Shown here: piece by piece, positions 1-64,000 of the stretch
Layout: every line of letters begins with the position of its first letter
How positions within the stretch are numbered: the first letter of the stretch is position 1
NCBI GenBank assembly: GCA_964291545.2
Contig: OZ219860.1
Coordinates: 745,786 to 809,785, forward strand
From: Dehalococcoidia bacterium
GTDB taxonomy: Bacteria; Chloroflexota; Dehalococcoidia; Lucifugimonadales; UBA3495
DNA length: 64,000 bases
Reading direction: 5' to 3'
Program-made: the position numbers and the translations under genes
The notes under the pieces: generated by a model
The model's input: only the letters and a program-made list of their open reading frames with translations
What the model was told of the DNA's origin: nothing
Database searches by the model: none

Positions 1-551
1 TGAAGCCGAAGGTGATAATCGCCGACCGGGGCTACGACTCCCTGGCCAACCACAACTACGCTGTGGGCCTCGGAGCGATCCCGATTATCCACATTCGGAG
101 ACTGGCAAAGCAGAAGGGGATTCACACTGCTAAAGGCGTCCCCACCTGCATAGGCGGTGAGGCGATGGTTTACATCCAGGACAACGCCGATGGTCAACGG
201 CTGTACCGCTGCCCGCCGGAAGGCTGCCACCTTAAAGGCTCATTCAAGGGCGGCGGGCTTCACTGTCGGGACTTCGTGTGGGAAGACCCGGCACAAGACT
301 TGCGCCGTTTCGGAGTTGTCCGTCGGGACAGCCCTGAATGGGACAGGCTTTATGGACTTCGCCAAGCCATCGAGCGCATCTTTAAGTCTCTGAAAGAGAG
401 TCGCCGCTTGGAACGGCATTGCGTCCGGGGGCTGGCCCAAGTCACGCTGCACGTCCTGATGTCTACCATCACCTTTCAGGCCACGGCCTTGCACCGGGTC
501 AGGACCGGCGAGACCCGGTGGATGCGCTGGCAGGTGCGGAAGGTGGCTTAG
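1..551 (+). CDS. DDE transposase, C-terminal fragment (IS4/IS5-superfamily type), 5' end cut by the window edge
   Basis: The frame is open back to base 3. It contains the ADRGYDS motif and YGLRQAIERIFKSLK, which fits the Y-x2-R-x3-E-x6-K signature of IS4-type DDE transposases. Confidence 0.6.
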   Translation, partial: KPKVIIADRGYDSLANHNYAVGLGAIPIIHIRRLAKQKGIHTAKGVPTCIGGEAMVYIQDNADGQRLYRCPPEGCHLKGSFKGGGLHCRDFVWEDPAQDLRRFGVVRRDSPEWDRLYGLRQAIERIFKSLKESRRLERHCVRGLAQVTLHVLMSTITFQATALHRVRTGETRWMRWQVRKVA

Positions 552-655
552 GCGGTACGTGGTTGCCTATTTCCACGAGAAGAGCGATCATAGGTGCATG
601 GAGTGGTACGACTGGACAGTGTTCAGCGTCGGGATGGGCTTGGCGGTGCCCATGG

Positions 656-871
656 TTACGTTTGCGTCGTTAAGACTGTACCGATTAGGATTACTGCGCC
701 AAACACTCCTGCTCCCCATAACAACCATTGTAAGGTTCCCGCATTGGCCGTTCCGTTCAGAAATTGCCAGCCGCAAGGAATCGCCACCAGAAACACCGCC
801 CCTAATAAGCCGATAAAAACCATCCACTGCCCAGGGGTAAGCCCCACAAGTAAATCATTCAGCCAATCCAT
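656..871 (-). CDS. small hypothetical membrane protein (71 aa, two hydrophobic segments)
   Basis: The ORF translates to two TM-like stretches (MVFIGLLGAVFLVAIP, GVFGAVILIGTVL). It lies directly downstream of the protease gene on the same strand. No homology was recognised. Confidence 0.3.
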   Translation of the reverse strand: MDWLNDLLVGLTPGQWMVFIGLLGAVFLVAIPCGWQFLNGTANAGTLQWLLWGAGVFGAVILIGTVLTTQT

Positions 872-974
872 ATTTGACCCCCAATAGGTGTAGCCGCCCC
901 AGAGTTCCCAGGCTCCGGGGCGGCTCTATTTCATCTCAGGATACCATTACACGACCCACCAACTCCGCGGTTCC

Positions 975-2471
975 CTATTGCCAGCCGCAGTAGTCCAGGA
1001 CCGGCTTTGACGCTACGCTGAATCCCTGCGGGGCAAAGACGTACAGCGTCTCCCACGTTTCACCAGGCCCCACAGTCAGCGCAAGTATAAGCGGCTCACC
1101 CAATAGTGCTGTGATAATGGTGTCCGCAAGGTCATCAAAGGCGTACCAAATCTCGCGGAACTTCTCGGATTGTGTCGCATATACCCATTCGTTGGTAGAA
1201 CTGTCTATCCCTTCTCCTTCGTGCTCTACTTGATAAGACGTTGCAAAGGGATTCGGGAGGTAATATTCCTCACTGTCTGCGATGCTCGTAAAGTAGACCG
1301 CTAAATCCAGTTCCCCTTCATTTCTCCAACAGTCAACGTGAAGGTACGTCGTATCCCATGGATAGGGTGCTACGCCAAGTAGCGCAACCCGAGGCTCACC
1401 AGTATGTCCATACGCCTGGATGTCCTCCCATGTGAGCCAATGTCCGGTAGGGCTAACGGGGGCTGGTGTAGGCGTCGGTGTCGGAGTTGGTGCAGGGGTT
1501 GGCGTAGGCGTAGGAAACTCCGAGCGACCACCAGCCGCCAGGAAATCCAGCCGGTCTCGTAGTTCTTTCACTGATAGAGCGTACCCAATACCTTGCACGT
1601 CTCTTTCTGAGAACAGGTCTACATCTTCCCGCGCTGTTACTACCCCGATAACTCGGCCCATACGGTCCAACAAGGGGCCACCGCTATTTCCGGGGTTAAT
1701 CGGCGTATCTATTTGCAGCCACTCAATGTCGGCATCGCTGAACACCCTGGAAACGATGCCTTTGCTCAGTGAGGGTTCAATGCTCCCCAGCGGGAATCCC
1801 AATGCGAAGGCGTCTTGCCCCAATCCAGGGGTATTCCCCAATCTCGCAGCCTGAAAGGTCTTCCGGCTAACTAGCTTGATGTAGGCCAAGTCACGATAGT
1901 CGTCGATGCTGGTAACGGTTCCCGATAACGTCTCCCCATCGTACATCCGGACATTGACCGTGGCATCAAAGCCGACCACATGGGCGTTGGTGATAACGCC
2001 ACCGTCTGCGTGCACGATGAATCCGGACCCACAGCCCCAAGTTGAGCAGACTTGCACCAGGCTTGGGTCAAACCGTTCAACTACGTCTTGAATCGTTGGG
2101 ACAGGCGTTGGTGTCGGTTTGGGGGTTGGAGTGGGTGTAGGGACCGGCGTCGGCGTCGGCTCCGGTGTAGGGGTGGGAGTCGGAGTAGGTGTCGGCGTTG
2201 GAGCAGGTGTTGGAGTCGGAGTAGGTCCAAGCGTGGGTGTGGGTGTTGGAACGGGAGTAGCGGTAGGAGCGGGTGTCGCAGTGGGAGTCGGAGACAGTGT
2301 TGCAGTCGGTATCTCAGCAAGAGCTTGCTCTACTTGAGCTTGGTCGAAAGTATCAACATTTACTGTGGGAACTGGTTCCGGGGTTGGAGTGGGCGTTGGC
2401 GACGACGTTTCTGCGACACAAGCGATGCTGATAACCAGCAGCACGAGGCACAGAGTAAGGCGCAATGACAT
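975..2471 (-). CDS. secreted trypsin-like (S1-family) serine protease with PT-rich linkers and an unknown C-terminal domain
   Basis: Signal-like N-terminus [18 protein letters not shown]. Catalytic-triad contexts TNAHV, DLAYIKL and GNSGGPLLD are present. Long (T/P)n linkers flank the core, followed by a roughly 150-aa unassigned C-terminal domain. Confidence 0.8.
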
Positions 2472-2655
2472 AGGAACCCCCTTGTGGCTTAGGATTCAGG
2501 CACTTGCTACGGCGACCTGGCTCCACGGTAAGCAACAAGGGGGCGCGAAGCACCCCAATCTTTCGCCAAACTTACCGTGGAGATTAGCCAAGAAGCCGTA
2601 GCCGTGCCATCCTAGCACAGGGCGTAAGCAACGAGCAAACGGAAAGGCTCTTCCC

Positions 2656-2991
2656 GTGTCGCTGCAAACGTGCTACCCTGCCCTTAGCATGACTTTCGTT
2701 ATCAGCACGACACTGGCATGCTTCTTCTTTGGAACGGTAATCTACAACTATGAGGCTTCAAACATTGGGCTGGCTCGCGCCGGGCTTTGGTTTTTCGTTG
2801 CCCTCGGCCCTTTCCAATGGATCGCCCGGAGCGTGATTACTAATGGGCAAAAGGATGAGGATGGTATGGTCTATGTGGGGGACTTGTTCCCGCTAGGCCG
2901 CCCTGATTTTCTTAGGAAACTGGCCTGGGCTGGTCAAGGATTCCTTATTGTAGGTGGGTGTCTGATTGTCTGGTGGGTGATCGAGATTTAA
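2656..2991 (+). CDS. hypothetical membrane protein
   Basis: The 111-aa ORF has three hydrophobic segments. An alternative start is ATG 2689 (MTFVIST). No family was recognised. Confidence 0.4.
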   Translation: MSLQTCYPALSMTFVISTTLACFFFGTVIYNYEASNIGLARAGLWFFVALGPFQWIARSVITNGQKDEDGMVYVGDLFPLGRPDFLRKLAWAGQGFLIVGGCLIVWWVIEI

Positions 2992-3192
2992 TAAGAGGGG
3001 CGACAAAAATATAACCCCCCCCTACGACCAACAAAAGAATTGGGCCAAGGAGCACTAGCCCACTCAATACGTTTTCCAGCATCATGCACCCCCTTAAGCT
3101 CACACTCGTTAGTATCCCCGAATCTCCTCTCGGTCGCAAACTGGCGTGATGTTGATCCCCAACTTTGCTCAGTCCGAAGTCACACCTTGAAC

Positions 3193-3588
3193 ATGGACTG
3201 GCTGATTGGCCTGGCTCTGGCCGCGAATGTTATCACGGTCGGCAGATTTGCCTTCCCACTCCTGCGATACCTCTACGCCCGCCGTCCAGCCCTCGGCAGG
3301 TTCATTAACCGACAAGGGCAGAGCTTCAAGCAGGCTCTAATCACGGTGTTGAGACCCACTCCCCCGCTTGGTTCCCGGACGGACATAATCGTGTCCGCTT
3401 TTGCCTCGACGATGATCCTATCCTCGCTGGTCTTGTTGGGCTGGTTAGTAGCACCTGGGGTGGACCACGCCACCATCCCCGATGCCCTTATCCTGATATG
3501 GCTGGGCAGCACCTATTTCTGGTGGGGCAGCGTGGTTGTTATTGCCATCGTGCGCTTGGCGCGCTGGACTTGGCAGAAAATCAGGTGA
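3193..3588 (+). CDS. hypothetical membrane protein
   Basis: ATG at 3193 (MDWLIGLALAAN...) within the 3040..3588 ORF. Several TM-like segments are present. The upstream part of the ORF looks non-coding. Confidence 0.4.
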   Translation: MDWLIGLALAANVITVGRFAFPLLRYLYARRPALGRFINRQGQSFKQALITVLRPTPPLGSRTDIIVSAFASTMILSSLVLLGWLVAPGVDHATIPDALILIWLGSTYFWWGSVVVIAIVRLARWTWQKIR

Positions 3589-3787
3589 GGGAGAATCCTC
3601 CATTCTTGCCCGACGCCCCCCCGTATCCAAAATCCCTTACCCATCCACGTTCTACGCCTGTGCCGCAAGATTCCGCCTTCCGGCTTGGAAGGGCGCTCGT
3701 TTCCGTCTTCGAGTTCATCATTGCTCCGGTTCCCCTAACAAATGCCCTTCCCTCACTTGACTTCCAAAGCCCAAGCTTCGCTTAGAA

Positions 3788-3816
3788 CTGTCAGGCGCAA
3801 AACCCCGTGATACAAT
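3788..3816 (+). promoter_or_regulatory. candidate sigma70-type promoter for the PT-rich lipoprotein gene
   Basis: CTGTCA (3788-3793), a 17-nt spacer, then TACAAT (3811-3816) preceded by TGA (extended -10-like). AGGAGG follows 8 nt before GTG 3849. Confidence 0.35.
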
Positions 3817-3848
3817 CCACCTTAGTTTTCTCCAGGAGGACGTCAAAC

Positions 3849-4277
3849 GTGTCCAAGTCGCGGCCGTTCATGCTGGTTGTTATTGGGGCGATGATTCTCG
3901 GCGCCTTGGCGTTCAGCGCCTGTGGCGCCGATCCAACCCCAACTCCCGTTCCCACGCCGACAGCCACACCTACCCCCACGCCCACGCCCACGCCCACGCC
4001 TACACCAACTCCAACACCTACCCCGGCACCGACACCTGCCCCAGCGATGGAAGAGGTCCAGCCTCCTCCACAAGAGATTATTGACGACCTCATGGAGACC
4101 CTCATGGGCGCCACCTTGGCCGATCTGGCATCGTTGGCCGGACAGGGCGATCAGGAAACCATCGACGTCTTGTGCGATATCGCTAACGGCAAGCACGAGC
4201 CGGACCTGGTTTTGGAGGACTTCAATCAAGATGCCGCCGTTCTGGCAGGCATCCGGGGCTTTTGCGCCGGCCAATAG
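3849..4277 (+). CDS. PT-rich putative lipoprotein, function unknown
   Basis: GTG 3849 is preceded by AGGAGG. The signal plus lipobox-like sequence is LGALAFSAC|G. A (TP)n linker follows, then an acidic C-terminal domain. The 3807 start in the ORF track overlaps the predicted -10 element. Confidence 0.5.
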
Positions 4278-4429
4278 AAGCGACTAGTTCTCCATTCCCA
4301 ACACCTTCGTTCGCCCTGGGCCTGTTTAAGGGTAAATATCGGGAAGCCAAATACCTAGCTTCCAACCAGACTTTGGGTTCGCCTTGAGGGAATATAAGGG
4401 AGACCGCACTCCAGTCCGCCCCCCAACAG

Positions 4430-4542
4430 GTCATCCCGAGCGGAGCCGAGGAATCTAAAATCCCTGAGCCCCCTTGGCCAATCCAAGAGGCTGTCCGTTT
4501 GTCCTGAGGCTCTCGAAGGGGGAACGGGCAGCCGGGGCCTGT
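4430..4542. repeat. intergenic repeat modules: GTCATYCC...GGAATCT module (4430-4463) plus an 11-bp-stem hairpin module (4498-4542)
   Basis: gtcatcccgagcggagccgaggaatctaaaatcc, then ggctgtccgtt-[loop cctgaggctctcgaaggggg]-aacgggcagcc. The same modules recur in at least 12 intergenic gaps. Confidence 0.8.
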
Positions 4543-4624
4543 CCAAAGCCCGCTGACGTCCTGGCATCCCCAACCCCCAAAGCGTAGAATCAAAGCACAC
4601 CAACTCTACCCTTGGAGGTGGTCC

Positions 4625-5050
4625 GTGGACATCGCTCTGGACATTCTGAAGGAACTTACCCAGGACGACCGTATGTTATGGGTCGCCGGCTCCGGCCCAG
4701 TGGTCAGCGAGAACGACTCCAAGGGCATTCAGCCGCCCGAAGTCCACGGTCGTTACGTTACCATTGAAGCCGACAACTGGCATTGCCACCTTGACCTCGA
4801 CATCGTAACTGGCATCCAGTTCGTTGAAGCCGTCGCCCATGGCGACCTGCTCTCTTACTACGTCCGCTTCTCCAGCGCCCAGGAAGACACTCTTCTGCGC
4901 TCCTACTTCCCCAACCCCTACTTAGACGACGATTTCGACCGCACTGAGCTCCAACCGGAAAGGCTGCAAGCCTTTGAAGACTTCCGCGACCGGTACGTTG
5001 GTCGCGATGGCATCGTATTCGTCCAACGCACTGCTCAACCCTCCTCATAG
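4625..5050 (+). CDS. hypothetical protein
   Basis: 141-aa ORF with GTG start 4 nt after GGAGGTG. The composition is protein-like, but no family was recognised. Confidence 0.5.
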   Translation: MDIALDILKELTQDDRMLWVAGSGPVVSENDSKGIQPPEVHGRYVTIEADNWHCHLDLDIVTGIQFVEAVAHGDLLSYYVRFSSAQEDTLLRSYFPNPYLDDDFDRTELQPERLQAFEDFRDRYVGRDGIVFVQRTAQPSS

Positions 5051-5150
5051 TCCCCTCACTACTCCTTATTTGGTGTAGAATTACTCCGTCAAGACCAGCT
5101 AACCCGTTTCCAGGAGCAAGCAAGTGCCGCGGTTCCTCCCCTACGCCGAC

Positions 5151-6452
5151 ATGGACAAAGTCCTATCCCTGTCCAAGAGGCGCGGTTTCGTCTTCCAAAG
5201 CAGCGAAGTCTACGGCGGCCTCGCCTCCACCTGGGACTACGGCCCCCTCGGCGTCGAGCTTAAGCGCAACGTCAAAGAGGCCTGGTGGCGTTCCGTGGTC
5301 CGCCAGCGCGACGACGTCGTCGGCCTGGACGCCGCCGTCCTCATGCACCCCCAAGCCTGGGTCGCCAGCGGCCATGTCGAGAACTTCACCGACCCTCTCG
5401 TCGAATGCCGCGACTGCCACCTCCGCTTCCGCAGCGACCACCTGGAATCCGACCGTTGCCCCGAATGCGGCGGCGAGTTCACCGACCCCCGCCGCTTCAA
5501 CCTCATGTTCAAGACCTTCATGGGCCCCGTCGAAGACACCGCCAGCCAGGTCTATTTGCGCCCCGAGACCGCCCAGGGCATCTTCGTCAACTTCACCAAC
5601 GTCCTCAACTCCTCCCGCAAGAAGCTCCCTTTTGGCATCGCCCAGATTGGCAAGGCCTTCCGCAACGAGATCACGCCGGGCAACTTCACCTTCCGCACTC
5701 GCGAATTCGAGCAGATGGAAATCGAGTTTTTCGTCAAGCCCGGCACCGACGATCAGTGGCTCCAGCAGTGGATTAACGACCGCTTTGCCTGGTATGTCTC
5801 CTACGGCATCCGCCCCGAAAACCTCCGCTTGCGTCAGCACGGTTCCGACGAACTGGCCCACTACGCCAAGGACTGCTACGACATCGAGTACCGCTTCCCC
5901 TGGGGCTGGGCCGAGCTTGAGGGCATTGCCAACCGCACCGATTTCGACCTCAAGCAGCACTCCCAGTCCAGCGGCCAGGACATGACCTTTTTTGACGACT
6001 CCGCAGAAAAGGACTCCCAGCGTTACTTCCCCTACGTCATCGAGCCCTCCGGCGGCGTAGACCGCGCCACCCTCGCCTTCTGGGTAGACTCCTACGACGA
6101 GGAACCCGACGGCGACGCCGTCCGCACCGTCCTCCACCTCCACCGTCGGCTGGCCCCGGTGACCGTCGCCGTCCTTCCCCTCAGCCGCAACACGCGCTTG
6201 GTCCCCACGGCCCGTAACGTCTACGATCAGCTCCGCAGCAGCTTCAACACCCAGTACGACGACGCCCAGAGCATCGGCCGCCGCTACCGCCGCCAGGATG
6301 AAATAGGCACCCCCTACTGTGTCACTGTCGATTTTGATACCCTGGACGACCAGGCCGTTACTATCCGCGACCGCGACTCCATGCACCAGGCCCGCATTCC
6401 CTTGGATCGCCTGGTTTCCGTACTCCAGGACAAGTTCGAGCACGGCTGGTGA
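5151..6452 (+). CDS. glyQS: glycine--tRNA ligase (alpha2 dimeric type)
   Basis: [30 protein letters not shown], class-II motif 2 [25 protein letters not shown], and motif 3 region [15 protein letters not shown] 5151 ([13 protein letters not shown]) is preferred over GTG 5124. Confidence 0.93.
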
Positions 6453-6534
6453 TTCGCCCTTAACCGATTCCCTGCCTGGCTCGCCCGAATCTATCCGCCC
6501 GATTGCCCGCCCAATCCATATGTAGGGAGAGCAC

Positions 6535-6957
6535 ATGACCAGCGCTCCGAGAGGTCAAGCCCAACGCTACATCCAGGGCATCCAGCGAAACCTGACCCGC
6601 CTCGAAGAAATCCTGCGACGTCTGGAAGCCCAGTCCCCACAAATCCCTACCCAGGACGCCCGCAGCGAGCTTCTAAGCCAGGTCCACGTCGCCGGAGCAA
6701 TGGACCAGCGCCGCCTCTTTGAGTTACTCGACCAGCGCAGCATGAGCCACGCCTGGATTGGCGCCCAGGTCGGCGCAGAGTACCTCGACGTTTGGCAGGG
6801 CGCCGACGGCCGCACCTGGTATCGCGTCACCCAGCGCGCCGTACGCGAGTTGTACCTCGGCCAGATGGCCGCTCAAGCCGGCCAGCCTGCCGAGTCCCAA
6901 TCGCCGCTATCAGACGACTGGGACAGCCAGGAGGACTCCGCCTATGACCGCCTATAA
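6535..6957 (+). CDS. hypothetical protein, candidate antitoxin partner of the downstream PemK/MazF-like gene
   Basis: The 140-aa ORF overlaps the toxin start by 14 nt. It has an acidic C-terminal tail (SPLSDDWDSQEDSAYDRL). No AbrB or RHH fold was recognised by eye. Confidence 0.4.
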   Translation: MTSAPRGQAQRYIQGIQRNLTRLEEILRRLEAQSPQIPTQDARSELLSQVHVAGAMDQRRLFELLDQRSMSHAWIGAQVGAEYLDVWQGADGRTWYRVTQRAVRELYLGQMAAQAGQPAESQSPLSDDWDSQEDSAYDRL

Positions 6958-7285
6958 CCCCGGAGACCTCGTTCTCGTCCCCTACCCCCTTGACCGGCCC
7001 GCCTCCGGGTCCCAGCGGCCTGTCCTTGTCATTAGCTCAACCAACTACAACCAGTCTACCGGAGAACTCGTCGTCGCCCAGGTCACCGGCCGCCTCTCCG
7101 CCCCCACCCGGATTGGCGACACCCCCATATTTGCATGGGAAGAGGTCAACCTGGCCGGTACTTCCCTAGTCCGCTCCAGGCTGGCCACCGTCAAGGCTTC
7201 CACTGTCATCCGGCTTTTGGGCCGGCTAAACCCCGATGACTTTCAAGCCGTGCTGGATTCTTTGCGCGGCTCCATCTTCGAGTAA
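6944..7285 (+). CDS. PemK/MazF-family type II toxin (endoribonuclease-like)
   Basis: The internal ATG 6944 gives MTAYNPGDLVLVPYP...RPVLVISS...ELVVAQVTG, a typical PemK/MazF N-terminal SH3-like barrel pattern. The product is 113 aa. Confidence 0.7.
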   Translation: MTAYNPGDLVLVPYPLDRPASGSQRPVLVISSTNYNQSTGELVVAQVTGRLSAPTRIGDTPIFAWEEVNLAGTSLVRSRLATVKASTVIRLLGRLNPDDFQAVLDSLRGSIFE

Positions 7286-7342
7286 CCTCATGCTCCATTC
7301 CTACAAGTCATTCTCCACACGCTGCCGCCGCACCAACCAGCC

Positions 7343-8161
7343 ATGCCGCCCAACCTGGTAGCCGCAACCCTCCGGCGCGGCCTCTTTACCCGCGTCGTCG
7401 GCAAGCGCATCCTCTTCTTCCAGGAGGTCTCCTCCACCATGGACGAAGCCGCCCGCCAGGCCCGGACCGGAGCCGATGAGGGCCTCGTAGTGGTCGCCGA
7501 AGTCCAATCATCCGGCCGCGGCCGCCAGGGCCGCAACTGGGTTTCCAGCCACGGCAACCTCTACTTCTCCGTCCTCTTCCGGCCCGCCATGCCGGTCCTC
7601 CCAATGATCAGTATCCTCGGTGGCGTCGCCTTAGTCCGCTCCATCCGCGCCTGCACCGGCCTGGCCCCCCGCATCAAGTGGCCCAACGACATAATGCTTC
7701 AGGGCAAAAAGGTCGCCGGCATCCTGGTCGAGACCGCCGTCCAGGGCGATCAGGTAGACCACGCCGTCCTCGGCATCGGCGTCAACATAGACCTTGACCT
7801 CGACTCCCTGGGCGACATTCGTTACTTCACCACCAACCTCAACGTAGAGCTAAGCTCTCCCATATCCCGCGAGGACCTCCTCCGCCAGCTCCTCCACGAC
7901 CTCGACGCCCTCTATCACCAGGCAACCCAGGGCGTGCCTGTCCTCCCGGAGTGGCGCCCCCTCATCGACACCCTCGGCCAGCGCGTCCAGACCTACGGCC
8001 GAGCCGACACCCACACCGGCGTCGCCGAGGCTATCGACGACCTCGGCAACCTCCTATTACGCCTCAACGACGGATCCCTGATCACCCTAACCGCCGGCGA
8101 CGTCTCCCTCACTGACCACCAACTCCCCAGCCCAGCCGGCCATGACTGTACACGCTCATGA
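7343..8161 (+). CDS. birA: biotin--[acetyl-CoA-carboxylase] ligase, class I (no N-terminal HTH)
   Basis: Biotin-binding loop GRGRQGRNWVS and the KWPNDI motif, in a 272-aa product. Confidence 0.85.
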   Translation: MPPNLVAATLRRGLFTRVVGKRILFFQEVSSTMDEAARQARTGADEGLVVVAEVQSSGRGRQGRNWVSSHGNLYFSVLFRPAMPVLPMISILGGVALVRSIRACTGLAPRIKWPNDIMLQGKKVAGILVETAVQGDQVDHAVLGIGVNIDLDLDSLGDIRYFTTNLNVELSSPISREDLLRQLLHDLDALYHQATQGVPVLPEWRPLIDTLGQRVQTYGRADTHTGVAEAIDDLGNLLLRLNDGSLITLTAGDVSLTDHQLPSPAGHDCTRS

Positions 8162-8219
8162 TCCCAGCGAAACACGAAACCTGCATAGCAGCGAAAGACA
8201 ACACCTTTATAGCCTTGAT

Positions 8220-8460
8220 GTCATTCCGAGCGAAGCCCAGGAATCTAAAATCCATGTCCTCCAACCCGACGTCATGGCCCTCTCCATTCCCGCATCCAAC
8301 ACGTCATTCCCGCGCAGGCGGGAATCTAAAATCCATGTCCTCCAACCCGGCATCATTGCCCCACCATCCTCCCATTCTCCCCGGACCCCTTCCATGCCCC
8401 TTCGTCCTGGCGCGGCAGCACCGACCGTTCGTCCTGAGGTTCTCGAAGGGCGAACAACGC
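8220..8460. repeat. intergenic repeat cluster (two GTCATTCC modules at 8220-8253 and 8303-8334, plus a hairpin-type module near 8425-8460)
   Basis: gtcattccgagcgaagcccaggaatctaaaatcc and gtcattcccgcgcaggcgggaatctaaaatcc are each followed by atgtcctccaacccg. ccgttcgtcctgaggttctcgaagggcgaac lies downstream. Confidence 0.8.
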
Positions 8461-8521
8461 ACCCAACCAGCCCCAAACAACCCAACACCACCCAAAATAC
8501 ACCCCAGTAAAGAGGACTCCC

Positions 8522-9334
8522 ATGCTTGAAACCCTAAGACTGGAAGGCAAAACAGTAATCATCACCGGAGGCGGCACCGGCCTCGGCCTCGCCATGGTCC
8601 GGGCCCTCGCCCGCGCCGGCGCAGACCTCTGCATTGCTGGCCGCCGGCCCGAACCTATCCAGGCCGCCGCTCAAGAGGTCCAGGCCATGGGCCGCCGGGC
8701 CATCTCCGTCCCTACCGACGTAACCGACTCCGCCCAGGTTGACAGCCTGGTCTCCACTGCCATCGACCATTTCGGCCGCATCGACGTCCTCATCAACAAC
8801 GCCGGCGCAGCCAACAGTGAAAACCTCCATAGGCCCATTTGGGACATCACCGACGACGAGTGGCATTGGCTTATGGACGTTAACCTCACCGGCGCTTTCT
8901 ATTGCTCCCGCGCCGTCTCCCGCCCCATGGTCGATCAGGGCAAGGGCAAAATCGTCAACGTCGCCTCCGGCTTCGCCCTGCGCGGCGGTCGCGACATCTA
9001 CATGTACTGCTGCAGCAAGGGCGGCATCCTCCAGCTCACCCGCGCCCTCTCCTTCAACCTCGCCCGCAACGGCGTCACCGCCAACACCATCGTCCCCGGC
9101 TTCATCCCCACCGACATTTTCGCCGGCGACGAACGCGGCATGACCCCCCGGTCCGGCGAATTCCTTCCTATTGGTAAGCTCGGCGCCCCGGAAGACATGG
9201 GCCCCATCGCCGTCTTTCTTGCTTCCGACGCCTCCGACTACATGACCGGCGAGATGATAGTCGCCGACGGCGGTGGCTTGGCTGGCGGCATAGCCCCCAC
9301 CGGCCACGCTCCCGTCCAAGCCTTGGAACCCTAG
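8522..9334 (+). CDS. SDR-family oxidoreductase (classical, intact motifs)
   Basis: TGGGTGLG cofactor motif, NNAG, and catalytic YCCSK (YxxxK). Confidence 0.85.
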   Translation: MLETLRLEGKTVIITGGGTGLGLAMVRALARAGADLCIAGRRPEPIQAAAQEVQAMGRRAISVPTDVTDSAQVDSLVSTAIDHFGRIDVLINNAGAANSENLHRPIWDITDDEWHWLMDVNLTGAFYCSRAVSRPMVDQGKGKIVNVASGFALRGGRDIYMYCCSKGGILQLTRALSFNLARNGVTANTIVPGFIPTDIFAGDERGMTPRSGEFLPIGKLGAPEDMGPIAVFLASDASDYMTGEMIVADGGGLAGGIAPTGHAPVQALEP

Positions 9335-9393
9335 CAGGCGCCGTCAAATCCCGCCTCGAACCTTTTTATCCCACATAAACAAGGAGACCCTCC

Positions 9394-10161
9394 ATGCCCG
9401 TGCTTCCAGAATTCAGCCTCTCCGGCCGCGTCGCCATGCTCCACACCACCGGCGGCGACCATGCCCCATTCCTCGCCCAGGCCCTCGCTGAGGCTGGCGC
9501 TCTCGTCTTCACCATCGCCCGCCGCCGGGAACTTCTGGATCCGGTAATGCGAGCGCTGGAAACCTATCCCGCAGACCATCGCGGCGTTGTCGCCGACATA
9601 GGCCGCAACGGCCCAACAGCCGTCGCAGAATCCATGTCGTCCTTCGACCAGCTTGAAAAACCCGTCGACATCCTCGTCAACGACACCCGCAGCCTGCATG
9701 CCGGCCCACTCGATTCTGTCACCCCCGATGAATGGGACGAGCTCCACTCCCGCAACCTCCGCTCCACATTCTTCCTCACCCAGGAGGTCGCCCGCCGCAT
9801 GCAGGAGCGCCAATACGGCCGCATCGTCAACCTCGTTTCCATACTTGCCGAGCGAGGCATGGCCAACATCACCGCCTTCGCTTCCACCCAGGCTGGCCTC
9901 CTGTCCCTCACCAAGTGCCTGGCCCTGGAACTCGGCCGCTCCAACATTCGTGTCAACGCCCTCGGCCTCGGCTGGTTCACCACCGAAGACCTATCATTAG
10001 AACAACAGCAGCAGGAACTCCTGGTCCGCTTCACACCCCTCCGCCGCAAAGGCCATCCCCGAGACGTCGGCCCCCTCCTCGTTTACCTATGCTCCGAGGT
10101 CTGCGACTACGCCACCGGCCAGCCCGTCTACGTCGACGGCGGCCTCAACGCCCACCCCTAA
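9394..10161 (+). CDS. SDR-fold protein with substituted catalytic Tyr/Lys and a degenerate Gly-rich motif (probable non-catalytic SDR)
   Basis: The sequence aligns to the upstream SDR, but the YxxxK position reads F-A-S-T-Q (codons 9877 TTC and 9889 CAG). The TGxxxGxG position reads TTGGDHAPF. Confidence 0.75.
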   Translation: MPVLPEFSLSGRVAMLHTTGGDHAPFLAQALAEAGALVFTIARRRELLDPVMRALETYPADHRGVVADIGRNGPTAVAESMSSFDQLEKPVDILVNDTRSLHAGPLDSVTPDEWDELHSRNLRSTFFLTQEVARRMQERQYGRIVNLVSILAERGMANITAFASTQAGLLSLTKCLALELGRSNIRVNALGLGWFTTEDLSLEQQQQELLVRFTPLRRKGHPRDVGPLLVYLCSEVCDYATGQPVYVDGGLNAHP

Positions 10162-10242
10162 CCGAATAGCCCCACTATCGACGAGCCACGGGCCACTACA
10201 GCCGTGCTATAGAACCACGCCCGTCCCTCCACGCTCGACATA

Positions 10243-10358
10243 CCCCACCACCATAACCGCCCCCAACCCGCGTCACCCCCCACCACCATAACCGCCCCCA
10301 ACCCGCGTCACCCCCCACCACCATATCCGCCCCCCAACCCGCGTCACCCCCCACCACT
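10243..10358. repeat. tandem repeat, about 35-36 bp x about 3.2
   Basis: accaccata(a/t)ccgcccccaacccgcgtcaccccc begins at 10247, 10282, 10317 and (partial) 10353. The array runs directly into a GTCATTCC module at 10359. Confidence 0.85.
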
Positions 10359-10440
10359 GTCATTCCGAGCGCAGCGCAGCGGAGAGAGGAATCTCAAATC
10401 CCTCGCTACCATCCAAGTCATCTCTCTACACATACCCACC

Positions 10441-11040
10441 CCCCAACCCGTCATTCCGGCCCCCGAGCCGGAATCCAGAACGCCTGTTCACCAACTTACT
10501 AGCATTCCCTCCAGCACCCATCACCCCCAACCCGTCATTCCGGCCCCCGAGCCGGAATCCAGAGGGCCTGTTCACCAACTTCGTCGCATTCCCTCCGGCG
10601 CCCCCGTCCGTTCGTCCCGAGGCTCTCGAAGGGGGAACGGGCGGGCGGGGGGTACGCCGCGGTGTCAACGCACGCATCACGCCCCAACCCGTCATTCCGG
10701 CCCCCAAGCCGGAATCCAGAACGCCTGTTCACCAACTTACTAGCATTCCCTCCAGCACCCATCACCCCCAACCCGTCATTCCGGCCCCCGAGCCGGAATC
10801 CAGAGGGCCTGTTCACCAACTTCGTCGCATTCCCTCCGGCGCCCCCGTCCGTTCGTCCCGAGGCTCTCAAAGGGGGAACGGGCGGGCGGGGGGTACGCCG
10901 CGGTGTCAACGCACGCATCACGCCCCAACCCGTCATTCCGGCCCCCAAGCCGGAATCCAGAACGCCTGTTCACCAACTTCGTGGCATTCCCTCCGGCGCC
11001 CCCGTCCGTTCGTCCCGAGGCTCTCGAAGGGGGAACGGGC
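10441..11040. repeat. tandem repeat, 241-bp unit x about 2.5, built from GTCATTCCGGC hairpin modules plus a hairpin-type module
   Basis: gtcattccggccccc starts at 10450, 10534, 10691, 10775 and 10932, with an exact 241-bp phase. The third copy is an internally deleted hybrid. Confidence 0.9.
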
Positions 11041-11112
11041 ATCCCGGTCCGGGGCCGCCGGCAAAATCAATTGATGCCTCTCATACCCTGCTGTACAATA
11101 TTCGCCAATCGC

Positions 11113-12558
11113 ATGCAACGTGAACCTGCCACAATCCCATCCCGCCTGCGGGGCATGCAGGACGTATCCCACCAGGGGCAGCGCATCAAGCGCGGCCTCC
11201 AGGACAGCTTGTCCGATCTTATGGCCGGATTCGGCTACCTCCCCTTGGAAACCCCCGTCCTCGAGCCCACCGAGCTATTCCTCCGCAAGTCCGGCGGCGA
11301 GCTCGCCTCGCGCCTCTATAGCTTCACCGACCCCGGCGGCGTATCCGTCAGCCTCCGCCCCGAGTTCACCTCGTCCATCATGCGCCATTACCTGGAGAAC
11401 GCCGATGGCATAGACCTGCCCGCCCGCTGGCAATACTCCGGCCCCGTCTTCCGCCACGACCCCGCCGACCCCCAGACCGGCGGCCAGTTCACCCAGATAG
11501 GCGCAGAACTGGTCGGAGCTTCCGGCGTCCTCGCCGACGTTGAAATCCTCCGCTTGGCCTGCCTTGCCCTCTCCAGCTTGGGCATAGACGGCTGGCAGCT
11601 GGAACTTTCCGATTTAGACGTAATGGACGGCATCCTCGACGCCGTCGGCGTCTCCAAAAGGGCCAGGTCGTTCATCATCAGCAACGCCCACCATCTCAGC
11701 GCCGGCCGTTCCGCCGTTCCAGCCGTCCTGGCCGAAGCATCCCGCTGGCGCCTCACCGGCAGCAATGGCGATGACCGGTACCTCAGCCAGGCCATCTCCG
11801 GCCTGGACGAAGCTGAGGCCAGGGTGGTGCTCAATGGCCTCCTCCAATGGGGCGGCGCACCCCAACTGGGGCAGCGCCAACCGGACGAAGTCGTAGACCG
11901 CCTCCTCCGTAAGCTCCGCGATCAGGACACCGAGGCCAACCTCCGACGCGGCCTTGAACTGGCCAGCGATCTCGCCTCCGTTCGCGGCAGACCCGCCGCC
12001 GCCGTCGACGCCGCCTCCGCCGTGGTCAAAGCCGCTGGCGCAGAAGTGGCGGCTCTCGACCGCCTCTCCCAGCTTCTCGACCTCCTCTCCGATCGCTCCC
12101 AAATTGCCAACGCCTGCGTCCTCGATTTCGGCCTCGTTCGCGGCCTGGGCTACTACAATGGCATTGTGTTCGAGATCAATCACCCCGCATCCGGCGCCTC
12201 CCTGGGCGGCGGCGGCCGCTACGACGCGTTGGCCCAGTCCCTTGGCAGCCCTGGGCCCGTTCCCGCCCTCGGCTTTGCCTACAACCTGGAGTCCCTTATC
12301 TCCCTCTCCAGCGAGGACCTCGCCCCTGCCGGCCCCTCGCTGCCCCAGCCCCAGGCCCTGGTCCTTGCCGACGGCCCTGAGAGCTACGCCGATGCCTTGT
12401 CCGCCTCGCGGGAACTCCGCTCCCAGGGAGTACTCAACCAGGTGGACGTCTGCGGCCTCGGTCTGCAGCAGGCGTTGGACTACGCCAGGAAACAGGAAAT
12501 CTCCCAGGTCATTCTTATACGCCCTGGCGGACACCGCGAGACCCATGCAGTCGACTGA
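11113..12558 (+). CDS. hisZ: HisRS-like ATP phosphoribosyltransferase regulatory subunit (HisZ-like) with a retained C-terminal anticodon-domain-like region
   Basis: HisRS-paralog motifs LRPEFT, VRGLGYYNGIVFE and GGGGRYD. The motif-2 arginines are replaced (FRHDPADPQTGGQFTQIGAE). The stop overlaps the hisG start. The start is set at ATG 11113 because the upstream part of the ORF is repeat DNA. Confidence 0.65.
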   Translation: MQREPATIPSRLRGMQDVSHQGQRIKRGLQDSLSDLMAGFGYLPLETPVLEPTELFLRKSGGELASRLYSFTDPGGVSVSLRPEFTSSIMRHYLENADGIDLPARWQYSGPVFRHDPADPQTGGQFTQIGAELVGASGVLADVEILRLACLALSSLGIDGWQLELSDLDVMDGILDAVGVSKRARSFIISNAHHLSAGRSAVPAVLAEASRWRLTGSNGDDRYLSQAISGLDEAEARVVLNGLLQWGGAPQLGQRQPDEVVDRLLRKLRDQDTEANLRRGLELASDLASVRGRPAAAVDAASAVVKAAGAEVAALDRLSQLLDLLSDRSQIANACVLDFGLVRGLGYYNGIVFEINHPASGASLGGGGRYDALAQSLGSPGPVPALGFAYNLESLISLSSEDLAPAGPSLPQPQALVLADGPESYADALSASRELRSQGVLNQVDVCGLGLQQALDYARKQEISQVILIRPGGHRETHAVD

Positions 12559-13591
12559 CTCCAAGGCCAACGGCGGCTCCTCTCCCGGCGCCGCCATAAG
12601 GCTCCTATTGCCCAGCGACGGAGCCCTCTATCAGGGCGCTCTCGATTTCATGCGGGACTGCGGCCTCAACGTCCTGCGCGCCAGCGCCCGCAGCTACACC
12701 GGCCAGGTCCCCTCTTTGGACGGTGTCGAAGTCCTTTTCCAACGCAGCTCCGACATAACCGAGAAGGTGGAAGAAGGCAGCGCCGACCTCGGCATTACCG
12801 GCCTCGACCGCTACCTTGAATACCGCAACGACGAACAGCGCGTCGTCTCCCTCATCGACGACCTCCACTTCGGCCGTTGCGAGCTTGTCCTTGCCGTGCC
12901 CTCCTTCTGGCTCGACGTTACCTCCGTCGCCGACCTCGCCGATCTCGCCCTCGAGTTCCGCCAGGCTGGCAAGCAATTGCGCATTGCCAACAAATACCCC
13001 CGCCTCCTCCGCCGCTATCTCTTCGACAGGGGTATCAACTACTTTACCCTCGTCCCGGCCTCCGGCTCCCTCGAGGCCGCTCCCGCCGCCGGTTACGCCG
13101 ACCTCATCGCCGATATCACCGCCACCGGCGCAACCCTGCGCGAAAATCGCCTCAAACCCCTGGAAGAAGGCACCATCCTCGCCTCCCAGGCCTGCCTCAT
13201 CGGCAATACCGCCGCCCTGACACGCAACCCCGACACCCTCCAGGTTGCCCGCTCCATGCTCGAACTCATGGAAGCCCACCTCCAGGCTGGCCCCTTCTAC
13301 CGCCTAACCGCCAACGTCCGGGGTGCTTCAGCCGCCGAGGTCAGCGCCGCCATCCTCGCCCGCCCCGACGTCTCCGGCCTGCGCGGCCCTACCGTTGCCA
13401 GGGTTTACAACATCCAGGAGCAGGACTGGCACAGCGTCAGCCTCCTGGTCAGAAAAGAAAAGCTCCTGGAAGCCGTCGATCACCTGCGCGACTGCGGCGC
13501 CGTCGACATCGCCTCCTACCGCGTCAGCTATCTATTCGACGGCCACTCCCAGGCCTACCACAACCTTTTTGAGGGCGACCCGAGGCCTTGA
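12545..13591 (+). CDS. hisG: ATP phosphoribosyltransferase, long form (with HisG_C-like C-terminal domain)
   Basis: LLLPSDGALYQGALDFMRDCGL, GSADLGITGLD and ADLIADITATGATLREN, plus a roughly 100-aa C-terminal domain (YRLTANVRG...GPTVARV...WHSVSLLV). ATG 12545 overlaps the hisZ end. Confidence 0.85.
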   Translation: MQSTDSKANGGSSPGAAIRLLLPSDGALYQGALDFMRDCGLNVLRASARSYTGQVPSLDGVEVLFQRSSDITEKVEEGSADLGITGLDRYLEYRNDEQRVVSLIDDLHFGRCELVLAVPSFWLDVTSVADLADLALEFRQAGKQLRIANKYPRLLRRYLFDRGINYFTLVPASGSLEAAPAAGYADLIADITATGATLRENRLKPLEEGTILASQACLIGNTAALTRNPDTLQVARSMLELMEAHLQAGPFYRLTANVRGASAAEVSAAILARPDVSGLRGPTVARVYNIQEQDWHSVSLLVRKEKLLEAVDHLRDCGAVDIASYRVSYLFDGHSQAYHNLFEGDPRP

Positions 13592-13618
13592 ACCACCGCA
13601 CGGCCCTCCCAGCGCCTC

Positions 13619-14392
13619 ATGCCTAACCTGCCCATGCACATATACCTGGCCAAGTGCGTCGCCGACCGCCTCGACTGGGGTTGGCTCAACGACCACGCCC
13701 CCAGCCTCTACCTGGGCTCGACGGCCCCCGACGTGCGCGCCATGACCAAGTGGCCCCGCGAGCGCACCCACTTCGCCCCCCTCTCCTCCGAAGAAGTAGG
13801 CGCCGGCCCCTCCGCCATGTTCAAGCTCCATCCCGGCCTCGCCGGCTCCAACGGCCTGTCCACCGCCACCCGCGCCTTCCTCGTCGGCTACGTCAGCCAC
13901 CTGGTCGCCGACGAGTCCTGGATTGCCAACGTCTTCCGTCCCAATTTCGACCCCCCGCCCGGCAGCCCCGCCGCGGTCGATACCGAACTCCAGGGCCACA
14001 TCTATGACCGGGCCCTCCAACTGGACATGGACCGCACCGTCTTGCCTGTAGTGGGGCGGCTCCTCGGCAACGGGCAGTCCTGGGACGACGCCCCCGTCGG
14101 CGTGGAAGTCGAATTCATAGACCGCGACACCCTGTCACAATGGTCCGAGTGGGTTCAGCGCTTCCTCAGTTGGGAATTCACCTGGGACCGCCTGAAACGC
14201 GCCCTCAACCGCATGTACCGCGACGACCAGGCCGTTCAGGACACCGTCGCCGCCTTCGTCGAAGACATGCCCGCCAGCCTCGACCGCGTCTACAGTAAAA
14301 TACCCCAGGTCGCCATCGAGGCCTACTTCCAGGGAGCCCTCAAGGAGACCCTCGTCCAGGTTCGCGAACGCTGGGACGATACCCAAACCTAG
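13619..14392 (+). CDS. hypothetical protein, possibly zinc-dependent phospholipase C-like family
   Basis: HIYLA near the N-terminus, GSTAPDVR, and the GYVSHLVADESW pattern resemble this family. The assignment is weak. Confidence 0.35.
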   Translation: MPNLPMHIYLAKCVADRLDWGWLNDHAPSLYLGSTAPDVRAMTKWPRERTHFAPLSSEEVGAGPSAMFKLHPGLAGSNGLSTATRAFLVGYVSHLVADESWIANVFRPNFDPPPGSPAAVDTELQGHIYDRALQLDMDRTVLPVVGRLLGNGQSWDDAPVGVEVEFIDRDTLSQWSEWVQRFLSWEFTWDRLKRALNRMYRDDQAVQDTVAAFVEDMPASLDRVYSKIPQVAIEAYFQGALKETLVQVRERWDDTQT

Positions 14393-14518
14393 CCAACTGG
14401 CCCTCCCTGCCTCTCGCCAACCCGCCGCCCATAGGACTATAATCCTCAGGTCGTACAATTTTGCCCTGTCCCATGAGGACCATCCCCTCATAGGGACTAT
14501 CCAAAAGGACTATCCAGA

Positions 14519-15865
<1,347 letters not shown>

Positions 15866-15871
15866 CGCGCC

Positions 15872-16972
15872 GTGAAGACCGCCGTCGACCTTAACAAGCT
15901 GCTGGTTCCCCACATCCGAGGCCTCGAGCGGTATCAGGGCGTCGCCTCCATGGACTCCATGGTTTCCCTGTCCGGCGTCTCCGCCGACCAGGTCATACGC
16001 CTCAACGGCAACGAAAACCCCTTCGGCCCCTCTCCTAAGGCCGCCAAAGCCCTTGGCGCTTTCCAGAACTACAACCACTACCCCGACCAGGACCAGCAGA
16101 AACTCCGGCAAGTCCTCTCAGACTACGTGGGCTTTCCCCCGGACCGCATCGTCGTCGGTAACGGCAGCGACGAGATCATCGACCTGCTCATGCGCATGTT
16201 CATCGGCCCAGGAGAAAACGTCGTCATCCCCTCACCCACCTTTGGAATGTACTCCGTCTCCGCCGCCATTAACGGCGGCCGGGCCGTCTCTGTTCCCCTC
16301 GATCACAACTTTGACCTCGATATTGCGGCCATGCTCCAAGCCGTCACACCCAAGACCAAGGGATTCTTCGTTCCTTCTCCCAATAACCCCACAGGCAACC
16401 TCGCCTCCGAGGCCCACGTCCGCTCCCTCCTTGACACCGGACTCTTGGTCGTCATGGACGAAGCCTACTACGAGTTTTGCGGGGTCACTTTTCTTCCCCT
16501 TCTTGATGACCACCCCAATCTCGTGGTCATCCGCTCCTTCAGCAAGTGGGCCGGACTCGCCGGACTCCGCGTCGGCTTTGGCGTCATGCACCCAGAAATC
16601 GCCCTCACCATGTTCAGCGTCAAGCCGCCCTACAACGTCACCCAGGCCGCCGAGGTCGCTCTGATTGCCTCCCTGGAGGACCGGCCCGTTCTCATGGAAC
16701 GCGTCGGCGAAATGGTCGCCGAACGCGACCGCATGACCAGCCTTCTTAACGACGTACCCGGAATAAAGGCCTGGCCTTCCCAGGCCAACTTCATCCTTAT
16801 TCAACTCCCCGACGGTCGGGGCAAGGAGATTTACGACGGCCTCTGCCGCCGCGGCATCTTCCTCCGCAACTACGACTCCCCGCGGCTTAAGGACCACCTC
16901 CGCGCCAGCATCGGCTTCCCCAATGAAACCGACGCCGTAGTCTCAGCCCTCTCCAACCTGGTGAAATCATGA
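15872..16972 (+). CDS. hisC: histidinol-phosphate aminotransferase
   Basis: NENPFGPSP near the N-terminus and the PLP-lysine context SFSKWAGLAGLRVGF. Confidence 0.9.
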   Translation: MKTAVDLNKLLVPHIRGLERYQGVASMDSMVSLSGVSADQVIRLNGNENPFGPSPKAAKALGAFQNYNHYPDQDQQKLRQVLSDYVGFPPDRIVVGNGSDEIIDLLMRMFIGPGENVVIPSPTFGMYSVSAAINGGRAVSVPLDHNFDLDIAAMLQAVTPKTKGFFVPSPNNPTGNLASEAHVRSLLDTGLLVVMDEAYYEFCGVTFLPLLDDHPNLVVIRSFSKWAGLAGLRVGFGVMHPEIALTMFSVKPPYNVTQAAEVALIASLEDRPVLMERVGEMVAERDRMTSLLNDVPGIKAWPSQANFILIQLPDGRGKEIYDGLCRRGIFLRNYDSPRLKDHLRASIGFPNETDAVVSALSNLVKS

Positions 16973-17592
16973 CCCAAAACCAGCAAGACCCCCAGTCACC
17001 CCGCTCCGCCTCCATTGAACGCAAGACCGGCGAGACCTCCGTCAACGTCACTATAGACCTCGACGGCCAGGGCTCCCACGACGTCGACACCGGCAACGGC
17101 TTCCTGGATCACATGGTCAGCCAGGTCGCTCGCCACGGCCTGATTGACATAACCCTCCACGCCAAGGGCGACGTCCAGACCGGCTGGCACCACCTTGTCG
17201 AAGACGTAGGCATATCCCTTGGGAGGGCCTTTCGCCAAGCCCTGGGCGACGCCCGGGGCATCCGGCGCATGGGTCACGCCATAGTCCCATTGGACGAAGC
17301 CCTCGCCCTCGTTGCCGTGGACTGCAGCGGCCGTTCCTACGCCGAGATCGACACCACCCTGGACGGCGCAACCGTCGAAACCCTCTCCGGAGACCTCATA
17401 GCCCATTTCCTCGAGTCCTTTGCCATCGAGGGCAAGATCAACCTCCACGCCAAGGTCCTGGCCGGCGTTAGCCCCCACCACAAGGCCGAAGCCCTCTGCA
17501 AGGCCCTGGCCAAAGCCCTGCGCCACGCCGTCGAGCCCGACCCTCGCGCTCCCGGCCAGGTCCCCAGCACCAAGGGCACCATCTCCGCCTAA
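16969..17592 (+). CDS. hisB: imidazoleglycerol-phosphate dehydratase
   Basis: RKTGETSVNVTIDLDG, GFLDHM and HH..EA motifs. There is a 4-nt overlap with hisC. Confidence 0.92.
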   Translation: MTQNQQDPQSPRSASIERKTGETSVNVTIDLDGQGSHDVDTGNGFLDHMVSQVARHGLIDITLHAKGDVQTGWHHLVEDVGISLGRAFRQALGDARGIRRMGHAIVPLDEALALVAVDCSGRSYAEIDTTLDGATVETLSGDLIAHFLESFAIEGKINLHAKVLAGVSPHHKAEALCKALAKALRHAVEPDPRAPGQVPSTKGTISA

Positions 17593-17628
17593 GCCACCCC
17601 AACACCTTCACTCCCACGCCCCCAACCT

Positions 17629-17799
17629 GTCATTCCGAGGGCGAAGCCGAGGAATCTAAAATCCATACCCTAAAGAACACTCGGATGCCCCTCCACCGTG
17701 CTCCCCCAACTCGCCACCCCCTCGCTCACAGGCCAAAGCATAGCCTGCGGACAGGCTGTCCGTTGGTCCTGAGGGAAATCGAAGGGCGAATGAACAGCC
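17629..17799. repeat. intergenic repeat modules (GTCATTCC module 17629-17664, hairpin module 17754-17799)
   Basis: gtcattccgagggcgaagccgaggaatctaaaatcc and ggctgtccgttggtcctgagggaaatcgaagggcgaatgaacagcc. Confidence 0.8.
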
Positions 17800-17946
17800 G
17801 CCGTCGTGCTCAGGTCCCCAAACCGTCATTCTCTGGAATCTAATTCCGTCCGTCCCGCGCCCGTCAAGACGCCCCAACGCCTTGGGACACAACCCCCCAG
17901 TCCGTGGTAAGCTTGTCCAGCAAAAACCCACCGACCCAAGAGAAGA

Positions 17947-18291
17947 ATGCAGCAGCCAGTACTTCCGTCCCAAGTCCGCATTGACGACCAGGCAATCCGC
18001 GTCCAATGGGACGACGGCCACACCGGCGTCTACCCCCACCGCTACCTCCGCCTCAAGTGTCAGTGCGCCAACTGCATCAACGAGATCACCGGACGGCCCA
18101 CTTTGGACCCTGAGACCGTGCCCCAGGACGTCAAGGCCGTCGACCACATGCAAGTCGGCAACTACGGCCTGCAATTTCTCTGGAGCGATGCCCACTACAC
18201 CGGAATCTACACCTACGAATTTCTGCGGTCCGTCTGCACCTGCCTTACCTGCAACGCTGACTCCGCCGAAACGAGGGGGGCATCCAGTTGA
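17947..18291 (+). CDS. DUF971-family protein (gamma-butyrobetaine hydroxylase-like N-terminal domain)
   Basis: The pattern V.WDDGH...Y....LR..C.CA.C.....G... and F.WSD.H.TGIY..E.LR is typical of DUF971. Confidence 0.7.
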   Translation: MQQPVLPSQVRIDDQAIRVQWDDGHTGVYPHRYLRLKCQCANCINEITGRPTLDPETVPQDVKAVDHMQVGNYGLQFLWSDAHYTGIYTYEFLRSVCTCLTCNADSAETRGASS

Positions 18292-18372
18292 CGCTGGACC
18301 GCAGGGATATCGGTTGGGATTCCGACTTTCCTCAGTAGTGGTCGGAAGACGTTTAATTCCTCGCTGGCTGAG

Positions 18373-18618
18373 ATGATTCTCCTTACTGGAGTTGACGGGC
18401 TGGCGTTACTCACAGCAATCGCTGCCCTCTTCTTCTTTGTGGTCTTTGCTATTCTCTTGCTGGTCCTCGAGGGTGTCCGAATTCTCAACAAGGAACGATG
18501 GACGAAGATGTACAAATTCCTCGACCTGGTATTTGTCGTTGGAATGCTTTTGTGCGTTCTCGTTGCGTACGAAATCATACCTACTCCCCGTACAGGGGAC
18601 TATTACCCTGGGCCTTAG
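18373..18618 (+). CDS. small hypothetical membrane protein
   Basis: 81-aa ORF with two TM-like segments, in a visibly lower-GC stretch. Confidence 0.35.
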   Translation: MILLTGVDGLALLTAIAALFFFVVFAILLLVLEGVRILNKERWTKMYKFLDLVFVVGMLLCVLVAYEIIPTPRTGDYYPGP

Positions 18619-18737
18619 TCTAGGTGTAAAGTAAACCCCGGGATGATTCGCCTCCACCCAACCCACAGCCGCTACGGGAGAGTCCCCATGGACAAGCCGA
18701 CCGTTGACCGGCTGTGTGAGATTTTCAAGAGTGGGGA

Positions 18738-19172
18738 ATGTTAATGTACGACAAAGTCCACGAACACATCGTAAAAGAACTCGGTGAAAGCAGCCGCACC
18801 GACACCATCTTCGTGCTCACCGCCATCGTCTTCAACCTGATCGTCTTGGGGGTCAACTCCGCCGTGGCCTCCGCCGCGGTCAACGAGGACCCTGCCACTA
18901 CCTACGACCTGGTGCTGGCCGTACTGGCCGTCGTCACGGTGCTGCTCAACATCGTCGCGGTCACCGCATTGGTCTTGGGCCGGCGCACCCGCCGCACTTT
19001 GCTGGATGGCCTGGTCGCCATGTACCGCGACAACCAGGCCGACAAGTATTACGACCCTGCCCTCATGTCCAACTACGGCGTCCGCTACCTTCTCTTTACC
19101 GGCGTAATTGCAACCCTGGCCGTCACCGCCGTCCTGGTCCCGCTGATCATCCGGTTCACCGGCTCAGGCTAA
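18738..19172 (+). CDS. hypothetical membrane protein
   Basis: 144-aa ORF with three TM-like segments. An alternative start is ATG 18744. Confidence 0.5.
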   Translation: MLMYDKVHEHIVKELGESSRTDTIFVLTAIVFNLIVLGVNSAVASAAVNEDPATTYDLVLAVLAVVTVLLNIVAVTALVLGRRTRRTLLDGLVAMYRDNQADKYYDPALMSNYGVRYLLFTGVIATLAVTAVLVPLIIRFTGSG

Positions 19173-19287
19173 CCCCACGAGCCGCCCGGAGCCCCCACCC
19201 CCTGCGCCGCCGCACGAAGCCTACTTCACGGCCTAGGGCTAGTCCGTCCGTCGACCGCACGAAGACCATAGCCCGGCCAGAGAACTA

Positions 19288-19378
19288 GGCCGTCCGTTCG
19301 TCCTGAGGTTCTCGAAGGGGGAACCGACAGCCGGGGTCTGTCCTGAGGTTCTCTAAGAGGCTCTCGAAGGGTGAACTA
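19288..19378. repeat. hairpin-type intergenic repeat modules (one complete, one partial)
   Basis: ggccgtccgttcgtcctgaggttctcgaagggggaaccgacagccgg, followed by a degenerate tcctgaggttctc...ctctcgaagggtgaac. Confidence 0.75.
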
Positions 19379-19484
19379 ACGGAGGTAAATTGGCCCTGCA
19401 CCCCATGCCCCGCCGCTATCCGGCGCCTCGCTTTACCCGTGTTCCCGGCTATTCACCACCTCAGCCCGGCGCAGCCCACGCCCC

Positions 19485-19703
19485 TCACTTCTGGTCTTTG
19501 TTGTGTGCCCTGAGCGGGCTGTGCTTCGGCGGCTTCAACTTTGGGTCGCCATACGTATTCGTCTTGAAAGCAAAGTACGACAGCAGCCTCTCCCCGGGCT
19601 TGTCGCACTGCGGGCACGGCGCCGGGTCGTCCATGTTTGAGATCGGACGCATCAGTTCGTACTCGCTCTCACAGCTATCGCAATAATATTCGTATACTGG
19701 CAT
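19485..19703 (-). CDS. FmdB-family zinc-ribbon protein
   Basis: MPVYEYYCDSCESEYE...CPQC, the CxxC-x(n)-CxxC signature with the characteristic MPxYEY start. Confidence 0.75.
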   Translation of the reverse strand: MPVYEYYCDSCESEYELMRPISNMDDPAPCPQCDKPGERLLSYFAFKTNTYGDPKLKPPKHSPLRAHNKDQK

Positions 19704-19845
19704 AGCTACCCCTCGAAAACCTTCGCGAATTGCCCGGCATCCTTGCCGGTTCCCTTATACCCTCGTCAAACTCAGTTCCTACTTGATTTTACCCCTCCCA
19801 AATCCCCGCCGCCAACCCTCCTGGCCGCCCCTAACATGTCATTCC

Positions 19846-20892
19846 TGTATGTGTTAGCTAATTCATTGACAGATTTTGCAAGGTTTGCAGTGGAGTGTTG
19901 CCTCCAAGGCCCTGGTGGGGTCTCTCGGTGTTGTAGTAGAGGAGGTACTGCATCAGTTCATCCCTCAGCTCGTCCAAGGACTCGAAGGTGGTCCCTTCCA
20001 AGAGGTCCTCATTGAGGGTTCTCCAGAAGCGCTCGACCTTGCCATTGGTCTGGGGTCTGTAGGGCCTGGTGTAGCGGTGCTTGATCCCCAGCTCCATTAG
20101 CATCCTCTCGAAGGGATGCTGGTCCTTACTCTTGTGGGTGGCCACCTCAGGCCCATTGTCGGTGAGTATGGCCTCAAAGCGCACCCCGTACTCGGCATTC
20201 AGCAAGTTGATGCTCTTTAGGGCGGCGAACATCACGCTCAGGCTCTTTATGTCCTCCACCACCTCCGCCCAGGCCAGGCGGGTGCAGGAGTCCAGCAGAG
20301 ACACCAGGTAGTAGCGCTGTCTGGCGCCCAGGATCAGGTCCTTGCTCAGATGGTGGCAGTCCAGATGCCCCAACTCTCCTGCCCTGGCCTTGATGATCCT
20401 TCTTTTGGACTGTTCCATGGGTTTGGTCAACTTGTTCAGGTTATGACGCCGGCTGATAGCGTAGATGGTGGATGGCGCAGGAGTGCGGGACTTCAGTACC
20501 GGCTGGAGTATCGCATATATCTCATACCGATTTATACCTTTACGCCTTAGCTCCAGCACCTTCTCCTCTATGAAAGGCAGCGTGCGGCGGCTCTTCCACC
20601 TGGGGCCGCGCTTGAGAGGCAGTAGAGCTAGGTCACTACCATCTTGCTTGTAGCGGTTGTAATACTTGGCAAAGGTCTGTCGGTTGGTGCCGTGGAAGTT
20701 GTAGAAGTCCTGGACGAAGCGGAACCTGGGGTGTTCCTTCGCCTTGACTTGTTGGTACTCCCGGATGAGAAACCGCCACTTCTGGACATAGTTTCGTTCC
20801 ACTGTACGGTCATTGCTGTTGTTACGCATCCTCGCCTCCAGAATAGCTATTTGTCCCATGCTATTCTGTCAACGAATTATCTGACATCTACA
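19846..20892 (-). mobile_element. IS481-family insertion sequence, copy A (1047 bp), flanked by ATTCC duplication
   Basis: The ends are tgtatgtgttagctaattcattgacag (19846...) and ctgtcaacgaattatctgacatctaca (...20892), forming imperfect inverted repeats of about 27 bp. The flanks read gtcATTCC|IS|ATTCCgagcg. Confidence 0.85.
19858..20859 (-). CDS. IS481-family transposase (rve integrase-core DDE)
   Basis: N-terminal HTH region. DDE contexts are GHLDCHHL, ILTDNGPE and TNGKVERFWRTL. It differs from the 31804..32805 copy by one residue. Confidence 0.9.
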   Translation of the reverse strand: MGQIAILEARMRNNSNDRTVERNYVQKWRFLIREYQQVKAKEHPRFRFVQDFYNFHGTNRQTFAKYYNRYKQDGSDLALLPLKRGPRWKSRRTLPFIEEKVLELRRKGINRYEIYAILQPVLKSRTPAPSTIYAISRRHNLNKLTKPMEQSKRRIIKARAGELGHLDCHHLSKDLILGARQRYYLVSLLDSCTRLAWAEVVEDIKSLSVMFAALKSINLLNAEYGVRFEAILTDNGPEVATHKSKDQHPFERMLMELGIKHRYTRPYRPQTNGKVERFWRTLNEDLLEGTTFESLDELRDELMQYLLYYNTERPHQGLGGNTPLQTLQNLSMN

Positions 20893-21001
20893 ATTCCGAG
20901 CGTAGCCGAGGAATCTCAATCCCCCGCACGCAAGCCGTTACATAGCCTACAGCTAGGCGGCCCGCCCGCCCTCAGTTTGCCCAACCACCCACCCCCACCG
21001 G

Positions 21002-23254
21002 GTGCACACCAGCCACGTCCGTGTTAAACTGCCCTATAGCCGCCGCCGGGAGACCGGGTTGCTACGCATCTACAACACCCTCACCAAGTCCACTGAACAG
21101 GTACAACCCATCCAGCCTGGCCTGGTCCGCATGTACACCTGCGGGCCCACTGTTTACCGTGACGCCCACCTGGGCAACCTCCGGACCTACCTCCTCGCCG
21201 ACTGGATTCGCCGCGTCCTCCAGGCAGACGGCCTCGATGTCCGCCACGTCAAGAACATCACCGACGTCGGCCACATGCGCCAGGACCTGGTCGAGTCCGG
21301 CGGTGACAAGGTAGTTCTCGCCGCCCTTGAAGAGGGCCGCCCCGTATCCGAACTCACCCGGTACTATGCCGACCGCTTCCATAACGACGAGGCCCGCCTC
21401 AACATCCTCCCCGCCCACGAATTCCCTTGGGCCACCCAGCACGTTCCGGAGATGCTCTCCATCGTCGCCAAGTTGCTCGACGAAGGCCGCGCCTACCAGG
21501 CCGGTGGCAACGTCTACTTCGACGTAAGCTCCTTCCCAGACTACGGCAAGCTCTCCCGCAATACCGGCGCCGACCTCCTTGAAGGAGTTCGCGCCGAGGC
21601 CGACCCCCTCAAGCGCGACCCTCGCGATTTCACCCTCTGGAAGGCGGCCGAGCCCGGCCGCGACCTCAAGTGGGACAGTCCCTGGGGCCCGGGCTTCCCC
21701 GGCTGGCACATCGAATGTTCCGCTATGGCTGAGAAATACCTCGGTACGCGCTTCGATATCCACACCGGAGGCGTCGACAACATCTTTCCCCACCATGAAG
21801 ACGAAATCGCCCAGAGTGAGGCCGCCTTCGGCTCTTCCCACGTCAATTATTGGGTCCACGCCCAGCACCTCCTCGTCGACGGCGCCAAGATGGCCAAGTC
21901 CTCCGGAAACGTCTTCCTTATAGACGACCTCGTCTCACGCGGCTTCGACCCCCTTGCTTTCCGCTACCTCTGCCTCACCGTCCGGTACCGCCACCGCATG
22001 AACTTCACCTTCAACGCCCTCCGCTCTGCCGAAAAGGCCCTCACCGGCCTTCGCCACCGTATCTGGCTGTGGAAGCGCCTGCCTACCATCTCCTCGCTTC
22101 CTGCGGAGACCCAACAGTGGTGCGACGCCTTTTGGTCGGCCGCCCACGACGACCTCAACCTCCCCCGCGCCCTCGCCATCGCCTGGCGGCTCTGTGCCTC
22201 GCAACTGCCCGGCCAGGCCAAGCTTTCCCTCCTCCTCGACTTCGACCGCGCCTTTGGTTTGCAGCTCGACTCCGTACCCGCGGCTTACGACCTCCCCCAA
22301 CCCGTCGCCTCCGCAGTCCAGCGCCGCACCGGCCTCCGCTGCCAGGCCCAGTATCCGGCCGCCGACCAAATCCGGTCCGACCTCGACTCTCGGGGCTATG
22401 TCCTCGAGGACACCCCCTCCGATAGCCAGGTCCGCCCCAAGACCGCATTCGAACGCACCCGCCAACCCTGGCCCACCTTCTCCTCCTCTCGCGAAGTCCC
22501 GTCCTTCCTCCACCTACCTTCCCAATACGACTTCACCTTCATCCTCAACGCCCACGGCTACGTCGACGACCTGGACCGGTGCCTGAACAGCGTCGTCAAC
22601 CACTCCCATGGCCACTCTGTGGAGATCATCGCCGTTGATAACGGCAACGGCGCCGGCCAGTGGCTTGAAGACTTCCGCCTTTCCCACCCGTCCATGCGGG
22701 TCATCCACTGCGACCACAACCTAGGCGACGCCGCCGGTAAGAACATCGGCCTAAAGCAAAGCCTCGGCCACCGCATCGTCATCCTCGACAGTTCAATAGA
22801 AGTAGTCGACGCCATTCTCGATCCTATCGCCCGGCAACTGGCCGACCCATCCGTTGGAATATTCGGCCCCTACGGCCTCACCACCAACGACCTCCAGCAC
22901 TTCCACGAAGAGGTCGCCAAGGGCGATGCCGACGCCATGCAGGCCTATTGCATGGCCTTCCGCCGGGAATGTGTCAACACCGTCGGCCTCATGCGCGAAG
23001 CCTTCCGTTTCTACCGCAACCTCGACATCGACTACTCATTCCAATTCAAGGACAAAGGCTTCCGCATCGTAGCCGACGACACCCTGCCCTTGGTCCGCCA
23101 CCAGCACCGCCAGTGGGCCGAATTGGAAGAAAATCAGCGCGACGAACTTAGCCGCAAGAACTTCGGCCGCTTCCTCAAGCGCTGGGGCAACCGTCCCGAT
23201 CTCCTCCTCGCCTCTACCGCCCAAGGCGTAGAAAACGAGCACTCCCACCACTAA
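21002..23254 (+). CDS. cysS: cysteine--tRNA ligase fused to a C-terminal GT2-like (GT-A fold) glycosyltransferase domain
   Basis: CysRS region, aa about 20-478: YTCGPTVY, HLGN (HIGH), WHIECS, HHEDE, KMAKS (KMSKS), DDLNLPRAL, and ADQIRSDLDSRGYVLED. GT2-like region, aa about 509-705 (nt about 22526-23120): FTFILNAHGY, EIIAVDNGNG, RIVILDSS. A TTG at 21059 (LLRIYNTL) is an alternative start. Confidence 0.85.
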   Translation: MHTSHVRVKLPYSRRRETGLLRIYNTLTKSTEQVQPIQPGLVRMYTCGPTVYRDAHLGNLRTYLLADWIRRVLQADGLDVRHVKNITDVGHMRQDLVESGGDKVVLAALEEGRPVSELTRYYADRFHNDEARLNILPAHEFPWATQHVPEMLSIVAKLLDEGRAYQAGGNVYFDVSSFPDYGKLSRNTGADLLEGVRAEADPLKRDPRDFTLWKAAEPGRDLKWDSPWGPGFPGWHIECSAMAEKYLGTRFDIHTGGVDNIFPHHEDEIAQSEAAFGSSHVNYWVHAQHLLVDGAKMAKSSGNVFLIDDLVSRGFDPLAFRYLCLTVRYRHRMNFTFNALRSAEKALTGLRHRIWLWKRLPTISSLPAETQQWCDAFWSAAHDDLNLPRALAIAWRLCASQLPGQAKLSLLLDFDRAFGLQLDSVPAAYDLPQPVASAVQRRTGLRCQAQYPAADQIRSDLDSRGYVLEDTPSDSQVRPKTAFERTRQPWPTFSSSREVPSFLHLPSQYDFTFILNAHGYVDDLDRCLNSVVNHSHGHSVEIIAVDNGNGAGQWLEDFRLSHPSMRVIHCDHNLGDAAGKNIGLKQSLGHRIVILDSSIEVVDAILDPIARQLADPSVGIFGPYGLTTNDLQHFHEEVAKGDADAMQAYCMAFRRECVNTVGLMREAFRFYRNLDIDYSFQFKDKGFRIVADDTLPLVRHQHRQWAELEENQRDELSRKNFGRFLKRWGNRPDLLLASTAQGVENEHSHH

Positions 23255-23294
23255 CCCACCTCCCAGGCCCGACCCTGGCTCCCACCGCCAACAT

Positions 23295-23420
23295 GTCATT
23301 CCGAGCGCAGCGCAGCTGAGAGAGGAATCTAAAACTCCCCCGCACCCAGGCTATCCGTTCGTCCAGAGCCTGTCCTGAGGTCCTCGAAGGGCGAAATCGA
23401 AGGGCGCACGGACAGCCGCC
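23295..23420. repeat. intergenic repeat modules (GTCATTCC module 23295-23338 plus a long hairpin module)
   Basis: gtcattccgagcgcagcgcagctgagagaggaatctaaaactcc, then ggctatccgttcgtccagagcctgtcctgaggtcctcgaagggcgaaatcgaagggcgcacggacagcc. Confidence 0.8.
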
Positions 23421-23609
23421 GTTGCGCAAATGCCCTAATCCCAACCAAACCGTCAAAAATCAATATCCCACGCATCATTCCGACATTACTATCTTTGTCG
23501 CCTATTTGTGAACAATACTTGCACATATCAACAGAATTGCCATGAATTAACATCAATCATCCCCGGTGATACGCCCGATTTACATTACATAATCTATCTC
23601 CAAATTCTC

Positions 23610-23638
23610 TTGACTCCCCTATCCCAGGGTGGTAAATT
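23610..23638 (+). promoter_or_regulatory. candidate sigma70-type promoter upstream of meaB
   Basis: TTGACT (23610-23615), a 17-nt spacer, then TAAATT (23633-23638), at the edge of an AT-rich non-coding stretch. Confidence 0.4.
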
Positions 23639-23695
23639 CCGACAATCACAACGGGTGCACTTTCCCACACCACCGGGACCTGGAGCCCTTACTTC

Positions 23696-24676
23696 ATGGA
23701 GGAACCTGCCCAGAGGCTCTTGTCCGGCGACCGCCGGACCCTTTCCAGGCTCATCACCCTCCTGGAAAAAGGAGACCTCCAAGCAGCGGGAATTCTTGAA
23801 TCGATAGACCCTTACACCGGTCGGGCCTGCGTAATCGGCATCACTGGACCTCCCGGCGCTGGAAAGAGCACCATCGTTGACCGGCTTACCGAGCGCCTGC
23901 GCTCCCAGGGGTTGACCGCCGCCGTGATCGGCGTTGATCCAACCAGCCCGCACAGTGGCGGGGCGTTCCTCGGCGACCGCATTCGGATGCAGCGTCATTA
24001 TTTGGATTCGGGGGTATTCATTCGCAGTGTTGCTTCCAGAGGACAGGCAGGCGGACTCCCCAGGATCGTCAAAGCCGTCATACGTCTCCTCGACGCCTCC
24101 GGATCCGACGTCATCCTTGTCGAGACCGTGGGCGTCGGCCAGTCAGAGTTGGCTATCAGCGACGTTGCCGATACCGTCTTGCTCGCCCTCATGCCAGAGT
24201 CCGGCGACGCTATCCAGGCCCTCAAAGCCGGCGTCATGGAAATCGCCGACATATTCGTGGTCAACAAAGCCGATCTGGATGGCGCCGCACAGATGGCGGC
24301 TGCCGTCACCAGCTCACTTCAATTGGCTCCGGATCAGCCCGACTGGGTCCCGCCAGTGCTGCTCACCGCAGCCCATTCCGGCCAGGGTATCCACGATCTT
24401 TGGGACAAAATCCAAGAGCACCGCAACTACCTGACTTCGACGGCGCTCCTGCCCCAGCGTCGCGCTCAGCGGCGGCAAAGGGAATTTCTTGAGACGGTGG
24501 AGGATGAAATGGCTCGCCGCTTTAGGGAACACGTCAAAAGCGACCCCGCCCTCATTACTGCCTTGACCGAGGTGGCCGAGGGCAAAGCCGAGCCCTTTTC
24601 CGCCGCACTCCGGTTGCTCGACTCCCGCCGTACTCAGGCGGACTGGATCACGCCCCTCTCTGCCGGGCCCGACTAG
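23696..24676 (+). CDS. meaB: methylmalonyl-CoA mutase-associated G-protein chaperone (MeaB/ArgK family GTPase)
   Basis: GDRRTLSRLITLLE N-terminus, P-loop GITGPPGAGKST, VETVGVGQSE, and VVNKADL (NKxD). Confidence 0.88.
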   Translation: MEEPAQRLLSGDRRTLSRLITLLEKGDLQAAGILESIDPYTGRACVIGITGPPGAGKSTIVDRLTERLRSQGLTAAVIGVDPTSPHSGGAFLGDRIRMQRHYLDSGVFIRSVASRGQAGGLPRIVKAVIRLLDASGSDVILVETVGVGQSELAISDVADTVLLALMPESGDAIQALKAGVMEIADIFVVNKADLDGAAQMAAAVTSSLQLAPDQPDWVPPVLLTAAHSGQGIHDLWDKIQEHRNYLTSTALLPQRRAQRRQREFLETVEDEMARRFREHVKSDPALITALTEVAEGKAEPFSAALRLLDSRRTQADWITPLSAGPD

Positions 24677-24787
24677 CGCCCGTAGTACTACTCTCCGGTA
24701 AGCGCCTCCGCATCCCTTCAAGCCCCCGTCACTTGGTGCTCACCTTCAATCCCATCACACCGCCCCTTTGTTGGCTGGAGAAATATT

Positions 24788-25426
24788 ATGGTTATTCTAG
24801 GCGTCGATCTCAGGGCTTCCTCTAAGCATCCTAGCACCGCCGTCGCTTTGGACCGCGAGTCGTCCGTCCTCTTCATGTCCTCATTCAGGCACGACGACGA
24901 GCTTCTCGAACTTGCGGAGGCCCACCAGCCCGAAATGATAACCATCGGAGCCCCCCTTGGCCTCCCCACCGGCATTCATTGCCTTGAGACCTCCTGCTCC
25001 TGCTGCAACGGCGCCCCCCGCCGCAAGGGGCGCCTCCTGGAACTCGAACTCTCCCGTATGGGAATTAGCTGCTTCTTCACCGGCAAGGGTTCCATCATCC
25101 GCAGCCTCGTTTACCGGGGCATCGCCCTCAGCCGCCGCCTGCGCCAGGCCGGCTTTAAGGTCCACGAGACCTATCCCCACGCTACCAAAGTAATCCTGTT
25201 CGGCGACAAAGTCCCCCCAAAGAACAGCGCCGCCAGCGTAGCCTTTATGAAGAGCCACCTCACTCCCCTGGTCAACGGTCTCAGCCCCCACCTCGACGGC
25301 CTCGACCGCAACGGCTGCGACGCTGTCCTCAACGCCTACACCGGTGTGCTCCATGCCCAGGACGCCACCGACGTCCTGGGATCTCCGGAAGAGGGCACCC
25401 TCGTCCTGCCCAAATTGCCCCACTGA
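24788..25426 (+). CDS. DUF429-like protein (predicted RNase H-fold)
   Basis: ILGVDL...TAVA..., ITIGAPLGLP, ETYPHA and CDAVLNAY match the DUF429 pattern as recalled. Not verified. Confidence 0.45.
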   Translation: MVILGVDLRASSKHPSTAVALDRESSVLFMSSFRHDDELLELAEAHQPEMITIGAPLGLPTGIHCLETSCSCCNGAPRRKGRLLELELSRMGISCFFTGKGSIIRSLVYRGIALSRRLRQAGFKVHETYPHATKVILFGDKVPPKNSAASVAFMKSHLTPLVNGLSPHLDGLDRNGCDAVLNAYTGVLHAQDATDVLGSPEEGTLVLPKLPH

Positions 25427-25580
25427 TCCGTCCCCGCGAATCATCGCAACCCTTGTCCCATGCCCCTACGGCCGCCACCGCAGTCGCGCGGCCGCCCGCG
25501 CAGCGATGCAATCCCGGTTCAAGCGCGGCTACAATCGTTTAGACAATAGTTTAGAATAGATACTCAGGAGGCTCGCGGCA

Positions 25581-26156
25581 TTGGAACTCCAGATATTAGC
25601 CAAAAACCTGGAACTAAACGATCAGGTCCGCAACCACGCTTCCCAAAAGCTGGGGCAACTCGGCCGCCAGCTGCCAAGCATTACCAACGCCGTCGTTGAG
25701 CTTGCCTCCGAACCCACCCGCGCCCAGAAAGACCGCGTCGTCGCCCAGGTCACCCTCGATGTCAACGGCGCCATCCTCCGCTCCGAACAGCGCGCCGCCA
25801 ACACCCGCTCCGCCATCAACTCCGCCGCAGAGGTCCTCTCACGCCTCATCGAACGCTACAAGGGCCGCACCTACCGCAGCGAACGCCCGCGTAGATCCCA
25901 GCCACAACCGGTCGAGCCGACTTCTGAGGACCTGCCTCCGGACTCCGCCGAACAAGACTTGGCCCCGCTCCCTGACGGCGACATCGTCCGCGTCAAGCGC
26001 TTCGACATGCCCTCAATGACCGTCGACGAAGCCGCTCTCCAGATGCAGCTTCTCGGCCACCAATTCTTCATGTTCCTCAACAGCGACACCGGTACCCACA
26101 ACGTCCTCTACCAGCGCCGCGACGGCAACCTCGGCCTCATCCAACCCAACCCCTAA
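25581..26156 (+). CDS. hpf: ribosome hibernation-promoting factor, long form
   Basis: YfiA/S30AE-like N-terminal domain (MELQILAKNLELNDQVRNH) plus a C-terminal dimerisation domain (VRVKRFDMPSMTVDEAALQMQLLGHQFFMFLN). TTG start follows AGGAGG. Confidence 0.88.
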   Translation: MELQILAKNLELNDQVRNHASQKLGQLGRQLPSITNAVVELASEPTRAQKDRVVAQVTLDVNGAILRSEQRAANTRSAINSAAEVLSRLIERYKGRTYRSERPRRSQPQPVEPTSEDLPPDSAEQDLAPLPDGDIVRVKRFDMPSMTVDEAALQMQLLGHQFFMFLNSDTGTHNVLYQRRDGNLGLIQPNP

Positions 26157-26269
26157 CGACCCCCGCACCAAACCCGTTGCCCTGCCTAGACTATGCTGAC
26201 CGTTCGCCCTGACCCCGTCCTGAGGCTCTCGAAGGAGGAGCGGACAGCCGGCATGCATGCGGGAGAACA

Positions 26270-26700
26270 ACAGCCGCCCCCGAGCCGGAATCCAGAGCGC
26301 CTGCCCACCAACATCGTGGCATCCCCTGCGGCGCCCCCCCCCAACCGTTCGTTCCCCCGCCCTCACCGCATCCGCCAGGACCCAGCTAGGCTGACCGTTC
26401 GTCCAGAGCCTGTCCTGAGGCTCTCGAAGGGGGAAATCGAAGGGCGCACGGTCAGCCGCCGCCTGTCCTCAGCCAGTCGGAGGTCTATCCAGCCCCCAAC
26501 CCGTCATTCCGGCCCCCGAGCCGGAATCCAGAGCGCCTGCCCACCAACATCGTAGCATTCCCTCCGGCGGTGCCCCAACCGTTCGTCCCCCGCCGTCACC
26601 GCGTCCGCTAGTACCCAGCTAGGCTGTCCGTTCGTCCAGAGCCTGTCCTGAGGCTCTCGAAGGGGGAAATCGAAGGACGCGCGGTCAGCCGCCGTTGCGC
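26270..26700. repeat. tandem duplication, about 236-bp unit x about 2 (GTCATTCCGGC module plus long hairpin module)
   Basis: cgagccggaatccagagcgcctgcccaccaacatcgt starts at 26281 and 26517. Each is followed by ggctg(a/t)ccgttcgtccagagcctgtcctgaggctctcgaagggggaaatcgaagg.cgc.cggtcagcc. Confidence 0.85.
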
Positions 26701-26801
26701 TAAGGCATCCCCTCAAATAAAGAAACCGGGCGACCTCCCCATCCTGGAAAGACCGCCCGGCCCAATCATCCCAAACCTCCACTCTTCAGCGGAGGCCCAT
26801 G

Positions 26802-27683
26802 TCAGCCGCTCTGCTCCTTGCCGTCCCCGCCGCCGTCACCTTGCCCCTGGCCCCCCATGCCCAGGAACGGCGACAGCATCGACGTGAACTCCATCGGGAA
26901 TATCCACTTCGTCGAAGGACTCTCCCCCAGCGACTTCAGCGTGTCGAAATACTGCAGGCTCATGGTCTTCGAGTCCACCGTATTCGCCACCTGGTAGATC
27001 CGGTCCAACGCCCCGCTGAAACCTTCCGCTCGCAGGATCGCCGCCTGCTGGTCACCCTCAGCTTGGAGAATCTCGGACTGGCGTTTCCCCTCGGCTTGCA
27101 GTATCGCCGATTGCTTTTCACCCTCGGCCCTGTTGATTTGGGCCTGCCTCTGGCCTTCTGACTCTGTAATTTCAGCAGTCTTTATGGCTTCGGCCGACTT
27201 CTCCCGCTCCATGGCCGACTTCACTCCGGGAGGCGGGTCGATTTCGTTGATTTCCACCTGCGAGACCTTTACCCCCCATCGCTCTGTAACTTCGTCCATC
27301 CTCACCTGCAGTTGGTCCCGGATCTTTTCCCGTTCCGCCAGCGCTTCAGACAGCGTCGTGGCGCCCACCACCGCACGCAAAGTTGCGAAGGCCAGGTTCA
27401 CCACCGCCAGCTCGAAGTTCTGCACCTCCAGCACCGCCCTTTCGGCCATGCCTTCCAGCACCCGGTAGTAGATGACGAAGTCCATGTCCACCACCACGTT
27501 GTCCGAGGTGATGTACTTCTGGGTCGGCACTCTGGCAACCCGCTCCCGCAGGTCCACCTTCGTCCCGTGGTAGACGATGGGTATCAGGAAATGAAACCCC
27601 GGCCTTCTCAGGCCCACGTAAGTCCCGAACCTCTGCACCACCATCCTCTGGTATTGCTGAACGATTACTATTCCAGCCGACAT
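26802..27683 (-). CDS. SPFH/Band 7 (stomatin-like) family protein
   Basis: The pattern IV.Q.Q..VV.RFG......GPG.HF.IP and a coiled-coil, EA-rich C-terminal half are typical of prokaryotic stomatins. Confidence 0.88.
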   Translation of the reverse strand: MSAGIVIVQQYQRMVVQRFGTYVGLRRPGFHFLIPIVYHGTKVDLRERVARVPTQKYITSDNVVVDMDFVIYYRVLEGMAERAVLEVQNFELAVVNLAFATLRAVVGATTLSEALAEREKIRDQLQVRMDEVTERWGVKVSQVEINEIDPPPGVKSAMEREKSAEAIKTAEITESEGQRQAQINRAEGEKQSAILQAEGKRQSEILQAEGDQQAAILRAEGFSGALDRIYQVANTVDSKTMSLQYFDTLKSLGESPSTKWIFPMEFTSMLSPFLGMGGQGQGDGGGDGKEQSG

Positions 27684-27715
27684 ACAGTCCTCCTCGTTCT
27701 GATTGAAGGGCTTCG

Positions 27716-29068
27716 TTACTCTTCTGCCTGTTCGGAGCGGGCAACGGTCAATATCAGCCCGTCAACCTTGCGCACTTCGACCGTTTCCCCCTCGTTAATC
27801 ACGTTACCATCCTCGCTGATTGCTGTCCAGGTTTCGCTGCGCACTCTCACCGCCCCCCTGGGCGCCAGCGTCGCCGTCACCGTCCCATTCATGCCTTCCA
27901 GCGGTGGGCTCAACGGCGTCCTGCCTCCCCGCCTCGACTGGTAGATCATCCACACCGTGAACCCCAAAGTCAGCCCCAAGGCGCCCGATACTCCTCCCAC
28001 CAGCCAGCGGTTTACCTCCGTCTCTGGCATGGTCGGCGGTTCTCCCCCAAACAGTATCACCGCACCCACTATGAAGCTCACGATTGCCCCAACTCCCAGC
28101 ACCCCGAATCCCGCCACTACTATCTCCAGCGCCGCTAGGGCGAACGCCAGCAGCAAAAAAGCCACACCGGCCCAACTCACCGGCAGGTTCCCGAACGCCA
28201 CAAACGCCAACAGCAGCGCAATCACGCCAACCACCCCTGGTGCAATCAGCCCCGGATTGAAGAGTTCTATGACTATCCCCAATCCGCCTATCGAAAACAA
28301 GATAAACGAAACGTTGGGGTCCGAAATAAACTCCAGGAAATTCTCCAGCAGGTTCTTGTTCAGCCTCCGCTCCGTCAGACCCTCCGTCTCCAGGGTATGT
28401 GTCCCCGAACTCGTCTCCACCACCCGGCCGTCGAGCTGCCCCAGCAGGTCCTCCAGGTCGTCCGCTATGAAGTCCACCACGTTCAGGTCCACCGCCTCTA
28501 TCGCGCTGAACGACGCCGCCTCCCTCACTGTCTTCTCCAGCGCATCCTCGTTCCGCCCCCGTTCCTGTGCGATGCTGCGGATGAACGCCGCAGTATCGTT
28601 CTCCACCTTGCTCACCAGCGTATCTCCCAAGTCCTCCCCCGTGCCCGAAACAGGCGTCGCCGCCCCAATGTTCGTCCCCGGAGCCATCACCGCGAAATGC
28701 GCCGCCGCAGTGATGAACGTTCCCGCCGACCCCGCCTGCGCCCCCTGTGGCGACACATAGACCGACACCGGCACAGCGGAACCCAGCAACTCCTCCACAA
28801 TGTTCCGCGTCGAGTCCAGGAGGCCCCCCGGCGTGTCCAACTCCACTACCAGCAGCGCCGCTCCATCCTCTTCGGCTCTGCCTATCGCCCGGGAAATAAA
28901 CCGCTCCTTCACCCCGTTTATCGTCCCATCCACCCGGATAACCACCACCCCCGGGTCCTCTCCTTGCGCTGCCGCGCGGCCCAACAACGGCCCTGCCGCC
29001 GCCAGCAAAATCAGCGCCAGGCAAAAAACTCTGAACGCCCTAATCCCAGTCAAGGTCATACCAACCAC
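27716..29068 (-). CDS. NfeD-family membrane-bound protease (ClpP-class N-terminal domain, TM region, C-terminal OB domain)
   Basis: Signal sequence, VIRVDGTINGV...LLVVELDTPGGL...AGSAGTFI, a central block of about five TM segments, and C-terminal GTVTATLAPRGAVRVRSETWTA. It sits immediately upstream of the SPFH gene, the canonical pairing. Confidence 0.85.
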   Translation of the reverse strand: MVGMTLTGIRAFRVFCLALILLAAAGPLLGRAAAQGEDPGVVVIRVDGTINGVKERFISRAIGRAEEDGAALLVVELDTPGGLLDSTRNIVEELLGSAVPVSVYVSPQGAQAGSAGTFITAAAHFAVMAPGTNIGAATPVSGTGEDLGDTLVSKVENDTAAFIRSIAQERGRNEDALEKTVREAASFSAIEAVDLNVVDFIADDLEDLLGQLDGRVVETSSGTHTLETEGLTERRLNKNLLENFLEFISDPNVSFILFSIGGLGIVIELFNPGLIAPGVVGVIALLLAFVAFGNLPVSWAGVAFLLLAFALAALEIVVAGFGVLGVGAIVSFIVGAVILFGGEPPTMPETEVNRWLVGGVSGALGLTLGFTVWMIYQSRRGGRTPLSPPLEGMNGTVTATLAPRGAVRVRSETWTAISEDGNVINEGETVEVRKVDGLILTVARSEQAEE

Positions 29069-29154
29069 AAAACCCCGAACGCGCCATTCATCCTCATAAC
29101 CCTATGGTATCACCCCGTCCACCGAGCAACCCGTGCTTCCCCTGCGCCCAGCGC

Positions 29155-29330
29155 TCCCAACCCGTCATTCCGGCCCCCGAGCCGGAATCCAGAGCGCCTG
29201 TCCACCAACATCGTGGCCCTCCCGCCAGCACCTCGCCCGCTCCCGCATCAAACACATATCCTAACCTGGGCCTCGGCTGTCCGTTCGTACTGAGGTTCTC
29301 GAAGGGGGAACGGACAGCCGCCGCTCTGCT
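29155..29330. repeat. intergenic repeat unit (GTCATTCCGGC module plus hairpin module)
   Basis: gtcattccggcccccgagccggaatccagagcgcctgtccaccaacatcgtggc ... ggctgtccgttcgtactgaggttctcgaagggggaacggacagcc. Confidence 0.85.
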
Positions 29331-29348
29331 ACGAGCTTCCCCACACCC

Positions 29349-30359
29349 CTACGGGTTCAACTCCCGGTTCGGATAAGCATCCACCCCATGCCGCTCGAAC
29401 ACCTCGTCTATCCTCCGCATATCCTCCCCCGAAAGCGCCCAGCCCAGAAACCCCAGATTCTCTTCCAATTCCGCAACCGTCAAGCTCCCCACCAAAGCCG
29501 AATCCACCGCGCCCGAGGCCAATGCCCACCGAATGGCCAACTGCGCCATCGTCTTCCCCCGGTTCTCCGCGATTGGCTTCAAGTCCTCCACCAGCTTCAC
29601 GTACCGTTCCCTGCGGTCATGTTCCAATATCCCCGCCTCCCAGTCCGGGCTGCCGCCCCTGTCCCGATAATCGTCCCCTCCGAACCTCGTGTCGGCGGCC
29701 CAGGTGCCCGACAGCATGCCGAAGCCCATCGTCCCCCAGATCATCACGCCGATGCCCCGCTCCCGGCAATACGGAAAAACGTCCAGTTCCCTCCGCCGGT
29801 CCAGCATGTTGTAGTCATACTGCACCACGTCCACCCGCCTCGCCGCCTCGCACTCTTTCAACTGCTCCAGCGTAAAGTTCGACACTCCGATCGCCCGCAC
29901 CTTTCCTTCCCGAACCGCCGAGTCCATCGCCTCCATCGTCTCCGCGAAGGGCGTGTAAACGTCCGGCGCATGCACCTGCAGCACGTCTATGTAGTCCGTC
30001 TGCAGCCGCTGCAGGCTCCGGTCCACCAGCGGCAGAATCGCCTCCCTTCTGCCGTCCCGGCCGCCCGGCCTGCCCACCTGCGATCCCTCGAACCCTAGGC
30101 CGCACATCGTCACCACCACCACGTCCTTGCGCCGAGCCCCCAGCGCCCTTCCCAGCATGATCTCCGAGTCTCCCGATGCGTAGTGGGGAGCCGTATGAAA
30201 GCAGGTTATTCCCGAGTCGATAGCCCGGTTCACCATGCCGATCATATGGCCAATGTACTCTTCGCCCCAGGGCTCACGATTAGGCTTCGTATAGTCAAAA
30301 CACCCAAACCCCAAGACTGAAGTCGTCAACCCCGTCGGTCCCAGCTTGCGGTATTCCAT
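29349..30359 (-). CDS. aldo/keto reductase
   Basis: MEYRKLGPTGLTTSVLGFGC N-terminus and the YASGDSEIMLGRAL pattern, in a 336-aa product. Confidence 0.88.
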   Translation of the reverse strand: MEYRKLGPTGLTTSVLGFGCFDYTKPNREPWGEEYIGHMIGMVNRAIDSGITCFHTAPHYASGDSEIMLGRALGARRKDVVVVTMCGLGFEGSQVGRPGGRDGRREAILPLVDRSLQRLQTDYIDVLQVHAPDVYTPFAETMEAMDSAVREGKVRAIGVSNFTLEQLKECEAARRVDVVQYDYNMLDRRRELDVFPYCRERGIGVMIWGTMGFGMLSGTWAADTRFGGDDYRDRGGSPDWEAGILEHDRRERYVKLVEDLKPIAENRGKTMAQLAIRWALASGAVDSALVGSLTVAELEENLGFLGWALSGEDMRRIDEVFERHGVDAYPNRELNP

Positions 30360-30589
30360 TGGTCAATTCCTCCTACCGGCCCCCGGAAATTCCGGACGAA
30401 ACCCCGTCCCGCCCAACCTCCCTGGACCCGCCGCAGTATAACGTCAATCGACTTGACATAAAAGAATCGACCGGAGTCCGCACCCCCATTGCTTGCCGAT
30501 TCGGTTCCGACCCCTGCGGGCCAAACATCGCAGATGGTACAAAGTCCAGGACTGAGCCGGTCAGGTAGGGCAAGCCATTCCCTAGCCCG

Positions 30590-30800
30590 CAACGAGGTAC
30601 CCGTTCGTCCCGAGCCTGTCCTGAGGCTCTCAAAGGGCCCGCCCCGAGGCTCTCGAAGGGCGCGCGGACAGCCGGCGGCACCCGCCGCGGTGACCCAGCG
30701 CCATCGTCACCAACCCGTCATTCCGGCCCCCGAGCCGGAATCCAGAGCGCCTGTCCACCAACATCGTGGCCTTCCCGCCAACACCCCGCCCCCTCATCCT
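30590..30800. repeat. intergenic repeat unit (hairpin-type module followed by GTCATTCCGGC module)
   Basis: cgttcgtcccgagcctgtcctgaggctctcaaaggg...ctctcgaagggcgcgcggacagcc, then gtcattccggcccccgagccggaatccagagcgcctgtccaccaacatcgtggc. Confidence 0.8.
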
Positions 30801-30960
30801 GAGGCTCTCGTTGGGACCTTGTTCCCGCGCAGCATCTCCCGCTACCGGTCCGGCAGTGGCCGCAAGCGGAGACGCAACCGCCGCCGCGTGGTACATTAGC
30901 GCGCGGTTCGGCTTCACCCACCTAACCGAAGAATAGACAGCTAATCAGGGAGTAAAGACG

Positions 30961-31728
30961 ATGGCAGGTATGTTGGAAGGCAAGGTTTCGCTGGTCACCG
31001 GCGCAGCGTCGGGCATCGGCCGGGCTACGTCGCTGGTCATGTCCCGCGAGGGCGCTACCGTAGTGGTGTCGGACATCGACGCCGACGGCGCCGAGGAAAC
31101 TCTCAGCGCCATCGAGGCCGCCGGCGGCGACGGAATTGTCGTCCGCGCCGATGTGGCCCGCTCAGACGATGTGGCCGCGCTGGTCGAGAAAGTCGTGTCG
31201 GCTTACGGACGGTTGGACTGTGCCTTCAACAACGCCGGCGTAGAGGGCCACATGACCGGGCGTGTCCACGAGTACCCGAAAGACCAGTGGGACCGGCTCA
31301 TCGAAATCAACCTCACCGGTGTGTGGCTCTGCATGAAGTACGAAATTCCCCAAATGTTGCACCAGGGCGGCGGCGCCATCGTCAACACCGGGTCGGCAGC
31401 AGCGTTCATCGGTGCCAGGCGGATGGCGGCCTATGTCGCCAGCAAGCACGCCGTGGCGGGACTCACCAAGACCGCCGCGCTGGAATACGCCCTGGACGGC
31501 ATCCGGGTCAACGCCGTCTGTCCCGGCATGACCGACACGCCCTTGATGGGCCGCCTCCTCACCGACCGGGATCAGGATTCCGAGGCTGATATTCCGTCCC
31601 GCCAACCCATCGGCCGGCTGGGCACTCCGGAAGAAATAGCCGAATCCGTAACCTGGCTCTGCTCCGACGCGGCATCCTTCGTCACCGGCCTGGCCATGGC
31701 CGTAGACGGCGGCCTCACCGCCCAGTAA
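30961..31728 (+). CDS. SDR-family oxidoreductase
   Basis: VTGAASGIGRA, NNAG, and YVASKHAV (YxxxK). Confidence 0.9.
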   Translation: MAGMLEGKVSLVTGAASGIGRATSLVMSREGATVVVSDIDADGAEETLSAIEAAGGDGIVVRADVARSDDVAALVEKVVSAYGRLDCAFNNAGVEGHMTGRVHEYPKDQWDRLIEINLTGVWLCMKYEIPQMLHQGGGAIVNTGSAAAFIGARRMAAYVASKHAVAGLTKTAALEYALDGIRVNAVCPGMTDTPLMGRLLTDRDQDSEADIPSRQPIGRLGTPEEIAESVTWLCSDAASFVTGLAMAVDGGLTAQ

Positions 31729-31770
31729 CCTACTCCTCCCTCAACCCCTCATTCCCGGAAGTGTCATTCC

Positions 31771-32817
31771 TGTAGATGTCAGATAATTCGTTGACAGAAT
31801 AGCATGGGACAAATAGCTATTCTGGAGGCGAGGATGCGTAACAACAGCAATGACCGTACAGTGGAACGAAACTATGTCCAGAAGTGGCGGTTTCTCATCC
31901 GGGAGTACCAACAAGTCAAGGCGAAGGAACACCCCAGGTTCCGCTTCGTCCAGGACTTCTACAACTTCCACGGCACCAACCGACAGACCTTTGCCAAGTA
32001 TTACAACCGCTACAAGCAAGATGGTAGTGACCTAGCTCTACTGCCTCTCAAGCGCGGCCCCAGGTGGAAGAGCCGCCGCACGCTGCCTTTCATAGAGGAG
32101 AAGGTGCTGGAGCTAAGGCGTAAAGGTATAAATCGGTATGAGATATATGCGATACTCCAGCCGGTACTGAAGTCCCGCACTCCTGCGCCATCCACCATCT
32201 ACGCTATCAGCCGGCGTCATAACCTGAACAAGTTGACCAAACCCATGGAACAGTCCAAAAGAAGGATCATCAAGGCCAGGGCAGGAGAGTTGGGGCATCT
32301 GGACTGCCACCATCTGAGCAAGGACCTGATCCTGGGCGCCAGACAGCGCTACTACCTGGTGTCTCTGCTGGACTCCTGCACCCGCCTGGCCTGGGCGGAG
32401 GTGGTGGAGGACATAAAGAGCCTGAGCGTGATGTTCGCCGCCCTAAAGAGCATCAACTTGCTGAATGCCGAGTACGGGGTGCGCTTTGAGGCCATACTCA
32501 CCGACAATGGCCCTGAGGTGGCCACCCACAAGAGTAAGGAGCAGCATCCCTTCGAGAGGATGCTAATGGAGCTGGGGATCAAGCACCGCTACACCAGGCC
32601 CTACAGACCCCAGACCAATGGCAAGGTCGAGCGCTTCTGGCGGACCCTCAACGAAGACCTCTTGGAAGGGACCACCTTCGAGTCCTTGGACGAGCTGAGG
32701 GATGAACTGATGCAGTACCTCCTCTACTACAACACCGAGAGACCCCACCAGGGCCTTGGAGGCAACACTCCACTGCAAACCTTGCAAAATCTGTCAATGA
32801 ATTAGCTAACACATACA
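31771..32817 (+). mobile_element. IS481-family insertion sequence, copy B (1047 bp), flanked by ATTCC duplication
   Basis: The ends are tgtagatgtcagataattcgttgacag ... ctgtcaatgaattagctaacacataca. The flanks read gtcATTCC|IS|ATTCCgagcgaagccgaggaatc. Confidence 0.85.
31804..32805 (+). CDS. IS481-family transposase (rve integrase-core DDE)
   Basis: The 333-aa product is identical to the 19858..20859 product except for one D/E residue. Confidence 0.9.
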   Translation: MGQIAILEARMRNNSNDRTVERNYVQKWRFLIREYQQVKAKEHPRFRFVQDFYNFHGTNRQTFAKYYNRYKQDGSDLALLPLKRGPRWKSRRTLPFIEEKVLELRRKGINRYEIYAILQPVLKSRTPAPSTIYAISRRHNLNKLTKPMEQSKRRIIKARAGELGHLDCHHLSKDLILGARQRYYLVSLLDSCTRLAWAEVVEDIKSLSVMFAALKSINLLNAEYGVRFEAILTDNGPEVATHKSKEQHPFERMLMELGIKHRYTRPYRPQTNGKVERFWRTLNEDLLEGTTFESLDELRDELMQYLLYYNTERPHQGLGGNTPLQTLQNLSMN

Positions 32818-33173
32818 ATTCCGAGCGAAGCCGAGGAATCTCACATCCCTGGCTGCCAGCCAGCCGATGGGCGCGTTTGACCCCCGCCCCAACTGTCATT
32901 CCGAGCGCAGTCGAGGAATCTTAAAACCCTGGGTGCCAGCCAGCCGATGGACGCGTTTGAACCCCCCGCCCCAACTGTCATTCCGAGCGCAGTCGAAGAA
33001 TCTAAGAACCCTGGGTGCCAGCCGGCCGATGGGCGCGTTTGAACCCCCTGCCCCAACTGTCATTTCGAGCGAAGCCGAGGAGTCTCAAATCCCTGCCTAC
33101 CACCTAGGTCATGCCACCGCGCACACTCCGCACATCCACCCGTCATTCCCGTGCAGACGGGAATCTAAAATCC
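32818..33173. repeat. tandem array of about 80-83-bp units (4-5 copies), each starting with a GTCATTCC module
   Basis: Module starts are at 32815 (virtual, IS-interrupted), 32895, 32977, 33059 and 33142. The first three units share ccctgg.tgccagcc.gccgatgg.cgcgtttga.cccc.gccccaact. Confidence 0.85.
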
Positions 33174-33390
33174 CCCTACCACCCAGGTCCTACCCCCCAA
33201 CCTATCATTCCCCCCAGCACCACAAGCCCGCTGCCTGGCCCGAGACGAGCCCGTCCGTTCGTCCTGAGGGAAATCGAAGGGGGAACGGACGGGCTGGGGA
33301 TTTGTGGGCCGCACCCCCTCTCTCCGTGGAAATGCTATCATTGCCCAATATTTGTTGTGGCCCCATTTCACTGGAACAGGAGCACTGACC

Positions 33391-34293
33391 ATGGCCGTTC
33401 CATCCCAGCAAGATTTGCATCGTCCAATCCTAGAAATCACGAGGGAAGCAGACGATGAGATAATTTCTCTCCAGCAAATCAAGGGCGCGCTTATACAGCG
33501 GTTCTCGCTTGATGACACAGACTTGGCGGAAAGAGTACCGTCAGGTCAAAGTAGATTCACCAATCGCGTATATTGGGCAGTGTCGTACTTGAGACGTGCA
33601 GGGTTGTTAAAATCACCGTCAAAAGCTCGCTTTCTAATGACTGAGTCTGGGCTCAAGATTCTCGCGAGCCAGTCCGGGGACATCAGAGCCGCCCAACTGC
33701 AAGCCTTGATTGACGCAAACACTCAAGAAACTCATCGAACTGTTGAGGAAACCGGGCAACTCGGCGAGGCAAATGGTGTTACGCCCGACGAACAGGTGGC
33801 GGCCCTTCATGCCGAACTGAACGACAAACTGATAGACGAACTACTGGATAACGTTCGAAACGTGTCACCTGATCAGTTTGAACGATTGATGGTCCGCCTA
33901 CTTGAGAAGATGGGTTATGGAAAAGGTGAGGTAGAAGGGCGACCAGGAGATGGCGGAATCGACGGGATAATTCACCAAGACCGGCTTGGATTAGAAAAAG
34001 TCTATATCCAGGCTAAACGCTGGCAGTCCGACGTTGGTGAACCCGAGATACGCAACTTCTCCGGCAGCCTGCAAGCCAAAGGCGCTAGCAGGGGCGTCTT
34101 CATTACTACTTCCAACTTCGGCCCAAAAGCGCGGGAGACAGCCGCCCGGATCTCTGCCGGACCTCAATTCATACGCCTTATCCCTGGTGCTGAGCTCTCT
34201 CGTTTGATGATTGAATATGATGTTGGCGTTGTAACCGAAACCACCTACTCTGTGAAGAAGGTGGATGAGAACTATTTTTCTGAAGACCTCTAA
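33391..34293 (+). CDS. mrr: Mrr-family type IV restriction endonuclease (Mrr_N winged helix plus Mrr_cat)
   Basis: N-terminal region: LHRPILE...RFTNRVYWAVSYLRRAGLL. Nuclease core: FERLMVRLLEKMGYG...GDGGIDGI...EKVYIQAKRW (D-(E/Q)xK). GC is visibly lower than in the surroundings. The start is set at ATG 33391. Confidence 0.85.
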   Translation: MAVPSQQDLHRPILEITREADDEIISLQQIKGALIQRFSLDDTDLAERVPSGQSRFTNRVYWAVSYLRRAGLLKSPSKARFLMTESGLKILASQSGDIRAAQLQALIDANTQETHRTVEETGQLGEANGVTPDEQVAALHAELNDKLIDELLDNVRNVSPDQFERLMVRLLEKMGYGKGEVEGRPGDGGIDGIIHQDRLGLEKVYIQAKRWQSDVGEPEIRNFSGSLQAKGASRGVFITTSNFGPKARETAARISAGPQFIRLIPGAELSRLMIEYDVGVVTETTYSVKKVDENYFSEDL

Positions 34294-34530
34294 CGCCGAT
34301 ATTAGTACAACAGGCCAACAGAGGGGTGTTCACTCCGTAACTAACATCGCCACTAACGGTCTAGGTGCAGAACCGTAAGCGATCCCAGAACCTCTTCTTC
34401 GGTCTGCCCCCCAAAACTACTGTCATTTCCCCCCTTGCGCCTCCCCCAACCCACCCCCTACCATATCTACAGGCAGCCAAAATTCGTTGCCCAAACCTAT
34501 CAACGGCCACTGAGGCCCCGATGTCCCAAA

Positions 34531-34953
34531 ATGTCTCAAGATGTCCCAGTTGGCAAGAAACCGTCCGTAGCCGCCCGCCAGCAGTCCGTACTCCCCATCC
34601 TCGCTTCCTCTCCCTCCATATCCCAGGCCGCGCGCGCCGTCGGCATTAACCGCCGCACCCTCACCCGCTGGCTCCAGGACCCCGACTTCCGAGACCAGCT
34701 TGCCGAGCTGCAACGCCAGCGCGCCGAACTCGCCAAGGGCTGCCTCCAGGACCTCAGTCTCCAGGCCGTCGCAGGCCTCGTCGAATACCTGCAGGTTCCC
34801 AACCTGGAGATGCGCCTCAAAGCCATCCGCACCATCCTCGAATACTCCGGCAAAGTCGGCGATATCCAGGACCTCAAGGACCAAATCCAAGCTCTCGAGA
34901 CCTCCCTGCCCCTATGGGCCGACCACGCCAAGCCCCGCCGCTCCAACTACTGA
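34531..34953 (+). CDS. hypothetical protein with a probable helix-turn-helix
   Basis: ISQAARAVGINRRTLTRWLQDP is HTH-like, followed by a coiled-coil-like C-terminal half. The start is uncertain. Confidence 0.4.
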   Translation: MSQDVPVGKKPSVAARQQSVLPILASSPSISQAARAVGINRRTLTRWLQDPDFRDQLAELQRQRAELAKGCLQDLSLQAVAGLVEYLQVPNLEMRLKAIRTILEYSGKVGDIQDLKDQIQALETSLPLWADHAKPRRSNY

Positions 34954-34995
34954 CCATGAATACCCCATCCCAATCCCCGGCCGGGTAGGTCATCC

Positions 34996-35310
34996 ATGAG
35001 CGTCTCCTCCCTCCAAAACCGCGTCAACTGCCTGCGCCGCAAAATGGCCCTCCCCTACGCCCACCTCGTGTTGCAGAACCTCTGCTGCGACTTCTGCATC
35101 GACTGGGCCCGTGCCAAGTCCGACAAGCGCCCCACCCCCTCTGCCCAGTCCTTCGCCCTGCGCGTCGCCGGGGCCGGCTTCCATCTCCCTACCTTCTCCG
35201 CCGTCGTCCGCTACCTCGATAGCTGCGATTCGTCGGGCGAAGGCCCACTGCCCGGGCATCTCCTGAGCAACCTCTTCCCCAACTTTGAGTACCGCCCCGA
35301 CGTCGACTGA
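34996..35310 (+). CDS. hypothetical protein
   Basis: 104-aa Cys-rich ORF. No family was recognised. Confidence 0.3.
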   Translation: MSVSSLQNRVNCLRRKMALPYAHLVLQNLCCDFCIDWARAKSDKRPTPSAQSFALRVAGAGFHLPTFSAVVRYLDSCDSSGEGPLPGHLLSNLFPNFEYRPDVD

Positions 35311-35424
35311 CCACCCCCCTTGCCACCGCCGCGCCCCGCGGTTAGAGTAGGTAGCGCCCTGCCCGCCGCCCCTCAACACCCCACGCGGCGGCCCGCCTAC
35401 CGATACCTGCCGCTGGAGGCGCCC

Positions 35425-36519
35425 ATGCGCATGGACCCCGTCAATCTCTACGACTACGAAGCCCGCGCCAAGCAGGTCCTTCCCGGCGCCGTCTGGGACT
35501 TCATCGACGCCGGCGCCATGGACGAAATAACCACCCGCCGCAACCGCACCGCCTTCGAAGACCTAACCCTCCGCCCCCGCTTTCTCCGCGACATCTCGAA
35601 GCGCTCCCTCGCCACCACCCTACTCGGCCAGCCCGTCAGCCTCCCCGTATTTGCCTGCCCCGCCGGGATGCACAAGAACGCCCACCCCGACGGCGAATTG
35701 GCCACCGCCCGCGGCGCTGGCATGTCCGGCGCGCTCATGATTCTCGCCAACTCCTCCGCCTACAGCATGGAAGAGGTCGCCCAGGCCGCTTCCGGCCCCC
35801 TCTGGTTCCAGACCTACCAACGAGGCTGGGACATCAGCGAGATGCTCGTCCGCCGGGCCGAGGACGCCGGATTTCAGGCCATCTGCCTCACCGTCGACAC
35901 CCCCGTCGCCAGCCCCAAGGAACGCGACGTCCGCAACAACTACCAGCGCCCCTTCCCCCTCGGCAACTTCCGCGGCGTCCCCGATGCCCAGACCGCCGCC
36001 TTTCTCGACGAGTCCCATGTCTGGGACGACGCCACGTCCCCGCCCATAACCTGGGGCGAACTCGAACGTTTCCGCTCCCTCTCTAACCTTCCCCTGGTGC
36101 TCAAAGGTATCGCCACCGCCGAGGACGCTAACTTGGCTGTCGAGCACGGCGTCGACGCCATCCTCGTCTCCACCCACGGCGGACGCCAGATGGACGGCAC
36201 CATGGGCGCCATCGAAATGCTCCCCGAAATCGTCCAGGCCGCCGCCGGACGCGCCGAGGTCTACGTCGACTCCGGCATCCGCCGCGGCAGCGACGTCGTC
36301 AAGGCTCTGGCCCTCGGCGCACGAGCCGTCGGCATCGGCCGCCCCCTTTTCTGGGGCCTCGCCGTAGACGGCGCAGACGGAGTCCACGGCGTCTTCGAGA
36401 CCCTCCGCACCGAACTCGACCGCTGCATGGCCTTCTGCGGCCAGACCGACGTCCAAGCCCTCGACCCAGCCCTCGTTAACATCTCCCTAAATTGGGGCCC
36501 CGGGACCACCGCCCCATGA
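35425..36519 (+). CDS. FMN-dependent alpha-hydroxy-acid dehydrogenase/oxidase (LldD/glycolate oxidase family)
   Basis: YDYEARAKQVLPGAVWDFIDAGA, VSTHGGRQMDG and VYVDSGIRRGSDVVKALALGA. The start is set at ATG 35425. Confidence 0.88.
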   Translation: MRMDPVNLYDYEARAKQVLPGAVWDFIDAGAMDEITTRRNRTAFEDLTLRPRFLRDISKRSLATTLLGQPVSLPVFACPAGMHKNAHPDGELATARGAGMSGALMILANSSAYSMEEVAQAASGPLWFQTYQRGWDISEMLVRRAEDAGFQAICLTVDTPVASPKERDVRNNYQRPFPLGNFRGVPDAQTAAFLDESHVWDDATSPPITWGELERFRSLSNLPLVLKGIATAEDANLAVEHGVDAILVSTHGGRQMDGTMGAIEMLPEIVQAAAGRAEVYVDSGIRRGSDVVKALALGARAVGIGRPLFWGLAVDGADGVHGVFETLRTELDRCMAFCGQTDVQALDPALVNISLNWGPGTTAP

Positions 36520-36539
36520 CCCAACCTAACCGACCCGTC

Positions 36540-36900
36540 CCCAGTACCGCGCCCCCCGACCCCCCCGTTCGCCCCGAACCCACGACTCCGTCCGTTCGTC
36601 CCGCACCTCCCAACCCTCCCGTTCGTCCTGGGCTCGTCCCTCCCCCTCCCGTTCGTCCTGAGGGAAATCGAAGGGCGAACACCGCACCCACCATCCTCCA
36701 GCCCACTCCTACCTTCCTCGCCCTCAAGCCGTCATTCCGAGCGCAGCCGAGGAATCTCAAATCCCTCGCTACCACCCAAGTCATGCCCGCACCCACCCCG
36801 TCCGTTCGTCCCGCGCCTCCCAACCCTCCCGTTCGTTCCGGGCTCGTCCATCCCCCGTCCGTTCGTCCTGAGGGAAATCGAAGGGCGAACAGCGCACCCA
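36540..36900. repeat. intergenic repeat cluster (degenerate hairpin-type modules either side of a GTCATTCC module at 36731-36764)
   Basis: Repeated ccgtccgttcgtcc.g and cccgttcgtcctgagggaaatcgaagggcgaaca motifs occur at about 36640-36690 and about 36860-36895. gtcattccgagcgcagccgaggaatctcaaatcc is also present. Confidence 0.8.
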
Positions 36901-36946
36901 ACCAAGCCAGTCAAGACCCCCCAATCCTAGCAGGAGCCACACCCCC

Positions 36947-37435
36947 ATGACCCAACCCCAAACCGTCGAAGAATACCTAACCCAACTTCCGCCCCAACGC
37001 CGCGAAGCCGTCTCCGCCCTCCGCCAACTCATCCTCCAAAGCCTCCCCGACGGCTACCGGGAAACCATACTCTTCGGCATGATCAACTACGTCATCCCTT
37101 TGGACACCTACCCCGTCACCTACAACAAGCAGCCCCTGTCCTACGTCGCCCTCGCCTCCCAGAAGAACTACATCTCCCTCTATCTCATGGGCATCTACGC
37201 CGACGACGCCTCGCGCCAGTGGTTCCTGGACCAATACGCCGCCAGCGGCAAGAAGCTCGACCTCGGCAAGGCCTGTCTCCGCTTCAAGGCCCTCGACGAC
37301 CTGCCTCTCGACCTCGTCGCCCGGGCCGTCGCCCGAACCTCCGTCGCCGACTTCATCCGCCTCTACGAAGCCTCCCGGCCCCCGGCTCGTAAACCCCGCT
37401 CCAGGCCCAAGTCCAGTCCGGAGAAAGCAGCATGA
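36947..37435 (+). CDS. DUF1801 (YdhG-like) domain protein
   Basis: VEEYL..LP..RREAV..LR.LI...LP.GY.E, and later ALASQKNYISLYL. Confidence 0.7.
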   Translation: MTQPQTVEEYLTQLPPQRREAVSALRQLILQSLPDGYRETILFGMINYVIPLDTYPVTYNKQPLSYVALASQKNYISLYLMGIYADDASRQWFLDQYAASGKKLDLGKACLRFKALDDLPLDLVARAVARTSVADFIRLYEASRPPARKPRSRPKSSPEKAA

Positions 37436-38772
37436 CCGCCTCCCAAGACGAACTGGCCCGCTACCGGGAACTCACCCCCAGGTCCCGCGCAATCTGGGAA
37501 GAGGCCGGCGACTTCCTCCCCGGCGGCGACAGCCGTCACTCCGTCTTCTGGAAGCCCTACCCCATATTCGTCGAGTCCGCCTCCGGTTGCCATGTCGTCG
37601 ACGCCGACGGCGTCGACCGCCTCGATTTCATCAACACCATGACCACCCTCATCCTCGGCCACTCCCCCGCCCCCGTCGTCCAGGCCGTCCATGAGCAACT
37701 CGACCGGGGAGTTGTCTACAACGCTCCAAGCCGTCACCAGGTCCGCTTGGCCCAGCTCCTCTGTCAACGGGTTCCGAGCTTCGACCTCGTCCGCTTCACC
37801 AACTCCGGCACCGAGGCCACCATGAACGCCCTCCGCGCCGCCCGCGCCGTCACCCGAAAGAAGCGCTTCGCCAAGGCCGAGGGCGGCTACCACGGCACCC
37901 ACGACTCCGTGTCAGTCAGCCTGCGAGTCGACCCCGCCAAGGCCGGCGACCCTGACCGCCCCCTACCCATTCCCGGCAGCGCCGGTCTCCCCCGCGGCGT
38001 CCTCGAAGGCGCGGTCGTCTTCCCCTTCAACGAGCCCGATGCCGCCCGCCGCATCCTCGAGGAGAACAAGGACGACCTCGCTGCCGTCATTGTCGAGCCG
38101 GTCATGGGCTCCGTGGGCATGGTCCCCGCTACTCCCGAATTCCTCGCCATGCTCCGCGACTTCACCACCCGCAACGACGTCATCCTCATATTCGACGAGG
38201 TGATTAGCTTCCGCGTGGCCCCCGGCGGGGCCCAGGAATACTACGGCATAACCCCCGACATGACCGCTCTCGGCAAGATCATCGGCGGCGGCTTCCCCGT
38301 AGGCGCGTTCGGCGGTCGCCGCGAAATAATGGACCTCTACAACCCCGCCGACGCTCCCCGTGTAGCCCACGCCGGCACCTTCAACGCCAACCCCGTTACC
38401 ATGGTCGCCGGAGCTGCCACCTTGGAGCAACTGACGCCCGGCGTCTACCGCGACCTCGCCGAAGCAACCGAAAATCTCCGACAGGGCGTCCGGGACATCT
38501 GCGCCCGTCTCGAAGTGCCAGTCCAGGTCACCGGCCTCTGCTCCCTCTTCGGCATCCACTTCACCGCCGGCGGCGTGCACAACTACCGCGACCTCGCCGC
38601 CGAAGACGCCGACCTCCGCACCCAGGTATTCTTCGGCCTGCTGAACGAGGGCATCCTGATCGCCCCAAACCTCGTCGGCTCACTCTCCACCGCCATCACC
38701 GCTGCCGAAATCGGCGCCTTTCTCCAGGCATTCGATACGGTACTTCAAAGAGTGCTGCGGCGCCGGCCCTAG
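37432..38772 (+). CDS. class III PLP aminotransferase, glutamate-1-semialdehyde aminomutase-like
   Basis: FTNSGTEATMNALRAAR, ILIFDEVISFRVAPGGAQEYYGITPDMTALGKIIGGGFPVGAFGG. There is a 4-nt overlap with the DUF1801 gene. Confidence 0.85.
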   Translation: MTASQDELARYRELTPRSRAIWEEAGDFLPGGDSRHSVFWKPYPIFVESASGCHVVDADGVDRLDFINTMTTLILGHSPAPVVQAVHEQLDRGVVYNAPSRHQVRLAQLLCQRVPSFDLVRFTNSGTEATMNALRAARAVTRKKRFAKAEGGYHGTHDSVSVSLRVDPAKAGDPDRPLPIPGSAGLPRGVLEGAVVFPFNEPDAARRILEENKDDLAAVIVEPVMGSVGMVPATPEFLAMLRDFTTRNDVILIFDEVISFRVAPGGAQEYYGITPDMTALGKIIGGGFPVGAFGGRREIMDLYNPADAPRVAHAGTFNANPVTMVAGAATLEQLTPGVYRDLAEATENLRQGVRDICARLEVPVQVTGLCSLFGIHFTAGGVHNYRDLAAEDADLRTQVFFGLLNEGILIAPNLVGSLSTAITAAEIGAFLQAFDTVLQRVLRRRP

Positions 38773-40130
38773 CCCGCCCTCGGCTCTCGGGGCGCCGCCG
38801 CCCTGGTAGGCCGGCCCGGCGGCTCCGGCAGCAGAAGGAACAGGCACGAACCGGCCAGAGATACGCCGGCAATGGTCAGGAATGCCGCCGTATAGTCACC
38901 GATCGCGTCCCTCATGAATCCCGCCGCCAGGGGAGCCGCGAACAAGAGGATATTCATCGGCGCCATCGACAGGCCCGAGATGGCGGCAAATCCCTCCCTC
39001 CCAAAGTAATGACCCCTCAGCGCCGTCGTTACCGGGCTCCGCACTGCGCTGCCTATCCCAAACAGCACGCCGAACAGAAACAGCGTCGCCGGATGGTGCG
39101 CCAGCACCAGGATAGCCACCGACGACGCCACTAAAGCGGTGGAACTGAACGCCATGAACCTGACCGGCAGCCGGTCCCCCAGGTACCCGCCTATGGGTAT
39201 GAACCCGGCCGTTACTCCCGTGTAAACTGCCACCAAGGCGGCTATCGTCTCCAGCGAGAACCCCCGGTCATCCAACATCAACCCCATGTGAACGAACACG
39301 GTTGCCGATACGATGGACGATGAAGCGTGGCCCAGACTGATGATCCAGAAGGGCCTGGTCCGAAGGGCTTCCCTCCAGGAATACCTTCCCGGCTCCGGCG
39401 TCGCCCGGGCTGCACCGGCCGCGGCAGGGGGCACAGCCGGCTCGCTCGGCAAATCGCCGTCAGGCATCAGGCCCACGTCCTCCGGCCGGTTGCGTAACAA
39501 TCGCGTCAGCGGAAAGGCCAGCGCAAGTATCAGCAGACCCAGGAACAGGGCGGTGTTCCTCCAACCGTACCGCTCGGAAATATCCGGGTCCGTGCCCCCG
39601 ATTGCCCAGGCCATCAGCACCGGCACCAAGATGCCGCCGATTGCAAACCCCTCGAACACTATCGACATCGCCCGCGCCTTGTGCCGCACGAACCAGTGGT
39701 TCACCAGGGTCATCATCGGCAGCCAGGTGCTCAGGGCCGCCCCCAGGCTGATGGTGAAGAACACCGCATAGAGTTGCCACAGCTCTTCGATGCGGCTGAA
39801 CAGCACCAGTCCGGTTCCCAGGACGGTCAACCCGATGAGCACCACCCGTCGGGTCCCCAGTCTTTGCACCACGAGGCCTTCCAGAGGACCCAACAGTCCG
39901 CCCTCGAGTCTGGTTACCGCAAAGGCCCAGGACATTTGCACCGTCGTCCAGTCGAAGGTGTTCCTCAGCACGGGACTCCACACCGGCAGGCCATGCCACA
40001 GCGGCGCAGAGGCCAAGGCCATCAGCATCGTGCCGATACCGGCCATATACCAGCCGAAGAACATCCCCCTTGCCCGAACCGCGGCCTTGGGAACGCCAGT
40101 AACCCATACCCATACCTGGCTGGCTTTCAT
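38769..40130 (-). CDS. MFS transporter, paralog 1 of 7
   Basis: About 12 TM segments and a motif-A-like G..VQRLGTRRVVLIG. It shares family motifs with the next six ORFs (LPVW.PVLRN, ELWQLY, LAWAIGG.DP, RNRPEDVGL.PDGD, GLMLDDRGFS). Confidence 0.85.
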   Translation of the reverse strand: MKASQVWVWVTGVPKAAVRARGMFFGWYMAGIGTMLMALASAPLWHGLPVWSPVLRNTFDWTTVQMSWAFAVTRLEGGLLGPLEGLVVQRLGTRRVVLIGLTVLGTGLVLFSRIEELWQLYAVFFTISLGAALSTWLPMMTLVNHWFVRHKARAMSIVFEGFAIGGILVPVLMAWAIGGTDPDISERYGWRNTALFLGLLILALAFPLTRLLRNRPEDVGLMPDGDLPSEPAVPPAAAGAARATPEPGRYSWREALRTRPFWIISLGHASSSIVSATVFVHMGLMLDDRGFSLETIAALVAVYTGVTAGFIPIGGYLGDRLPVRFMAFSSTALVASSVAILVLAHHPATLFLFGVLFGIGSAVRSPVTTALRGHYFGREGFAAISGLSMAPMNILLFAAPLAAGFMRDAIGDYTAAFLTIAGVSLAGSCLFLLLPEPPGRPTRAAAPREPRAG

Positions 40131-40258
40131 TCGGATGTGAATCCAACGCCCAAAGCCGATTCCCGCCTTATCTCAGTGGACAACTCCAGGCCCCAATCCT
40201 AGCTTAGTGATCCCGTCCGCGCCACGGGCATGCGGCCCCGCTCTGGGCCCCCCGCCTG

Positions 40259-41596
40259 CTAGGACCTAACCGCCGTCCGGGAAGAACGTCCGGGAGGCTC
40301 TCCTAGTAACAGGAACATCAACGACCCGGTCAGGCATATCCCTGCGATGATCAAGAAAGCCGCCGTATAGTTCCCGGTCGCGTCCCGCATGAACCCGGCG
40401 AACAGCGGCCCGATGAACAGGAAGATGTTCATCGGCATCATCGACATCCCGGAAATCGCCGCGTATGCCTCTGGCCTGAAGTAGTGGCCCCGCAGCGCCA
40501 CCATCACCGGGGCTCTCATCCCCGCCGCCGTCCCCAGCAATACCGCAAACAGGTACAGGGTCAGCTCGTTATGCGCCAGCACCAGCACCACCGGCACCAG
40601 CGACATCAATACGGTGCAACCGAAGGCCATGAACCTGATGGGTACCCTGTCGCCTAAATATCCCCCCACTAGGACGAACACCGCGTTAAAGCCTGTGTGT
40701 GTCGCTACCACCGTGCTTATCGCTTGGAGAGAAAACCCCCGGTCGTCCAGCATCAGCCCCAGGTGTACGAATATGCTGACATTTACAACCGCCGAACAGG
40801 CGTGGCCGATGCTGATCAGCCAGAAAGTACGGGTCCTGATTGCGTCCCTCCAGCTATACGCCCCCCTTACTGCTCTGGACCGGCTGGTCGTCGTGGGTGA
40901 GGCCGGTGCTGCCGGCTCATCCCCGTCGGGCCCCAAGCCCACGTCTGCGGGGCGGTTCCTCACCATGCTGGACAGCGGAAAGGCCAGGGCAATGGTCAAG
41001 AACCCCAGGAACATCGCCGTATTCCGCCATCCAAACCGCTGCGAGATGTCCGGGTCGCTCCCTCCTATGGCCCACGCCAGCAGCACCGGCGATGCCATCG
41101 CTCCCAGCGCAGCCCCCTCCAACACAAACGACATAGCCCTGGCTTTTTGACGCACGAACCAGTGGTTCACCAGCGTCATTATCGGCAGCCAGGTGCACAT
41201 GGCCGAGCCCATGCTCATCAGAAAGAACGTCGCATACAGTTGCCATAGTTCCTGTATCCGGCTGAACATCACCATGCTTGACCCAAGCATGATCATCCCG
41301 ATGAACACTGCCCGCCGCGTCCCCAGTCTCTGGACTAGCAGCCCTTCCAACGGGCCCAGCAGCCCGCCTTCCATCCTCGTCACCGCAAAGGCCCACGACA
41401 GTTGGACCGTGGTCCAGCCGAATTGGTTCCTCAACACCGGGCCCCACATCGGCAGTCCGCCCCACAACGGCGCCGACCCCAGCGCCAGGATCAGCGCGCC
41501 CAGTCCCACCATGACCCAGCCGAAGTACGTCCCTTTGACCCGGCGGACAGCCTCGGGGACCACAGAAGCCAAATCCCATTGGCCGGCGACTTTCAT
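40259..41596 (-). CDS. MFS transporter, paralog 2 of 7
   Basis: Same motif skeleton as paralog 1. It shares the N-terminal extension MK...W.....VP.AVR..KG with paralog 1. Confidence 0.85.
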   Translation of the reverse strand: MKVAGQWDLASVVPEAVRRVKGTYFGWVMVGLGALILALGSAPLWGGLPMWGPVLRNQFGWTTVQLSWAFAVTRMEGGLLGPLEGLLVQRLGTRRAVFIGMIMLGSSMVMFSRIQELWQLYATFFLMSMGSAMCTWLPIMTLVNHWFVRQKARAMSFVLEGAALGAMASPVLLAWAIGGSDPDISQRFGWRNTAMFLGFLTIALAFPLSSMVRNRPADVGLGPDGDEPAAPASPTTTSRSRAVRGAYSWRDAIRTRTFWLISIGHACSAVVNVSIFVHLGLMLDDRGFSLQAISTVVATHTGFNAVFVLVGGYLGDRVPIRFMAFGCTVLMSLVPVVLVLAHNELTLYLFAVLLGTAAGMRAPVMVALRGHYFRPEAYAAISGMSMMPMNIFLFIGPLFAGFMRDATGNYTAAFLIIAGICLTGSLMFLLLGEPPGRSSRTAVRS

Positions 41597-41716
41597 TGGG
41601 CCTGCGCCTTAGAGCGCATGGTGGGTTCCAGTCCCGACTGGGTGGGAAGTTGCTGGCCTGAGCCCGGAAGCGAGACCGGACGGCGTCGTTTTAGGCAGCT
41701 TGAAGAAGCCCGCCAA

Positions 41717-42994
41717 CTAGGACCTCGCCTCCGCCCGGGCAAACTCTGTGGGAGGCTTGCCCATCAGCAAAAACAGGCAAGACCCGAAGAAGGAGAATCC
41801 TGCCACGGCTAAAAACGGCAAGTCGTACCTTCCGGTCAGGTCTCGAAGGAACCCGGCAAATACCGGCGCGGCGAACAGCAGGATGCTCATCGGCACCAGG
41901 GAAATGCTCATGATGGCCGCGTAGGCCTTGCGACCAAAGTAGATGCCCCGGACCGAAAACCCCACCGGCATCCGCGCTCCGCTCCCCACTCCCATCATCA
42001 CCGCGAAGAGCATAAGCATCCACGTATTGTTGGCCAGCGCCAACACCACCAGGGATGCCGATTGAAGAGTAGAGAACCCGAATGTCGTGAGTCTGATCGG
42101 CAGCCTGTCGCCGGCGTAGCCACCCAGCAAGACGAATACGGCGCTCACCGCTGTATAGACGGCTATCACCGCGCTGATGGCCCCAAGCGAAAAACCTCGA
42201 TCGTCTAGCGCCAGGCCCATGTGCACGAATGCTGTGACTATTGCAGTGGCCGAAGCGGCGTGGCCTATGCTCATGAACCAGAATACTGGGGTCTTGACGG
42301 CCTCCTGCCATGTATATCCTTCCAACTCGCCAGAATGCCCAATGTCCTCGTCAATTGCCGGCGTCTCGCCCCCGTGGGCCGCGTCACCGTCGGGATTCAG
42401 CCCTACGTCCTCCGGGCGGTTGCGCACTAGTTGGGACAGGGGGACAGCCAAGACTAAGCACAAGATCCCGACGAACAGCGCGGTGGTCCGCCAGCCGTAC
42501 CGTTCCGATTCCACCGGATTCGAACCTCCGATTGCCCAGGCCAATAGCAACGGCGCGATGATTCCGCCCAGGGCGAACCCCTCCATAGCAAGAGACATGG
42601 CCCGCGACTTGTGCCGCACGAACCAGTTGTTCAACGCCGTCATTACTGGGAGCCAGGTGCCCAGGCTCGAACCCAGGCTTATCACGCAGAAGGCTGCATA
42701 AAACTGCCACAGCTCCTGGACGCGGCTGAAAAGCACGAACCCCAAGCCCAGGACGCCCATGCCGATCAACACCATGCGCCCGGCCCCCAGCTTCTCCGTC
42801 AGATACCCTGCCACCGGGCCAAGAAATCCCTCTTGGACCTGGGTGATGGCATAGGCTCCCGACATTTGGGTCGCGCTCCAACTGAAGGCGTTCCTCAGCA
42901 CCGGATTCCATACCGGCAATCCGTAGAAGACGGGTGATGACCCCAGGGCTATGATCAGCGCTCCGAGAGCCGCTATAAACCAGCCGTAAAACAT
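41717..42994 (-). CDS. MFS transporter, paralog 3 of 7
   Basis: Same motif skeleton. Starts with MFYGWFIAALGAL. Confidence 0.85.
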   Translation of the reverse strand: MFYGWFIAALGALIIALGSSPVFYGLPVWNPVLRNAFSWSATQMSGAYAITQVQEGFLGPVAGYLTEKLGAGRMVLIGMGVLGLGFVLFSRVQELWQFYAAFCVISLGSSLGTWLPVMTALNNWFVRHKSRAMSLAMEGFALGGIIAPLLLAWAIGGSNPVESERYGWRTTALFVGILCLVLAVPLSQLVRNRPEDVGLNPDGDAAHGGETPAIDEDIGHSGELEGYTWQEAVKTPVFWFMSIGHAASATAIVTAFVHMGLALDDRGFSLGAISAVIAVYTAVSAVFVLLGGYAGDRLPIRLTTFGFSTLQSASLVVLALANNTWMLMLFAVMMGVGSGARMPVGFSVRGIYFGRKAYAAIMSISLVPMSILLFAAPVFAGFLRDLTGRYDLPFLAVAGFSFFGSCLFLLMGKPPTEFARAEARS

Positions 42995-42997
42995 CCT

Positions 42998-44305
42998 TTA
43001 CGTCCGCTGTGCTGCTCCGGATAAACCGGTCCGGCCCGCATGTCCGGAGTGTTTGGGCGGCTCACCCAGCAGCAGATACAGGAGGCAGCCGCAGAATGAC
43101 AACCCGGCCACGGCTAAGAGGGGTTGGCCGTAGCTCCCGGTTATGTCCCGCATGACCCCAACCAAGACTGGTACGATGATAAAGAGAAAACTTACCGGCA
43201 CCAGTGATAAGCCGGTGATGGCGGCAAATTCCCTGCGCCCAAAGTATACGCCTCGCACTGAAAACACCAGCGGCATCCTGGACCCTGTCCCCATACCCAA
43301 CATCACTGCAAACACGAAGACGACCCACATTCCCGGTACCAGCACTAGGACAAGCAGGGCCGCCGGTTCCAACACCGAGAATCCGAAGTACGCCAACCTG
43401 ATGGGTATCCTGTCTCCGATGTAGCCGCCCACGAGAATGAACACCGCGTTCGTTCCGGTAAACACCGCCATCACCGCGCCTATCGCTTCCAGGGAGAATC
43501 CCCGGTCGTCCAGCATCAACCCAAGGTGGACCAGCGTCGTCACCATCGCCGTAGACGAAGCAGCGTGGCCCAGGCTGATAAACCAGAAGGCGCGGGTCCT
43601 GATTGCCTCCCTCCAAGTAAGTCCTCCTGAGGCCTCGGTCACTGAAGCATCCGTCGCTGTTTCGGATGGGTTCGCCTCGACTGCCTGCGTCGGGTCGCCG
43701 TCGGGCCTCAAGCCCATGTCTTCCGGCCGGTTGCGCACCAGGCTGGACAATGGAACGGCCAAGACAAGACACGCGGCCGCAACGAATAGGGCCGTAGTGC
43801 TCCAACCAAAGCGTTCCGATATATTTGGATCAACCCCGCCGATGGCCCACGCCAGCAATAACGGCGAGATTATCCCGCCAATGCCCTCGCCCTCCATAGC
43901 AATGGCCATCGCCCTGGACTTGTGCCGCACGAACCAGTGGTTCAGGACGGTCATCACCGGCAGCCAACTGCTCAGGCTCGCTCCCATGGCCATAATGAAG
44001 AAAGCAAAATACAGTTGCCACAGGGCCTGGATTTGGCTGAATAGCGCAAAGCCCGCCCCCAGGACTAGCATCCCGATCAACACCATTCGCCGGGGCCCCA
44101 ACTTTTCCACTAGGGCCCCCACCACGGGACCCATAACCGTTTCTTGGGCCTGGGTTACCGCAAAAGCGCCGGCCATTTGGCCGGCGGTCCATCCGAATGC
44201 GTTTCTCAAGACGGGGTTCCATACCGCCAGCCCGTAATACAGTGGAGCTGCGGCCATGGCGATAATCAGCGACCCTAAGGCCGCCAGTACCCAGCCGTAG
44301 AACAT
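42998..44305 (-). CDS. MFS transporter, paralog 4 of 7
   Basis: Same motif skeleton. Its stop lies 3 nt from the start of paralog 3. Confidence 0.85.
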   Translation of the reverse strand: MFYGWVLAALGSLIIAMAAAPLYYGLAVWNPVLRNAFGWTAGQMAGAFAVTQAQETVMGPVVGALVEKLGPRRMVLIGMLVLGAGFALFSQIQALWQLYFAFFIMAMGASLSSWLPVMTVLNHWFVRHKSRAMAIAMEGEGIGGIISPLLLAWAIGGVDPNISERFGWSTTALFVAAACLVLAVPLSSLVRNRPEDMGLRPDGDPTQAVEANPSETATDASVTEASGGLTWREAIRTRAFWFISLGHAASSTAMVTTLVHLGLMLDDRGFSLEAIGAVMAVFTGTNAVFILVGGYIGDRIPIRLAYFGFSVLEPAALLVLVLVPGMWVVFVFAVMLGMGTGSRMPLVFSVRGVYFGRREFAAITGLSLVPVSFLFIIVPVLVGVMRDITGSYGQPLLAVAGLSFCGCLLYLLLGEPPKHSGHAGRTGLSGAAQRT

Positions 44306-44392
44306 CCTGCGATTCAGAATAGTATCGCCCGTCCCCGGGGCAAGCTAGCTGCCCGAAGTATCACCATACAGCATAGCCCGCCATCCCCCGAT

Positions 44393-45727
44393 TTAGCCCG
44401 TCCTCGACGGCGCCAAACGCCGTCCCGGCGGCTTCGTCGGCTCCCCCATTATCAGCAGCGCTGTCCCTCCAACCAGGGATATCGCCGCAATGCCCAGGAA
44501 TGCCGCGGTATAGCTGCCCGTCTGGTCCCTTACCAGACCGGCCACCACCGGACCCGCCACCAAGAGGGCACTCGTCGGCAAAACCGAGATGCCGCTGATG
44601 GCTGCGAACGCCCTCCGCCCGAAGTACCTGCCCCTCATCGACGTCATGATGGCAAACCGTCCGCCCGTGCCTATGCCAAACAACACCGCAAAAACGAATA
44701 CGATCCCGGACCCTTGCCCCAGCACCAACACCACAGCCGACAGCGACAGCACCGTCGAGAAAGCGAACGCCACCGTCCTGATTTTAAATTTGTCTCCCAG
44801 GTATCCCCCCACCGGCAGGAACACCGCCGTCAGGCTCGTAAACACCGCCACCACCAGACCTATCTCCCCGATAGAGAAGCCGCGGTCGTCCAGCAGCAGT
44901 CCCAAGTGCGCGTACACCGTGCCCAATGTCACCGTCGTCGTCGCGTGGCCGGTGGCCATCAACCAGAAGGTCCTCGTCCTGATCGCCTCCTGCCATGTAA
45001 ATCCATCTTCGTCCCGGGCCGCTGGAGCGCCGCCGCTCTCGCCCTGGGCCCTGGCGCTTGGCGGCGAAGCGGCGCCGTCCGGCAGCAGGCCCATGTCCTC
45101 CGGTCGATTCCTCACCAGCCGCGACAATGGTACCGCCAACGCCAGGCCCACCAGCCCAATGAACAATGCAGTCGTCCGCCACCCGAACCGTTCCGACTCA
45201 TGGGGATCCGTGCCCCCTATTGCCCACGCCAGCAATATCGGCGCGAAGATGCTCGACACCGAAAAACCTTCCTGGGCCAACGCCATCGCCATCGTCTTGC
45301 GCCGGATGAACCAGTTGTTCAACACCGTCATCACCGGCAGCCAGCTGCTCATGGTCGACCCCAGGCTCATCAACACGAACACCACGTACAGGTGCCAAAG
45401 TTCCTGTATCTGGCTGAACAGCACAAAGCCGGCGCCCAGGACCACCAGCCCAAAGAACACCATGCGGCGGGGTCCCAGCTTGTCCACCATGATGCCCAGC
45501 ACCGGCGCCATCGAACCTTCCTGCACCTGCGTCAGCGAAAAGGCCCACGACATCTGCCCTGCAGTCCAACCGAAGCCGTTCCTCAACACCGGGTTCCATA
45601 CCGGCAGGCCGCTCCACAAAGGCGCCACGCCCACGGCCATCAGCAGCGCCCCCACTGCCACCATGAACCAGCCGTAGAACATCCCCCGCACCATGTGCAC
45701 CGCTGTTGCCATCCTGCCCGCGCCCAT
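44393..45727 (-). CDS. MFS transporter, paralog 5 of 7
   Basis: Same motif skeleton. Confidence 0.85.
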   Translation of the reverse strand: MGAGRMATAVHMVRGMFYGWFMVAVGALLMAVGVAPLWSGLPVWNPVLRNGFGWTAGQMSWAFSLTQVQEGSMAPVLGIMVDKLGPRRMVFFGLVVLGAGFVLFSQIQELWHLYVVFVLMSLGSTMSSWLPVMTVLNNWFIRRKTMAMALAQEGFSVSSIFAPILLAWAIGGTDPHESERFGWRTTALFIGLVGLALAVPLSRLVRNRPEDMGLLPDGAASPPSARAQGESGGAPAARDEDGFTWQEAIRTRTFWLMATGHATTTVTLGTVYAHLGLLLDDRGFSIGEIGLVVAVFTSLTAVFLPVGGYLGDKFKIRTVAFAFSTVLSLSAVVLVLGQGSGIVFVFAVLFGIGTGGRFAIMTSMRGRYFGRRAFAAISGISVLPTSALLVAGPVVAGLVRDQTGSYTAAFLGIAAISLVGGTALLIMGEPTKPPGRRLAPSRTG

Positions 45728-45835
45728 CGGAACCGGTCTCCCTGCCTATGTCGCCAAGCCCGTGGTTGTCATTGCCCATTGCCCCTGCAATTCATCTCGG
45801 CTGAGCTCGTTCGTTAAACGGCAATCCCCTGCCTC

Positions 45836-47155
45836 CTAGTACGCCGCTTGTACACCCCTGCCCGCCCGGGCAGCTTCGCCCCGAGGCCTACCAAGGAACA
45901 GGAACAAGCACGAGCCTGCGAACGACAACGCGGCTATGGTCAGAAAGGCCGCGTCATAGCTTCCCCTGGCATCCCTCATTAGTCCTGAAAAGACCGGCGC
46001 GCCGAACAACAGTAGGTTCATGGGCGCTATTGATATACCGGAGATGGCCGCGAAGGCCTTCCGTCCAAAGTACTCCCCCCTTAGCGCCATCATCAACGAC
46101 GTCCGCCCGCCGAAGCCAATTCCGTACAACACTGAAAACAACAGCGCCATCTCAGTGCTGTGGGCCACCACCACGATTACCAGCCCCACCGACTGTAGGG
46201 AGGAGAACCAGAAGGCTACCAGTCTCGTGGGCAACCTGTCTCCCAGGTACCCGCCAATGGGCATGAACACCGCGGCAACCGCGGTATACACCGCCAGCAC
46301 CACGCTTATTGTTCCCAGCGAGAATCCCCGGTCGTCCAGCATCAACCCCATGTGGGCTGCCACCGTTACTACGATCGTCGCCGAGAGCGCATGCCCGATG
46401 GTTATCAGCCAGAACGCTTTGGTCCTGACGGCCTGCTGCCAGGTATACTCTGTCTCCCCCGACTCCGACGCCGCCCCGCCGGATGGCAATGGCGATGCTG
46501 CTGTCCCGGACGGTGGGTCTCCATCGGGCAGTTGGCCAATGTCCGTAGGTTGGTTTCGCATGAGGCGAGATAGCGGTACGGCCGACGCAAGGCACAATAC
46601 ACCGATAAAGAGCGCCGAATTTCTCCAGCCAAAGCGTTCCGATTCCGCCGGGTCCGCCCCCCCAATGGCCCAGGCCAGCAGCAAAGGCAGCACCACGCCT
46701 CCCAACGCATACCCTTCCAGGGCCAACCCCATCGCTATGCCCCTGCGCCGGATGAACCAGTTGTTCACCGCGGTCATGATTGGCAACCATGTCCCCATGC
46801 TGTTGCCCAGGGCCATAATCAAAAAAACCAGGTACAGTTGCCACAGCGCTCCAATTTGGCTGAAGAGGATAAATCCCGTCCCCAGCACGGCAAACCCGAT
46901 GAGCACCATGCGCCGGGTGCCCAGCTTGTCTATCATGGCGCCTATCAACGGGCCCAGCAGTCCGCCCTCGAACTGCGTCAGGGAATAGGCCCAGGCCATC
47001 TGTCCCGCAGTCCAGCCGAAAGTGTTCCGCAGCACTGGGGTCCACACCGGCAGTCCGTTGAAAAGGGGCACCCCGCCCATGGCCAGCACCAATGCCCCGA
47101 AGCCCACCACGAACCAGCCGTAGAACTTCCCCCGCAATCTAAGACCCCTGTTCAC
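45836..47155 (-). CDS. MFS transporter, paralog 6 of 7
   Basis: Same motif skeleton. Confidence 0.85.
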   Translation of the reverse strand: MNRGLRLRGKFYGWFVVGFGALVLAMGGVPLFNGLPVWTPVLRNTFGWTAGQMAWAYSLTQFEGGLLGPLIGAMIDKLGTRRMVLIGFAVLGTGFILFSQIGALWQLYLVFLIMALGNSMGTWLPIMTAVNNWFIRRRGIAMGLALEGYALGGVVLPLLLAWAIGGADPAESERFGWRNSALFIGVLCLASAVPLSRLMRNQPTDIGQLPDGDPPSGTAASPLPSGGAASESGETEYTWQQAVRTKAFWLITIGHALSATIVVTVAAHMGLMLDDRGFSLGTISVVLAVYTAVAAVFMPIGGYLGDRLPTRLVAFWFSSLQSVGLVIVVVAHSTEMALLFSVLYGIGFGGRTSLMMALRGEYFGRKAFAAISGISIAPMNLLLFGAPVFSGLMRDARGSYDAAFLTIAALSFAGSCLFLFLGRPRGEAARAGRGVQAAY

Positions 47156-47400
47156 CCAGGCGTGTCTCAGCCGCGAGCGTTGGCCGACGCTCTGCGGAAA
47201 GCACTACGGTGGAAGCAACTGTGGAAGGACCTTCCGGTTCATTCAAGGCTTGTCTGCCGTCGGGCCGGTAGCCCTTGGACTCGGCCTTGACTCATTTCCG
47301 TATACCAGTGCGAGCTGCCCATCCCCTCATCCCGAAAGCGACCTGCATTCGCAAATCTAGCTATACAGCATCATACACGACCGGACCGCCCATCCCCCTC

Positions 47401-48687
47401 TTACCGGCCTGCCGGTATTCGCCCTTTGTGGCTCACCGGCGCTCCCAGCAGCAGGAACAGGCATGAGCACGACAGGGCGAACGCGCCAATGGTCATGAAC
47501 GCAACGTCGTAGTTACCCGTGATGCCCCGCATCAGCCCCGCGTATACCGGGGCCACAAACCACATTATGGTCGTAGGCACCACCGACAGGCCGAGTATGG
47601 AGCCGAAGGCCCTGCGCCCGAAGTAAATGCCCCGTATAGCGGTGGACGTCGCTGAGCGGCCTCCACCGCCTATCCCCAATAAAACGACGGCGAAAAACAC
47701 CATCTCGGTGCTGTCGGCCGCCACCAGGACCAGCACTGCCACCGATTGCAGGGCGTTCGCTCCAAAGGCCATCAACCTTATGGGGAATCTGTCGGCCAGC
47801 CAGCCCCCCAAGAGAATGGACACGGCAGCAACTCCAGGATAAACCGATACCACTGCGCCTATCGTCGACAGCGAAAAACCGCGGTCATCCAACATAAGCC
47901 CCAGGTGGACTAATACCGTGCAAAGCACGACTGATGAGCCCGCCAGAGCAAAGTTCATCACCCAAAACGTTGTCGTCCTGGCTGCTTCTTGCCAGGTATA
48001 CCCTTCCTCTTCACCCCTCGGCCGCACTTTGGGCGCATCCACTGGCGCCCGCGCGGCCGGTCGCCCCTGGTCGCCGTCGGGCAGCAGTCCCACGTCCTCC
48101 GGCCGGTTACGCACCAGGCTGGATAGTGGAATCGCCAGGGCTAAGGTAAAGACCCCAATGAAGAAGGCGGTATTCCTCCAGCCGTAGCGCTCTGCGACAT
48201 CAGGGTCTGTCCCGCCGATGGCCCACGCCAAGACCAGAGGCGTAACGATCCCGCCCACGGCAAATCCTTCCATCACCAGCGACATTGCCAGGGCTTTCCG
48301 CCTGATGAACCAGTGATTCACCACCGTCATCATGGGCAGCCAGGTGCTGATGGTCGCCCCCACGCTCATAATGAGGAACACAGCGTACAGGTGCCAAAGC
48401 TCCCGTATCTGGCTGAACAGCATGAAGCCGCATCCCAGCACAATCAGCCCGATCAGCACCATGCGCCGGGGTCCCAGCTTGTCGATCAACCAACCGACCA
48501 GGGGCGCATAAGCCCCCTCGATTTGCATGATGGCAAACGCGCCGGACATTTGAAATGCCGACCAGCCGAAGGCGTGTCGGAGCACCGGATTCCATACCGG
48601 CAAGCCATACAAGAGGGGAGCAGAGCCCAAGGCCATGAGGAGAGCGCCTAGGGCCACCATGAACCAGCCGTGGAAAATCCGTCGCAT
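47401..48687 (-). CDS. MFS transporter, paralog 7 of 7
   Basis: Same motif skeleton. Confidence 0.85.
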   Translation of the reverse strand: MRRIFHGWFMVALGALLMALGSAPLLYGLPVWNPVLRHAFGWSAFQMSGAFAIMQIEGAYAPLVGWLIDKLGPRRMVLIGLIVLGCGFMLFSQIRELWHLYAVFLIMSVGATISTWLPMMTVVNHWFIRRKALAMSLVMEGFAVGGIVTPLVLAWAIGGTDPDVAERYGWRNTAFFIGVFTLALAIPLSSLVRNRPEDVGLLPDGDQGRPAARAPVDAPKVRPRGEEEGYTWQEAARTTTFWVMNFALAGSSVVLCTVLVHLGLMLDDRGFSLSTIGAVVSVYPGVAAVSILLGGWLADRFPIRLMAFGANALQSVAVLVLVAADSTEMVFFAVVLLGIGGGGRSATSTAIRGIYFGRRAFGSILGLSVVPTTIMWFVAPVYAGLMRGITGNYDVAFMTIGAFALSCSCLFLLLGAPVSHKGRIPAGR

Positions 48688-48807
48688 CAGGGGCGCCTAC
48701 TCCGCCGGCCGCGCGGCCAGGGCTGCTGTGGTCGGGCATCAAGGCGGGGCATCACCCCTAGTCCCCTGATAGTCCCATATTCCAATACTTGGCGCCGTCG
48801 AGGTTGG

Positions 48808-49944
48808 TTACGCGGCCTTGCTCCGCAGCGGAGCGCTCATCCGGTGAAGGTGCCCCACTATTTCCTTCTGTGACCCCAGCACGCTCGTCTCATGGTAAGG
48901 AATCCCGCGCTTCTTGCAGAACTCCTTGACGATTGCCTGGGCCTTCCGCAGGTTGTTTCGGGGCATGTTGGGGAACAAGTGGTGTTCGATTTGGCAGTTC
49001 AGGCCGCCGTAAATGAAGTCGGTAACCGGATGTGCCTTTACGTTTCGGGACGTAATTATCTGCTGGCGCATGAACCCAATGTCTTCGTCCGGAGCCAGGA
49101 CCGGCATGGCTTTGTGATTGGGCGCAAACACCGAGCCCATGTACACCCCCTCCACAGCCTTGTGGACCAGGATGAACAACACGGCGTATACCGGCCCCAA
49201 GAATATGAACAACAGCCCCAAATAAGCGGCTAGGTTGGCGACCACCAGCAGCGGCTCCACCGCGGGATATCTCAGCTTCCCCCCGGTCAGCATGTAGTGG
49301 ATGCCCGCAAAGAAGAAGCTCAGCGCCGCCAGCATCAGCACCGGGAAGAACATCACGGCTTGATACTTCACAATCTGCCTGTGCAGTCCCTTTTTGTTGG
49401 CCAGGTCCCCTTCGCTGAACGCCAAGATAGACACGTTGATGTCGTCGTCTTCCCCCTGTTTGTTGGGGCTGACGTGATGCCGCAGGTTGTGCTTATCGTT
49501 CCACCAGCTGGGCACCAGCCCCAGCAGCAACCCCATCGCCAGGCTGATGAAGTGGTTTCCTCTTGCCGATGCACAGATCTGCTGGTGCCCGGCGTCATGG
49601 GCGATCAACGCCAATTGCGCGAACGCAAACCCCAAAAAGGCCGCGTTCAGCAACTGCAGCGGTCCGCTGTCCACCAACACCAGGAAGGCTATGCTCGCCG
49701 CTAGCAAACATACCGTCAACGGAATCTTAGCCATGTAGTATCCCGTCTGCCGGTCCAGCAGCCCGCTTTCCCTCACCAAGCGGCGCAACTCCCCGTATTG
49801 CAAGGCATCCAGGCGAATCGGGTCCGGCTCAGTCGCAGGTATCGCCCGGGCGTCCGTTACACCCGGCATTGGTTCATTCAGGACGAGATTCTTTGTTGCC
49901 ATATTCAACCTCCCCCACAGGGCGCAAGTTGCCCGAGCCCACAC
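48808..49944 (-). CDS. membrane fatty-acid desaturase family protein
   Basis: Three His boxes are present: HDAGHQ, HNLRHH and QIEHHLFP. Several TM segments are also present. Confidence 0.8.
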   Translation of the reverse strand: MWARATCALWGRLNMATKNLVLNEPMPGVTDARAIPATEPDPIRLDALQYGELRRLVRESGLLDRQTGYYMAKIPLTVCLLAASIAFLVLVDSGPLQLLNAAFLGFAFAQLALIAHDAGHQQICASARGNHFISLAMGLLLGLVPSWWNDKHNLRHHVSPNKQGEDDDINVSILAFSEGDLANKKGLHRQIVKYQAVMFFPVLMLAALSFFFAGIHYMLTGGKLRYPAVEPLLVVANLAAYLGLLFIFLGPVYAVLFILVHKAVEGVYMGSVFAPNHKAMPVLAPDEDIGFMRQQIITSRNVKAHPVTDFIYGGLNCQIEHHLFPNMPRNNLRKAQAIVKEFCKKRGIPYHETSVLGSQKEIVGHLHRMSAPLRSKAA

Positions 49945-50100
49945 AACCTAACTTGCCAACGGTTCGGTCTTACGGCCATACAGATTACCACAAATTCGGC
50001 TTGTTCTACAGATAGGCGGCATTGGGCCTGCCAATCCGAGGCCCACCCTGCAAGGAGATACTCGGATGACCCGCAGCGCCTTATAGTTTCTCGCGCCCGC

Positions 50101-51738
50101 TCAAGCGACTCCAAGGCCCAGGACATCCTCCGCCATCTCCCTAAGCTTGAACTTCTGGACCTTGCCGCTGGGAGTCATAGGGTATTCCTGCATGAATACA
50201 ACGTGGCGGGGCGTCTTGAAGCTGGCCACTTTGCCCCGGCAGTAGTCGATGAGTTCCTCGGCCGTGGCTTCCTGCTGTTCTTCCAATATTACGCACGCGC
50301 AAGCCACTTCGCTTAACCGCTCGTCTGGCACCCCTACTATCTGTACCCCGCTCACTGCAGGATGCCCCAACATCAGGGCTTCCACCTCCACCGGGTCCAC
50401 GTTCTCCCCGCCCACTTTTAGCATCTCTTTGATGCGGCCTATGAAGCGGACCTGACCGTCCGCCCGGATCGTTGCCAGGTCTCCCGTGTGAAACCAGCCG
50501 TCAGAGTCTACCGCCCGGCTGGTCTCGTCCGGCTTCTTGTAATACTCCAGCATAATGGCGTACGTGCGTACGCACATCTCCCCGGGGCTATCCGCCGGAA
50601 GGTCCGCTCCGGTCTCCGGGTCTATTACCTTGAACTCGTACCCGGGCAATGGAAACCCGGATCCCGTGCACCGGTCATCTTCCGAAGAATCCAAGAACGA
50701 CAGGGACGCTCCCACTCCCACCTCGGTCATTCCCCAACCCGACACGGTGTGGCAAAGCATCTTTTGGGCCAGTCGCGCCGTCGGTTCGCTGCTGGCCATC
50801 CCGGCGGCCAGGATCCCCGTGCGCAGGCTGCTTCGGTCAACCGATTCGCACTTGGGATGGGAGGCCAAAGCCCGGAAATGAGTGTCAAAACCGTGCAAAA
50901 CGGTGGCCCTTTCCCGCTCTATCAGGCCAAGCGATTCCTCCGGATTGAACAACGTGGTCAGCACGGTGCGTACTCCGATCATCGCTCCCATCAGCGGGCC
51001 CTTGTAGAGCCCGAAAGCATGAAACAACGGCAGGTACATCAGCACCGCGTCCTTGCGCGTCATCCCCATCCTGTTGGCCGCATCGTTTACGGTTCTCTGT
51101 ATCTTGTGGCTGAGCACCACTCCCTTTGGAAAACCTGTGGTGCCCGAGGTATACATAATCAACGCTGCGCCATCCGGGTCGACCTTTCTCTGACGGGCCT
51201 CCAGGTCCCTTTCTGAGACCGACTCAGCGCCCGCCAACGCGTCCTCCAAGATAAACACCCCTATATGACGCCGCTCCCCTAGCACAATCACTCGTTTCAA
51301 CTCCGGGAACCTCTCCGGCCTCAGGTCATTGGGGTTGCCACCGTCCACCTCCGGGCACAGGCTCCTCACCATATCCAGGTAGCCCACGGGACCCGACCTG
51401 TCCACTGTAATCAGGGTGCCGGCGTCAGACTGCCGGACGACGTACTCCAGGTCAGTGGTGCGAAACCGCGTGTTCGCCGGGACCAGCACCGCGCCGATTT
51501 TCATCACTGCGAAGAACAGGTGGATCCATTCCGGCCGGTTGGGCATCCACAACACCACCTTCTCCCCCGGCTGGATGCCCAAGCCCATGAGGGCCCTCGC
51601 GCAACGGTCGACGTCGTCCTTGAGTTGTTCGAAGGTCCACCGCTGGCCTTCGTAATACAGTGCCTCGCTTGGCCCAAAAAGGCGCGCCGCCCTGTCTACC
51701 AAATCGCCGATTCCGGTTTTCTCGTACCAGTCAGACAC
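50101..51738 (-). CDS. AMP-dependent acyl-CoA synthetase/ligase
   Basis: YTSGTTGFPKGV, GWFHTGD and GRIKEMLKVGGENV. Confidence 0.87.
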   Translation of the reverse strand: MSDWYEKTGIGDLVDRAARLFGPSEALYYEGQRWTFEQLKDDVDRCARALMGLGIQPGEKVVLWMPNRPEWIHLFFAVMKIGAVLVPANTRFRTTDLEYVVRQSDAGTLITVDRSGPVGYLDMVRSLCPEVDGGNPNDLRPERFPELKRVIVLGERRHIGVFILEDALAGAESVSERDLEARQRKVDPDGAALIMYTSGTTGFPKGVVLSHKIQRTVNDAANRMGMTRKDAVLMYLPLFHAFGLYKGPLMGAMIGVRTVLTTLFNPEESLGLIERERATVLHGFDTHFRALASHPKCESVDRSSLRTGILAAGMASSEPTARLAQKMLCHTVSGWGMTEVGVGASLSFLDSSEDDRCTGSGFPLPGYEFKVIDPETGADLPADSPGEMCVRTYAIMLEYYKKPDETSRAVDSDGWFHTGDLATIRADGQVRFIGRIKEMLKVGGENVDPVEVEALMLGHPAVSGVQIVGVPDERLSEVACACVILEEQQEATAEELIDYCRGKVASFKTPRHVVFMQEYPMTPSGKVQKFKLREMAEDVLGLGVA

Positions 51739-51750
51739 TCGCCCCGTCTC

Positions 51751-53001
51751 TTACCCGTCCGAGTCGGGCCTCGCTCCTAAAGACACTTCCAGGCCTTCCC
51801 GCTCCCCGTCCCTGATCACTTCCAGGGTCACTTTATCTCCCGGCCGCGTGTTCCCCGACAAATAGGCGATCAAGTCATCCATGTCATCGACTTCTGACCC
51901 GTTGATTGACACTATAACATCTCCGCCCACCGGGTAATCCAGGCCGTCCAAGACCGCAGTCCGGTCGCTCCCCCGGAGACCGGCCTTGTCCGCGGGACTG
52001 TCCAAAGTTACCTGGGTCACCAGGGCGCCGCCCGTATCACGTGGCAGGTCCATCAACTCGGCTACGTCCGCGCTAAGCGTGGAACCCGATATACCCAACC
52101 AGGAATACTCGTACCGGCCCTCCTCGATCAATGCAGGGACTACTAGTTTGGCTATATTGATGGGAACGGAAAACCCCACGCCTGAACTTGCCCCGCTACG
52201 GCTGATTATTTGCGTGTTGACCCCAATCACTTTGCCTCGCCGGTCCAGCAGCGGCCCCCCCGAATTGCCCGGGTTAATGGCCACGTCTGACTGGATAACC
52301 TCCGGGATGGAGAATGGGCTGCCCCCGCTGCGAATCGTGCGTCCCAATGCGCTGATGATGCCGGTCGTCATGGTGAATTCCTGGCCGAAGGGATTGCCTA
52401 TAGCAATCGCTATCTGTCCCACTCTTAAGGTGTCGCTGTCTCCCAGTTTCACTGGAGCGGCGCCGCTCTTTGGGTCTGACAGTTCCAGCACCGCCAGGTC
52501 TGAGTCCGGGTCGGTCCCTATGACCTCAGCCCGTAGCTCGGTGCCGTCGGAGAAGATCACTGCCACGCGGTCGGCGCCGTCGACAACGTGGTTGTTGGTC
52601 ACAATGTGCCCCTCCTCGTCCCACACGAACCCCGAACCCTCGCCCCGGTGAAAAAACTCGTCGGGGAAATCGGGCAACGGCAAGTCCGGAACGCTGGGCA
52701 GCGGCTGACCGGCCTCGCCGGTGTCTAGTTGGCGGACTACTCTGATGTGGACCACCGACGGCAGAAGCTCTTCATAAATAAGGCCCAGTGCCTCCTCGTG
52801 GGCAGCGATGATCGCGTCCGAGTCCACGGCTCCCACCGCTGATGCAGGCTCATTGGACTCCGGCGTCGCATCAGACCCACCGCACGCCGCTGCCATTGCA
52901 GCCAAAAACAAGGCTGCCGCAACAGCCAAACGGTACCTTCCCGGAATTGAACACCTGGGAATACGAATCGCCATTTCCATTCTCCATCCACATGACATCA
53001 T
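51751..53001 (-). CDS. HtrA/DegP-family serine protease with one PDZ domain
   Basis: Catalytic-triad contexts TNNHVV, DSDLAVLEL and [12 protein letters not shown] region: GALVTQVTLDSPADKAGLRGSD...GDVIVSINGSEV. N-terminal signal with AAACGG. Confidence 0.88.
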   Translation of the reverse strand: MMSCGWRMEMAIRIPRCSIPGRYRLAVAAALFLAAMAAACGGSDATPESNEPASAVGAVDSDAIIAAHEEALGLIYEELLPSVVHIRVVRQLDTGEAGQPLPSVPDLPLPDFPDEFFHRGEGSGFVWDEEGHIVTNNHVVDGADRVAVIFSDGTELRAEVIGTDPDSDLAVLELSDPKSGAAPVKLGDSDTLRVGQIAIAIGNPFGQEFTMTTGIISALGRTIRSGGSPFSIPEVIQSDVAINPGNSGGPLLDRRGKVIGVNTQIISRSGASSGVGFSVPINIAKLVVPALIEEGRYEYSWLGISGSTLSADVAELMDLPRDTGGALVTQVTLDSPADKAGLRGSDRTAVLDGLDYPVGGDVIVSINGSEVDDMDDLIAYLSGNTRPGDKVTLEVIRDGEREGLEVSLGARPDSDG

Positions 53002-53281
53002 CGGCTTCTACGAAAGGAGAGAATCTCATGGATGTATGCGGCCTAACGCCCGATTGACGCCGCCTAGACTGGGTTTAGGTGCAGGCATTTGGGCCGGCTT
53101 GAGACTTTACTTTTCATGCTTGTTGGCCTAACTTGAATACGGCCTCCATCGTGCCGAAACCGGGTTCTCTGCAGTCAACGACGCCGCCGCTCCCTAAGAT
53201 ATCGGTCCCGGTATTCTTGGCTCGCTGGGGTCCTCTTGTCACTTAGTCCGCTACCCAATACCCGCTGTAGGAGACGCGCCG

Positions 53282-53677
53282 ATGGCCAAAACCATCCTAG
53301 ACAGCCCAAATCTCAGCAGTCCCAAAGGGATATACTCCCCAGGGGTTGCGACTCCTGCCGGGCGCATGGTGTTCGTGTCGGGCCAGGTCGCGCGCAACGC
53401 AAAAGGAGAAATTGTGGGCCAAGGCGACATTCAAGCCCAGACCCGTCAGAGTCTGGACAACGTCCAGGCGGTGCTGGAAGCCGCCGGCGCTACCCTAGAC
53501 GACGTTGCCAAAGTAACCGTATTCGTCACCAACCTTGACGAACACTTTGCCCAGATCCACCAAGTCCGAGCCAAGTACTTCGAACGTGACTACCCCGCCA
53601 GCACCTTGGTGGAAGTCAAGGCCCTCGCCCATAAGGACTTGTTGATTGAGATTGACGCCATCGCCGTCATTCCCTGA
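53282..53677 (+). CDS. RidA/YjgF-family protein
   Basis: A 131-aa product with YSPGV...VFVSGQ...A.L.DV.KVTVFV.NL..F pattern and a C-terminal IEIDAIA. Confidence 0.8.
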   Translation: MAKTILDSPNLSSPKGIYSPGVATPAGRMVFVSGQVARNAKGEIVGQGDIQAQTRQSLDNVQAVLEAAGATLDDVAKVTVFVTNLDEHFAQIHQVRAKYFERDYPASTLVEVKALAHKDLLIEIDAIAVIP

Positions 53678-53728
53678 CCCTTAATCCGCCATCAACCTGG
53701 CCTTGAAACACCTAGTAAAATACCTGGC

Positions 53729-54766
53729 ATGAAGCACTTTCCAAACCCGGACGACCAAGACTACGAACCGGCCTACATTGGCCTCCCGTCTTTCCTGAAG
53801 CTCCCCTATGTGACAACAGTCGAGGAGCTTTCAACACTGAAGCCGGACATAGCCATCATGGGCGCCCCGTTCGATATGGGGACCACCCTTCGGCCCGGCG
53901 CCAGGTTCGGCCCAAGGGCAATCCGCCAGGCAGCCGGCTACCCCGGCGGGACACCCGTGGAGCCCATGTATCACGCCTCTATGCAGGTACATCCGTTCCA
54001 AATACTGAAAGTGGTCGACTTTGGCGACGCTAACTGTAGCCCCCATTCGATTGAGCAAGCCCACCTGGCCATCAATGAACGGGTCTCCCAGATACTATCC
54101 GCAGGCGCCATGCCCTTCATTCTCGGCGGCGACCATTCCATCACCCTGCCCGCGGCCACCGCGGTAGCCGACCACTGGGGCCGTGGCAAGATTGGCATAG
54201 TACACTTCGACGCCCACGCCGACACCGGTCCGGACAGTTTCGGCGGCACTTTGACAGCCCACTGCAGCCCCATGCGGCGGCTGATAGAGAGCGGCGCTGT
54301 TCCCCCCAAGAATTTCGTCCAAGTAGGCCTGCGCGGCTACTGGCCCCCCGAGGAAGTCTGGCAATGGATGGGCGAACAGGGAATGCGCTGGCATCTCATG
54401 GCCGAGATAGAAGATCGGGGCTTCGATGCCGTCATAGAGCAAGCCATTGAGGAAGCGTTGGACGGCCCGGAATACATCTACCTCTCTGTGGACATCGACG
54501 TCCTCGACCCGGGATTCGCTCCGGGTACGGGGACCCCAGAGCCGGGCGGCATGCTTCCTAGCCAATTGTTGCGGGCCATGCGACGCATCGTTCCCAAAGT
54601 AAATCTGGTCGCCATGGACCTTGTGGAAGTCTCGCCTCCCTACGACGACGCCGGCGCGGTCACCGCCGAGCAGGCCCACCGTGTAGTGCTCGAAGTAATC
54701 ACCGCCGTCGCCCTCGCTCGGGCCCGCGGCGAGGGAGGCTCCCCCGGCGTCCCTGAGGCCGGTTAG
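53729..54766 (+). CDS. ureohydrolase (agmatinase/guanidino-acid hydrolase family)
   Basis: Mn-binding motifs GGDHSITLP, HFDAHADT and SVDIDVLDP. The substrate cannot be assigned by eye. Confidence 0.82.
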   Translation: MKHFPNPDDQDYEPAYIGLPSFLKLPYVTTVEELSTLKPDIAIMGAPFDMGTTLRPGARFGPRAIRQAAGYPGGTPVEPMYHASMQVHPFQILKVVDFGDANCSPHSIEQAHLAINERVSQILSAGAMPFILGGDHSITLPAATAVADHWGRGKIGIVHFDAHADTGPDSFGGTLTAHCSPMRRLIESGAVPPKNFVQVGLRGYWPPEEVWQWMGEQGMRWHLMAEIEDRGFDAVIEQAIEEALDGPEYIYLSVDIDVLDPGFAPGTGTPEPGGMLPSQLLRAMRRIVPKVNLVAMDLVEVSPPYDDAGAVTAEQAHRVVLEVITAVALARARGEGGSPGVPEAG

Positions 54767-54801
54767 AATCATCAGAAGCGATGAACATTATCAACAAAAT
54801 A

Positions 54802-54830
54802 TTGACAAGCGCGTGCGAGACTCTCACAAT
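54802..54830 (+). promoter_or_regulatory. candidate promoter upstream of the amidohydrolase gene
   Basis: TTGACA (54802-54807), a 17-nt spacer, then CACAAT (54825-54830). Confidence 0.3.
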
Positions 54831-54947
54831 TCTAAGGTGTAGGTCATCGGCGGAGTTGCCTCCTCATAACTGTCCACTGACCATTAGTCCTCTCCATGGG
54901 CCCTAGGCAAAGACTCCCCAATTTACATAATCTTCGGGAGGGCAATC

Positions 54948-56099
54948 ATGTCCAACTATAAGATCGTTTCCCAAGACAACCACGTCATTGAGCCGATAGA
55001 CCTGTGGACCAGTAGGGCCGAGTCCAAGTACGCATGGCGCGTCCCTCACGTTGAAGACTTGGGGGAACAAGGAGACTGGTGGATGTGCGACGGCCGGAAA
55101 ATAATCGGCGTCACGGGGGGGTCGGCCAACGTGGGAAACCGGTTCTTGGACCCGGACGCCAAGCGCAGAGCCCTGAAAGTAGAAGACGTGCGTCCCGGAG
55201 GCTGGATTCCCGAAGAGCACGTCAAGGACCTGGACATCGACGGCCAGGACATGAGCATAGTCTTCCCGACTGTCGGGTTCATGCTCTTCGGCATCCCCGA
55301 CGGCCAGTTGCTGGACTCCCTCTGCCGGAGCTACAACGACTGGGTCGGAGAATTTTGCGGCGCCATTCCCGACCGGCTCAAGGGGATCGCCATGATTAAC
55401 ACCGACGACGTGAGCGTGGGCGTGAAAGAACTGGAACGCTGCGCCAAGATGGGCTTTGTCGGCGCAATGATCGCCGTCTATCCCAGCACGTCACAGTACT
55501 ACGACGACCCGGCCTACGAACCTTTCTGGGCTGCCGCCCAGGACCTGCAAATGCCCCTTAACCTCCATGTCGCCGCCAATCGTTACAGCCCTGTTCAGGA
55601 ACTTGCCGACCCCGACATCGATAGGCCCGCCTTTATCTGCAACGCCGCCTATTGGCCTATGATGTCTCTCGCCGACATCATCTTTAGTGGCGTATTTGTA
55701 CGCCATCCCAACCTCTACGTGGGCTCTGTCGAGCACGAGTTGTCCTGGGTTCCCCACTTCTTGGACCGGCTCGATTACACTTACGCCGACCGCATGCCTC
55801 CCAAAGACGACCCTTCCCAAGCCGCCGCGCGCCACCCCATGGTCCGGTTCAAGGACGGCATCCTTCCCAGCGACTACTTCCACAGCAACTGTTTCCTCGG
55901 ATTCCAGGAAGACGCCCTGGGCATCCGGGACCGCGCCATCATAGGCGTGGACAACCTTATGTGGGGGGCAGACTATCCCCACTCCGAGTCCACCTTCCCC
56001 CGCAGCCGGGAGATTCTCGACAACATCCTGGCCGACTGCACCGAGGAGGAAAAGGCCAAGATTGCCGGCGGCAACGCCCAGAGGGTGTACAGGCTCTAA
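54948..56099 (+). CDS. amidohydrolase-2 (ACMSD-like) family metal-dependent hydrolase/decarboxylase
   Basis: N-terminal SQDNHVIEP and C-terminal WGADYPHSE, typical of the Amidohydro_2 fold. Confidence 0.65.
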   Translation: MSNYKIVSQDNHVIEPIDLWTSRAESKYAWRVPHVEDLGEQGDWWMCDGRKIIGVTGGSANVGNRFLDPDAKRRALKVEDVRPGGWIPEEHVKDLDIDGQDMSIVFPTVGFMLFGIPDGQLLDSLCRSYNDWVGEFCGAIPDRLKGIAMINTDDVSVGVKELERCAKMGFVGAMIAVYPSTSQYYDDPAYEPFWAAAQDLQMPLNLHVAANRYSPVQELADPDIDRPAFICNAAYWPMMSLADIIFSGVFVRHPNLYVGSVEHELSWVPHFLDRLDYTYADRMPPKDDPSQAAARHPMVRFKDGILPSDYFHSNCFLGFQEDALGIRDRAIIGVDNLMWGADYPHSESTFPRSREILDNILADCTEEEKAKIAGGNAQRVYRL

Positions 56100-56133
56100 C
56101 AGAGCCTCCCAGCCCTAGTCCCGGTAAACGAAG

Positions 56134-56165
56134 CAGGCGCTCCTTGTGGAGCGCCTGTTGTTTTT
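56134..56165 (+). terminator. Rho-independent terminator
   Basis: caggcgctcc-ttgt-ggagcgcctg forms a 10-bp perfect stem with a 4-nt loop, followed by ttgttttt. It lies between convergent genes. Confidence 0.75.
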
Positions 56166-56239
56166 CCTTCACATAAGGCTTCTAGTCTTCAACCTAGCTG
56201 ACGCGTCTCGCCGCCACAGGGGAGCTCAGTTAGCCAGGC

Positions 56240-56686
56240 CTACCGGTCGTGCCAGTCCGGCGTCGGCTCGTCGACGCAGTACAGGAACACGAACGCCCCC
56301 GTCCGGCCCAGCCCTCGGAATCGCCCCGTTAACTCCTTGACCCGCTCTCGGTAGTCCAAAGCGTCCAATGACCTCAAATAGTCCCGGAATGACCCGTGCT
56401 CCCGGACCAGTTCCAGGACTATCCCGGCATTCTCCACTGTTCCCACGATCTTCCGCCGGTTCCTGACGATTCCGGGGTCTCCGAACAGCCGGTTGATTTT
56501 ATTGGGCCCATAGTTCGCTACTTCTTCAACGTTAAACCCATCAAATGCCTTCTGGAAGTCGGGCCACTTCTGCCTGATCACCCGCCAGCTGAACCCAGAC
56601 CTGAAAATCGCCTTGGTCAACTCCTCAAGGTACCCGTTGTCGTCCGCGGGAGCTATTCTTGGGGGCACCTCGATCATTGTTCGCAT
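56240..56686 (-). CDS. DNA-3-methyladenine glycosylase I (Tag)-like protein, short form
   Basis: GFSWRVIRQKWPDFQKAF, EEVANY and GIVRNRRKI resemble the Tag core. The N-terminal zinc-site region is missing. Confidence 0.55.
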   Translation of the reverse strand: MRTMIEVPPRIAPADDNGYLEELTKAIFRSGFSWRVIRQKWPDFQKAFDGFNVEEVANYGPNKINRLFGDPGIVRNRRKIVGTVENAGIVLELVREHGSFRDYLRSLDALDYRERVKELTGRFRGLGRTGAFVFLYCVDEPTPDWHDR

Positions 56687-56708
56687 AGGACTGGATCGTT
56701 GTATGGAT

Positions 56709-57797
56709 CTAATTCAGTTGCCGAAGCCTCGGGTCCAGCGTATCCCTTAGCCAGTCGCCAAACAGGTTCAATGCAATTACCGTCACCGCAATGGCCAGCC
56801 CCGGTATCGTTGAAATCCACCAGGAGTCTGCCAGGACGTCCTGACCGTGGTTGACCATCACGCCCCACGCCGGAGTAGGCGGCGGTATCCCTGCCCCCAG
56901 GAAGCTCAACGAGGCCTCTACCAGGATAACCACACCCACGTTCAGCGTAGCGATTATTATCACCGTGTTGAACACCCCAGGCAGAAGGTGAACAAGCATG
57001 ATCCGCAGGCCGCTGGCGCCGGATACCCTTGCCAGCGCTACGTAGTCCATGTTCTTAAGTTGGAGCACTTCTCCTCTCACCACCCGCGTGAAAAGGGGCC
57101 AGATGACCAGTGACAAGACCCCTACGATGAGTTGAAAAGACGCGCCCAACGCCGAGACCAACGCCAGGGTAATCAGCAACAACGGCACCGCGAGAACGAT
57201 GTCCACCAACCGCATGATCACCTCATCCACCCACCGGCCATAGTAGCCGGACAGCAGGCCCATGAACGTGCCGATAGTCCCACCCACCCCCAGGGTTATC
57301 GCCGCAACTACCAGCGAGATTCGAGCGCCGTGGAAGATCCGACTCAATATGTCCCGCCCCTGCTTGTCCGTTCCCAGTAAAAATCGACTGGTGCCCTCTT
57401 CTCTGTCCAGCACAAGCAGCGTGTCACTCAGGCCGACCTCCCTAACCGGCTCGCCCTCCGCGATCGCCGCGGCATCCTCGGTCGATTTGGCCGTCTCGAA
57501 ATCGCGGCTTCCGATCGCAACCTCTCTGAGGCCCTGTCCAGGGGCAACCTTTTCCACCACTATCTTTGGCAGATACTTGGCTCCCTGCCAGGCAGGCGGC
57601 ACTCTTCTATCCGACAGGTCCCCATCTACTGGATCGTGCGGAGAAATCCAATCGGCGGTGATGCCGCAGAACACCAGGACCGAAAGTATGAACACCGGGA
57701 TCACAGGCAAGCGCCTCAGCCGGCGTACTGTTCTTCGTACCTTCGCGCCCAGTCCCTCCGGGGCTGCTACTATGCCGTTCGTGACCTCAGCGGCCAT
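56709..57797 (-). CDS. ABC transporter permease (DppC/OppC-type)
   Basis: YVALARVSGASGLRIMLVHLLPGV (EAA-loop region). Six TM segments, with a long periplasmic insert after TM1. Confidence 0.85.
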   Translation of the reverse strand: MAAEVTNGIVAAPEGLGAKVRRTVRRLRRLPVIPVFILSVLVFCGITADWISPHDPVDGDLSDRRVPPAWQGAKYLPKIVVEKVAPGQGLREVAIGSRDFETAKSTEDAAAIAEGEPVREVGLSDTLLVLDREEGTSRFLLGTDKQGRDILSRIFHGARISLVVAAITLGVGGTIGTFMGLLSGYYGRWVDEVIMRLVDIVLAVPLLLITLALVSALGASFQLIVGVLSLVIWPLFTRVVRGEVLQLKNMDYVALARVSGASGLRIMLVHLLPGVFNTVIIIATLNVGVVILVEASLSFLGAGIPPPTPAWGVMVNHGQDVLADSWWISTIPGLAIAVTVIALNLFGDWLRDTLDPRLRQLN

Positions 57798-57815
57798 GGC
57801 TGCTACTCCAGCTCC

Positions 57816-58739
57816 TCAGGCATAGCGGATCCTGGGGTCGATATAAGCATAGAGTACGTCCACCAACAGGGCCGACATCACGTACATCAGCGTGAAAATG
57901 ATGACCACCGCCTGCACCACCGGGTAGTCCGACTGGTTCATGGAGTCCACCGCCAGGCGTCCCAGTCCTGGCCAGGCGAACACTAGCTCCACCGTCACCG
58001 AGCCCGCCACCAAAGTTCCCAGGCTTATTCCGGCGAATGTTAAGGCAGGAATTAACGCGTTCTTCAGGGCATGCTTCCAGACAATCGACTTTTCCGATGC
58101 CCCCTTGGCTCGAGCCAGCTTGATGTACTCTGAGTCCAGTACGTCCAGCATAGCCGAACGTATCAGCCTCATATTGACCGCCACGAACCACCATCCCAGG
58201 GCGATTGCGGGAAGGATAATCGACTGGAACCCATCTTCCCTTCCTGATGGCGGCAGCCATCCCAACCTGACGGCAAAGAACAGGATCAGCATGATTCCAA
58301 TCCAGAACGGAGGGGCCGATTGACCAATCAGGGCGACTATTTTCCCCACTCGGTCGAAGATGCTGTCCCGCCTTACCGCGCCCAGTATGCCAAGGGGCAC
58401 TCCAATAATCGTCGACCATATCAATGCGGCAAGCCCTAGCTGGACGGTGGGCCAAATCCGCTCTTCGACCATCTCTATCACGGGTCGCCGCTGGACTATG
58501 GAATCTCCGAAGTCTCCTTGCGCCAGGTCCTTCATGAAAATGCCGTATTGCTGAATTAATGGCTTGTCCAGGCCCAGCTTCTCCCCCAAGGCGTCCCAAT
58601 GGGCGACGTCCCGGGCCTGTCTGCTCAACAGAAGGTTTCTGGGGTCTCCCGTCGATCTGGCGAGAGCAAAGATGAACACCGACACGGCCAAGATCGTAAG
58701 GAATCCCATGAAAATCCGCCGTACCAGGTACCTTTGCAT
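57816..58739 (-). CDS. ABC transporter permease (DppB/OppB-type)
   Basis: MQRYLVRRI N-terminus and YIKLARAKGASEKSIVWKHALKNALIP. Confidence 0.85.
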   Translation of the reverse strand: MQRYLVRRIFMGFLTILAVSVFIFALARSTGDPRNLLLSRQARDVAHWDALGEKLGLDKPLIQQYGIFMKDLAQGDFGDSIVQRRPVIEMVEERIWPTVQLGLAALIWSTIIGVPLGILGAVRRDSIFDRVGKIVALIGQSAPPFWIGIMLILFFAVRLGWLPPSGREDGFQSIILPAIALGWWFVAVNMRLIRSAMLDVLDSEYIKLARAKGASEKSIVWKHALKNALIPALTFAGISLGTLVAGSVTVELVFAWPGLGRLAVDSMNQSDYPVVQAVVIIFTLMYVMSALLVDVLYAYIDPRIRYA

Positions 58740-59209
58740 ATAGCCTCGCCGTCAGCTAATGGGCCTGTTGCCCGGCCTTGCTCCCCTTACAGGACTAATG
58801 TTTGCCTCAGGGGTTGCGAAAGGGTCTCAGGTCTTCACTGCCGAGGACTTGGGGTCTCTCGGAATACGGGGCACGAAGTTCCTTGGACCCTAGCAGATTG
58901 GTTTGGGAACTCCGCCCTGAACTCTTCAACGATTGCCGAAAGAGGCGGTAACTCGCCCCGGCTCTCAAACGGGGGATGCAGCGACTCCCGCTCCCGCCGT
59001 GGTCAAGGTTATCGGCAAGTATACCAATCCTGTCAACAAATATGTTTCGGGGTGAAGCTCTAACGTCGGTCCTCGATTGCTAGACCCACTCCGGGAAGGA
59101 GACACTGGTGACACTTAGTAGATGATATGAACGTCCATGAACTGAAATCTTGTCCGTTCCCTGCCCCAAAGACCGCCTTGGGATACAAAAGCCTGCCGGT
59201 CGAGGGCCG

Positions 59210-59662
59210 CTATTCCTCCGGCGGAAAGTAAGCGTTGGGAACGATCGCGCTTCCCGTACCTACCCCGGCCGTATCGCCGCGTTGGTTCATCATCTTGATA
59301 TCTACCGAAACTCGCCTGCCGCCGGCCTCTCTGGAAACGTCGCTGACGGCCCCTGAAAAAGTGATAGTGTCCCCCGGACGCACCGGCCGCAGGAATCTCA
59401 GGTCCACCGTTCCATTGTGATTGTATACGTCGCTGCCGAAGTGCCTCCTAAGGAACTCCAAGGCAAACGACAATGACATCCGGCCCGAGGCAACTGTGCC
59501 CTCGGTCCCCAGAGTTTCCCTGGCCGTCGCTTCATCGGTGAACTGTGAGGGAGCAGAATGACCCGCGCTTCCCTCGAACAGATTGATCGCTTCTTGGGTT
59601 ACGTGCTTGACCAGTGGCTCGATGCCGTCGCCCACCCGATGCCGTCTTGCTACCCTCTCCAT
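59210..59662 (-). CDS. MaoC-like (hotdog-fold) dehydratase subunit
   Basis: A 150-aa product with the pattern G.V..G......L.F..PV.PGDT. It overlaps the upstream hotdog ORF by 13 nt. Confidence 0.65.
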   Translation of the reverse strand: MERVARRHRVGDGIEPLVKHVTQEAINLFEGSAGHSAPSQFTDEATARETLGTEGTVASGRMSLSFALEFLRRHFGSDVYNHNGTVDLRFLRPVRPGDTITFSGAVSDVSREAGGRRVSVDIKMMNQRGDTAGVGTGSAIVPNAYFPPEE

Positions 59663-60069
59663 TTCTTGCCCACTTCAGACGGCTGCTTCAGTTCATGGGT
59701 AATAACCCTGTCGATCAGCCTCCCGTCCTCGTCCACCGAGACCGCTTCCGTAACCGTATAGTTCTTGCCCCTCCTGACGTATTTGTCCGCAACCCATGCG
59801 CTAACGGTCAGCCTCTTTCCGGCTATGGGAGGGTTGTAGCAATAAAAAGCACAACGCGCGTTTACCGACCCATCATCCCGGTATTTGGCGTTAAACTGCT
59901 TGATGTCCACCTTGTGAGAAATGGTCGGAAAGCTGGCTTCCGGGTCCATCACGCCCTTTCTGTACGTGTCGATCATCTCCTGGGTAAGCACGTACTCGTA
60001 CTTCTCGAAGGTCTCCCCCACCTCCAAAGCGTCCCAGTCAAGCAATATCCGGTCATCGTCTTCCAGCAT
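59650..60069 (-). CDS. hotdog-fold protein (MaoC N-terminal-like / FAS1-like dehydratase partner)
   Basis: The 139-aa ORF is translationally coupled to the MaoC-like ORF. The assignment rests on size and context more than on motifs. Confidence 0.45.
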   Translation of the reverse strand: MLEDDDRILLDWDALEVGETFEKYEYVLTQEMIDTYRKGVMDPEASFPTISHKVDIKQFNAKYRDDGSVNARCAFYCYNPPIAGKRLTVSAWVADKYVRRGKNYTVTEAVSVDEDGRLIDRVITHELKQPSEVGKKWRG

Positions 60070-60299
60070 ACCTAGGGCACCCCATCAAGATTTCGGGCCG
60101 CAAACAATGTCCCTGAAGGCCGTCTCCCATGAACCCGTCCCTTAGCCCCTATCCATGGCAACCAGAATCCTACCCTTTGCCTTTCATCCTAAGCAGTCCT
60201 CATCAACCGTCGCCCCTGCCCGCGCCCGCCGCCGCTCTAAACTCGCCGCCAGTGCGTACAGGCCTATTCCAGCGAATTTCCGGATCAGATCCCGCGCCG

Positions 60300-61157
60300 C
60301 TATGCCGTTGGGGCGTTCTCGCCCCTGCCCAGCTGAGGCCAAGCCGCGGGAGCTCCTGCCTTCTCCAGCCGCTCCTTCAATGGCAGTCTCTCATCCCAGT
60401 AACGGGCGATGAAACGCATCCCGTTGACGCAACCGGACTCCTCCGACGCAAGCCACACCGCGGGAGCCTCCATCACTTCCGACTGGATCATCAGGGACCT
60501 GTCGTCTGTAACCCCTGGACCCAGCAGATTGGTGTTGGTCCTGCCTCCTGGCGCCAGCAAGTTCACCGTGACGCCGGTGCCTTCCAATTCCCTCGCAAGA
60601 GTAGCCGCCAAAGCTTCATGCCCAGCCTTTGAAGGGCCATAGGGCGACTCTCCCTTGCGGTACATGGTGTCCAGGCTGGTGGTCACTCCAATAATTCTTC
60701 CCCATCCCTGGCCGAGCATATGACCCAGCGCGGCCTTCGTCATGTAGAACGGTCCGCTCATGTTCACTGCTACCACCCTGGCCCACGCTTCATTGGAGAC
60801 CTCCCAAGCGTTCGGGGAAGGACTGGCCCCTTCCTGCGCTAGCCCCACGCTCCTGGGATTTGCCCCGGCGTTGTTGACCAGTATGTGCAGCCCTCCCATT
60901 TCTCTAATGGTCCTGCCCACCGCCGCCTCCGCGGCATGGTAGTCGGCCACGTCAGCAATTATTGGCAGCACACATCCGTCGCCTCCAATCTCTCCCACTT
61001 CCCTTGCGCTCTCCTCCAACCACTCCCGGCTAATGTCTATCATCGCAACCCGGGCCCCCGCCCGCACTAAACCTGCCGCAATTGCCCGGCCGATGCCTAT
61101 GGGACTCCCTGCTCCCGTGACTATAGCAACCTTTCCCTGTAGCGGCTGTTTAGCCAT
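60300..61157 (-). CDS. SDR-family oxidoreductase
   Basis: VTGAGSPIGIGRAIA, NNAG, and YGPSKAG (YxxxK). Confidence 0.88.
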   Translation of the reverse strand: MAKQPLQGKVAIVTGAGSPIGIGRAIAAGLVRAGARVAMIDISREWLEESAREVGEIGGDGCVLPIIADVADYHAAEAAVGRTIREMGGLHILVNNAGANPRSVGLAQEGASPSPNAWEVSNEAWARVVAVNMSGPFYMTKAALGHMLGQGWGRIIGVTTSLDTMYRKGESPYGPSKAGHEALAATLARELEGTGVTVNLLAPGGRTNTNLLGPGVTDDRSLMIQSEVMEAPAVWLASEESGCVNGMRFIARYWDERLPLKERLEKAGAPAAWPQLGRGENAPTA

Positions 61158-61254
61158 GGCTAACCTGCGATTCAGTCAATGGTCTGGAGTAGCGGACATT
61201 GTTTGTTGGCATACCGAATTCTGGCAAGGGCTGATGACGATGAAACATTGAAAC

Positions 61255-61340
61255 TGGTGCCGAAGGTCAGAGTCGAACTGACACGGGGTTGCCCCCACCG
61301 GTTTTTGAGACCGGCGCGTCTACCATTCCGCCACTTCGGC
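61255..61340 (-). tRNA. tRNA-Leu (anticodon CAA), CCA encoded
   Basis: The reverse complement reads GCCGAAGTGGCGGAATGGTAGACGCGCCGGTCTCAAAAACCGGTGGGGGCAACCCCGTGTCAGTTCGACTCTGACCTTCGGCACCA. It has a 7-bp acceptor stem, anticodon loop CT-CAA-AA, a long variable arm, and T-arm GTCAG/CTGAC. Confidence 0.92.
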
Positions 61341-61663
61341 ACGGGCCTATTCTATAGCTAAATCCGCCCTTTTCACACCCCTTAAACGACAACGCCTCGC
61401 ACTAACATAGCGGTGTTGTCCGTCGTCCCAGGACTAACTTGATCGGACCGCTCCGTCGCCTTCAGTGGCAACGGCGCCAGCAAGAGTGGCCAAAATGGCC
61501 GTGCGGGAGACTTACTGCGGAAATTTCGCCGGGTGGCTACAGGATGTCAAATGGTGGAACAGGTGGTGGGCCTGGTCTTGCTGTAGAGCTGGTGCCTGGC
61601 CTCGGGTCTAAGCCCGATGGCCTTACCCATTCTGAGGTCTAATAGAATCGGTTCCTGATGTCG

Positions 61664-61975
61664 TCAGGAAGTCTTCGGCTGGTATTGACGGTACAACCAC
61701 GGCGTCGTGGCCTCGCTGGAGTTTCTGAACTCCCGCGTTTCGCCGCATCGCTGGCACCGACCCTGGCTCAATGGACCGTTGGCGCTGTCAATCACCCAGT
61801 GGTGAGCGCAATTGATAAAGTCAGTCAGCCGTTCTAGGTTCGCTGGCGACGGCACCACCCCTCTGTAGACCCAGTCCTCCACAGTCTTCTGTGGCGCGTC
61901 CAATTGCTCGGCAAGCTCTCTCACGCTCAACCCCTGGCCGCGCAGCCACATTTTCAAATCAATCATATATACCAT
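61664..61975 (-). CDS. HTH (XRE-like) DNA-binding protein with a Cys/His-containing C-terminal segment
   Basis: The HTH is GLSVRELAEQLDAPQKTVEDWVYRG. The C-terminal part is C.HHW...C.RCG. Confidence 0.5.
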   Translation of the reverse strand: MVYMIDLKMWLRGQGLSVRELAEQLDAPQKTVEDWVYRGVVPSPANLERLTDFINCAHHWVIDSANGPLSQGRCQRCGETREFRNSSEATTPWLYRQYQPKTS

Positions 61976-62249
61976 TTTACTACATCTGACGGCCCTTGGG
62001 TATCCTCATGGCCCGATTCCGTACCTGGGGCAGCAGCCGCTCCAAGTTTTCCGCCGGCTTCCTGCCGAGAACTTGCCCGACGACCCCCTGGCGTAGCTGT
62101 GTCATGCCCATTTCAAGCCACAAACGGCTAAGAGTCCTCTCTATCTAGCGAATCCCGCAGCCAATCGAACACCAACCCTGGCGCCAAAAACACTCCCGCG
62201 TGTCAAAGGCTGTTGCCTGGGAACTGCGTCACTATCTCTCTCGTCGCTC

Positions 62250-62279
62250 TTGACTGTTTATTCTCGTCAGCCATATAAT
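62250..62279 (+). promoter_or_regulatory. candidate sigma70-type promoter of rpmH-rnpA-yidD
   Basis: TTGACT (62250-62255), an 18-nt spacer, then TATAAT (62274-62279), 25 nt before the rpmH start. Confidence 0.5.
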
Positions 62280-62303
62280 CCCTTCCGATGAAGGTGTCCA
62301 AAG

Positions 62304-62441
62304 TTGCCTAAACGTACTTATCAGCCTAAAAAGCGCCGCCGCGCCCGAGTCCACGGTTTCAGGGCCCGCTCCAGCACCTCCGACGGGCGGGCCGTTCTGC
62401 GCCGGCGGCGGTTCAAGGGACGACACCGGTTGTCGGTTTAG
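62304..62441 (+). CDS. rpmH: 50S ribosomal protein L34
   Basis: Not in the ORF track because it is under 60 aa. The TTG-start ORF translates to [45 protein letters not shown], the canonical L34 pattern. Confidence 0.9.
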
Positions 62442-62465
62442 GCCCTGCTCTGCCTTGCTTTCTCC

Positions 62466-62855
62466 ATGCAGCGCAGGTCCCGACTCACCGGTGCCAAGCG
62501 GTTTTCTCAAATCCACAAAGACGGTAGCAGCGCGGCTAATCGCTTGCTGGTGATTCGGGTCCTCGCCAATGGAATGGATCAGACCCGATTCGGTTTTGTG
62601 GTCAGCAAGCGAATTGGCAACGCCGTCGTCAGGAACAAGGTAAAGCGCAGATTGCGGGAAGCAGTCCGGTCCCGTCCCGTAACCCCGGGATGGGATGCCA
62701 TATTTATAGCTCGGAAAGGTTCCGAGAAAGCCTCTTACCAGAAGTTGCTGCTGGCCGCCGACAACCTGCTGCGGCGCCGCCAACTTGTGAAGGTCGCCGC
62801 TCATCCAACTCAACATGGTCGCTACGCGGGTCCATCCGCCTCATCGTCCCAATGA
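62466..62855 (+). CDS. rnpA: ribonuclease P protein component
   Basis: [11 protein letters not shown]...[25 protein letters not shown], and its position directly after rpmH. Confidence 0.88.
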
Positions 62856-63061
62856 ACAGACTCCCTCTGTTGGCAATATCTCTCTACCAAAAGACCATTT
62901 CTCCCTACTTGCCGTCGTCTTGTCGCTACATCCCTACCTGCTCCCACTACTCCCACCAAGCCGTCCAGAAGTATGGGGCTGTCAAAGGCGGCTGGCTGGG
63001 GCTTAAGCGGCTCGCCCGTTGCCACCCATTCGGCGGCCGGGGCTACGACCCGGTTCCATGA
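62852..63061 (+). CDS. yidD: membrane protein insertion efficiency factor YidD
   Basis: [32 protein letters not shown]...RLARCHPF. It overlaps rnpA through ATGA. Confidence 0.88.
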
Positions 63062-63070
63062 TATGAAAAG

Positions 63071-63643
63071 ATGCCAGTAGCCTTCCCTTACCGTTCGTTG
63101 CTAAATTTCCTACACGCTAAGCCAATACCTGGACACCGTTCGGTCGCCGGCTCCGGAAGGTCCAACTCCCGCCCGGTCTCCCTTGTAATTCTATTGCTTG
63201 TCTGTTCCGCCTTCTCTCTGGCTCCCATTGCCTGCACCGATACCGCCGGACTTGGCGAGACCAGTAGCGGTTGGTCCCCCGTCGTCGCCGTGGCCATCCC
63301 AACCGACACCGGCGTTGCCGTCAACCAGACCAGGAACGTCGATCCGCTGGACACTGCCATAACCGTAACCGACGCTACCCGTTTAGACCCGGGCCAGGTG
63401 ATCCAATTGGGCAGCGAGCGGATGCGGATCACTGCCACCAGGGAGCAACAGCTTGTCGTGGTCCGGGGAGTGGACGGCACAATACCCATGGCCCACTCCG
63501 GCCAGGAGCGCATATTCACCATCGGCGACCAGTTCACTGTCTTCGTTGCCACCAAGCAGGGCGGAATCCTGGCCCTCCAGGACGACGGATTGGGAGACCC
63601 CGGGATTCAGTGGTCTGCCCGTCAAGATCAGGGCGATAGGTGA
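63071..63643 (+). CDS. hypothetical secreted protein or lipoprotein
   Basis: The signal plus lipobox-like sequence is LLLVCSAFSLAPIAC. The true start is probably internal. No family was recognised. Confidence 0.4.
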   Translation: MPVAFPYRSLLNFLHAKPIPGHRSVAGSGRSNSRPVSLVILLLVCSAFSLAPIACTDTAGLGETSSGWSPVVAVAIPTDTGVAVNQTRNVDPLDTAITVTDATRLDPGQVIQLGSERMRITATREQQLVVVRGVDGTIPMAHSGQERIFTIGDQFTVFVATKQGGILALQDDGLGDPGIQWSARQDQGDR

Positions 63644-63648
63644 CGGCC

Positions 63649-64000
63649 ATGGGTCGCAAACGCCTTTGCCTGGTAGCCGCACTGTCAGTCCTGTCCCTGG
63701 CCTTGCTTGCCTGTGGAGGGAGTGAAAACCAAGGCGCTTACGACCTTCCGGCAGTGGGTGACGGCATAATCTATATCAGCGGGGTGGACGGGCAATTGCA
63801 GGCCATTGGCATCGACCCGGTAACCGGCGATGCCGCCAGAGACCGTAACTGGTCAGAGCCCGTCGGAGACGAGTCCGCCTTGCGGCCCTTGGTAAGCGGC
63901 CCCGCCCTCTATGACCACCCGGATGGACCAGTGGTTCTAGTAGGTTCCGAAGACGGTAACCTTTACGCCTACGACGCCGCAGCAGGCGGCAACCCCGTGT
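63649..64000 (+). CDS. PQQ-like beta-propeller repeat lipoprotein, 3' end cut by the window edge
   Basis: Lipobox LSLALLAC|GG. Repeat-like motifs GIIYISGVDGQLQAI and GSEDGNLYAYDA are present. Confidence 0.5.
   Translation, partial: MGRKRLCLVAALSVLSLALLACGGSENQGAYDLPAVGDGIIYISGVDGQLQAIGIDPVTGDAARDRNWSEPVGDESALRPLVSGPALYDHPDGPVVLVGSEDGNLYAYDAAAGGNPV

Follow-up and report, generated by a model that had tools for sequence, protein, structure and literature searches.

Introduction

Some insertion sequences (ISs) use intergenic repeats as targets; the insertion point of IS1397, for example, is the loop of its repeat. Tobes and Pareja (2006, PMC1525189) list REP-targeting ISs from the IS3, IS110, IS4, IS256 and IS5 families. 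The dRS3/NTS repeats of Neisseria serve as integration sites for IS110-family elements and the Nf prophage recombinase (PMC11893778, PMC1525189). Repeats of the NTS/SRM type are substrates of the Ssn GIY-YIG single-strand nucleases (Chenal et al., 2025, PMC11893778), a paper in which transposon insertion into the repeats is unmentioned. In Neisseria, the trinucleotide upstream of the palindrome (GTC) is the part critical for cleavage by SsnA, which binds single-stranded DNA only; its cleavage site is not C^A but lies several bases further upstream, before CGTC (PMC11893778). Target duplications in the IS481 family range from 2 to 15 bp and are mostly 6 bp (PMC10045372).

Here we analyze an IS that occurs twice in the window, a 64-kb stretch of a Dehalococcoidia genome (the source genome). 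An earlier reading of these letters without database searches (the sequence-only reading) proposed that an IS481-family element inserts site-specifically into a REP-like module of roughly 33 bp. The element is very probably a recently active IS of a divergent IS481-like clade whose DDE transposase picks its target by sequence.

The element and its family

The IS is 1047 bp long, with TGT...ACA termini (TGTAGATG...CACATACA), imperfect inverted repeats of about 27–30 bp and one DDE transposase gene. The reading frame spans 333 aa, or 323 aa from Met11, the usual start in homologues. It contains rve, rve_3 and rve_2 domains with catalytic residues D167, D234 and E276, and it is a single ORF without programmed frameshift; size, layout and TGT/ACA ends are those of the IS481 family. 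The predicted structure is of the ordinary DDE type, with IS21 IstA and retroviral integrases as top structural matches, and no special targeting domain was seen in the model. The N-terminus is conserved across phyla and is predicted to form two helix-turn-helix units and a basic linker. Since the non-coding parts of the IS are only 33–63 nt at one side and 12 nt at the other, there is no room for a guide RNA.

A database search matched 2867 protein clusters to the transposase at E <= 1e-20. The best 120 matches all have at least 74% identity, and the 40–58% range of the clade boundary lies outside them. No plasmid-borne close relatives were found at E <= 1e-30. The best-matching family model is NF033577 (IS481, NCBIfam), with a score of 203.5 bits that is below its cut-off of 224; IS3 scores 75.7 bits. 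The 5-bp duplication is within the range of the IS481 family and is not its majority length, and the classical NCTAGN target is absent, the target here being YGTC|ATTCC. The IS481 assignment made from sequence alone is therefore right in the broad sense. In the strict sense it fails, given the sub-threshold NF033577 score, a duplication of 5 rather than 6 bp and a target other than NCTAGN.

Two insertions in the window

The features of the two copies (A and B) and of one empty target are as follows, in window coordinates.

19838..19845, + strand: left module piece of copy A, GTC and first ATTCC (19841-19845); ATTCC confirmed on both sides
19846..20892, - strand: IS copy A, 1047 bp, TGT...ACA; in + strand reading, right inverted repeat at 19846-19875 and left at 20863-20892
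19858..20859, - strand: transposase gene of copy A, 333-aa frame that differs from that of copy B at one residue
20893..20922, + strand: right module piece of copy A, second ATTCC (20893-20897) and module remainder gagcgtagccgaggaatctcaatcc
31763..31770, + strand: left module piece of copy B, GTC and ATTCC (31766-31770); ATTCC confirmed on both sides
31771..32817, + strand: IS copy B, 1047 bp; left inverted repeat at 31771-31800 (TGTAGATGTCAGATAATTCGTTGACAGAAT), right at 32788-32817
31804..32805, + strand: DDE transposase gene of copy B, 333-aa frame
32818..32848, + strand: right module piece of copy B, second ATTCC (32818-32822) and gagcgaagccgaggaatctcacatcc
32895..32925, + strand: uninterrupted TGTCATTCCGA-type module, an example of an empty target

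Copies A and B are 99.4% identical. Both have the left flank gtcATTCC; the right flank reads ATTCCgagcgtagccgaggaatctcaatcc in copy A (20893-20922) and ATTCCgagcgaagccgaggaatctcacatcc in copy B (32818-32848). The local description given by the sequence-only reading holds throughout: each copy lies within a module and has duplicated ATTCC, the module is restored once the IS and one ATTCC are taken out, and the copies are oppositely oriented relative to it. The uninterrupted modules that it listed are all present, starting at 8220, 17629, 23295, 32977 and 36731 in addition to 32895. Its view of A and B as independent insertions also stands. Beyond the module of about 32 bp, their 1-kb flanks share only short repeats of at most about 67 bp, at differing distances from the insertion point, which rules out duplication of a segment comprising the IS and its flanks as the origin of the pair.

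Exact scans of metagenome contigs gave no empty-site alleles of either copy. In two congeners (G001 and G003) the whole module is absent from the copy A locus, and the intergenic region of copy B is not conserved.

Copies across the source genome

The source genome contains seven intact full-length copies, 98.9–100% identical and all with intact 333-aa frames. In six of them ATTCC is duplicated within TGTC|ATTCC|GA (two insertions in one orientation, four in the opposite one), and beyond short repeats their flanks have nothing in common. The seventh copy is a recombinant: it has GTC-side flanks at both ends (GTCATTCC on both sides). Copies in unrelated sequence would have spoken against site specificity; none exists, and all seven copies adjoin GTCATTCC. 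Such residence of every copy (7/7) in the repeat corresponds to the ‘type 1 association’ defined for REP-targeting ISs (PMC1525189). No solo ends or MITE derivatives were found in the genome, where the 12-mer tips are confined to the seven copies.

Counted without the IS copies, ATTCC pentamers in the genome number 5611 and GTCATTCC sites 293. The probability that all six duplication-bearing insertions fall in GTCATTCC is about 2e-8 given ATTCC, and about 3e-26 under uniform insertion. All six are also within the 87 TGTCATTCCGA sites among the 293 GTCATTCC sites (Fisher p = 6e-4); only the T...GA module subtype is used. Immediately after the duplication the copies differ from one another (GAGCTG, GAGCGA, GAGCGT, GAGCGC, GACGCC and GACGAG).

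Occupancy was 2/4 for GTCATTCCGAC sites and 4/84 for GAG sites (p = 0.02). A symmetric GTC-N5-GAC target was considered and rejected as confounded by local hopping: all four GAC sites neighbour each other beside one IS110 element.

The target rule in other genomes

We infer insertion behaviour from resting copies. In total 75 clean copies were classified, seven from the source genome and 68 from other genomes, the latter with transposases 59–95% identical. Hosts of the 68 are mostly Chloroflexota (Dehalococcoidia and others), and also include Coxiellaceae, Arenicellales, Thermodesulfobacteriota, Zixibacteria, Hydrogenedentota, and Flavobacterium and other Bacteroidota.

A perfect 5-bp duplication is present in 63 of the 75 copies (six in the source genome and 57 elsewhere), and GTC adjoins it in all 63; no duplication without adjacent GTC was seen among the 75. 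Site-specific insertion at one bond, with the same 5-bp duplication, had been proposed from copies A and B and is borne out by these 63 copies. In the target logo (n = 63), position -4 is Y in 62 and GTC is invariant, followed by A (56), T (62), T (59), C (56) and C (54). The duplication tracks the local repeat variant (ATTCT, ATTGC, ATTTC, GTTCC or ATCCT). All but about five of the 63 lie in a module or module-derived half-unit. Five sites outside any module keep GTC+N5, with the pentamers ATCAT, ATAAT, CTTCT, GTTGG and GCTCC.

In a congener, a 95%-identical element also has targets with C at -4 and with GG or CG following the duplication; the flanking preferences of the target are therefore soft or historical. 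Two insertions in a same-genus genome have orthologous empty sites in the source genome, each with a single pentamer. The rule is kept across phyla and is absent from distant IS481 members: outgroup elements with 28–36% identity make 6-bp NCTAGN duplications.

Homologous recombination or gene conversion between modules could copy one original insertion and mimic site specificity, but we judge this highly improbable. The modules are many and alike, and IS copies do recombine, as shown by copies that have a left module half, or a right one, at both ends (C1 139342, L005, L006, L047, L070; L043, L067). However, the left homology is just 8–12 bp or so, sequences diverge immediately beyond the duplication, and both orientations occur within one genome. 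Conversion would leave tracts running past the IS ends, and none were seen when the flanks of the source-genome copies were compared. The local pentamer is duplicated even at non-module sites, which only true transposition does.

We give next to no credence to random insertion followed by survival only in harmless intergenic repeats. Such repeats are plausibly neutral and the evidence comes entirely from resting copies, but selection cannot account for an identical phosphodiester bond of the repeat in 63 of 63 insertions, nor can it keep GTC at non-module sites. Other repeat families in the intergenic regions of the source genome are never hit by the IS. Selection after insertion may contribute; single-bond precision is beyond its reach.

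The module and Ssn nucleases

Judged by its sequence, the target module resembles NTS/SRM repeats, the type cut by Ssn GIY-YIG nucleases (PMC11893778). An oriented (C/T)GTCATTCC stretch at its 5' side is followed by a palindromic core and, at the 3' side, by GGAATC(T/C)(A/R), and one module (GTCATTCCCGCGCAGGCGGGAATCTA) fits the Neisseria NTS consensus except at the first and last bases. The published SRM pattern requires an oriented HGTCWY tag, a palindromic core and RNCYNB (PMC11893778). The CG and GG module subtypes fit this pattern, which matches only 18 GTCATTCC sites; the insertion-bearing GA subtype misses it (hand check) and has a weak hairpin. An Rfam search of the module gave no match. 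The REP-like label applied by the sequence-only reading is apt as regards repeat targeting, but the module appears to be of the NTS/SRM type (PMC11893778) rather than an anonymous REP.

Three small GIY-YIG genes were found in the genome. One, ssn-like (C3:547900-548118, 95 aa), directly adjoins modules on both its upstream and its downstream side; another (C2:999323-999541) has modules on both flanks but a stop codon inside. An IS110-type gene in the source genome also lies between two modules. The bases that the transposase appears to read (GTC and the left arm) would be exactly those that Ssn needs for cleavage, and after an insertion the IS tip stands where GTC preceded the hairpin.

The transposase might instead be guided by structure or by a host factor, reading an extruded hairpin or cruciform or a bound protein such as Ssn, with GTC as part of the complex. 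At 49 of the 63 targets the duplication recurs within 40 nt as an exact inverted copy, the hairpin partner, the ssn-like gene is flanked by modules, and the need of Neisseria SsnA for GTC (PMC11893778) would make IS and nuclease depend on the same bases. We nevertheless consider such guidance unlikely. The inverted copy is absent at 14 of the 63 sites, and at about 10 of those 14 the partner is wholly absent by inspection (about one insertion in six); these insertions, in half-modules or unrelated sequence, keep GTC+N5. The GA-type module used in the source genome folds as single-stranded DNA no better than shuffles (z ~0 to -1), whereas the strongly folding GG and CG subtypes are unused there. 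No insertion occupies the symmetric position of the right arm, and duplication of 5 bp implies that the IS is joined to duplex DNA in a staggered way. Guidance by Ssn also fits poorly with the single-strand specificity of SsnA and its cleavage upstream of CGTC rather than at C^A (PMC11893778).

Because about 10 of the 63 insertions lack a palindrome partner and five have unrelated pentamers, the edge YGTC|ATTCC looks like the determinant, and not the whole module or hairpin. The motif would be YGTC(A)TTCC. With a hairpin partner present at most targets (49 of 63), DNA structure may nonetheless contribute. The earlier proposal of a module of about 33 bp as target is thus correct as to where insertion occurs, with the 5' edge in place of the whole module as determinant.

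An improbable extension is that IS clade, Ssn nuclease and repeat form a three-way system, in which the IS is recruited by Ssn-processed or extruded repeats or spreads by disarming Ssn sites. If true, the distribution of the IS would follow that of SRMs from phylum to phylum, and the IS would be a dedicated parasite or partner of the system.

Proposed mechanism

In the sequence-directed reading that we prefer, the IS ends would be joined across a 5-bp stagger directly 3' of YGTC, with a strong preference for ATTCC or a close variant; a cut at YGTC^ATTCC would leave ATTCC duplicated. The 9-mer YGTCATTCC would correspond to the conserved 5' flank and left stem arm of NTS/SRM-type hairpin repeats, which would serve as abundant, harmless landing pads. 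Because repeats bearing the 9-mer fill host intergenic regions, nearly every insertion falls in a repeat, always at one bond but in both orientations. The transposase would recognize its target alone and on double-stranded DNA, without guide RNA, hairpin extrusion or host factor. The conserved N-terminal helix-turn-helix region probably reads the target, and transposition is probably copy-out-paste-in, as in the related IS3 family.

The conserved inverted-repeat block TAATTCG and TGAC(A) are similar in sequence to TCATTCCG and (A)TGAC. No covariation between inverted repeat and target was found across the clade, and target mimicry of the inverted repeat is speculation.

Discussion

Literature searches, with ISfinder outside their scope, returned no report of repeat targeting by IS481 elements or of IS targeting of an NTS/SRM-type repeat, in agreement with the suggestion in the sequence-only reading that the property is undescribed for the family. 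Repeat-targeting ISs are already known in other families; for the combination of an IS481-like element with an NTS/SRM target, no report was found. IS481-like elements would be the sixth transposase family that homes to intergenic repeats. This is the first case found for repeats of the NTS/SRM type; that Ssn nucleases act on such repeats became known only in 2025.

The rule specifies one bond, which makes it unusually sharp, and it is shared by transposases 59–100% identical in at least six phyla. It explains assembly breaks at such repeats in these genomes, and it lets annotators locate IS ends. If direct protein readout is confirmed, a 323-aa protein that reads a motif of about 9 bp with no accessory protein would be a tractable model of target readout by DDE transposases.

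Classical IS481 members (IS481 and IS1002 of Bordetella) share with this element TGT...ACA ends, a length of about 1.0–1.1 kb, a single DDE transposase with rve/rve_3, NF033577 as best NCBIfam match and a short sequence-defined target. They differ in their 6-bp duplication (5 bp here) and palindromic NCTAGN target (YGTC|ATTCC here), and NCTAGN-type members are only 28–36% identical to the transposase, as an outgroup.

In IS1397, ISKpn1 and ISPsy8 (IS3 family) and the other listed REP-targeting ISs (PMC1525189), too, each copy occupies one set position within an intergenic palindromic repeat of high copy number, and the repeats are safe sites. The IS3-family cases also have a DDE (rve) transposase, thought to choose the target itself. 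The element described here differs in its IS481-like transposase, encoded in one ORF with no frameshift. Its repeat appears to be of the NTS/SRM type and is not an enterobacterial or pseudomonad REP linked to RAYT/TnpA-REP tyrosine transposases, and it inserts at the 5' foot of the stem, beside an asymmetric GTC tag. The rule is also kept across several phyla rather than one genus.

With IS110 elements and the Nf prophage recombinase it appears to share a repeat superfamily as integration site (ATTCCC-N8-GGGAAT with a CGTC tag). IS110 enzymes, however, are DEDD recombinases guided by bridge/seek RNA that make no comparable duplication, whereas the element here encodes a DDE transposase, has no room for a guide RNA and duplicates 5 bp of its target.

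Insertions in the window

Two IS481-like insertion sequence (IS) copies interrupt an intergenic repeat, here called the module:

19846-20892, transposase on the minus strand: IS copy A, 1047 bp
31771-32817, plus strand: IS copy B, 1047 bp

Each starts with TGT, ends with ACA and holds one 333-aa open frame, within imperfect terminal inverted repeats of ~27-30 bp (TGTAGATGTCAGATAATTCGTTGACAGAAT versus TGTATGTGTTAGCTAATTCATTGACAGATT). Both are flanked by gtcATTCC at the left and ATTCCgagcg(t/a)agccgaggaatctca at the right, and they lie in opposite orientations relative to the module. Excising either copy with one ATTCC leaves an intact module, as found uninterrupted at 8220, 17629, 23295, 32895, 32977 and 36731. 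The sequence-only reading had described these positions, the shared site and duplication, the restored module and the opposed orientations, and all are borne out. Its claim of independent insertions also holds: outside the ~32-bp module, the 1-kb flanks of A and B have in common only short repeats of at most ~67 bp, at differing distances from the insertion point, with no duplicated segment carrying the IS. Segmental duplication is rejected as their origin. Downstream of copy B, whole modules form a ~82-bp periodic array (32818-33173).

Copies and target sites in the genome

The assembly (three contigs, C1 to C3; 2.62 Mb in total, 62% G+C) has seven full IS copies, 98.9-100% identical and with every frame intact. 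Six carry an ATTCC duplication within TGTC|ATTCC|GA(G/C), facing one way relative to the module in two cases and the opposite way in four. The seventh, at C1 139342, has tgtcattcc at the left and ggaatgaca at the right. A GTC-side target half on both flanks is what recombination between two targeted copies is expected to leave.

Sites were counted after removing the IS copies, leaving 5611 ATTCC, 293 GTCATTCC and 87 TGTCATTCCGA. The six duplication-bearing insertions are all at TGTCATTCCGA sites (Fisher p = 6e-4 versus the remaining GTCATTCC sites), and given ATTCC alone their placement has P = 2e-8. No insertion was found among the genome's 81 CGTCATTCCGG or 24 CGTCATTCCCG sites. Random insertion followed by selection is extremely improbable as the source of this pattern, since it cannot yield single-bond precision.

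Outside the window, an IS110-family transposase gene (DEDD, 'FVGIDVSKD...'; C1:21737-23260) with a ~300-nt leader sits between IS481-like copies at C1 20690-21736 and 23261-24307, flanked on both sides by the rare module variant GTCATTCCGACGAGCGCAGCGACGAGGAATCTCAAGTCC in direct repeat. The genome's four GTCATTCCGAC sites all lie beside this gene, and two of them are occupied by the IS481-like element. Two unrelated IS families sit here on the same repeat superfamily.

The target repeat

The module belongs to a large family of general form cccaac(c/t)(c/t)GTCATTCC, a variable palindromic core and GGAATC(T/C)A. One subtype, GTCATTCCCGCGCAGGCGGGAATCTA, matches the Neisseria NTS consensus except at its first and last bases. 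NTS, defined as CGTCATTCCCGCGMAVGCGGGAATCYRG, extends the older dRS3 repeat, and as single-stranded DNA it is the substrate of SsnA, a small GIY-YIG nuclease; cleavage depends most on the three bases upstream of its palindrome, and in many bacteria ssnA homologues are flanked by related repeats, termed SRM (Chenal et al. 2025, PMC11893778). That paper makes no mention of transposon insertion into these repeats. The published degenerate SRM pattern matches just 18 of the genome's GTCATTCC sites and, by hand check, does not match the GA subtype (named, like GG and CG, for the bases after ATTCC), so we call the targets SRM-like rather than SRM.

Three small GIY-YIG genes occur in the genome:

C3:547900-548118: ssn-like gene, 95 aa (MKQPCVYILTS...), module directly upstream and inverted modules directly downstream
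C2:999323-999541: second ssn-like gene, modules on both flanks, in-frame TAG
C3:535674-535889: third gene, different sequence type, no module directly at its start

The first has the NTS-ssnA-NTS layout, with one IS copy 1.5 kb away. The second is probably a pseudogene because of its in-frame stop.

Tandem half-module arrays (GTCATTCCGAGC.GCCAGCCCCCACT repeated, no right arm) occur at C3:545000-546900 and C1:24300-24350. In the window, 21 of 22 GTCATTCC sites are on the plus strand, and genome-wide the module orientation changes with the sign of the GC skew around it (C2 755-850 kb has 18 plus and 3 minus, skew -0.125; C2 1038-1133 kb has 2 plus and 27 minus, skew +0.064). This places the module strand corresponding to the SsnA-cut strand of Neisseria on the C-rich strand. 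The bias may mean that the sense strand is kept off the lagging-strand template, or it may be a by-product of gene orientation.

Target rule in other genomes

Scanning one genome per prokaryotic species with the transposase gave 199 relatives, of which 80 loci were kept. Most hosts are long-read MAGs of Dehalococcoidia and other Chloroflexota (73-95% identity). Others, at 59-66% identity, are Coxiellaceae, Arenicellales, Hydrogenedentota, Zixibacteria, Thermodesulfobacteriota, a Clostridiales MAG, Flavobacterium, Chitinophagaceae, Draconibacterium and another Bacteroidota MAG. Element ends were located by the conserved inverted-repeat motif, and 75 clean full-length copies, seven of them from this genome, were classified.

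Junctions of 75 full-length copies
Perfect 5-bp duplication, GTC immediately next to it at one end: 63
Perfect duplication, no GTC next to it: 0
Hybrid, GTC-side half on both flanks: 5
Hybrid, hairpin-side half on both flanks: 2
Off by one base, or homopolymer noise, as is typical of long-read assemblies: 5

Target logo of the 63 perfect duplications
-4: pyrimidine, 62/63
-3 to -1: GTC, 63/63
+1: A, 56
+2: T, 62
+3: T, 59
+4: C, 56
+5: C, 54
+6: G or C

Flanks in related genomes thus extend the site specificity proposed from the window. The duplicated pentamer varies with the form that the repeat takes in each host. It is ATTCT in some Dehalococcoidia and GTTCC in one MAG; Bacteroidota and Thermodesulfobacteriota have ATTGC, a Flavobacterium has ATTTC, and a Coxiellaceae MAG has ATCCT and ATCCC. 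Insertions occur in both orientations, with a mild bias (41 versus 22; binomial p = 0.023). T at -4 and GA after the pentamer are preferences in this genome, not requirements: in the same-genus genome G003, the targets of an element 95% identical to this one also include C at -4 and GG or CG after the pentamer. One other genome (OZ244924.1) has two copies with near-identical flanks, L008 and L009; both tips are left-type in one (TGTAGATG...CATCTACA) and right-type in the other (TGTATGTG...CACATACA), a pattern that inverted IS copies could give by recombination or conversion.

Two G003 insertions (L004 and L002) have uninterrupted orthologous sites here, with a single pentamer and flanks ~87-93% identical. 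Each empty site has a base change within the 9-mer (GGACT for GGAAT in one, GCC for GTC in the other). At the copy A locus the module is absent altogether from congeners G001 and G003. In a third congener, G002 (L087, contig C15 ~6820-6890; orthologous to window 19838-20922), it reads ctgtc-ATCTACA-attccgag: the seven extra bases lie at the exact insertion bond and equal the IS tip abutting that side in copy A. We read them as a relic (footprint or deletion) of an earlier insertion at that very bond. For copy B, the congeners showed no empty orthologue of its site, and exact scans of metagenome contigs gave no match to empty alleles of A or B.

Sequence or structure

Targeting could be guided by hairpin structure or by Ssn, and the majority of sites do carry a hairpin. 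However, at 14 of 63 sites the duplicated bases do not recur as an exact inverted copy within 40 nt, and by inspection ~10 of these lack any partner arm, including two of this genome in tandem half-module arrays (C3 545384, C1 23261). The GA-type modules used here, folded as single-stranded DNA, gain no stability over shuffled sequence (z ~0 to -1), whereas the unused GG and CG types form strong hairpins (z -3.3 and -4.2). Insertions at the mirror position on the right arm were never seen among those examined, and SsnA cleaves at a different position and needs a single strand. Structural or Ssn guidance is therefore disfavoured. From the partner-less sites, the weak GA-type folds and the missing right-arm insertions, we take the duplex sequence YGTC(A)TTCC, and not the hairpin, to be the determinant.

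Five of the insertions without a partner arm lie outside any module, where the pentamer is unrelated and GTC is kept (gtcATCAT, gtcATAAT, gtcCTTCTgac, gtcGTTGG, gtcGCTCC). Their duplications match local sequence, which speaks against spread by gene conversion between modules. Three further observations disfavour this route: the left homology is very short, both orientations occur within one genome, and the sequences diverge directly after the pentamer.

Transposase and mechanism

The transposase has an integrase core (rve, rve_3, rve_2) with catalytic residues D167, D234 and E276. Among NCBIfam models it matches the IS481 family transposase best by far (203.5 bits, under the curated cut-off of 224), followed by IS3 (75.7 bits). 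An AlphaFold model from a 22-sequence alignment (mean pLDDT 84.5) predicts, from the N-terminus on, one long helix, a pair of helix-turn-helix units (residues 39-69 and 85-128 in the numbering of the 323-aa form) separated by a disordered basic linker, LLPLKRGPRWKSRR, and an RNase H-fold core. The closest solved structures are IS21 IstA and retroviral integrases. The N-terminal region is strongly conserved. The clade is large: a database search gave 2867 protein clusters at E <= 1e-20, with identities of 74% or more throughout the best 120. Non-coding sequence amounts to just 33-63 nt upstream of the gene and 12 nt downstream, which leaves no space for an IS110-type guide RNA.

Judged by the insertion junctions, joining is staggered by 5 bp immediately 3' of YGTC in both orientations, targeting is independent of the right arm in a minority of cases, and the rule is conserved together with the N-terminal region. 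The transposase would read the motif on duplex DNA, most likely by the helix-turn-helix region and basic linker. A two-fold symmetric transpososome could bind a one-sided target tag either way, which would give both orientations. By analogy with the IS3 family, the route may be copy-out-paste-in. The inverted repeats resemble the target (TAATTCG versus TCATTCCG; TGAC in both), but mimicry stays speculation because the two show no covariation across the clade.

Comparison with known systems

The classical IS481 target in the Bordetella literature is NCTAGN, with a 6-bp duplication; in contrast, the element here makes a 5-bp duplication at GTC|N5. Distant IS481-type elements (28-36% identity), picked out of viral contigs with the transposase alignment, have 6-bp duplications of the classical type (CTTAGG, CCTAGT, CCTAGC, ACTAGT, GCTAGC), so the GTC|N5 rule belongs to this clade and not to the IS481 family as a whole. 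Duplications in that family span 2-15 bp, mostly 6 bp (Kojima 2023, PMC10045372). Repeat-targeting IS have been listed in the IS3, IS110, IS4, IS256 and IS5 families, with IS481 unmentioned (Tobes and Pareja 2006, PMC1525189). A search of full-text literature turned up no published case in which an IS481-type element targets a repeat, or in which any transposon targets NTS/SRM repeats at the GTC|ATTCC bond, in agreement with the initial suspicion that repeat targeting is not a described property of the family. The finding is real and the interpretation in the sequence-only reading is supported. The element is a repeat-homing IS from a new transposase family, its target is new while the biology of that target is known, and the phylogenetic breadth of its clade is unusual.

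Follow-up and report, generated by a model that had tools for sequence, protein, structure and literature searches.

A second cysteinyl-tRNA synthetase carrying a C-terminal GT-A glycosyltransferase domain in Chloroflexota, and its possible link to tRNA-Cys

Gene and domain organization

The window, a stretch of 64,000 nucleotides from a Dehalococcoidia bacterium, contains an open reading frame of 750 codons that can be translated without interruption and encodes a cysteinyl-tRNA synthetase (CysRS) joined to a glycosyltransferase (GT) domain (Table 1). From the N- to the C-terminus, the product consists of a full-length CysRS including the anticodon-binding domain (ABD), a conserved linker of 30 amino acids and a domain of the GT-A/GT2 type. 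A sequence-only reading of the same DNA had proposed that a complete CysRS is physically fused to such a domain, and domain searches, an AlphaFold2 model and Foldseek comparisons all support this proposal. The domain boundaries given in that reading agree with those obtained in Pfam and NCBIfam searches. The motifs it quoted are all present in the translation, both for the CysRS part (YTCGPTVY, HLGN, WHIECS, HHEDE, KMAKS, DDLNLPRAL, and ADQIRSDLDSRGYVLED) and for the GT part (FTFILNAHGY, EIIAVDNGNG, RIVILDSS, and LDIDYSF).

Translation probably does not begin at the GTG codon that opens the frame. Because homologs of 732 to 733 amino acids have MLRIYNTL as their N-terminus, aligned with the in-frame TTG at position 21059, and a GGAG sequence precedes this codon, the protein is probably 731 amino acids long. 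A sequencing frameshift, or a hidden stop that separates two genes, has been ruled out as the origin of the fusion, since the frame runs on without a break and its architecture is shared by homologs and found on many long contigs. The 120 best-scoring of 7992 matching homologs are all 709 to 754 amino acids in length and contain both domains. In a scan of named genomes, which returned only close Dehalococcoidia relatives, the C-terminal module had a relative in at least 536 species genomes.

Table 1 Features of the fusion gene and its surroundings (positions in the window)
Feature	Position	Strand	Remarks
IS copy with rve-family transposase, left arm of an inverted pair	19846..20892	-	Ends 166 bp upstream of the probable start
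CysRS-GT2 fusion, whole open reading frame	21002..23254	+	GTG start at 21002, stop at 23252-23254
Probable true start, TTG, codon 20	21059..21061	+	Aligned with M1 of homologs; GGAG ~7 nt upstream
CysRS catalytic (Rossmann/CP) domain, residues 34-344	21101..22033	+	Pfam and motif alignment
HLGN (HIGH signature)	21167-21178	+	In the CysRS catalytic domain
KMAKS (KMSKS signature)	21887-21901	+	In the CysRS catalytic domain
CysRS helical region with DDLNLPRAL, residues 345-429; joins catalytic domain to ABD	22034..22288	+	
ABD, alpha/beta mini-domain (CysS_C), residues 430-478	22289..22435	+	Weak Pfam match and alignments
Conserved linker, residues 479-508, ...SSSREVPSFL..P	22436..22525	+	Partly ordered in the model
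GT-A/GT2 domain and basic C-terminal helix, residues 509-735	22526..23206	+	Pfam, AlphaFold2, Foldseek, alignment
DxD equivalent, D596-S597-S598, with E600	22787-22801	+	In the GT domain
meaB-like GTPase gene, conserved downstream neighbor	23696..24676	+	In 73/87 clade loci, gap ~350-840 bp

The synthetase part

Residues 34 to 344 of the fusion match the Pfam family tRNA-synt_1e with an E value of 3.9e-98, and the NCBIfam cysS model TIGR00435 is covered from position 1 to 463 of its 466 positions at 409.6 bits (cut-off, 340). The residues of the zinc and cysteine site are intact: CGPTVY, GWHIECS, and FPHHEDE line up with the corresponding segments of E. coli CysRS in structure 1li5 (C28, C209, H234, and E238, and W205). 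Among 23 diverse fused proteins whose alignment covers these motifs as well as H[ILV]GN and KM[AS]KS, 22 retain all of them. The sole exception, P0127, has decayed CysRS motifs and retains the ABD and the GT2 domain. The closest CysRS subtype is that of the "HIGN" enzymes of Borrelia (3sp1) and of entry 6ujd, with which the fusion shares HIGN, KMxKS, and a GHxxxD insertion. Decay of the synthetase, of which HLGN and KMAKS might be taken as a sign, can be ruled out, as the same variants are present in these solved CysRSs. Because both crystallised enzymes also combine HLGN or HIGN with the GHxxxD insertion, this combination is, judged by alignment, a feature of the subtype.

A search for a second, stand-alone cysS in the same genome yielded a canonical gene at C3:663813-665177 (492.9 bits), and this gene and the fusion are the only two of the CysRS family in the genome. 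In an order-level survey of 41 genomes, both copies were present in 31, and only the canonical one in 6. As the canonical stand-alone cysS coexists with it in this genome and is found in nearly all relatives, the fusion is an extra CysRS and not the housekeeping enzyme, and the earlier suggestion of a housekeeping enzyme with a moonlighting function has to be abandoned. The genome contains a single tRNA-Cys, with a GCA anticodon and U73; no second tRNA-Cys isoacceptor for the paralog is present among its 47 tRNAs. In comparison with bacterial CysRSs (TIGR00435; the E. coli CysRS-tRNA-Cys complex, 1U0B/1LI5), the fusion is a full-length match with an intact zinc/cysteine site, but it carries an additional GT-A domain of 270 residues after the ABD and occurs as a second copy beside canonical cysS rather than as the sole synthetase.

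The anticodon-binding domain

The ABD of the fusion was recognized by a weak match of residues 430 to 478 to Pfam CysS_C. E. coli CysRS contacts the GCA anticodon by residues that include R427, D436, and R439 (PMC13449415). In an alignment, R446, Y451, D455, and R458 of the fusion take the places of R427, W432, D436, and R439, which contact the anticodon in the E. coli enzyme. The equivalents of R446, D455, and R458 are conserved to 91-100 % over the fused proteins and the stand-alone forms described below, the overall identity of which is only 26-44 %. These arginine and aspartate residues sit in a mini-domain of 50 residues, and part of their conservation could be structural.

The glycosyltransferase domain

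Pfam Glycos_transf_2 (PF00535) matches residues 517 to 611 of the fusion (E value 5.2e-10; 39.9 bits, cut-off 23.3), and a weak match to Glyco_tranf_2_3 extends from residue 524 to 703. The GT-A fold, which had been postulated from motifs, was also predicted by AlphaFold2: the model of residues 425 to 750 has a mean pLDDT of 92.3 and a pTM of 0.80, and when the C-terminal model was compared with the PDB using Foldseek, the top hits were all GT-A glycosyltransferases, with E values of ~1e-12. The sequence relatives with solved structures that are nearest to the domain are 6yv7, chondroitin synthase, DPMS, GtrB, and ArnC, all of them GT2s of the polyprenyl-phosphate or polysaccharide type.

The earlier caveat that the DxD position reads D-S-S was accurate. 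D596-S597-S598 aligns with the DAD sequence of 6yv7, and the alteration is family-wide: the pattern is D-x-[SG]-[IV]-E, which keeps the first Asp and E600 but has no Asp in the third position. The presence of D-x-S/G in place of a canonical DxD is a point against the explanation preferred below. Strong conservation among relatives of 26-44 % identity was observed for the GT-A signature positions N581, D596, E600, R654/R655, D675, and H700/H702, and further conserved motifs are GDAAGKN, FYRNLDID, and RHxHRxW (H-x-H). In 9 loci of one family, a ManC-like sugar-nucleotide synthase is encoded directly upstream of the module, in support of the GT side of the explanation preferred below. The core of the domain is acidic throughout the family, with a median net charge of -9 and a pI of ~5.1, which is unusual for a domain embracing RNA and counts against the explanation preferred below. 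The conserved C-terminal helix is basic and amphipathic. No transmembrane segment is present in the fusion protein.

With other GT2/GT-A enzymes (6yv7, TarP [6h21], WrtF [9omh], and the ppGalNAc-transferases) the domain shares the GT-A fold, the N-terminal nucleotide-binding half, the G..A..N motif, and the acidic residue that opens the DxD position. It differs from them in having D-x-S/G followed by Glu instead of DxD and in the lack of a membrane or lectin domain. Furthermore, in the fusion family the GT is always preceded by the CysRS ABD mini-domain and the conserved linker.

Distribution and stand-alone modules

The fusion is a common protein in Chloroflexota, not a rare one. The module family occurs in about a quarter of the sampled Chloroflexota genomes, and thousands of proteins from across the phylum belong to it. 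No paper describing a CysRS-GT2 architecture was found in the searchable literature, and members of the family are currently annotated only as "cysteine--tRNA ligase" or "glycosyltransferase".

Many stand-alone proteins of 300 to 345 amino acids consist only of CysS_C, the linker, and GT2. In a set of 37 of these, PF23493 was matched by 30 and PF00535 by 34, and a profile of the stand-alone module matches the C-termini of the solved CysRSs 3tqo, 1li5, and 8qhp. The stand-alone ABD-GT2 form is also annotated in metagenome-assembled genomes of Ktedonobacteraceae, and at least 10 genomes encode fused and stand-alone copies together. In a tree of the module, the two forms interleave, with at least four changes by well-supported branches and seven by parsimony. 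Because of this interleaving the CysRS body is, as read from the tree, a part that has been lost several times with retention of the ABD, the linker, and GT2. Among close relatives, the GT was never seen detached from the ABD. On this phylogenetic evidence, the unit that persists in evolution is the ABD together with the linker and GT2.

Gene neighborhood

Arrival of the fusion gene by horizontal transfer on an IS-bracketed segment is unlikely, since relatives that do not have these IS copies show an unchanged gene order, fusion-meaB-DUF429-(hpf)-Band_7/NfeD. No riboswitch, T-box, or other Rfam element was detected at E<=0.1 across positions 15000 to 33000. Elsewhere, the neighborhoods of the module are heterogeneous and include genes for peptidases as well as thiol-related and envelope genes. 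No tRNA-modification signal was found in the gene neighborhoods of the module, an observation that does not favor an action on tRNA. A FemAB-type aminoacyl-tRNA transferase was considered as a regular partner but found no support, as a FemX-like gene precedes the module in one locus only (L094). The FemX-like protein of that locus is unrelated to the Acetyltransf_6 protein of the window genome. FemX is absent from locus L142, and the upstream side of L141 ends at a contig end.

Possible functions

A GT that is always inherited with an anticodon-reading ABD suggests that glycosylation and tRNA-Cys are connected in a way not yet described; it does not amount to proof of a thiol pathway. The explanation preferred here, to which a probability of roughly 0.4 can be given, is that of a bifunctional accessory protein in which a competent second CysRS is combined with a GT docked via the ABD on tRNA-Cys. 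The N-terminal 460 residues would form a CysRS of the Bacteroidetes/Borrelia-like "HIGN" subtype that is competent in catalysis; beside the canonical CysRS, it would bind the single tRNA-Cys(GCA) and probably also charge it. The conserved linker would hold the GT-A/GT2 domain onto the ABD mini-domain, and the ABD-linker-GT2 module would be the unit kept by selection, able to work with or without the synthetase body. The GT would need docking on the anticodon of tRNA-Cys. The tRNA may itself accept the sugar, on a nucleoside of the anticodon loop or close to it, or it may be indispensable as a guide or effector.

A more specific form of this proposal is that the ABD-linker-GT2 module, fused or stand-alone, is a tRNA-Cys-specific glycosyltransferase that docks on GCA and transfers a sugar onto a nucleoside of the anticodon loop, so that charging and modification would be united on one enzyme in the fused form. 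This is rather improbable. It is supported indirectly by stand-alone forms that have kept the ABD and its anticodon contacts, and the acidic GT core calls for caution. We know of no glycosylated nucleoside in bacterial tRNA-Cys. To our knowledge, the eukaryotic QTGAL (B3GNTL1) and QTMAN are the only glycosyltransferases that sugar a tRNA anticodon nucleoside. Their substrates are Q34 of tRNA-Tyr and tRNA-Asp. They do not have a synthetase-derived anticodon reader, unlike the fusion, and the likeness shown is limited to the general fold. Another precedent is the mycobacterial LysX, in which LysRS is combined with a lysyl-transferase of the MprF type. As in the fusion, an aminoacyl-tRNA synthetase paralog is joined to another enzyme, and in LysX this partner uses the same tRNA outside translation. 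The partner in LysX is an aminoacyl-tRNA transferase, whereas that in the fusion is a GT-A domain attached where the synthetase reads the anticodon, a long way from the end of the tRNA that carries the amino acid. If the GT does act on or through tRNA-Cys, it would be, for bacteria, the first case in which an anticodon reader derived from a synthetase directs a sugar-transferring enzyme to its target, and it would represent a new kind of appended aminoacyl-tRNA synthetase function.

The sequence-only reading had suggested a cysteinyl-sugar or thiol pathway, with MshA/MshC as the example. In such a pathway, the GT would supply a sugar acceptor to which cysteine is then added, either by the CysRS-like domain, as in MshC, or from Cys-tRNA-Cys, to give a low-molecular-weight thiol or cysteinyl glycoside. 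A pathway of this kind is considered unlikely, in spite of thiol-related neighbors of the module. Families that include thiol-dependent enzymes adjoin it in several independent lineages. In two of the four f70 loci for which the spacing was read, a DinB_2/mycothiol-S-transferase-like gene precedes the module by 30-35 bp and shares its strand; such a gene occurs again in L142. A gamma-glutamyltranspeptidase gene is located directly upstream of the module in 6 loci, and a glutaredoxin gene directly upstream of a split fusion. Genes for VKOR, a pyridine-nucleotide-disulfide oxidoreductase, a glyoxalase-like protein, and EamA transporters are also among the neighbors. These "thiol-related" families are broad, and with about a dozen contexts examined some such neighbors are expected by chance. 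The GT4 gene beside the fusion in locus L130 is a generic one, which rules it out as MshA or BshA.

The genome of the window itself encodes, at C2:527314-532130, an MshA-like GT4 (348.5 bits to TIGR03449), a BshB1/MshB-like deacetylase, and an MshD-like double GNAT; neither BshC nor MshC is present in this genome, and the fusion is its only CysRS paralog. MshC (TIGR03447; 3c8z, 8hfm) is, like the fusion, a paralog derived from CysRS and present in addition to a housekeeping CysRS, and both have the same type of cysteine-activation site. MshC no longer has an anticodon-binding domain and is not known to bind tRNA. The fusion, by contrast, has kept the full ABD with its conserved contact residues, and it scores 231.1 bits with the MshC model, below the cut-off of 485.1, versus 409.6 bits with cysS. 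It could not be supported as the missing MshC of the MshA/B/D-like cluster: when one gene of the cluster, the Acetyltransf_6 GNAT, was traced through the relatives, it was found in 39 of 41, including all six without the fusion. The pathway is thus weakened because the ABD is retained, because the CysRS body, unlike the ABD and GT2, has been dispensable in evolution, and because co-occurrence with the cluster is lacking as far as this gene is concerned. Should the product be a cysteine-containing glycoside after all, the fusion would offer a lead to the chemistry of low-molecular-weight thiols in Chloroflexota, among which is the marine SAR202 group with its high abundance. In either case, the family is large, strongly conserved, and directly testable.

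It is likewise unlikely that the GT is an ordinary one for a protein, lipid, or envelope acceptor, with the ABD as a scaffold or regulatory handle, coupling for instance envelope glycan synthesis to the status of tRNA-Cys or translation, and with the tRNA itself not being a substrate. The relationship of the domain to polyprenyl-phosphate and polysaccharide GT2s and the combination of an acidic core with a conserved basic amphipathic C-terminal helix would fit such a role. Envelope genes are also found nearby in some lineages, namely, those for MurJ (three contexts), a ManC-like nucleotidyltransferase, a PMT-family mannosyltransferase, a FemX-like transferase, and, in one large clade, rhomboid. 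However, the protein has no membrane-spanning part, and the neighborhoods differ between lineages. An envelope acceptor also leaves unexplained why the anticodon-contact residues are conserved to 91-100 % in the stand-alone forms and why the GT has never become detached from the ABD among close relatives.

That the GT-like domain is catalytically dead and has been added to a condition-specific second CysRS for regulation, oligomerisation, or localisation is very unlikely: bacteria often keep a second, condition-specific aminoacyl-tRNA synthetase, D-S-S takes the place of DxD (D-x-S/G family-wide), and in one lineage the 3' end of the fusion has 4 bp in common with a FUR-family gene on the same strand, but the GT-A signature positions are strongly conserved among the distant relatives, the stand-alone ABD-GT2 form persists without a CysRS body to regulate, and D-x-S/G, in which the first Asp and the downstream Glu are largely conserved, need not mean a loss of activity.

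A second cysteinyl-tRNA synthetase joined to a glycosyltransferase

All the motifs listed in the sequence-only reading were found in the translation of the fusion gene. Pfam assigns residues 34-344 to a class-I CysRS catalytic domain (E 3.9e-98) and residues 517-611 to a GT2 glycosyltransferase domain (E 5.2e-10, exceeding its gathering score); CysS_C (430-478) and Glyco_tranf_2_3 (524-703) match with lower scores. Against NCBIfam models the protein scores 409.6 bits for the cysS equivalog TIGR00435 (cut-off 340; model positions 1-463 of 466) and 231 bits for MshC, under the cut-off of 485. As homologs start with MLRIYNTL, which corresponds in the alignment to an in-frame TTG at 21059 preceded by GGAG, the product is probably 731 aa long. 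An assembly artefact is ruled out as the origin of the fusion: the best 120 of 7992 homologs scored in a search of 5.8 billion proteins are 709-754 aa long and all carry both domains, while relatives of the C-terminal part are encoded by at least 536 species genomes. Named entries among these 120 are 'cysteine--tRNA ligase' of Chloroflexota, Dehalococcoidia or SAR202. No description of the CysRS-GT2 architecture was found in the searchable literature.

The fusion is the second CysRS of its genome (2.62 Mb, completeness ~95%). A separate stand-alone cysS, for which the sequence-only reading had proposed a search, is present on a different contig (492.9 bits; motifs HVGH and KMSKS), and a scan of the genome for CysRS-family genes gave none beyond these two. 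The single tRNA-Cys(GCA) has the usual U73 discriminator and the anticodon loop CUGCAAA. In the same order, 31 of 41 genomes combine a canonical copy, scoring 472-531 bits in an ORF of about 460-620 aa, with a fusion-sized copy that scores 380-425 bits and spans 735-801 aa of open frame; six have the canonical copy alone, without the module described below, two incomplete genomes have the fusion alone and another two have fragments. The 47 tRNAs found by aragorn include a tRNA-SeC(TCA), so that selenocysteine is probably used by this SAR202-type organism.

The synthetase half looks active. In an alignment with solved CysRSs, its zinc/cysteine site (CGPTVY, GWHIECS, FPHHEDE) is unbroken. The solved CysRSs 6ujd and 3sp1 also have HLGN and the 11-residue GHxxxD insertion, which on this alignment are marks of a CysRS subtype rather than of decay. 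Among 23 diverse fused proteins, drawn from many Chloroflexota families, 22 retain the CysRS motifs (P0187 lacks alignment across the anticodon-binding mini-domain, ABD). The exception, the 745-aa metagenome protein P0127, has lost HIGH, KMSKS and WH (DINQ for HIGN, KMATR for KMAKS, SPDIECL for GWHIECS) and kept the ABD and GT2 motifs; it looks like a natural intermediate on the way to a stand-alone form.

The anticodon-binding domain and the glycosyltransferase as an inherited unit

Residues 425-750 were the query of an exhaustive HMMER search, which gave 8649 proteins. Of the 90 that score below 1e-30, many are 300-345 aa long and match from the CysS_C piece through to the end. Aligned with the corresponding fragment of the fusion, 36 such proteins gave a set of 37 in which Pfam recognizes CysS_C in 30 and GT2 in 34, and whose profile matches the C-termini of solved CysRSs (about residues 412-459). 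The anticodon is contacted in E. coli CysRS by R427, W432, D436 and R439 (2026 paper, from PDB 1U0B; PMC13449415). These correspond, in an ungapped alignment, to R446, Y451, D455 and R458 of the fusion. R446 and D455 never vary, and R458 is conserved at 91-97%, across fused and stand-alone forms with an overall identity of 26-44%. Judged by these alignments, the conserved unit is ABD, linker and GT2 (the module). In its maximum-likelihood tree, fused (15 rows) and stand-alone (67 rows) forms are interleaved, with at least four state changes forced by well-supported branches and a parsimony count of seven. Since regaining a synthetase body is unlikely, the simplest history is that the CysRS body was lost repeatedly while ABD and GT2 were kept.

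At E<=1e-40 the module occurs in 102 of 401 Chloroflexota genomes (spread sample), about half of its open frames being fusion-sized and half stand-alone-sized; at least 10 genomes carry both. Both forms are present in genomes G401, G337, G393, G191, G257, G241, G377, G305, G313 and G119 of family f59, which suggests that they are not redundant. Giant proteins of 1100-2300 aa (P0180, P0191, P0201, P0213, P0229, P0235 and others) match the GT part alone (query about 85-310) 3-6 times in tandem, without CysS_C. At locus L098 (3950-6086), a 325-aa CysRS catalytic gene and a 361-aa ABD-GT2 gene are separated by 74 bp, with MurJ and glutaredoxin genes upstream on the same strand; this split may be real or an assembly indel error.

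AlphaFold2 modelling of residues 425-750 with the 37-sequence alignment (pLDDT 92.3, pTM 0.80) predicted a partly ordered linker between a helix-hairpin/beta-hairpin mini-domain and a Rossmann-like GT-A core. For this model Foldseek returned only GT-A transferases from the PDB (ppGalNAc-Ts, WrtF, TarP, 6p61; E about 1e-12), in agreement with the fold proposed earlier. The D-S-S that had been flagged at the DxD position (D596-S597-S598) indeed lines up with the DxD of the closest solved structures by sequence profile, 6yv7, chondroitin synthase and 6p61; the family pattern is D-x-[SG]-[IV]-E. Conservation extends to N581, R654/R655, D675 and an H-x-H (700/702). With a median net charge of -9 the GT core is acidic, and the C-terminal helix is basic.

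Proposed function

The best-supported reading is that of an accessory, probably active CysRS bearing a GT-A enzyme that would depend for its function on docking on the tRNA-Cys anticodon; the tRNA would serve as sugar acceptor, guide or effector. Confidence in this reading is limited by the acidic GT core and the altered DxD.

The sequence-only reading had proposed a low-molecular-weight thiol pathway. This is tempting, as the genome has a mycothiol/bacillithiol-like cluster without BshC, which is absent from the genome, and the fusion is the sole CysRS paralog, with no separate MshC. The cluster encodes an Acetyltransf_6 GNAT and an MshA-like GT4 (348.5 bits to TIGR03449, under its cut-off), whose genes share 4 bp; its other products are a membrane protein, an MshD-like double GNAT and a BshB1/MshB-like PIG-L deacetylase. 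However, 39 of 41 relatives have one copy of the Acetyltransf_6 gene, among them all six without the module, which disfavours the fusion as the missing MshC of this cluster. MshC has lost the ABD, whereas the fusion retains it, and it is the cysteine-activating body, not the ABD, that was discarded in evolution. The thiol pathway is therefore placed as a rival, below the proposed tRNA-docking function.

Genomic surroundings

Features of the fusion gene and its surroundings
Feature	Position	Strand	Remarks
CysRS-GT2 fusion ORF	21002-23254	+	single open frame, 750 codons
IS copy, left	19846-20892		rve-family transposase; 1047 nt; ends 166 bp before probable fusion start
IS copy, right	31771-32817		rve-family transposase; 1047 nt; inverted relative to left copy
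Short dispersed intergenic repeats	19285-19360, 23313-23421, 26197-26694, 29148-29320, 30598-30795, 32801-33126		several families, about 40-110 nt
Tandem repeat array	32801-33126		four copies, 82-nt period
Mycothiol/bacillithiol-like cluster	contig C2:527314-532130		outside window, about 240 kb away; five genes, all under curated cut-offs

The gene order in the clade of the window is DUF971 ... fusion - gap - meaB - DUF429-like - (hpf) - Band_7/NfeD. meaB lies downstream of the fusion in 73 of 87 loci, an order that may reflect shared ancestry, since most of these genomes are close kin. Elsewhere, the module adjoins a rhomboid gene (one large clade), Peptidase_S51 (fused genes of three families), or ManC-like nucleotidyltransferase, gamma-glutamyltranspeptidase and oligoendopeptidase F genes (one family). 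A DinB_2/mycothiol-S-transferase-like gene is immediately upstream in four loci and also occurs in locus L142; glutaredoxin, FemX-like, GT4, PMT, FUR, EamA and glyoxalase-like genes are one-off neighbours. Thiol-related families recur more than we expected, but they are broad and the inspection covered about a dozen contexts; no tRNA-modification gene recurs among these.

The two IS copies are 99% complementary and bracket 10,878 bp containing the fusion, meaB, the DUF429-like gene, hpf and Band_7/NfeD. This segment looks native rather than imported, as relatives without these IS copies share its gene order. Rfam gave no matches within 15000-33000 of the window. The dispersed repeats, which occupy the intergenic spaces and include one directly downstream of the fusion (23313-23421), resemble REP or MITE elements; examples of their cores are GTCATTCCGAGCG..CGAGGAATC and CCGTTCGTCC.GAGCCTGTCCTGAGG.TCTCGAAGGG.

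Follow-up and report, generated by a model that had tools for sequence, protein, structure and literature searches.

A tandem array of seven diverged major facilitator superfamily transporters with paralog-specific putative pocket residues in a Dehalococcoidia genome

Organization of the locus

The window, i.e., the whole 64,000-nt stretch of DNA analysed here, carries seven adjoining open reading frames (ORFs) on the minus strand at 38769-48687, encoding proteins of 425-453 aa. Copy 1 (47401..48687, 428 aa; Pfam MFS_1 E 1.8e-32) is transcribed first, followed by copy 2 (45836..47155, 439 aa), copy 3 (44393..45727, 444 aa), copy 4 (42998..44305, 435 aa), copy 5 (41717..42994, 425 aa), which starts 3 nt downstream of copy 4, copy 6 (40259..41596, 445 aa), and copy 7 (38769..40130, 453 aa), the last gene of the array, whose stop lies in a 4-nt overlap with the end of a convergent aminotransferase gene. 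Copy 2 begins with GTG; a TTG in the same frame, slightly further 3', is a possible alternative start. Copy 4, the copy chosen for structural modelling, has an identical counterpart in a public protein collection (P0001). From copy 7 towards copy 1, the spacers measure 128, 120, 3, 87, 108, and 245 bp. The ORF listing exactly reproduces the number, strand, coordinates, sizes, and spacers given in a preliminary description of this DNA and bears out its statement that the array contains no regulator or binding protein, as no gene other than the copies lies inside 38769-48687. A search with a hidden Markov model (HMM) made from the seven proteins detected no eighth copy elsewhere in the window.

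Pairwise protein identity among the seven is 51-64% (51-63% to the first copy), with copy 7 being the closest partner of copy 6 (64%), and 104 alignment columns are invariant. DNA identity between copies, measured in 300-nt registers, is 60-76%. The single motif skeleton that had been proposed for the array is visible in the seven-copy alignment, including FYGW, LPVWNPVLRN.FGW, a motif A (KLG.RR.VLIG), ELWQLY, and WLP.MT..N.WF, as well as LAWAIGG.DP..SERFGWR, VRNRPEDVGL.PDGD, VH.GLMLDDRGFS, GGY.GDR.PIR, and RG.YFGR.AFAAI.

Directly upstream of the array and on the same strand is a membrane fatty-acid-desaturase-family gene (48808..49944; Pfam FA_desaturase E 4e-34) with the His boxes HDAGH, HNLRHH, and QIEHH. 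It is a syntenic anchor that shares 77-89% identity with its counterparts in related loci; all of the array loci have it next to their MFS genes, as do the outgroups L005 and L009 next to their single copy. Further upstream, also on the minus strand, lie an AMP-binding acyl-CoA ligase gene (50101..51738; Pfam AMP-binding E 3e-82), whose top NCBIfam matches (a fatty-acid-CoA ligase family, FadD3-type, and cyclohexanecarboxylate-CoA ligase) all fall under their cut-offs, and a gene for an HtrA/Do-type serine protease with a PDZ domain (51751..53001), which heads the co-directional block and is syntenic in L002 and L083. The convergent gene on the other side (37432..38772, plus strand) encodes a class-III, glutamate-1-semialdehyde aminomutase-like aminotransferase (Pfam Aminotran_3 E 8e-61, with NCBIfam matches) and forms a conserved locus boundary, occupying the same position in L001, L002, L083, and L005. 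Beyond it, an FMN-dependent 2-hydroxyacid dehydrogenase/oxidase family gene (35320..36519, plus strand; Pfam FMN_dh E 2e-121) is likewise a conserved neighbour in L002 and L083. L001, L002, and L083 have, between the desaturase gene and the array, a small HlyD-family (membrane-fusion-like) gene that is missing from the window and from L007.

Several spacers contain conserved blocks. In the 245-nt spacer upstream of copy 2 (47156..47400, minus strand), ortholog alignment reveals the block GGTCGTGTATGATGCT, which four genomes share without any difference, and this spacer may hold a candidate internal promoter or operator. The 87-nt spacer upstream of copy 4 (44306..44392, minus strand) is strongly conserved, e.g., GGACGGGCGATAC.ATTCT, and the 128-nt spacer upstream of copy 7 (40131..40258, minus strand) contains the block ACTAAGCTAGGATT, conserved in three genomes. 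The motif ATGCTGTATRG is common to the spacers before copies 2 and 4, an occurrence that for the motif by itself is within chance, and no promoter or terminator signals exceeding chance were found. The 3-nt spacer between copies 4 and 5 is kept in all four close genomes; given so short a gap, these two genes are probably co-transcribed or translationally coupled, and the blocks conserved in several of the other spacers point to further regulation inside the array.

Family membership and nearest relatives

The array encodes members of the major facilitator superfamily (MFS), an assignment made in the preliminary description and upheld by profile, model, and fold search alike. All seven proteins pass Pfam PF07690 MFS_1 with 113-138 bits (gathering score 33.4; E 1e-32 to 1e-40), and motif A (G.L..KLG.RR..LIG) is kept in every copy. 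The AlphaFold2 model of copy 4 (pLDDT 88, pTM 0.86) has 12 transmembrane (TM) helices and a disordered loop at 190-237, and the best 50 Foldseek matches of this model are all MFS transporters, with SfMCT structures on top. SfMCT is the L-lactate:proton symporter of Syntrophobacter fumaroxidans, a bacterial SLC16 homologue (PDB 6G9X/6HCL; NCBIfam NF049980). Among solved structures it ranks first by profile (E 1.4e-32) and by fold (Foldseek E 1e-15, TM-score 0.71-0.83 with the copy 4 model), and each of the seven copies matches NF049980 better than any other NCBIfam family. SfMCT followed by MCT2/MCT1 leads both the profile and the Foldseek lists, and the nearest relatives of the array subfamily are the SLC16/SfMCT monocarboxylate and the oxalate:formate transporters. 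However, identity to SfMCT is just 22-23%, and all seven copies, at 98-129 bits, fall short of the 320-bit cut-off of NF049980, an SfMCT-type equivalog. The family is an uncharacterised one, and the concern that it might prove to be a well-characterised transporter routinely found in such arrays was not realized.

Evolution of the array

The seven-gene order is identical in the independently assembled Dehalococcoidia loci L002 and L007, and related loci contain six copies (L001), at least six (L003), at least five (L004), or six plus one split gene (L083); in L084 the locus is broken by insertion sequences, and L003 carries an IS-like insertion of ~1 kb at the 5' end of copy 2. In the outgroup loci L005 and L009, the same neighbours (desaturase and thioredoxin/aminotransferase) flank a single copy, and in a wider metagenome sample a single copy occurs at 77 of 86 loci. 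Because the more distant relatives hold one copy at the same locus, the array has grown in place. The suggestion that a seven-deep array is unusual therefore needs qualification: the seven genes are confirmed, but the closest related lineages regularly carry 5-7 copies here, and the array is accordingly a lineage trait rather than an oddity of one genome.

In the tree, each positional ortholog group forms its own clade with 100% bootstrap support; the groups of copies 4 and 5 pair as sisters (bootstrap 86), and one gene from L001 branches as sister to the pair. All seven copies show dN/dS of 0.10-0.22 against their orthologs: 0.15-0.18 for copy 1, which shares 83-91% identity with its L007, L002, and L003 orthologs, 0.12-0.17 for copy 2, 0.11-0.18 for copy 3, 0.12-0.22 for copy 4, and 0.10-0.17 for copy 6. 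Copy 5 is nearer to its L002/L003 orthologs (88-89%) than to that of L007 (84%), which sets it apart from the other six copies. Between paralogs, dS is saturated (0.96-1.57). The ortholog clades, the low dN/dS, and paralog dS above 0.95 agree with the earlier view of an old, maintained array that did not arise recently.

Residues at the putative substrate pocket

In SfMCT, R280 (TM8), positioned by N276, binds the substrate carboxylate, and the ligand contacts have been listed (PMC6573034). Nine contact positions were mapped onto the array proteins through the 22% identity alignment. At seven of the nine pocket-equivalent positions, residues are fixed inside ortholog groups and differ among paralogs (background 18.5%, P = 1.9e-4), which supports the idea, put forward in the preliminary description, that the substrate range has diversified. 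The residues exchanged differ strongly in chemistry (one position has F/Y/E/A, another G/F/T/S/A); copy 4, for instance, has Glu at the L145-equivalent position, where the others have Phe, Tyr, or Ala. When helices are considered by class, enrichment is weak, with 24% paralog-specific positions in cavity helices vs 18% in peripheral ones.

None of the seven copies has the SLC16/MCT-type TM8 Arg positioned by Asn in the alignment. Unlike in SfMCT, the R280 equivalents of copies 1-7 are I, M, L, I, V, V, and I, and the N276 equivalents are A, A, T, N, S, N, and T, Asn thus being present in two only. Instead, the subfamily has an invariant Glu in TM5 (V143 equivalent), Arg in TM10 (M334 equivalent), and Trp in TM4 (Y119 equivalent), where SfMCT has Val at the first position and Met at the second; in copy 7 numbering, the invariant residues are W136, E160, H281, and R364. 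In distant relatives, the residue equivalent to R280 is often still R or K and the Glu/Arg pair is missing. Like SfMCT, the array proteins have the 12-TM MFS architecture, a His in TM7, and a (Y/W)LP motif in TM4; unlike it, they bear a further conserved loop, LAWAIGG.DP..SERFGWR, on the periplasmic side between TM5 and TM6.

Proposed function and alternative interpretations

We favour, with somewhat better than even confidence, an old in-place tandem expansion that yielded seven permeases of different specificities, for which proton-coupled import of organic acids would be the common function. Because the pocket positions differ between copies and are fixed per lineage, seven permeases with different substrate specificities appear most likely. 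One ancestral gene of an uncharacterised MFS subfamily would have given rise to seven tandem copies at the same locus, all of them intact 12-helix permeases under purifying selection. They would share a transport machinery consisting of motif A, the TM7 His, and the TM4 Trp/TM5 Glu/TM10 Arg set, the latter putatively replacing the carboxylate-binding TM8 Arg of SfMCT and MCT1. In such a scheme, the TM10 Arg may hold the substrate, and the TM5 Glu and TM7 His may couple transport to protons. The substrates are probably small organic acids, i.e., aromatic, alicyclic, or aliphatic monocarboxylates and possibly zwitterions, an anionic substrate being an assumption since the carboxylate-binding residue of SfMCT/MCT1 is missing. 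The imported products could feed CoA-ligase-dependent catabolism. Hints of organic-acid uptake come from the upstream acyl-CoA ligase gene, from L089, where a close subfamily member adjoins genes for benzoate-CoA ligase, BoxB, and BoxC (all above NCBIfam cut-offs), and from L085, where a subfamily member follows an Amidohydro_2 gene within a luciferase-like monooxygenase/glyoxalase/Rieske cluster. The L089 adjacency is convergent and is not kept in L086-L088, and the ligase-array link may be plain synteny, as the ligase gene is placed differently in L083. Duplication, loss, and disruption by insertion sequences continue to reshape the array, in which recombination has probably also replaced a single gene at least once.

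Export of partly oxidised, non-degradable organic fragments or of toxic intermediates is a rather unlikely alternative. Landry et al. proposed exactly such a role for many MFS1 proteins of SAR202 (PMC5395668), a HlyD-family gene accompanies the array in three related loci, and the direction of MFS transport cannot be read from sequence. Yet the closest proteins by sequence and fold are MCT/OFA-type solute:proton symporters or exchangers, matches to drug-efflux families are marginal (18-31 bits vs 230 for the EmrB-type TIGR00711), the HlyD-like gene is dispensable since the window and L007 do without it, and subfamily members are found beside genes that initiate catabolism, e.g., those for CoA ligases and the box genes. 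We give still less weight to the view that all copies carry the same substrate and are retained for dosage or for differential regulation through promoters, affinities, or conditions. It would fit the conserved spacer blocks, which suggest separate regulation, and the invariant core residues, but with paralogs just 51-64% identical and saturated in dS, large, ortholog-fixed chemical changes at seven of nine pocket equivalents are unexpected for one substrate.

Participation of the array in lipid metabolism together with the acyl-CoA ligase and the desaturase, by uptake or flipping of fatty acids or lysolipids as in LplT-Aas, seems improbable. The adjacency of desaturase and MFS genes, kept from single-copy outgroups to arrays, and the best matches of the ligase, which are fatty-acid-CoA ligase families, would be in line with it; against these stand the lack of any NCBIfam lysophospholipid- or fatty-acid-transporter match at E <= 0.001, the absence of any subfamily member within 10 kb of the closely related desaturase genes of L006 and L008, the inconstant ligase adjacency, and the difficulty of explaining why membrane lipid turnover should need seven specificities. 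The idea that the array stems from misassembly or consists of decaying copies merits practically no credence and was rejected. Nothing in the window favours it, the only comparable signs being the split copy of L083 and the insertion-sequence-broken L084 among related loci. The copies are just 60-76% identical in DNA, so an assembler could not collapse or misjoin them, their order is repeated in independent long assemblies, L003 contributing six copies or more, and all seven ORFs are intact under purifying selection, in agreement with the initial judgement that the array is genuine.

Comparison with known systems

After SfMCT, which has not been reported in tandem, the next solved relatives are the mammalian SLC16 proteins MCT1, MCT2, and MCT8 (E 5e-20 to 1e-8). 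SLC16 is a paralog family with diverged substrates, including lactate, ketone bodies, thyroid hormone, and aromatic amino acids, and cavity residue pairs matter in MCT1 and MCT8. Unlike these proteins, the array copies are without the TM8 Asp/Arg signature and are encoded by bacterial, tandem genes; to our knowledge, no ancillary protein of the array transporters has been described. Similarity to the oxalate:formate antiporter family is significant (up to 82 bits) and extends to the fold of OxlT (8HPK; TM-score 0.77-0.86), but the scores stay below the cut-offs of TIGR00890 (39-82 bits vs 374.85) and TIGR04259 (37-66 bits vs 335), and the array copies have no basic TM8 residue at the aligned substrate-binding position. 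The cut-offs of the drug:H+ antiporter families DHA2/EmrB-type TIGR00711 and DHA-type TIGR00900 are likewise not reached, and the copy 4 model has 12 TM helices, in contrast to the 14 of DHA2. A parallel in gene arrangement is offered by yeasts, e.g., by the HGT/KHT arrays of Kluyveromyces marxianus, tandem MFS paralogs interpreted as diversification of transported sugars (PMC6335341); these are, however, eukaryotic sugar porters of another MFS family.

The host genome is of marine type, and the named organisms nearest to its Dehalococcoidia lineage carry the label SAR202. Its nearest named HisD homologues are from Dehalococcoidia (72% identity) and a SAR202 cluster bacterium (68%), and SAR202 membership is suggested by the latter value, from a comparison of this one protein. 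MFS abundance in SAR202-type Dehalococcoidia has already been published in the form of counts (129 MFS1 proteins in five SAGs and 42 COG0477 proteins in strain JH545), with general functional guesses such as multidrug-like exporters and sugar uptake (PMC5395668, PMC10444878, PMC11994032). As in those reports, the present locus has transporter paralogs in an organism of a kind to which oxidation of diverse dissolved organic matter is ascribed. The window, with a GC content of about 60-65%, does not come from JH545 (51.8%). No description of the subfamily, of its pocket pattern, or of the conserved array of 5-7 genes beside the desaturase gene was found in the literature searched.

Seven diverged MFS genes in tandem

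The preliminary description had listed seven minus-strand ORFs of 425-453 aa at 38769-48687, and the ORF listing returned exactly the same coordinates, with the same spacers of 128, 120, 3, 87, 108 and 245 bp and no gene inside the array. Copies are numbered 1-7 along transcription, from copy 1 (47401-48687) to copy 7 (38769-40130). The earlier assignment to the major facilitator superfamily (MFS) also holds, since every copy scores above the Pfam MFS_1 gathering threshold (E 1e-32 to 1e-40), and every motif then quoted is present in the seven-copy alignment, which has 104 invariant columns and identities to the first copy of 51-63%. At 60-76% DNA identity, the copies are too diverged for assembly collapse or recent amplification, in agreement with the initial view that the array is neither. 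No extra copy was found elsewhere in the window by an HMM built from the seven copies. AT skew climbs to +0.13 to +0.15 over the array (38000-48000), which fits T-rich codons for hydrophobic residues on a minus coding strand.

The best NCBIfam match for each copy is the L-lactate transporter SfMCT, a bacterial SLC16 homologue that acts as the L-lactate:proton symporter of Syntrophobacter fumaroxidans, followed by bile-salt MFS and oxalate:formate families, with all of these matches far under the curated cut-offs. Against solved structures, the seven-copy profile again ranked SfMCT first (E 1.4e-32), ahead of human MCT2 and MCT1, and an AlphaFold2 model of copy 4 (pLDDT 88, pTM 0.86) has 12 helices, its nearest structures being SfMCT entries, then MCT2 and OxlT. 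By profile and model, the seven copies are MFS members of the MCT/OFA (monocarboxylate and oxalate:formate) branch that belong to no curated family.

Gene neighbourhood and spacers

According to profile matches, the array lies downstream of three genes on the same strand, encoding an HtrA-type protease (51751-53001), an acyl-CoA ligase (50101-51738) and a membrane desaturase-family protein with the boxes HDAGH, HNLRHH and QIEHH (48808-49944). On its other side, a class-III aminotransferase (37432-38772), a DUF1801 protein and an FMN-dependent 2-hydroxyacid dehydrogenase are convergent with it. No regulator or binding protein was found near the array with Pfam and NCBIfam; the first reading had noted none inside it. 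Several relatives (L001 4105-4797, L002 4445-5137, L083 2630-3319) carry, in opposite orientation and between the desaturase and the first MFS gene, an HlyD-family (membrane-fusion-like) gene of 229-230 aa; it has been lost in the window (48688-48807) and in L007, where 120 bp are left.

The Rfam scan found no RNA element in the array, and the sole RNA gene that it found in the window was a minus-strand tRNA-Leu (anticodon CAA, 61255-61340). Two promoter-like and 12 terminator-like sites were detected, a yield not above that of shuffled sequence and uninformative on operon structure. The spacers themselves are more telling when orthologous ones are compared: all four close genomes (the window, L007, L002 and L003) keep the gap of 3 nt that separates copies 4 and 5, and blocks identical across genomes occur in the spacers preceding copies 2, 4 and 7. 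A candidate motif shared by the spacers before copies 2 and 4, ATGCTGTATRG, reached at least two matches in 24 of 100 shuffles and is thus not beyond chance, so that only the conservation of spacers between genomes was counted. On account of these conserved blocks, the array is probably not one simple operon.

Distribution and evolution of the array

A search with copy 4 retrieved hundreds of relatives, many of them on common contigs; contigs were collected, and one genome per species was scanned with the neighbouring desaturase as anchor. At the desaturase locus, seven family copies are present in L002 (a 3.08-Mb contig) and L007 (a 2.6-Mb chromosome), six in L001, six plus one split copy in L083, and at least six in L003 and at least five in L004, the locus end cutting the array in the latter two. 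In L084, the array has been rearranged by insertion sequences. The more distant Dehalococcoidia genomes L005 and L009 have the same desaturase and a thioredoxin-like gene with a single MFS gene between them, the aminotransferase also being kept in L005, and no family MFS gene occurs within 10 kb of the desaturase in L006 and L008. When metagenomes were scanned separately with the family alignment, a single copy was present at 77 of 86 loci, and loci outside the desaturase synteny had two copies at most. Together with the single-copy outgroup loci, this indicates that the array is a trait of one sublineage, grown in place from a single ancestral gene.

Relatives also show the array to be prone to disruption. 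In L084 (4428-5760, 11804-13135 and 19641-20972), it is split and inverted by genes for DDE transposases; in L003, an IS-like insertion of about 1 kb (about 13820-14930) sits at the 5' end of copy 2; and the split copy of L083 (5134-6517) consists of 295-aa and 168-aa pieces, through a frameshift or a long-read error.

In a bootstrapped neighbour-joining tree, each of the seven positions forms its own clade with 100% support, each clade covering the window, L007, L002 and L003, and the seven-gene state is therefore older than the point at which these genomes separated. Some duplications are younger: copies 4 and 5 form a sister pair (bootstrap 86) that is itself sister to a single L001 gene (87), and copies 6 and 7 are grouped, with weak support for the pair (49), beside single genes of L001 and L083. 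The L004 copies fall outside all seven positional clades, and copies 2-5 of this genome cluster together in an earlier tree without bootstrap, which would point to independent duplications in the L004 lineage.

Comparison with orthologs gave dN/dS values of 0.10-0.22 for every copy, and paralog pairs have dN of 0.24-0.40 and essentially saturated dS of 0.96-1.57. All seven are therefore functional genes, and their duplications long predate the time at which the four close genomes diverged. A single copy departs from the shared history: window copy 5 (41717-42994) is 88-89% identical to its orthologs in L002 (11300-12580) and L003 (19115-20395) and only 84% identical (dS 0.79) to that in L007 (16936-18216), the genome to which the other six window copies are closest, at 91-94%. 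This suggests a single-gene replacement within the array by recombination.

Predicted binding site

In SfMCT, the ligand is contacted by L28, Y119, L145, N276, R280, Y331, F335, F359 and C362, with R280 and N276 being essential (PMC6573034). These residues were placed on the array copies by profile alignments at 22% identity, and their side chains are assumed to face the cavity. The essential R280 is replaced by I/M/L/V in all array copies, N276 is retained in only two, and Y119 corresponds to an invariant Trp, while the positions of V143 (TM5) and M334 (TM10) are occupied by an invariant Glu and an invariant Arg, respectively. Glu, Arg and Trp are likewise invariant in all 15 closer subfamily members compared; in A3, a 59-sequence alignment, Arg is invariant and both Glu and Trp occur in at least 90% of sequences. 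Of 82 more distant relatives (26-39% identity), 24 have Arg and 5 have Lys at the R280 position, and none has the Glu. Conserved in members and lacking its Glu in distant relatives, the relocated charge arrangement defines the subfamily.

Alignment columns were then classed by their behaviour across the four close genomes. While 87 columns are invariant, 80 of 433 (18.5%) do not vary within ortholog groups and show at least three states among paralogs, a class that includes seven of the nine pocket-equivalent positions (binomial P 1.9e-4), in support of the initial suggestion that the array reflects a diversified substrate range. From copy 1 to copy 7, the residues read F/Y/F/E/F/A/F at the L145 position, G/F/T/T/S/A/S at Y331 and S/T/F/M/M/A/S at F335. 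Counted by whole helix, 24% of the positions in cavity helices and 18% of those in peripheral helices are paralog-specific, an enrichment weak enough that the SfMCT contact positions were relied on instead; paralog-specific positions are most numerous in TM10, TM11, TM7, TM1 and TM5.

Other features of the window and its host

All related loci come from Dehalococcoidia bacterium genomes, and the histidinol dehydrogenase of the window has its closest named homologues in Dehalococcoidia (72% identity) and a SAR202 cluster bacterium (68%), both of which point to a host from a Dehalococcoidia lineage related to SAR202. The GC content of the window is about 60-65%, compared with 51.8% in the cultured strain JH545, which was therefore rejected as the source. 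All 2-kb bins have a negative GC skew (-0.005 to -0.335) regardless of gene strand, placing the window within a single replichore.

Two inverted, 99% identical copies of a 1047-nt insertion sequence (19846-20892 and 31771-32817), each encoding a 333-aa rve-family integrase, flank a 10.9-kb segment with CysS-like, MeaB, SPFH/NfeD, aldo-keto reductase and SDR genes, which could be a composite transposon or an inversion substrate. In the 750-aa ORF at 21002-23254, a class-I cysteinyl-tRNA-synthetase catalytic domain is followed by a family-2 glycosyltransferase domain at the C terminus, which would be an unusual fusion provided that the listed ORF is real. Short intergenic repeats of several interspersed families occur at about 17700-33300 (for example, 26251-26581, 29148-29242 and 30701-30795), with the hairpin-forming cores GTCATTCCGG...CCGGAATC, GTCATTCCGAGCG...CGAGGAATC and CGTTCGTCCTGAGG..CTCGAAGGG; they look like REP- or MITE-like elements, and none occurs in the MFS array. 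One of these repeats, adjoining the second insertion sequence, is an 82-nt unit present four times in tandem (32801-33126). A stretch with a GC content of 55.7% (32000-34900), against about 62-66% in its flanks, carries genes for an Mrr-type restriction endonuclease (33304-34293) and for an IS-type HTH protein (34435-34953) directly after that insertion sequence; it probably represents a small mobile island, separated by only 1-4 kb from the conserved FMN_dh, DUF1801 and aminotransferase genes that flank the array. At 5124-6536, two long ORFs overlap on opposite strands (plus, 442 aa; minus, 457 aa), and neither Pfam nor NCBIfam gave a match for the minus-strand ORF.

Possible functions of the array

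The array comprises seven MFS permeases that are intact, under selection and long diverged, with a common core and paralog-specific residues at pocket-equivalent positions. Such permeases probably differ in substrate specificity, their substrates being putatively small organic acids bound by the TM10 Arg, with proton coupling that would involve the TM5 Glu and the TM7 His and transport that would be directed inward. Hints of organic-acid substrates from neighbouring genes are only circumstantial. The best matches of the upstream acyl-CoA ligase include fatty-acid, FadD3-type and cyclohexanecarboxylate-CoA ligases, and in L085 a subfamily member follows an Amidohydro_2 gene in a setting of luciferase-like monooxygenase genes. 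In L089, a close subfamily member (P0089), very abundant in metagenomes (119 sequences, 133 contigs), lies 34 bp from a complete set of genes for benzoate-CoA ligase, BoxB and BoxC of the aerobic benzoyl-CoA pathway (11318-16228), all above NCBIfam curated cut-offs. Benzoate was not adopted as the substrate, as this adjacency is convergent and not conserved in L086-L088, leaving it a hint only.

Artefacts or decaying duplicates are excluded as an account of the array, and redundant copies kept for dosage or regulation are unlikely in view of the paralog-specific pocket pattern. The permeases may instead export dead-end metabolites, as proposed for SAR202 MFS proteins (PMC5395668), and the small HlyD-like gene adjoining the array in some relatives would suit such a role; however, this gene is missing from the window and L007. 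A lipid-related role linked to the desaturase and the ligase is possible, if poorly supported.

A broader version of the uptake reading, which we regard as speculative and rather improbable, would see the array as a transporter battery shaped by gene birth and death, its pockets tracking the diversity of marine dissolved organic matter, and the TM5 Glu/TM10 Arg pair, in place of the TM8 Arg, as a new MCT/OFA recognition mode that could suit bulky alicyclic or aromatic acids of the carboxyl-rich alicyclic type. If true, this would provide the first concrete, assayable uptake step for the proposed SAR202-type oxidation of recalcitrant organic matter.

Comparison with known systems

In SAR202-type Dehalococcoidia, which abound in the ocean, paralog expansions are seen as widening the range of usable organic compounds, an idea based so far mostly on enzyme counts. 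Papers on SAR202 (PMC5395668 among them) report many MFS genes as counts with general functional guesses only, the SAR202 pangenome paper does not mention transporters, and literature searches found no description of the MFS subfamily, the conserved array or the pocket pattern. The locus offers a compact, conserved case in which expansion can be traced stepwise at the same site from one copy to six or seven, with every copy under purifying selection and differences at predicted pocket positions. Seven small single-subunit permeases are far easier to express and screen than multi-step pathways, making the array a tractable, direct test of whether the substrate range expands along with the number of paralogs.

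In its mechanism the array holds no surprise, and its superfamily is ordinary; the subfamily is uncharacterised, its predicted binding site is rewired relative to SfMCT, and the tandem array is unusually deep and conserved across species. With a TM5 Glu and a TM10 Arg standing in for the canonical TM8 arginine, it also yields a specific, mutable prediction of how an MCT-like fold may be rewired.
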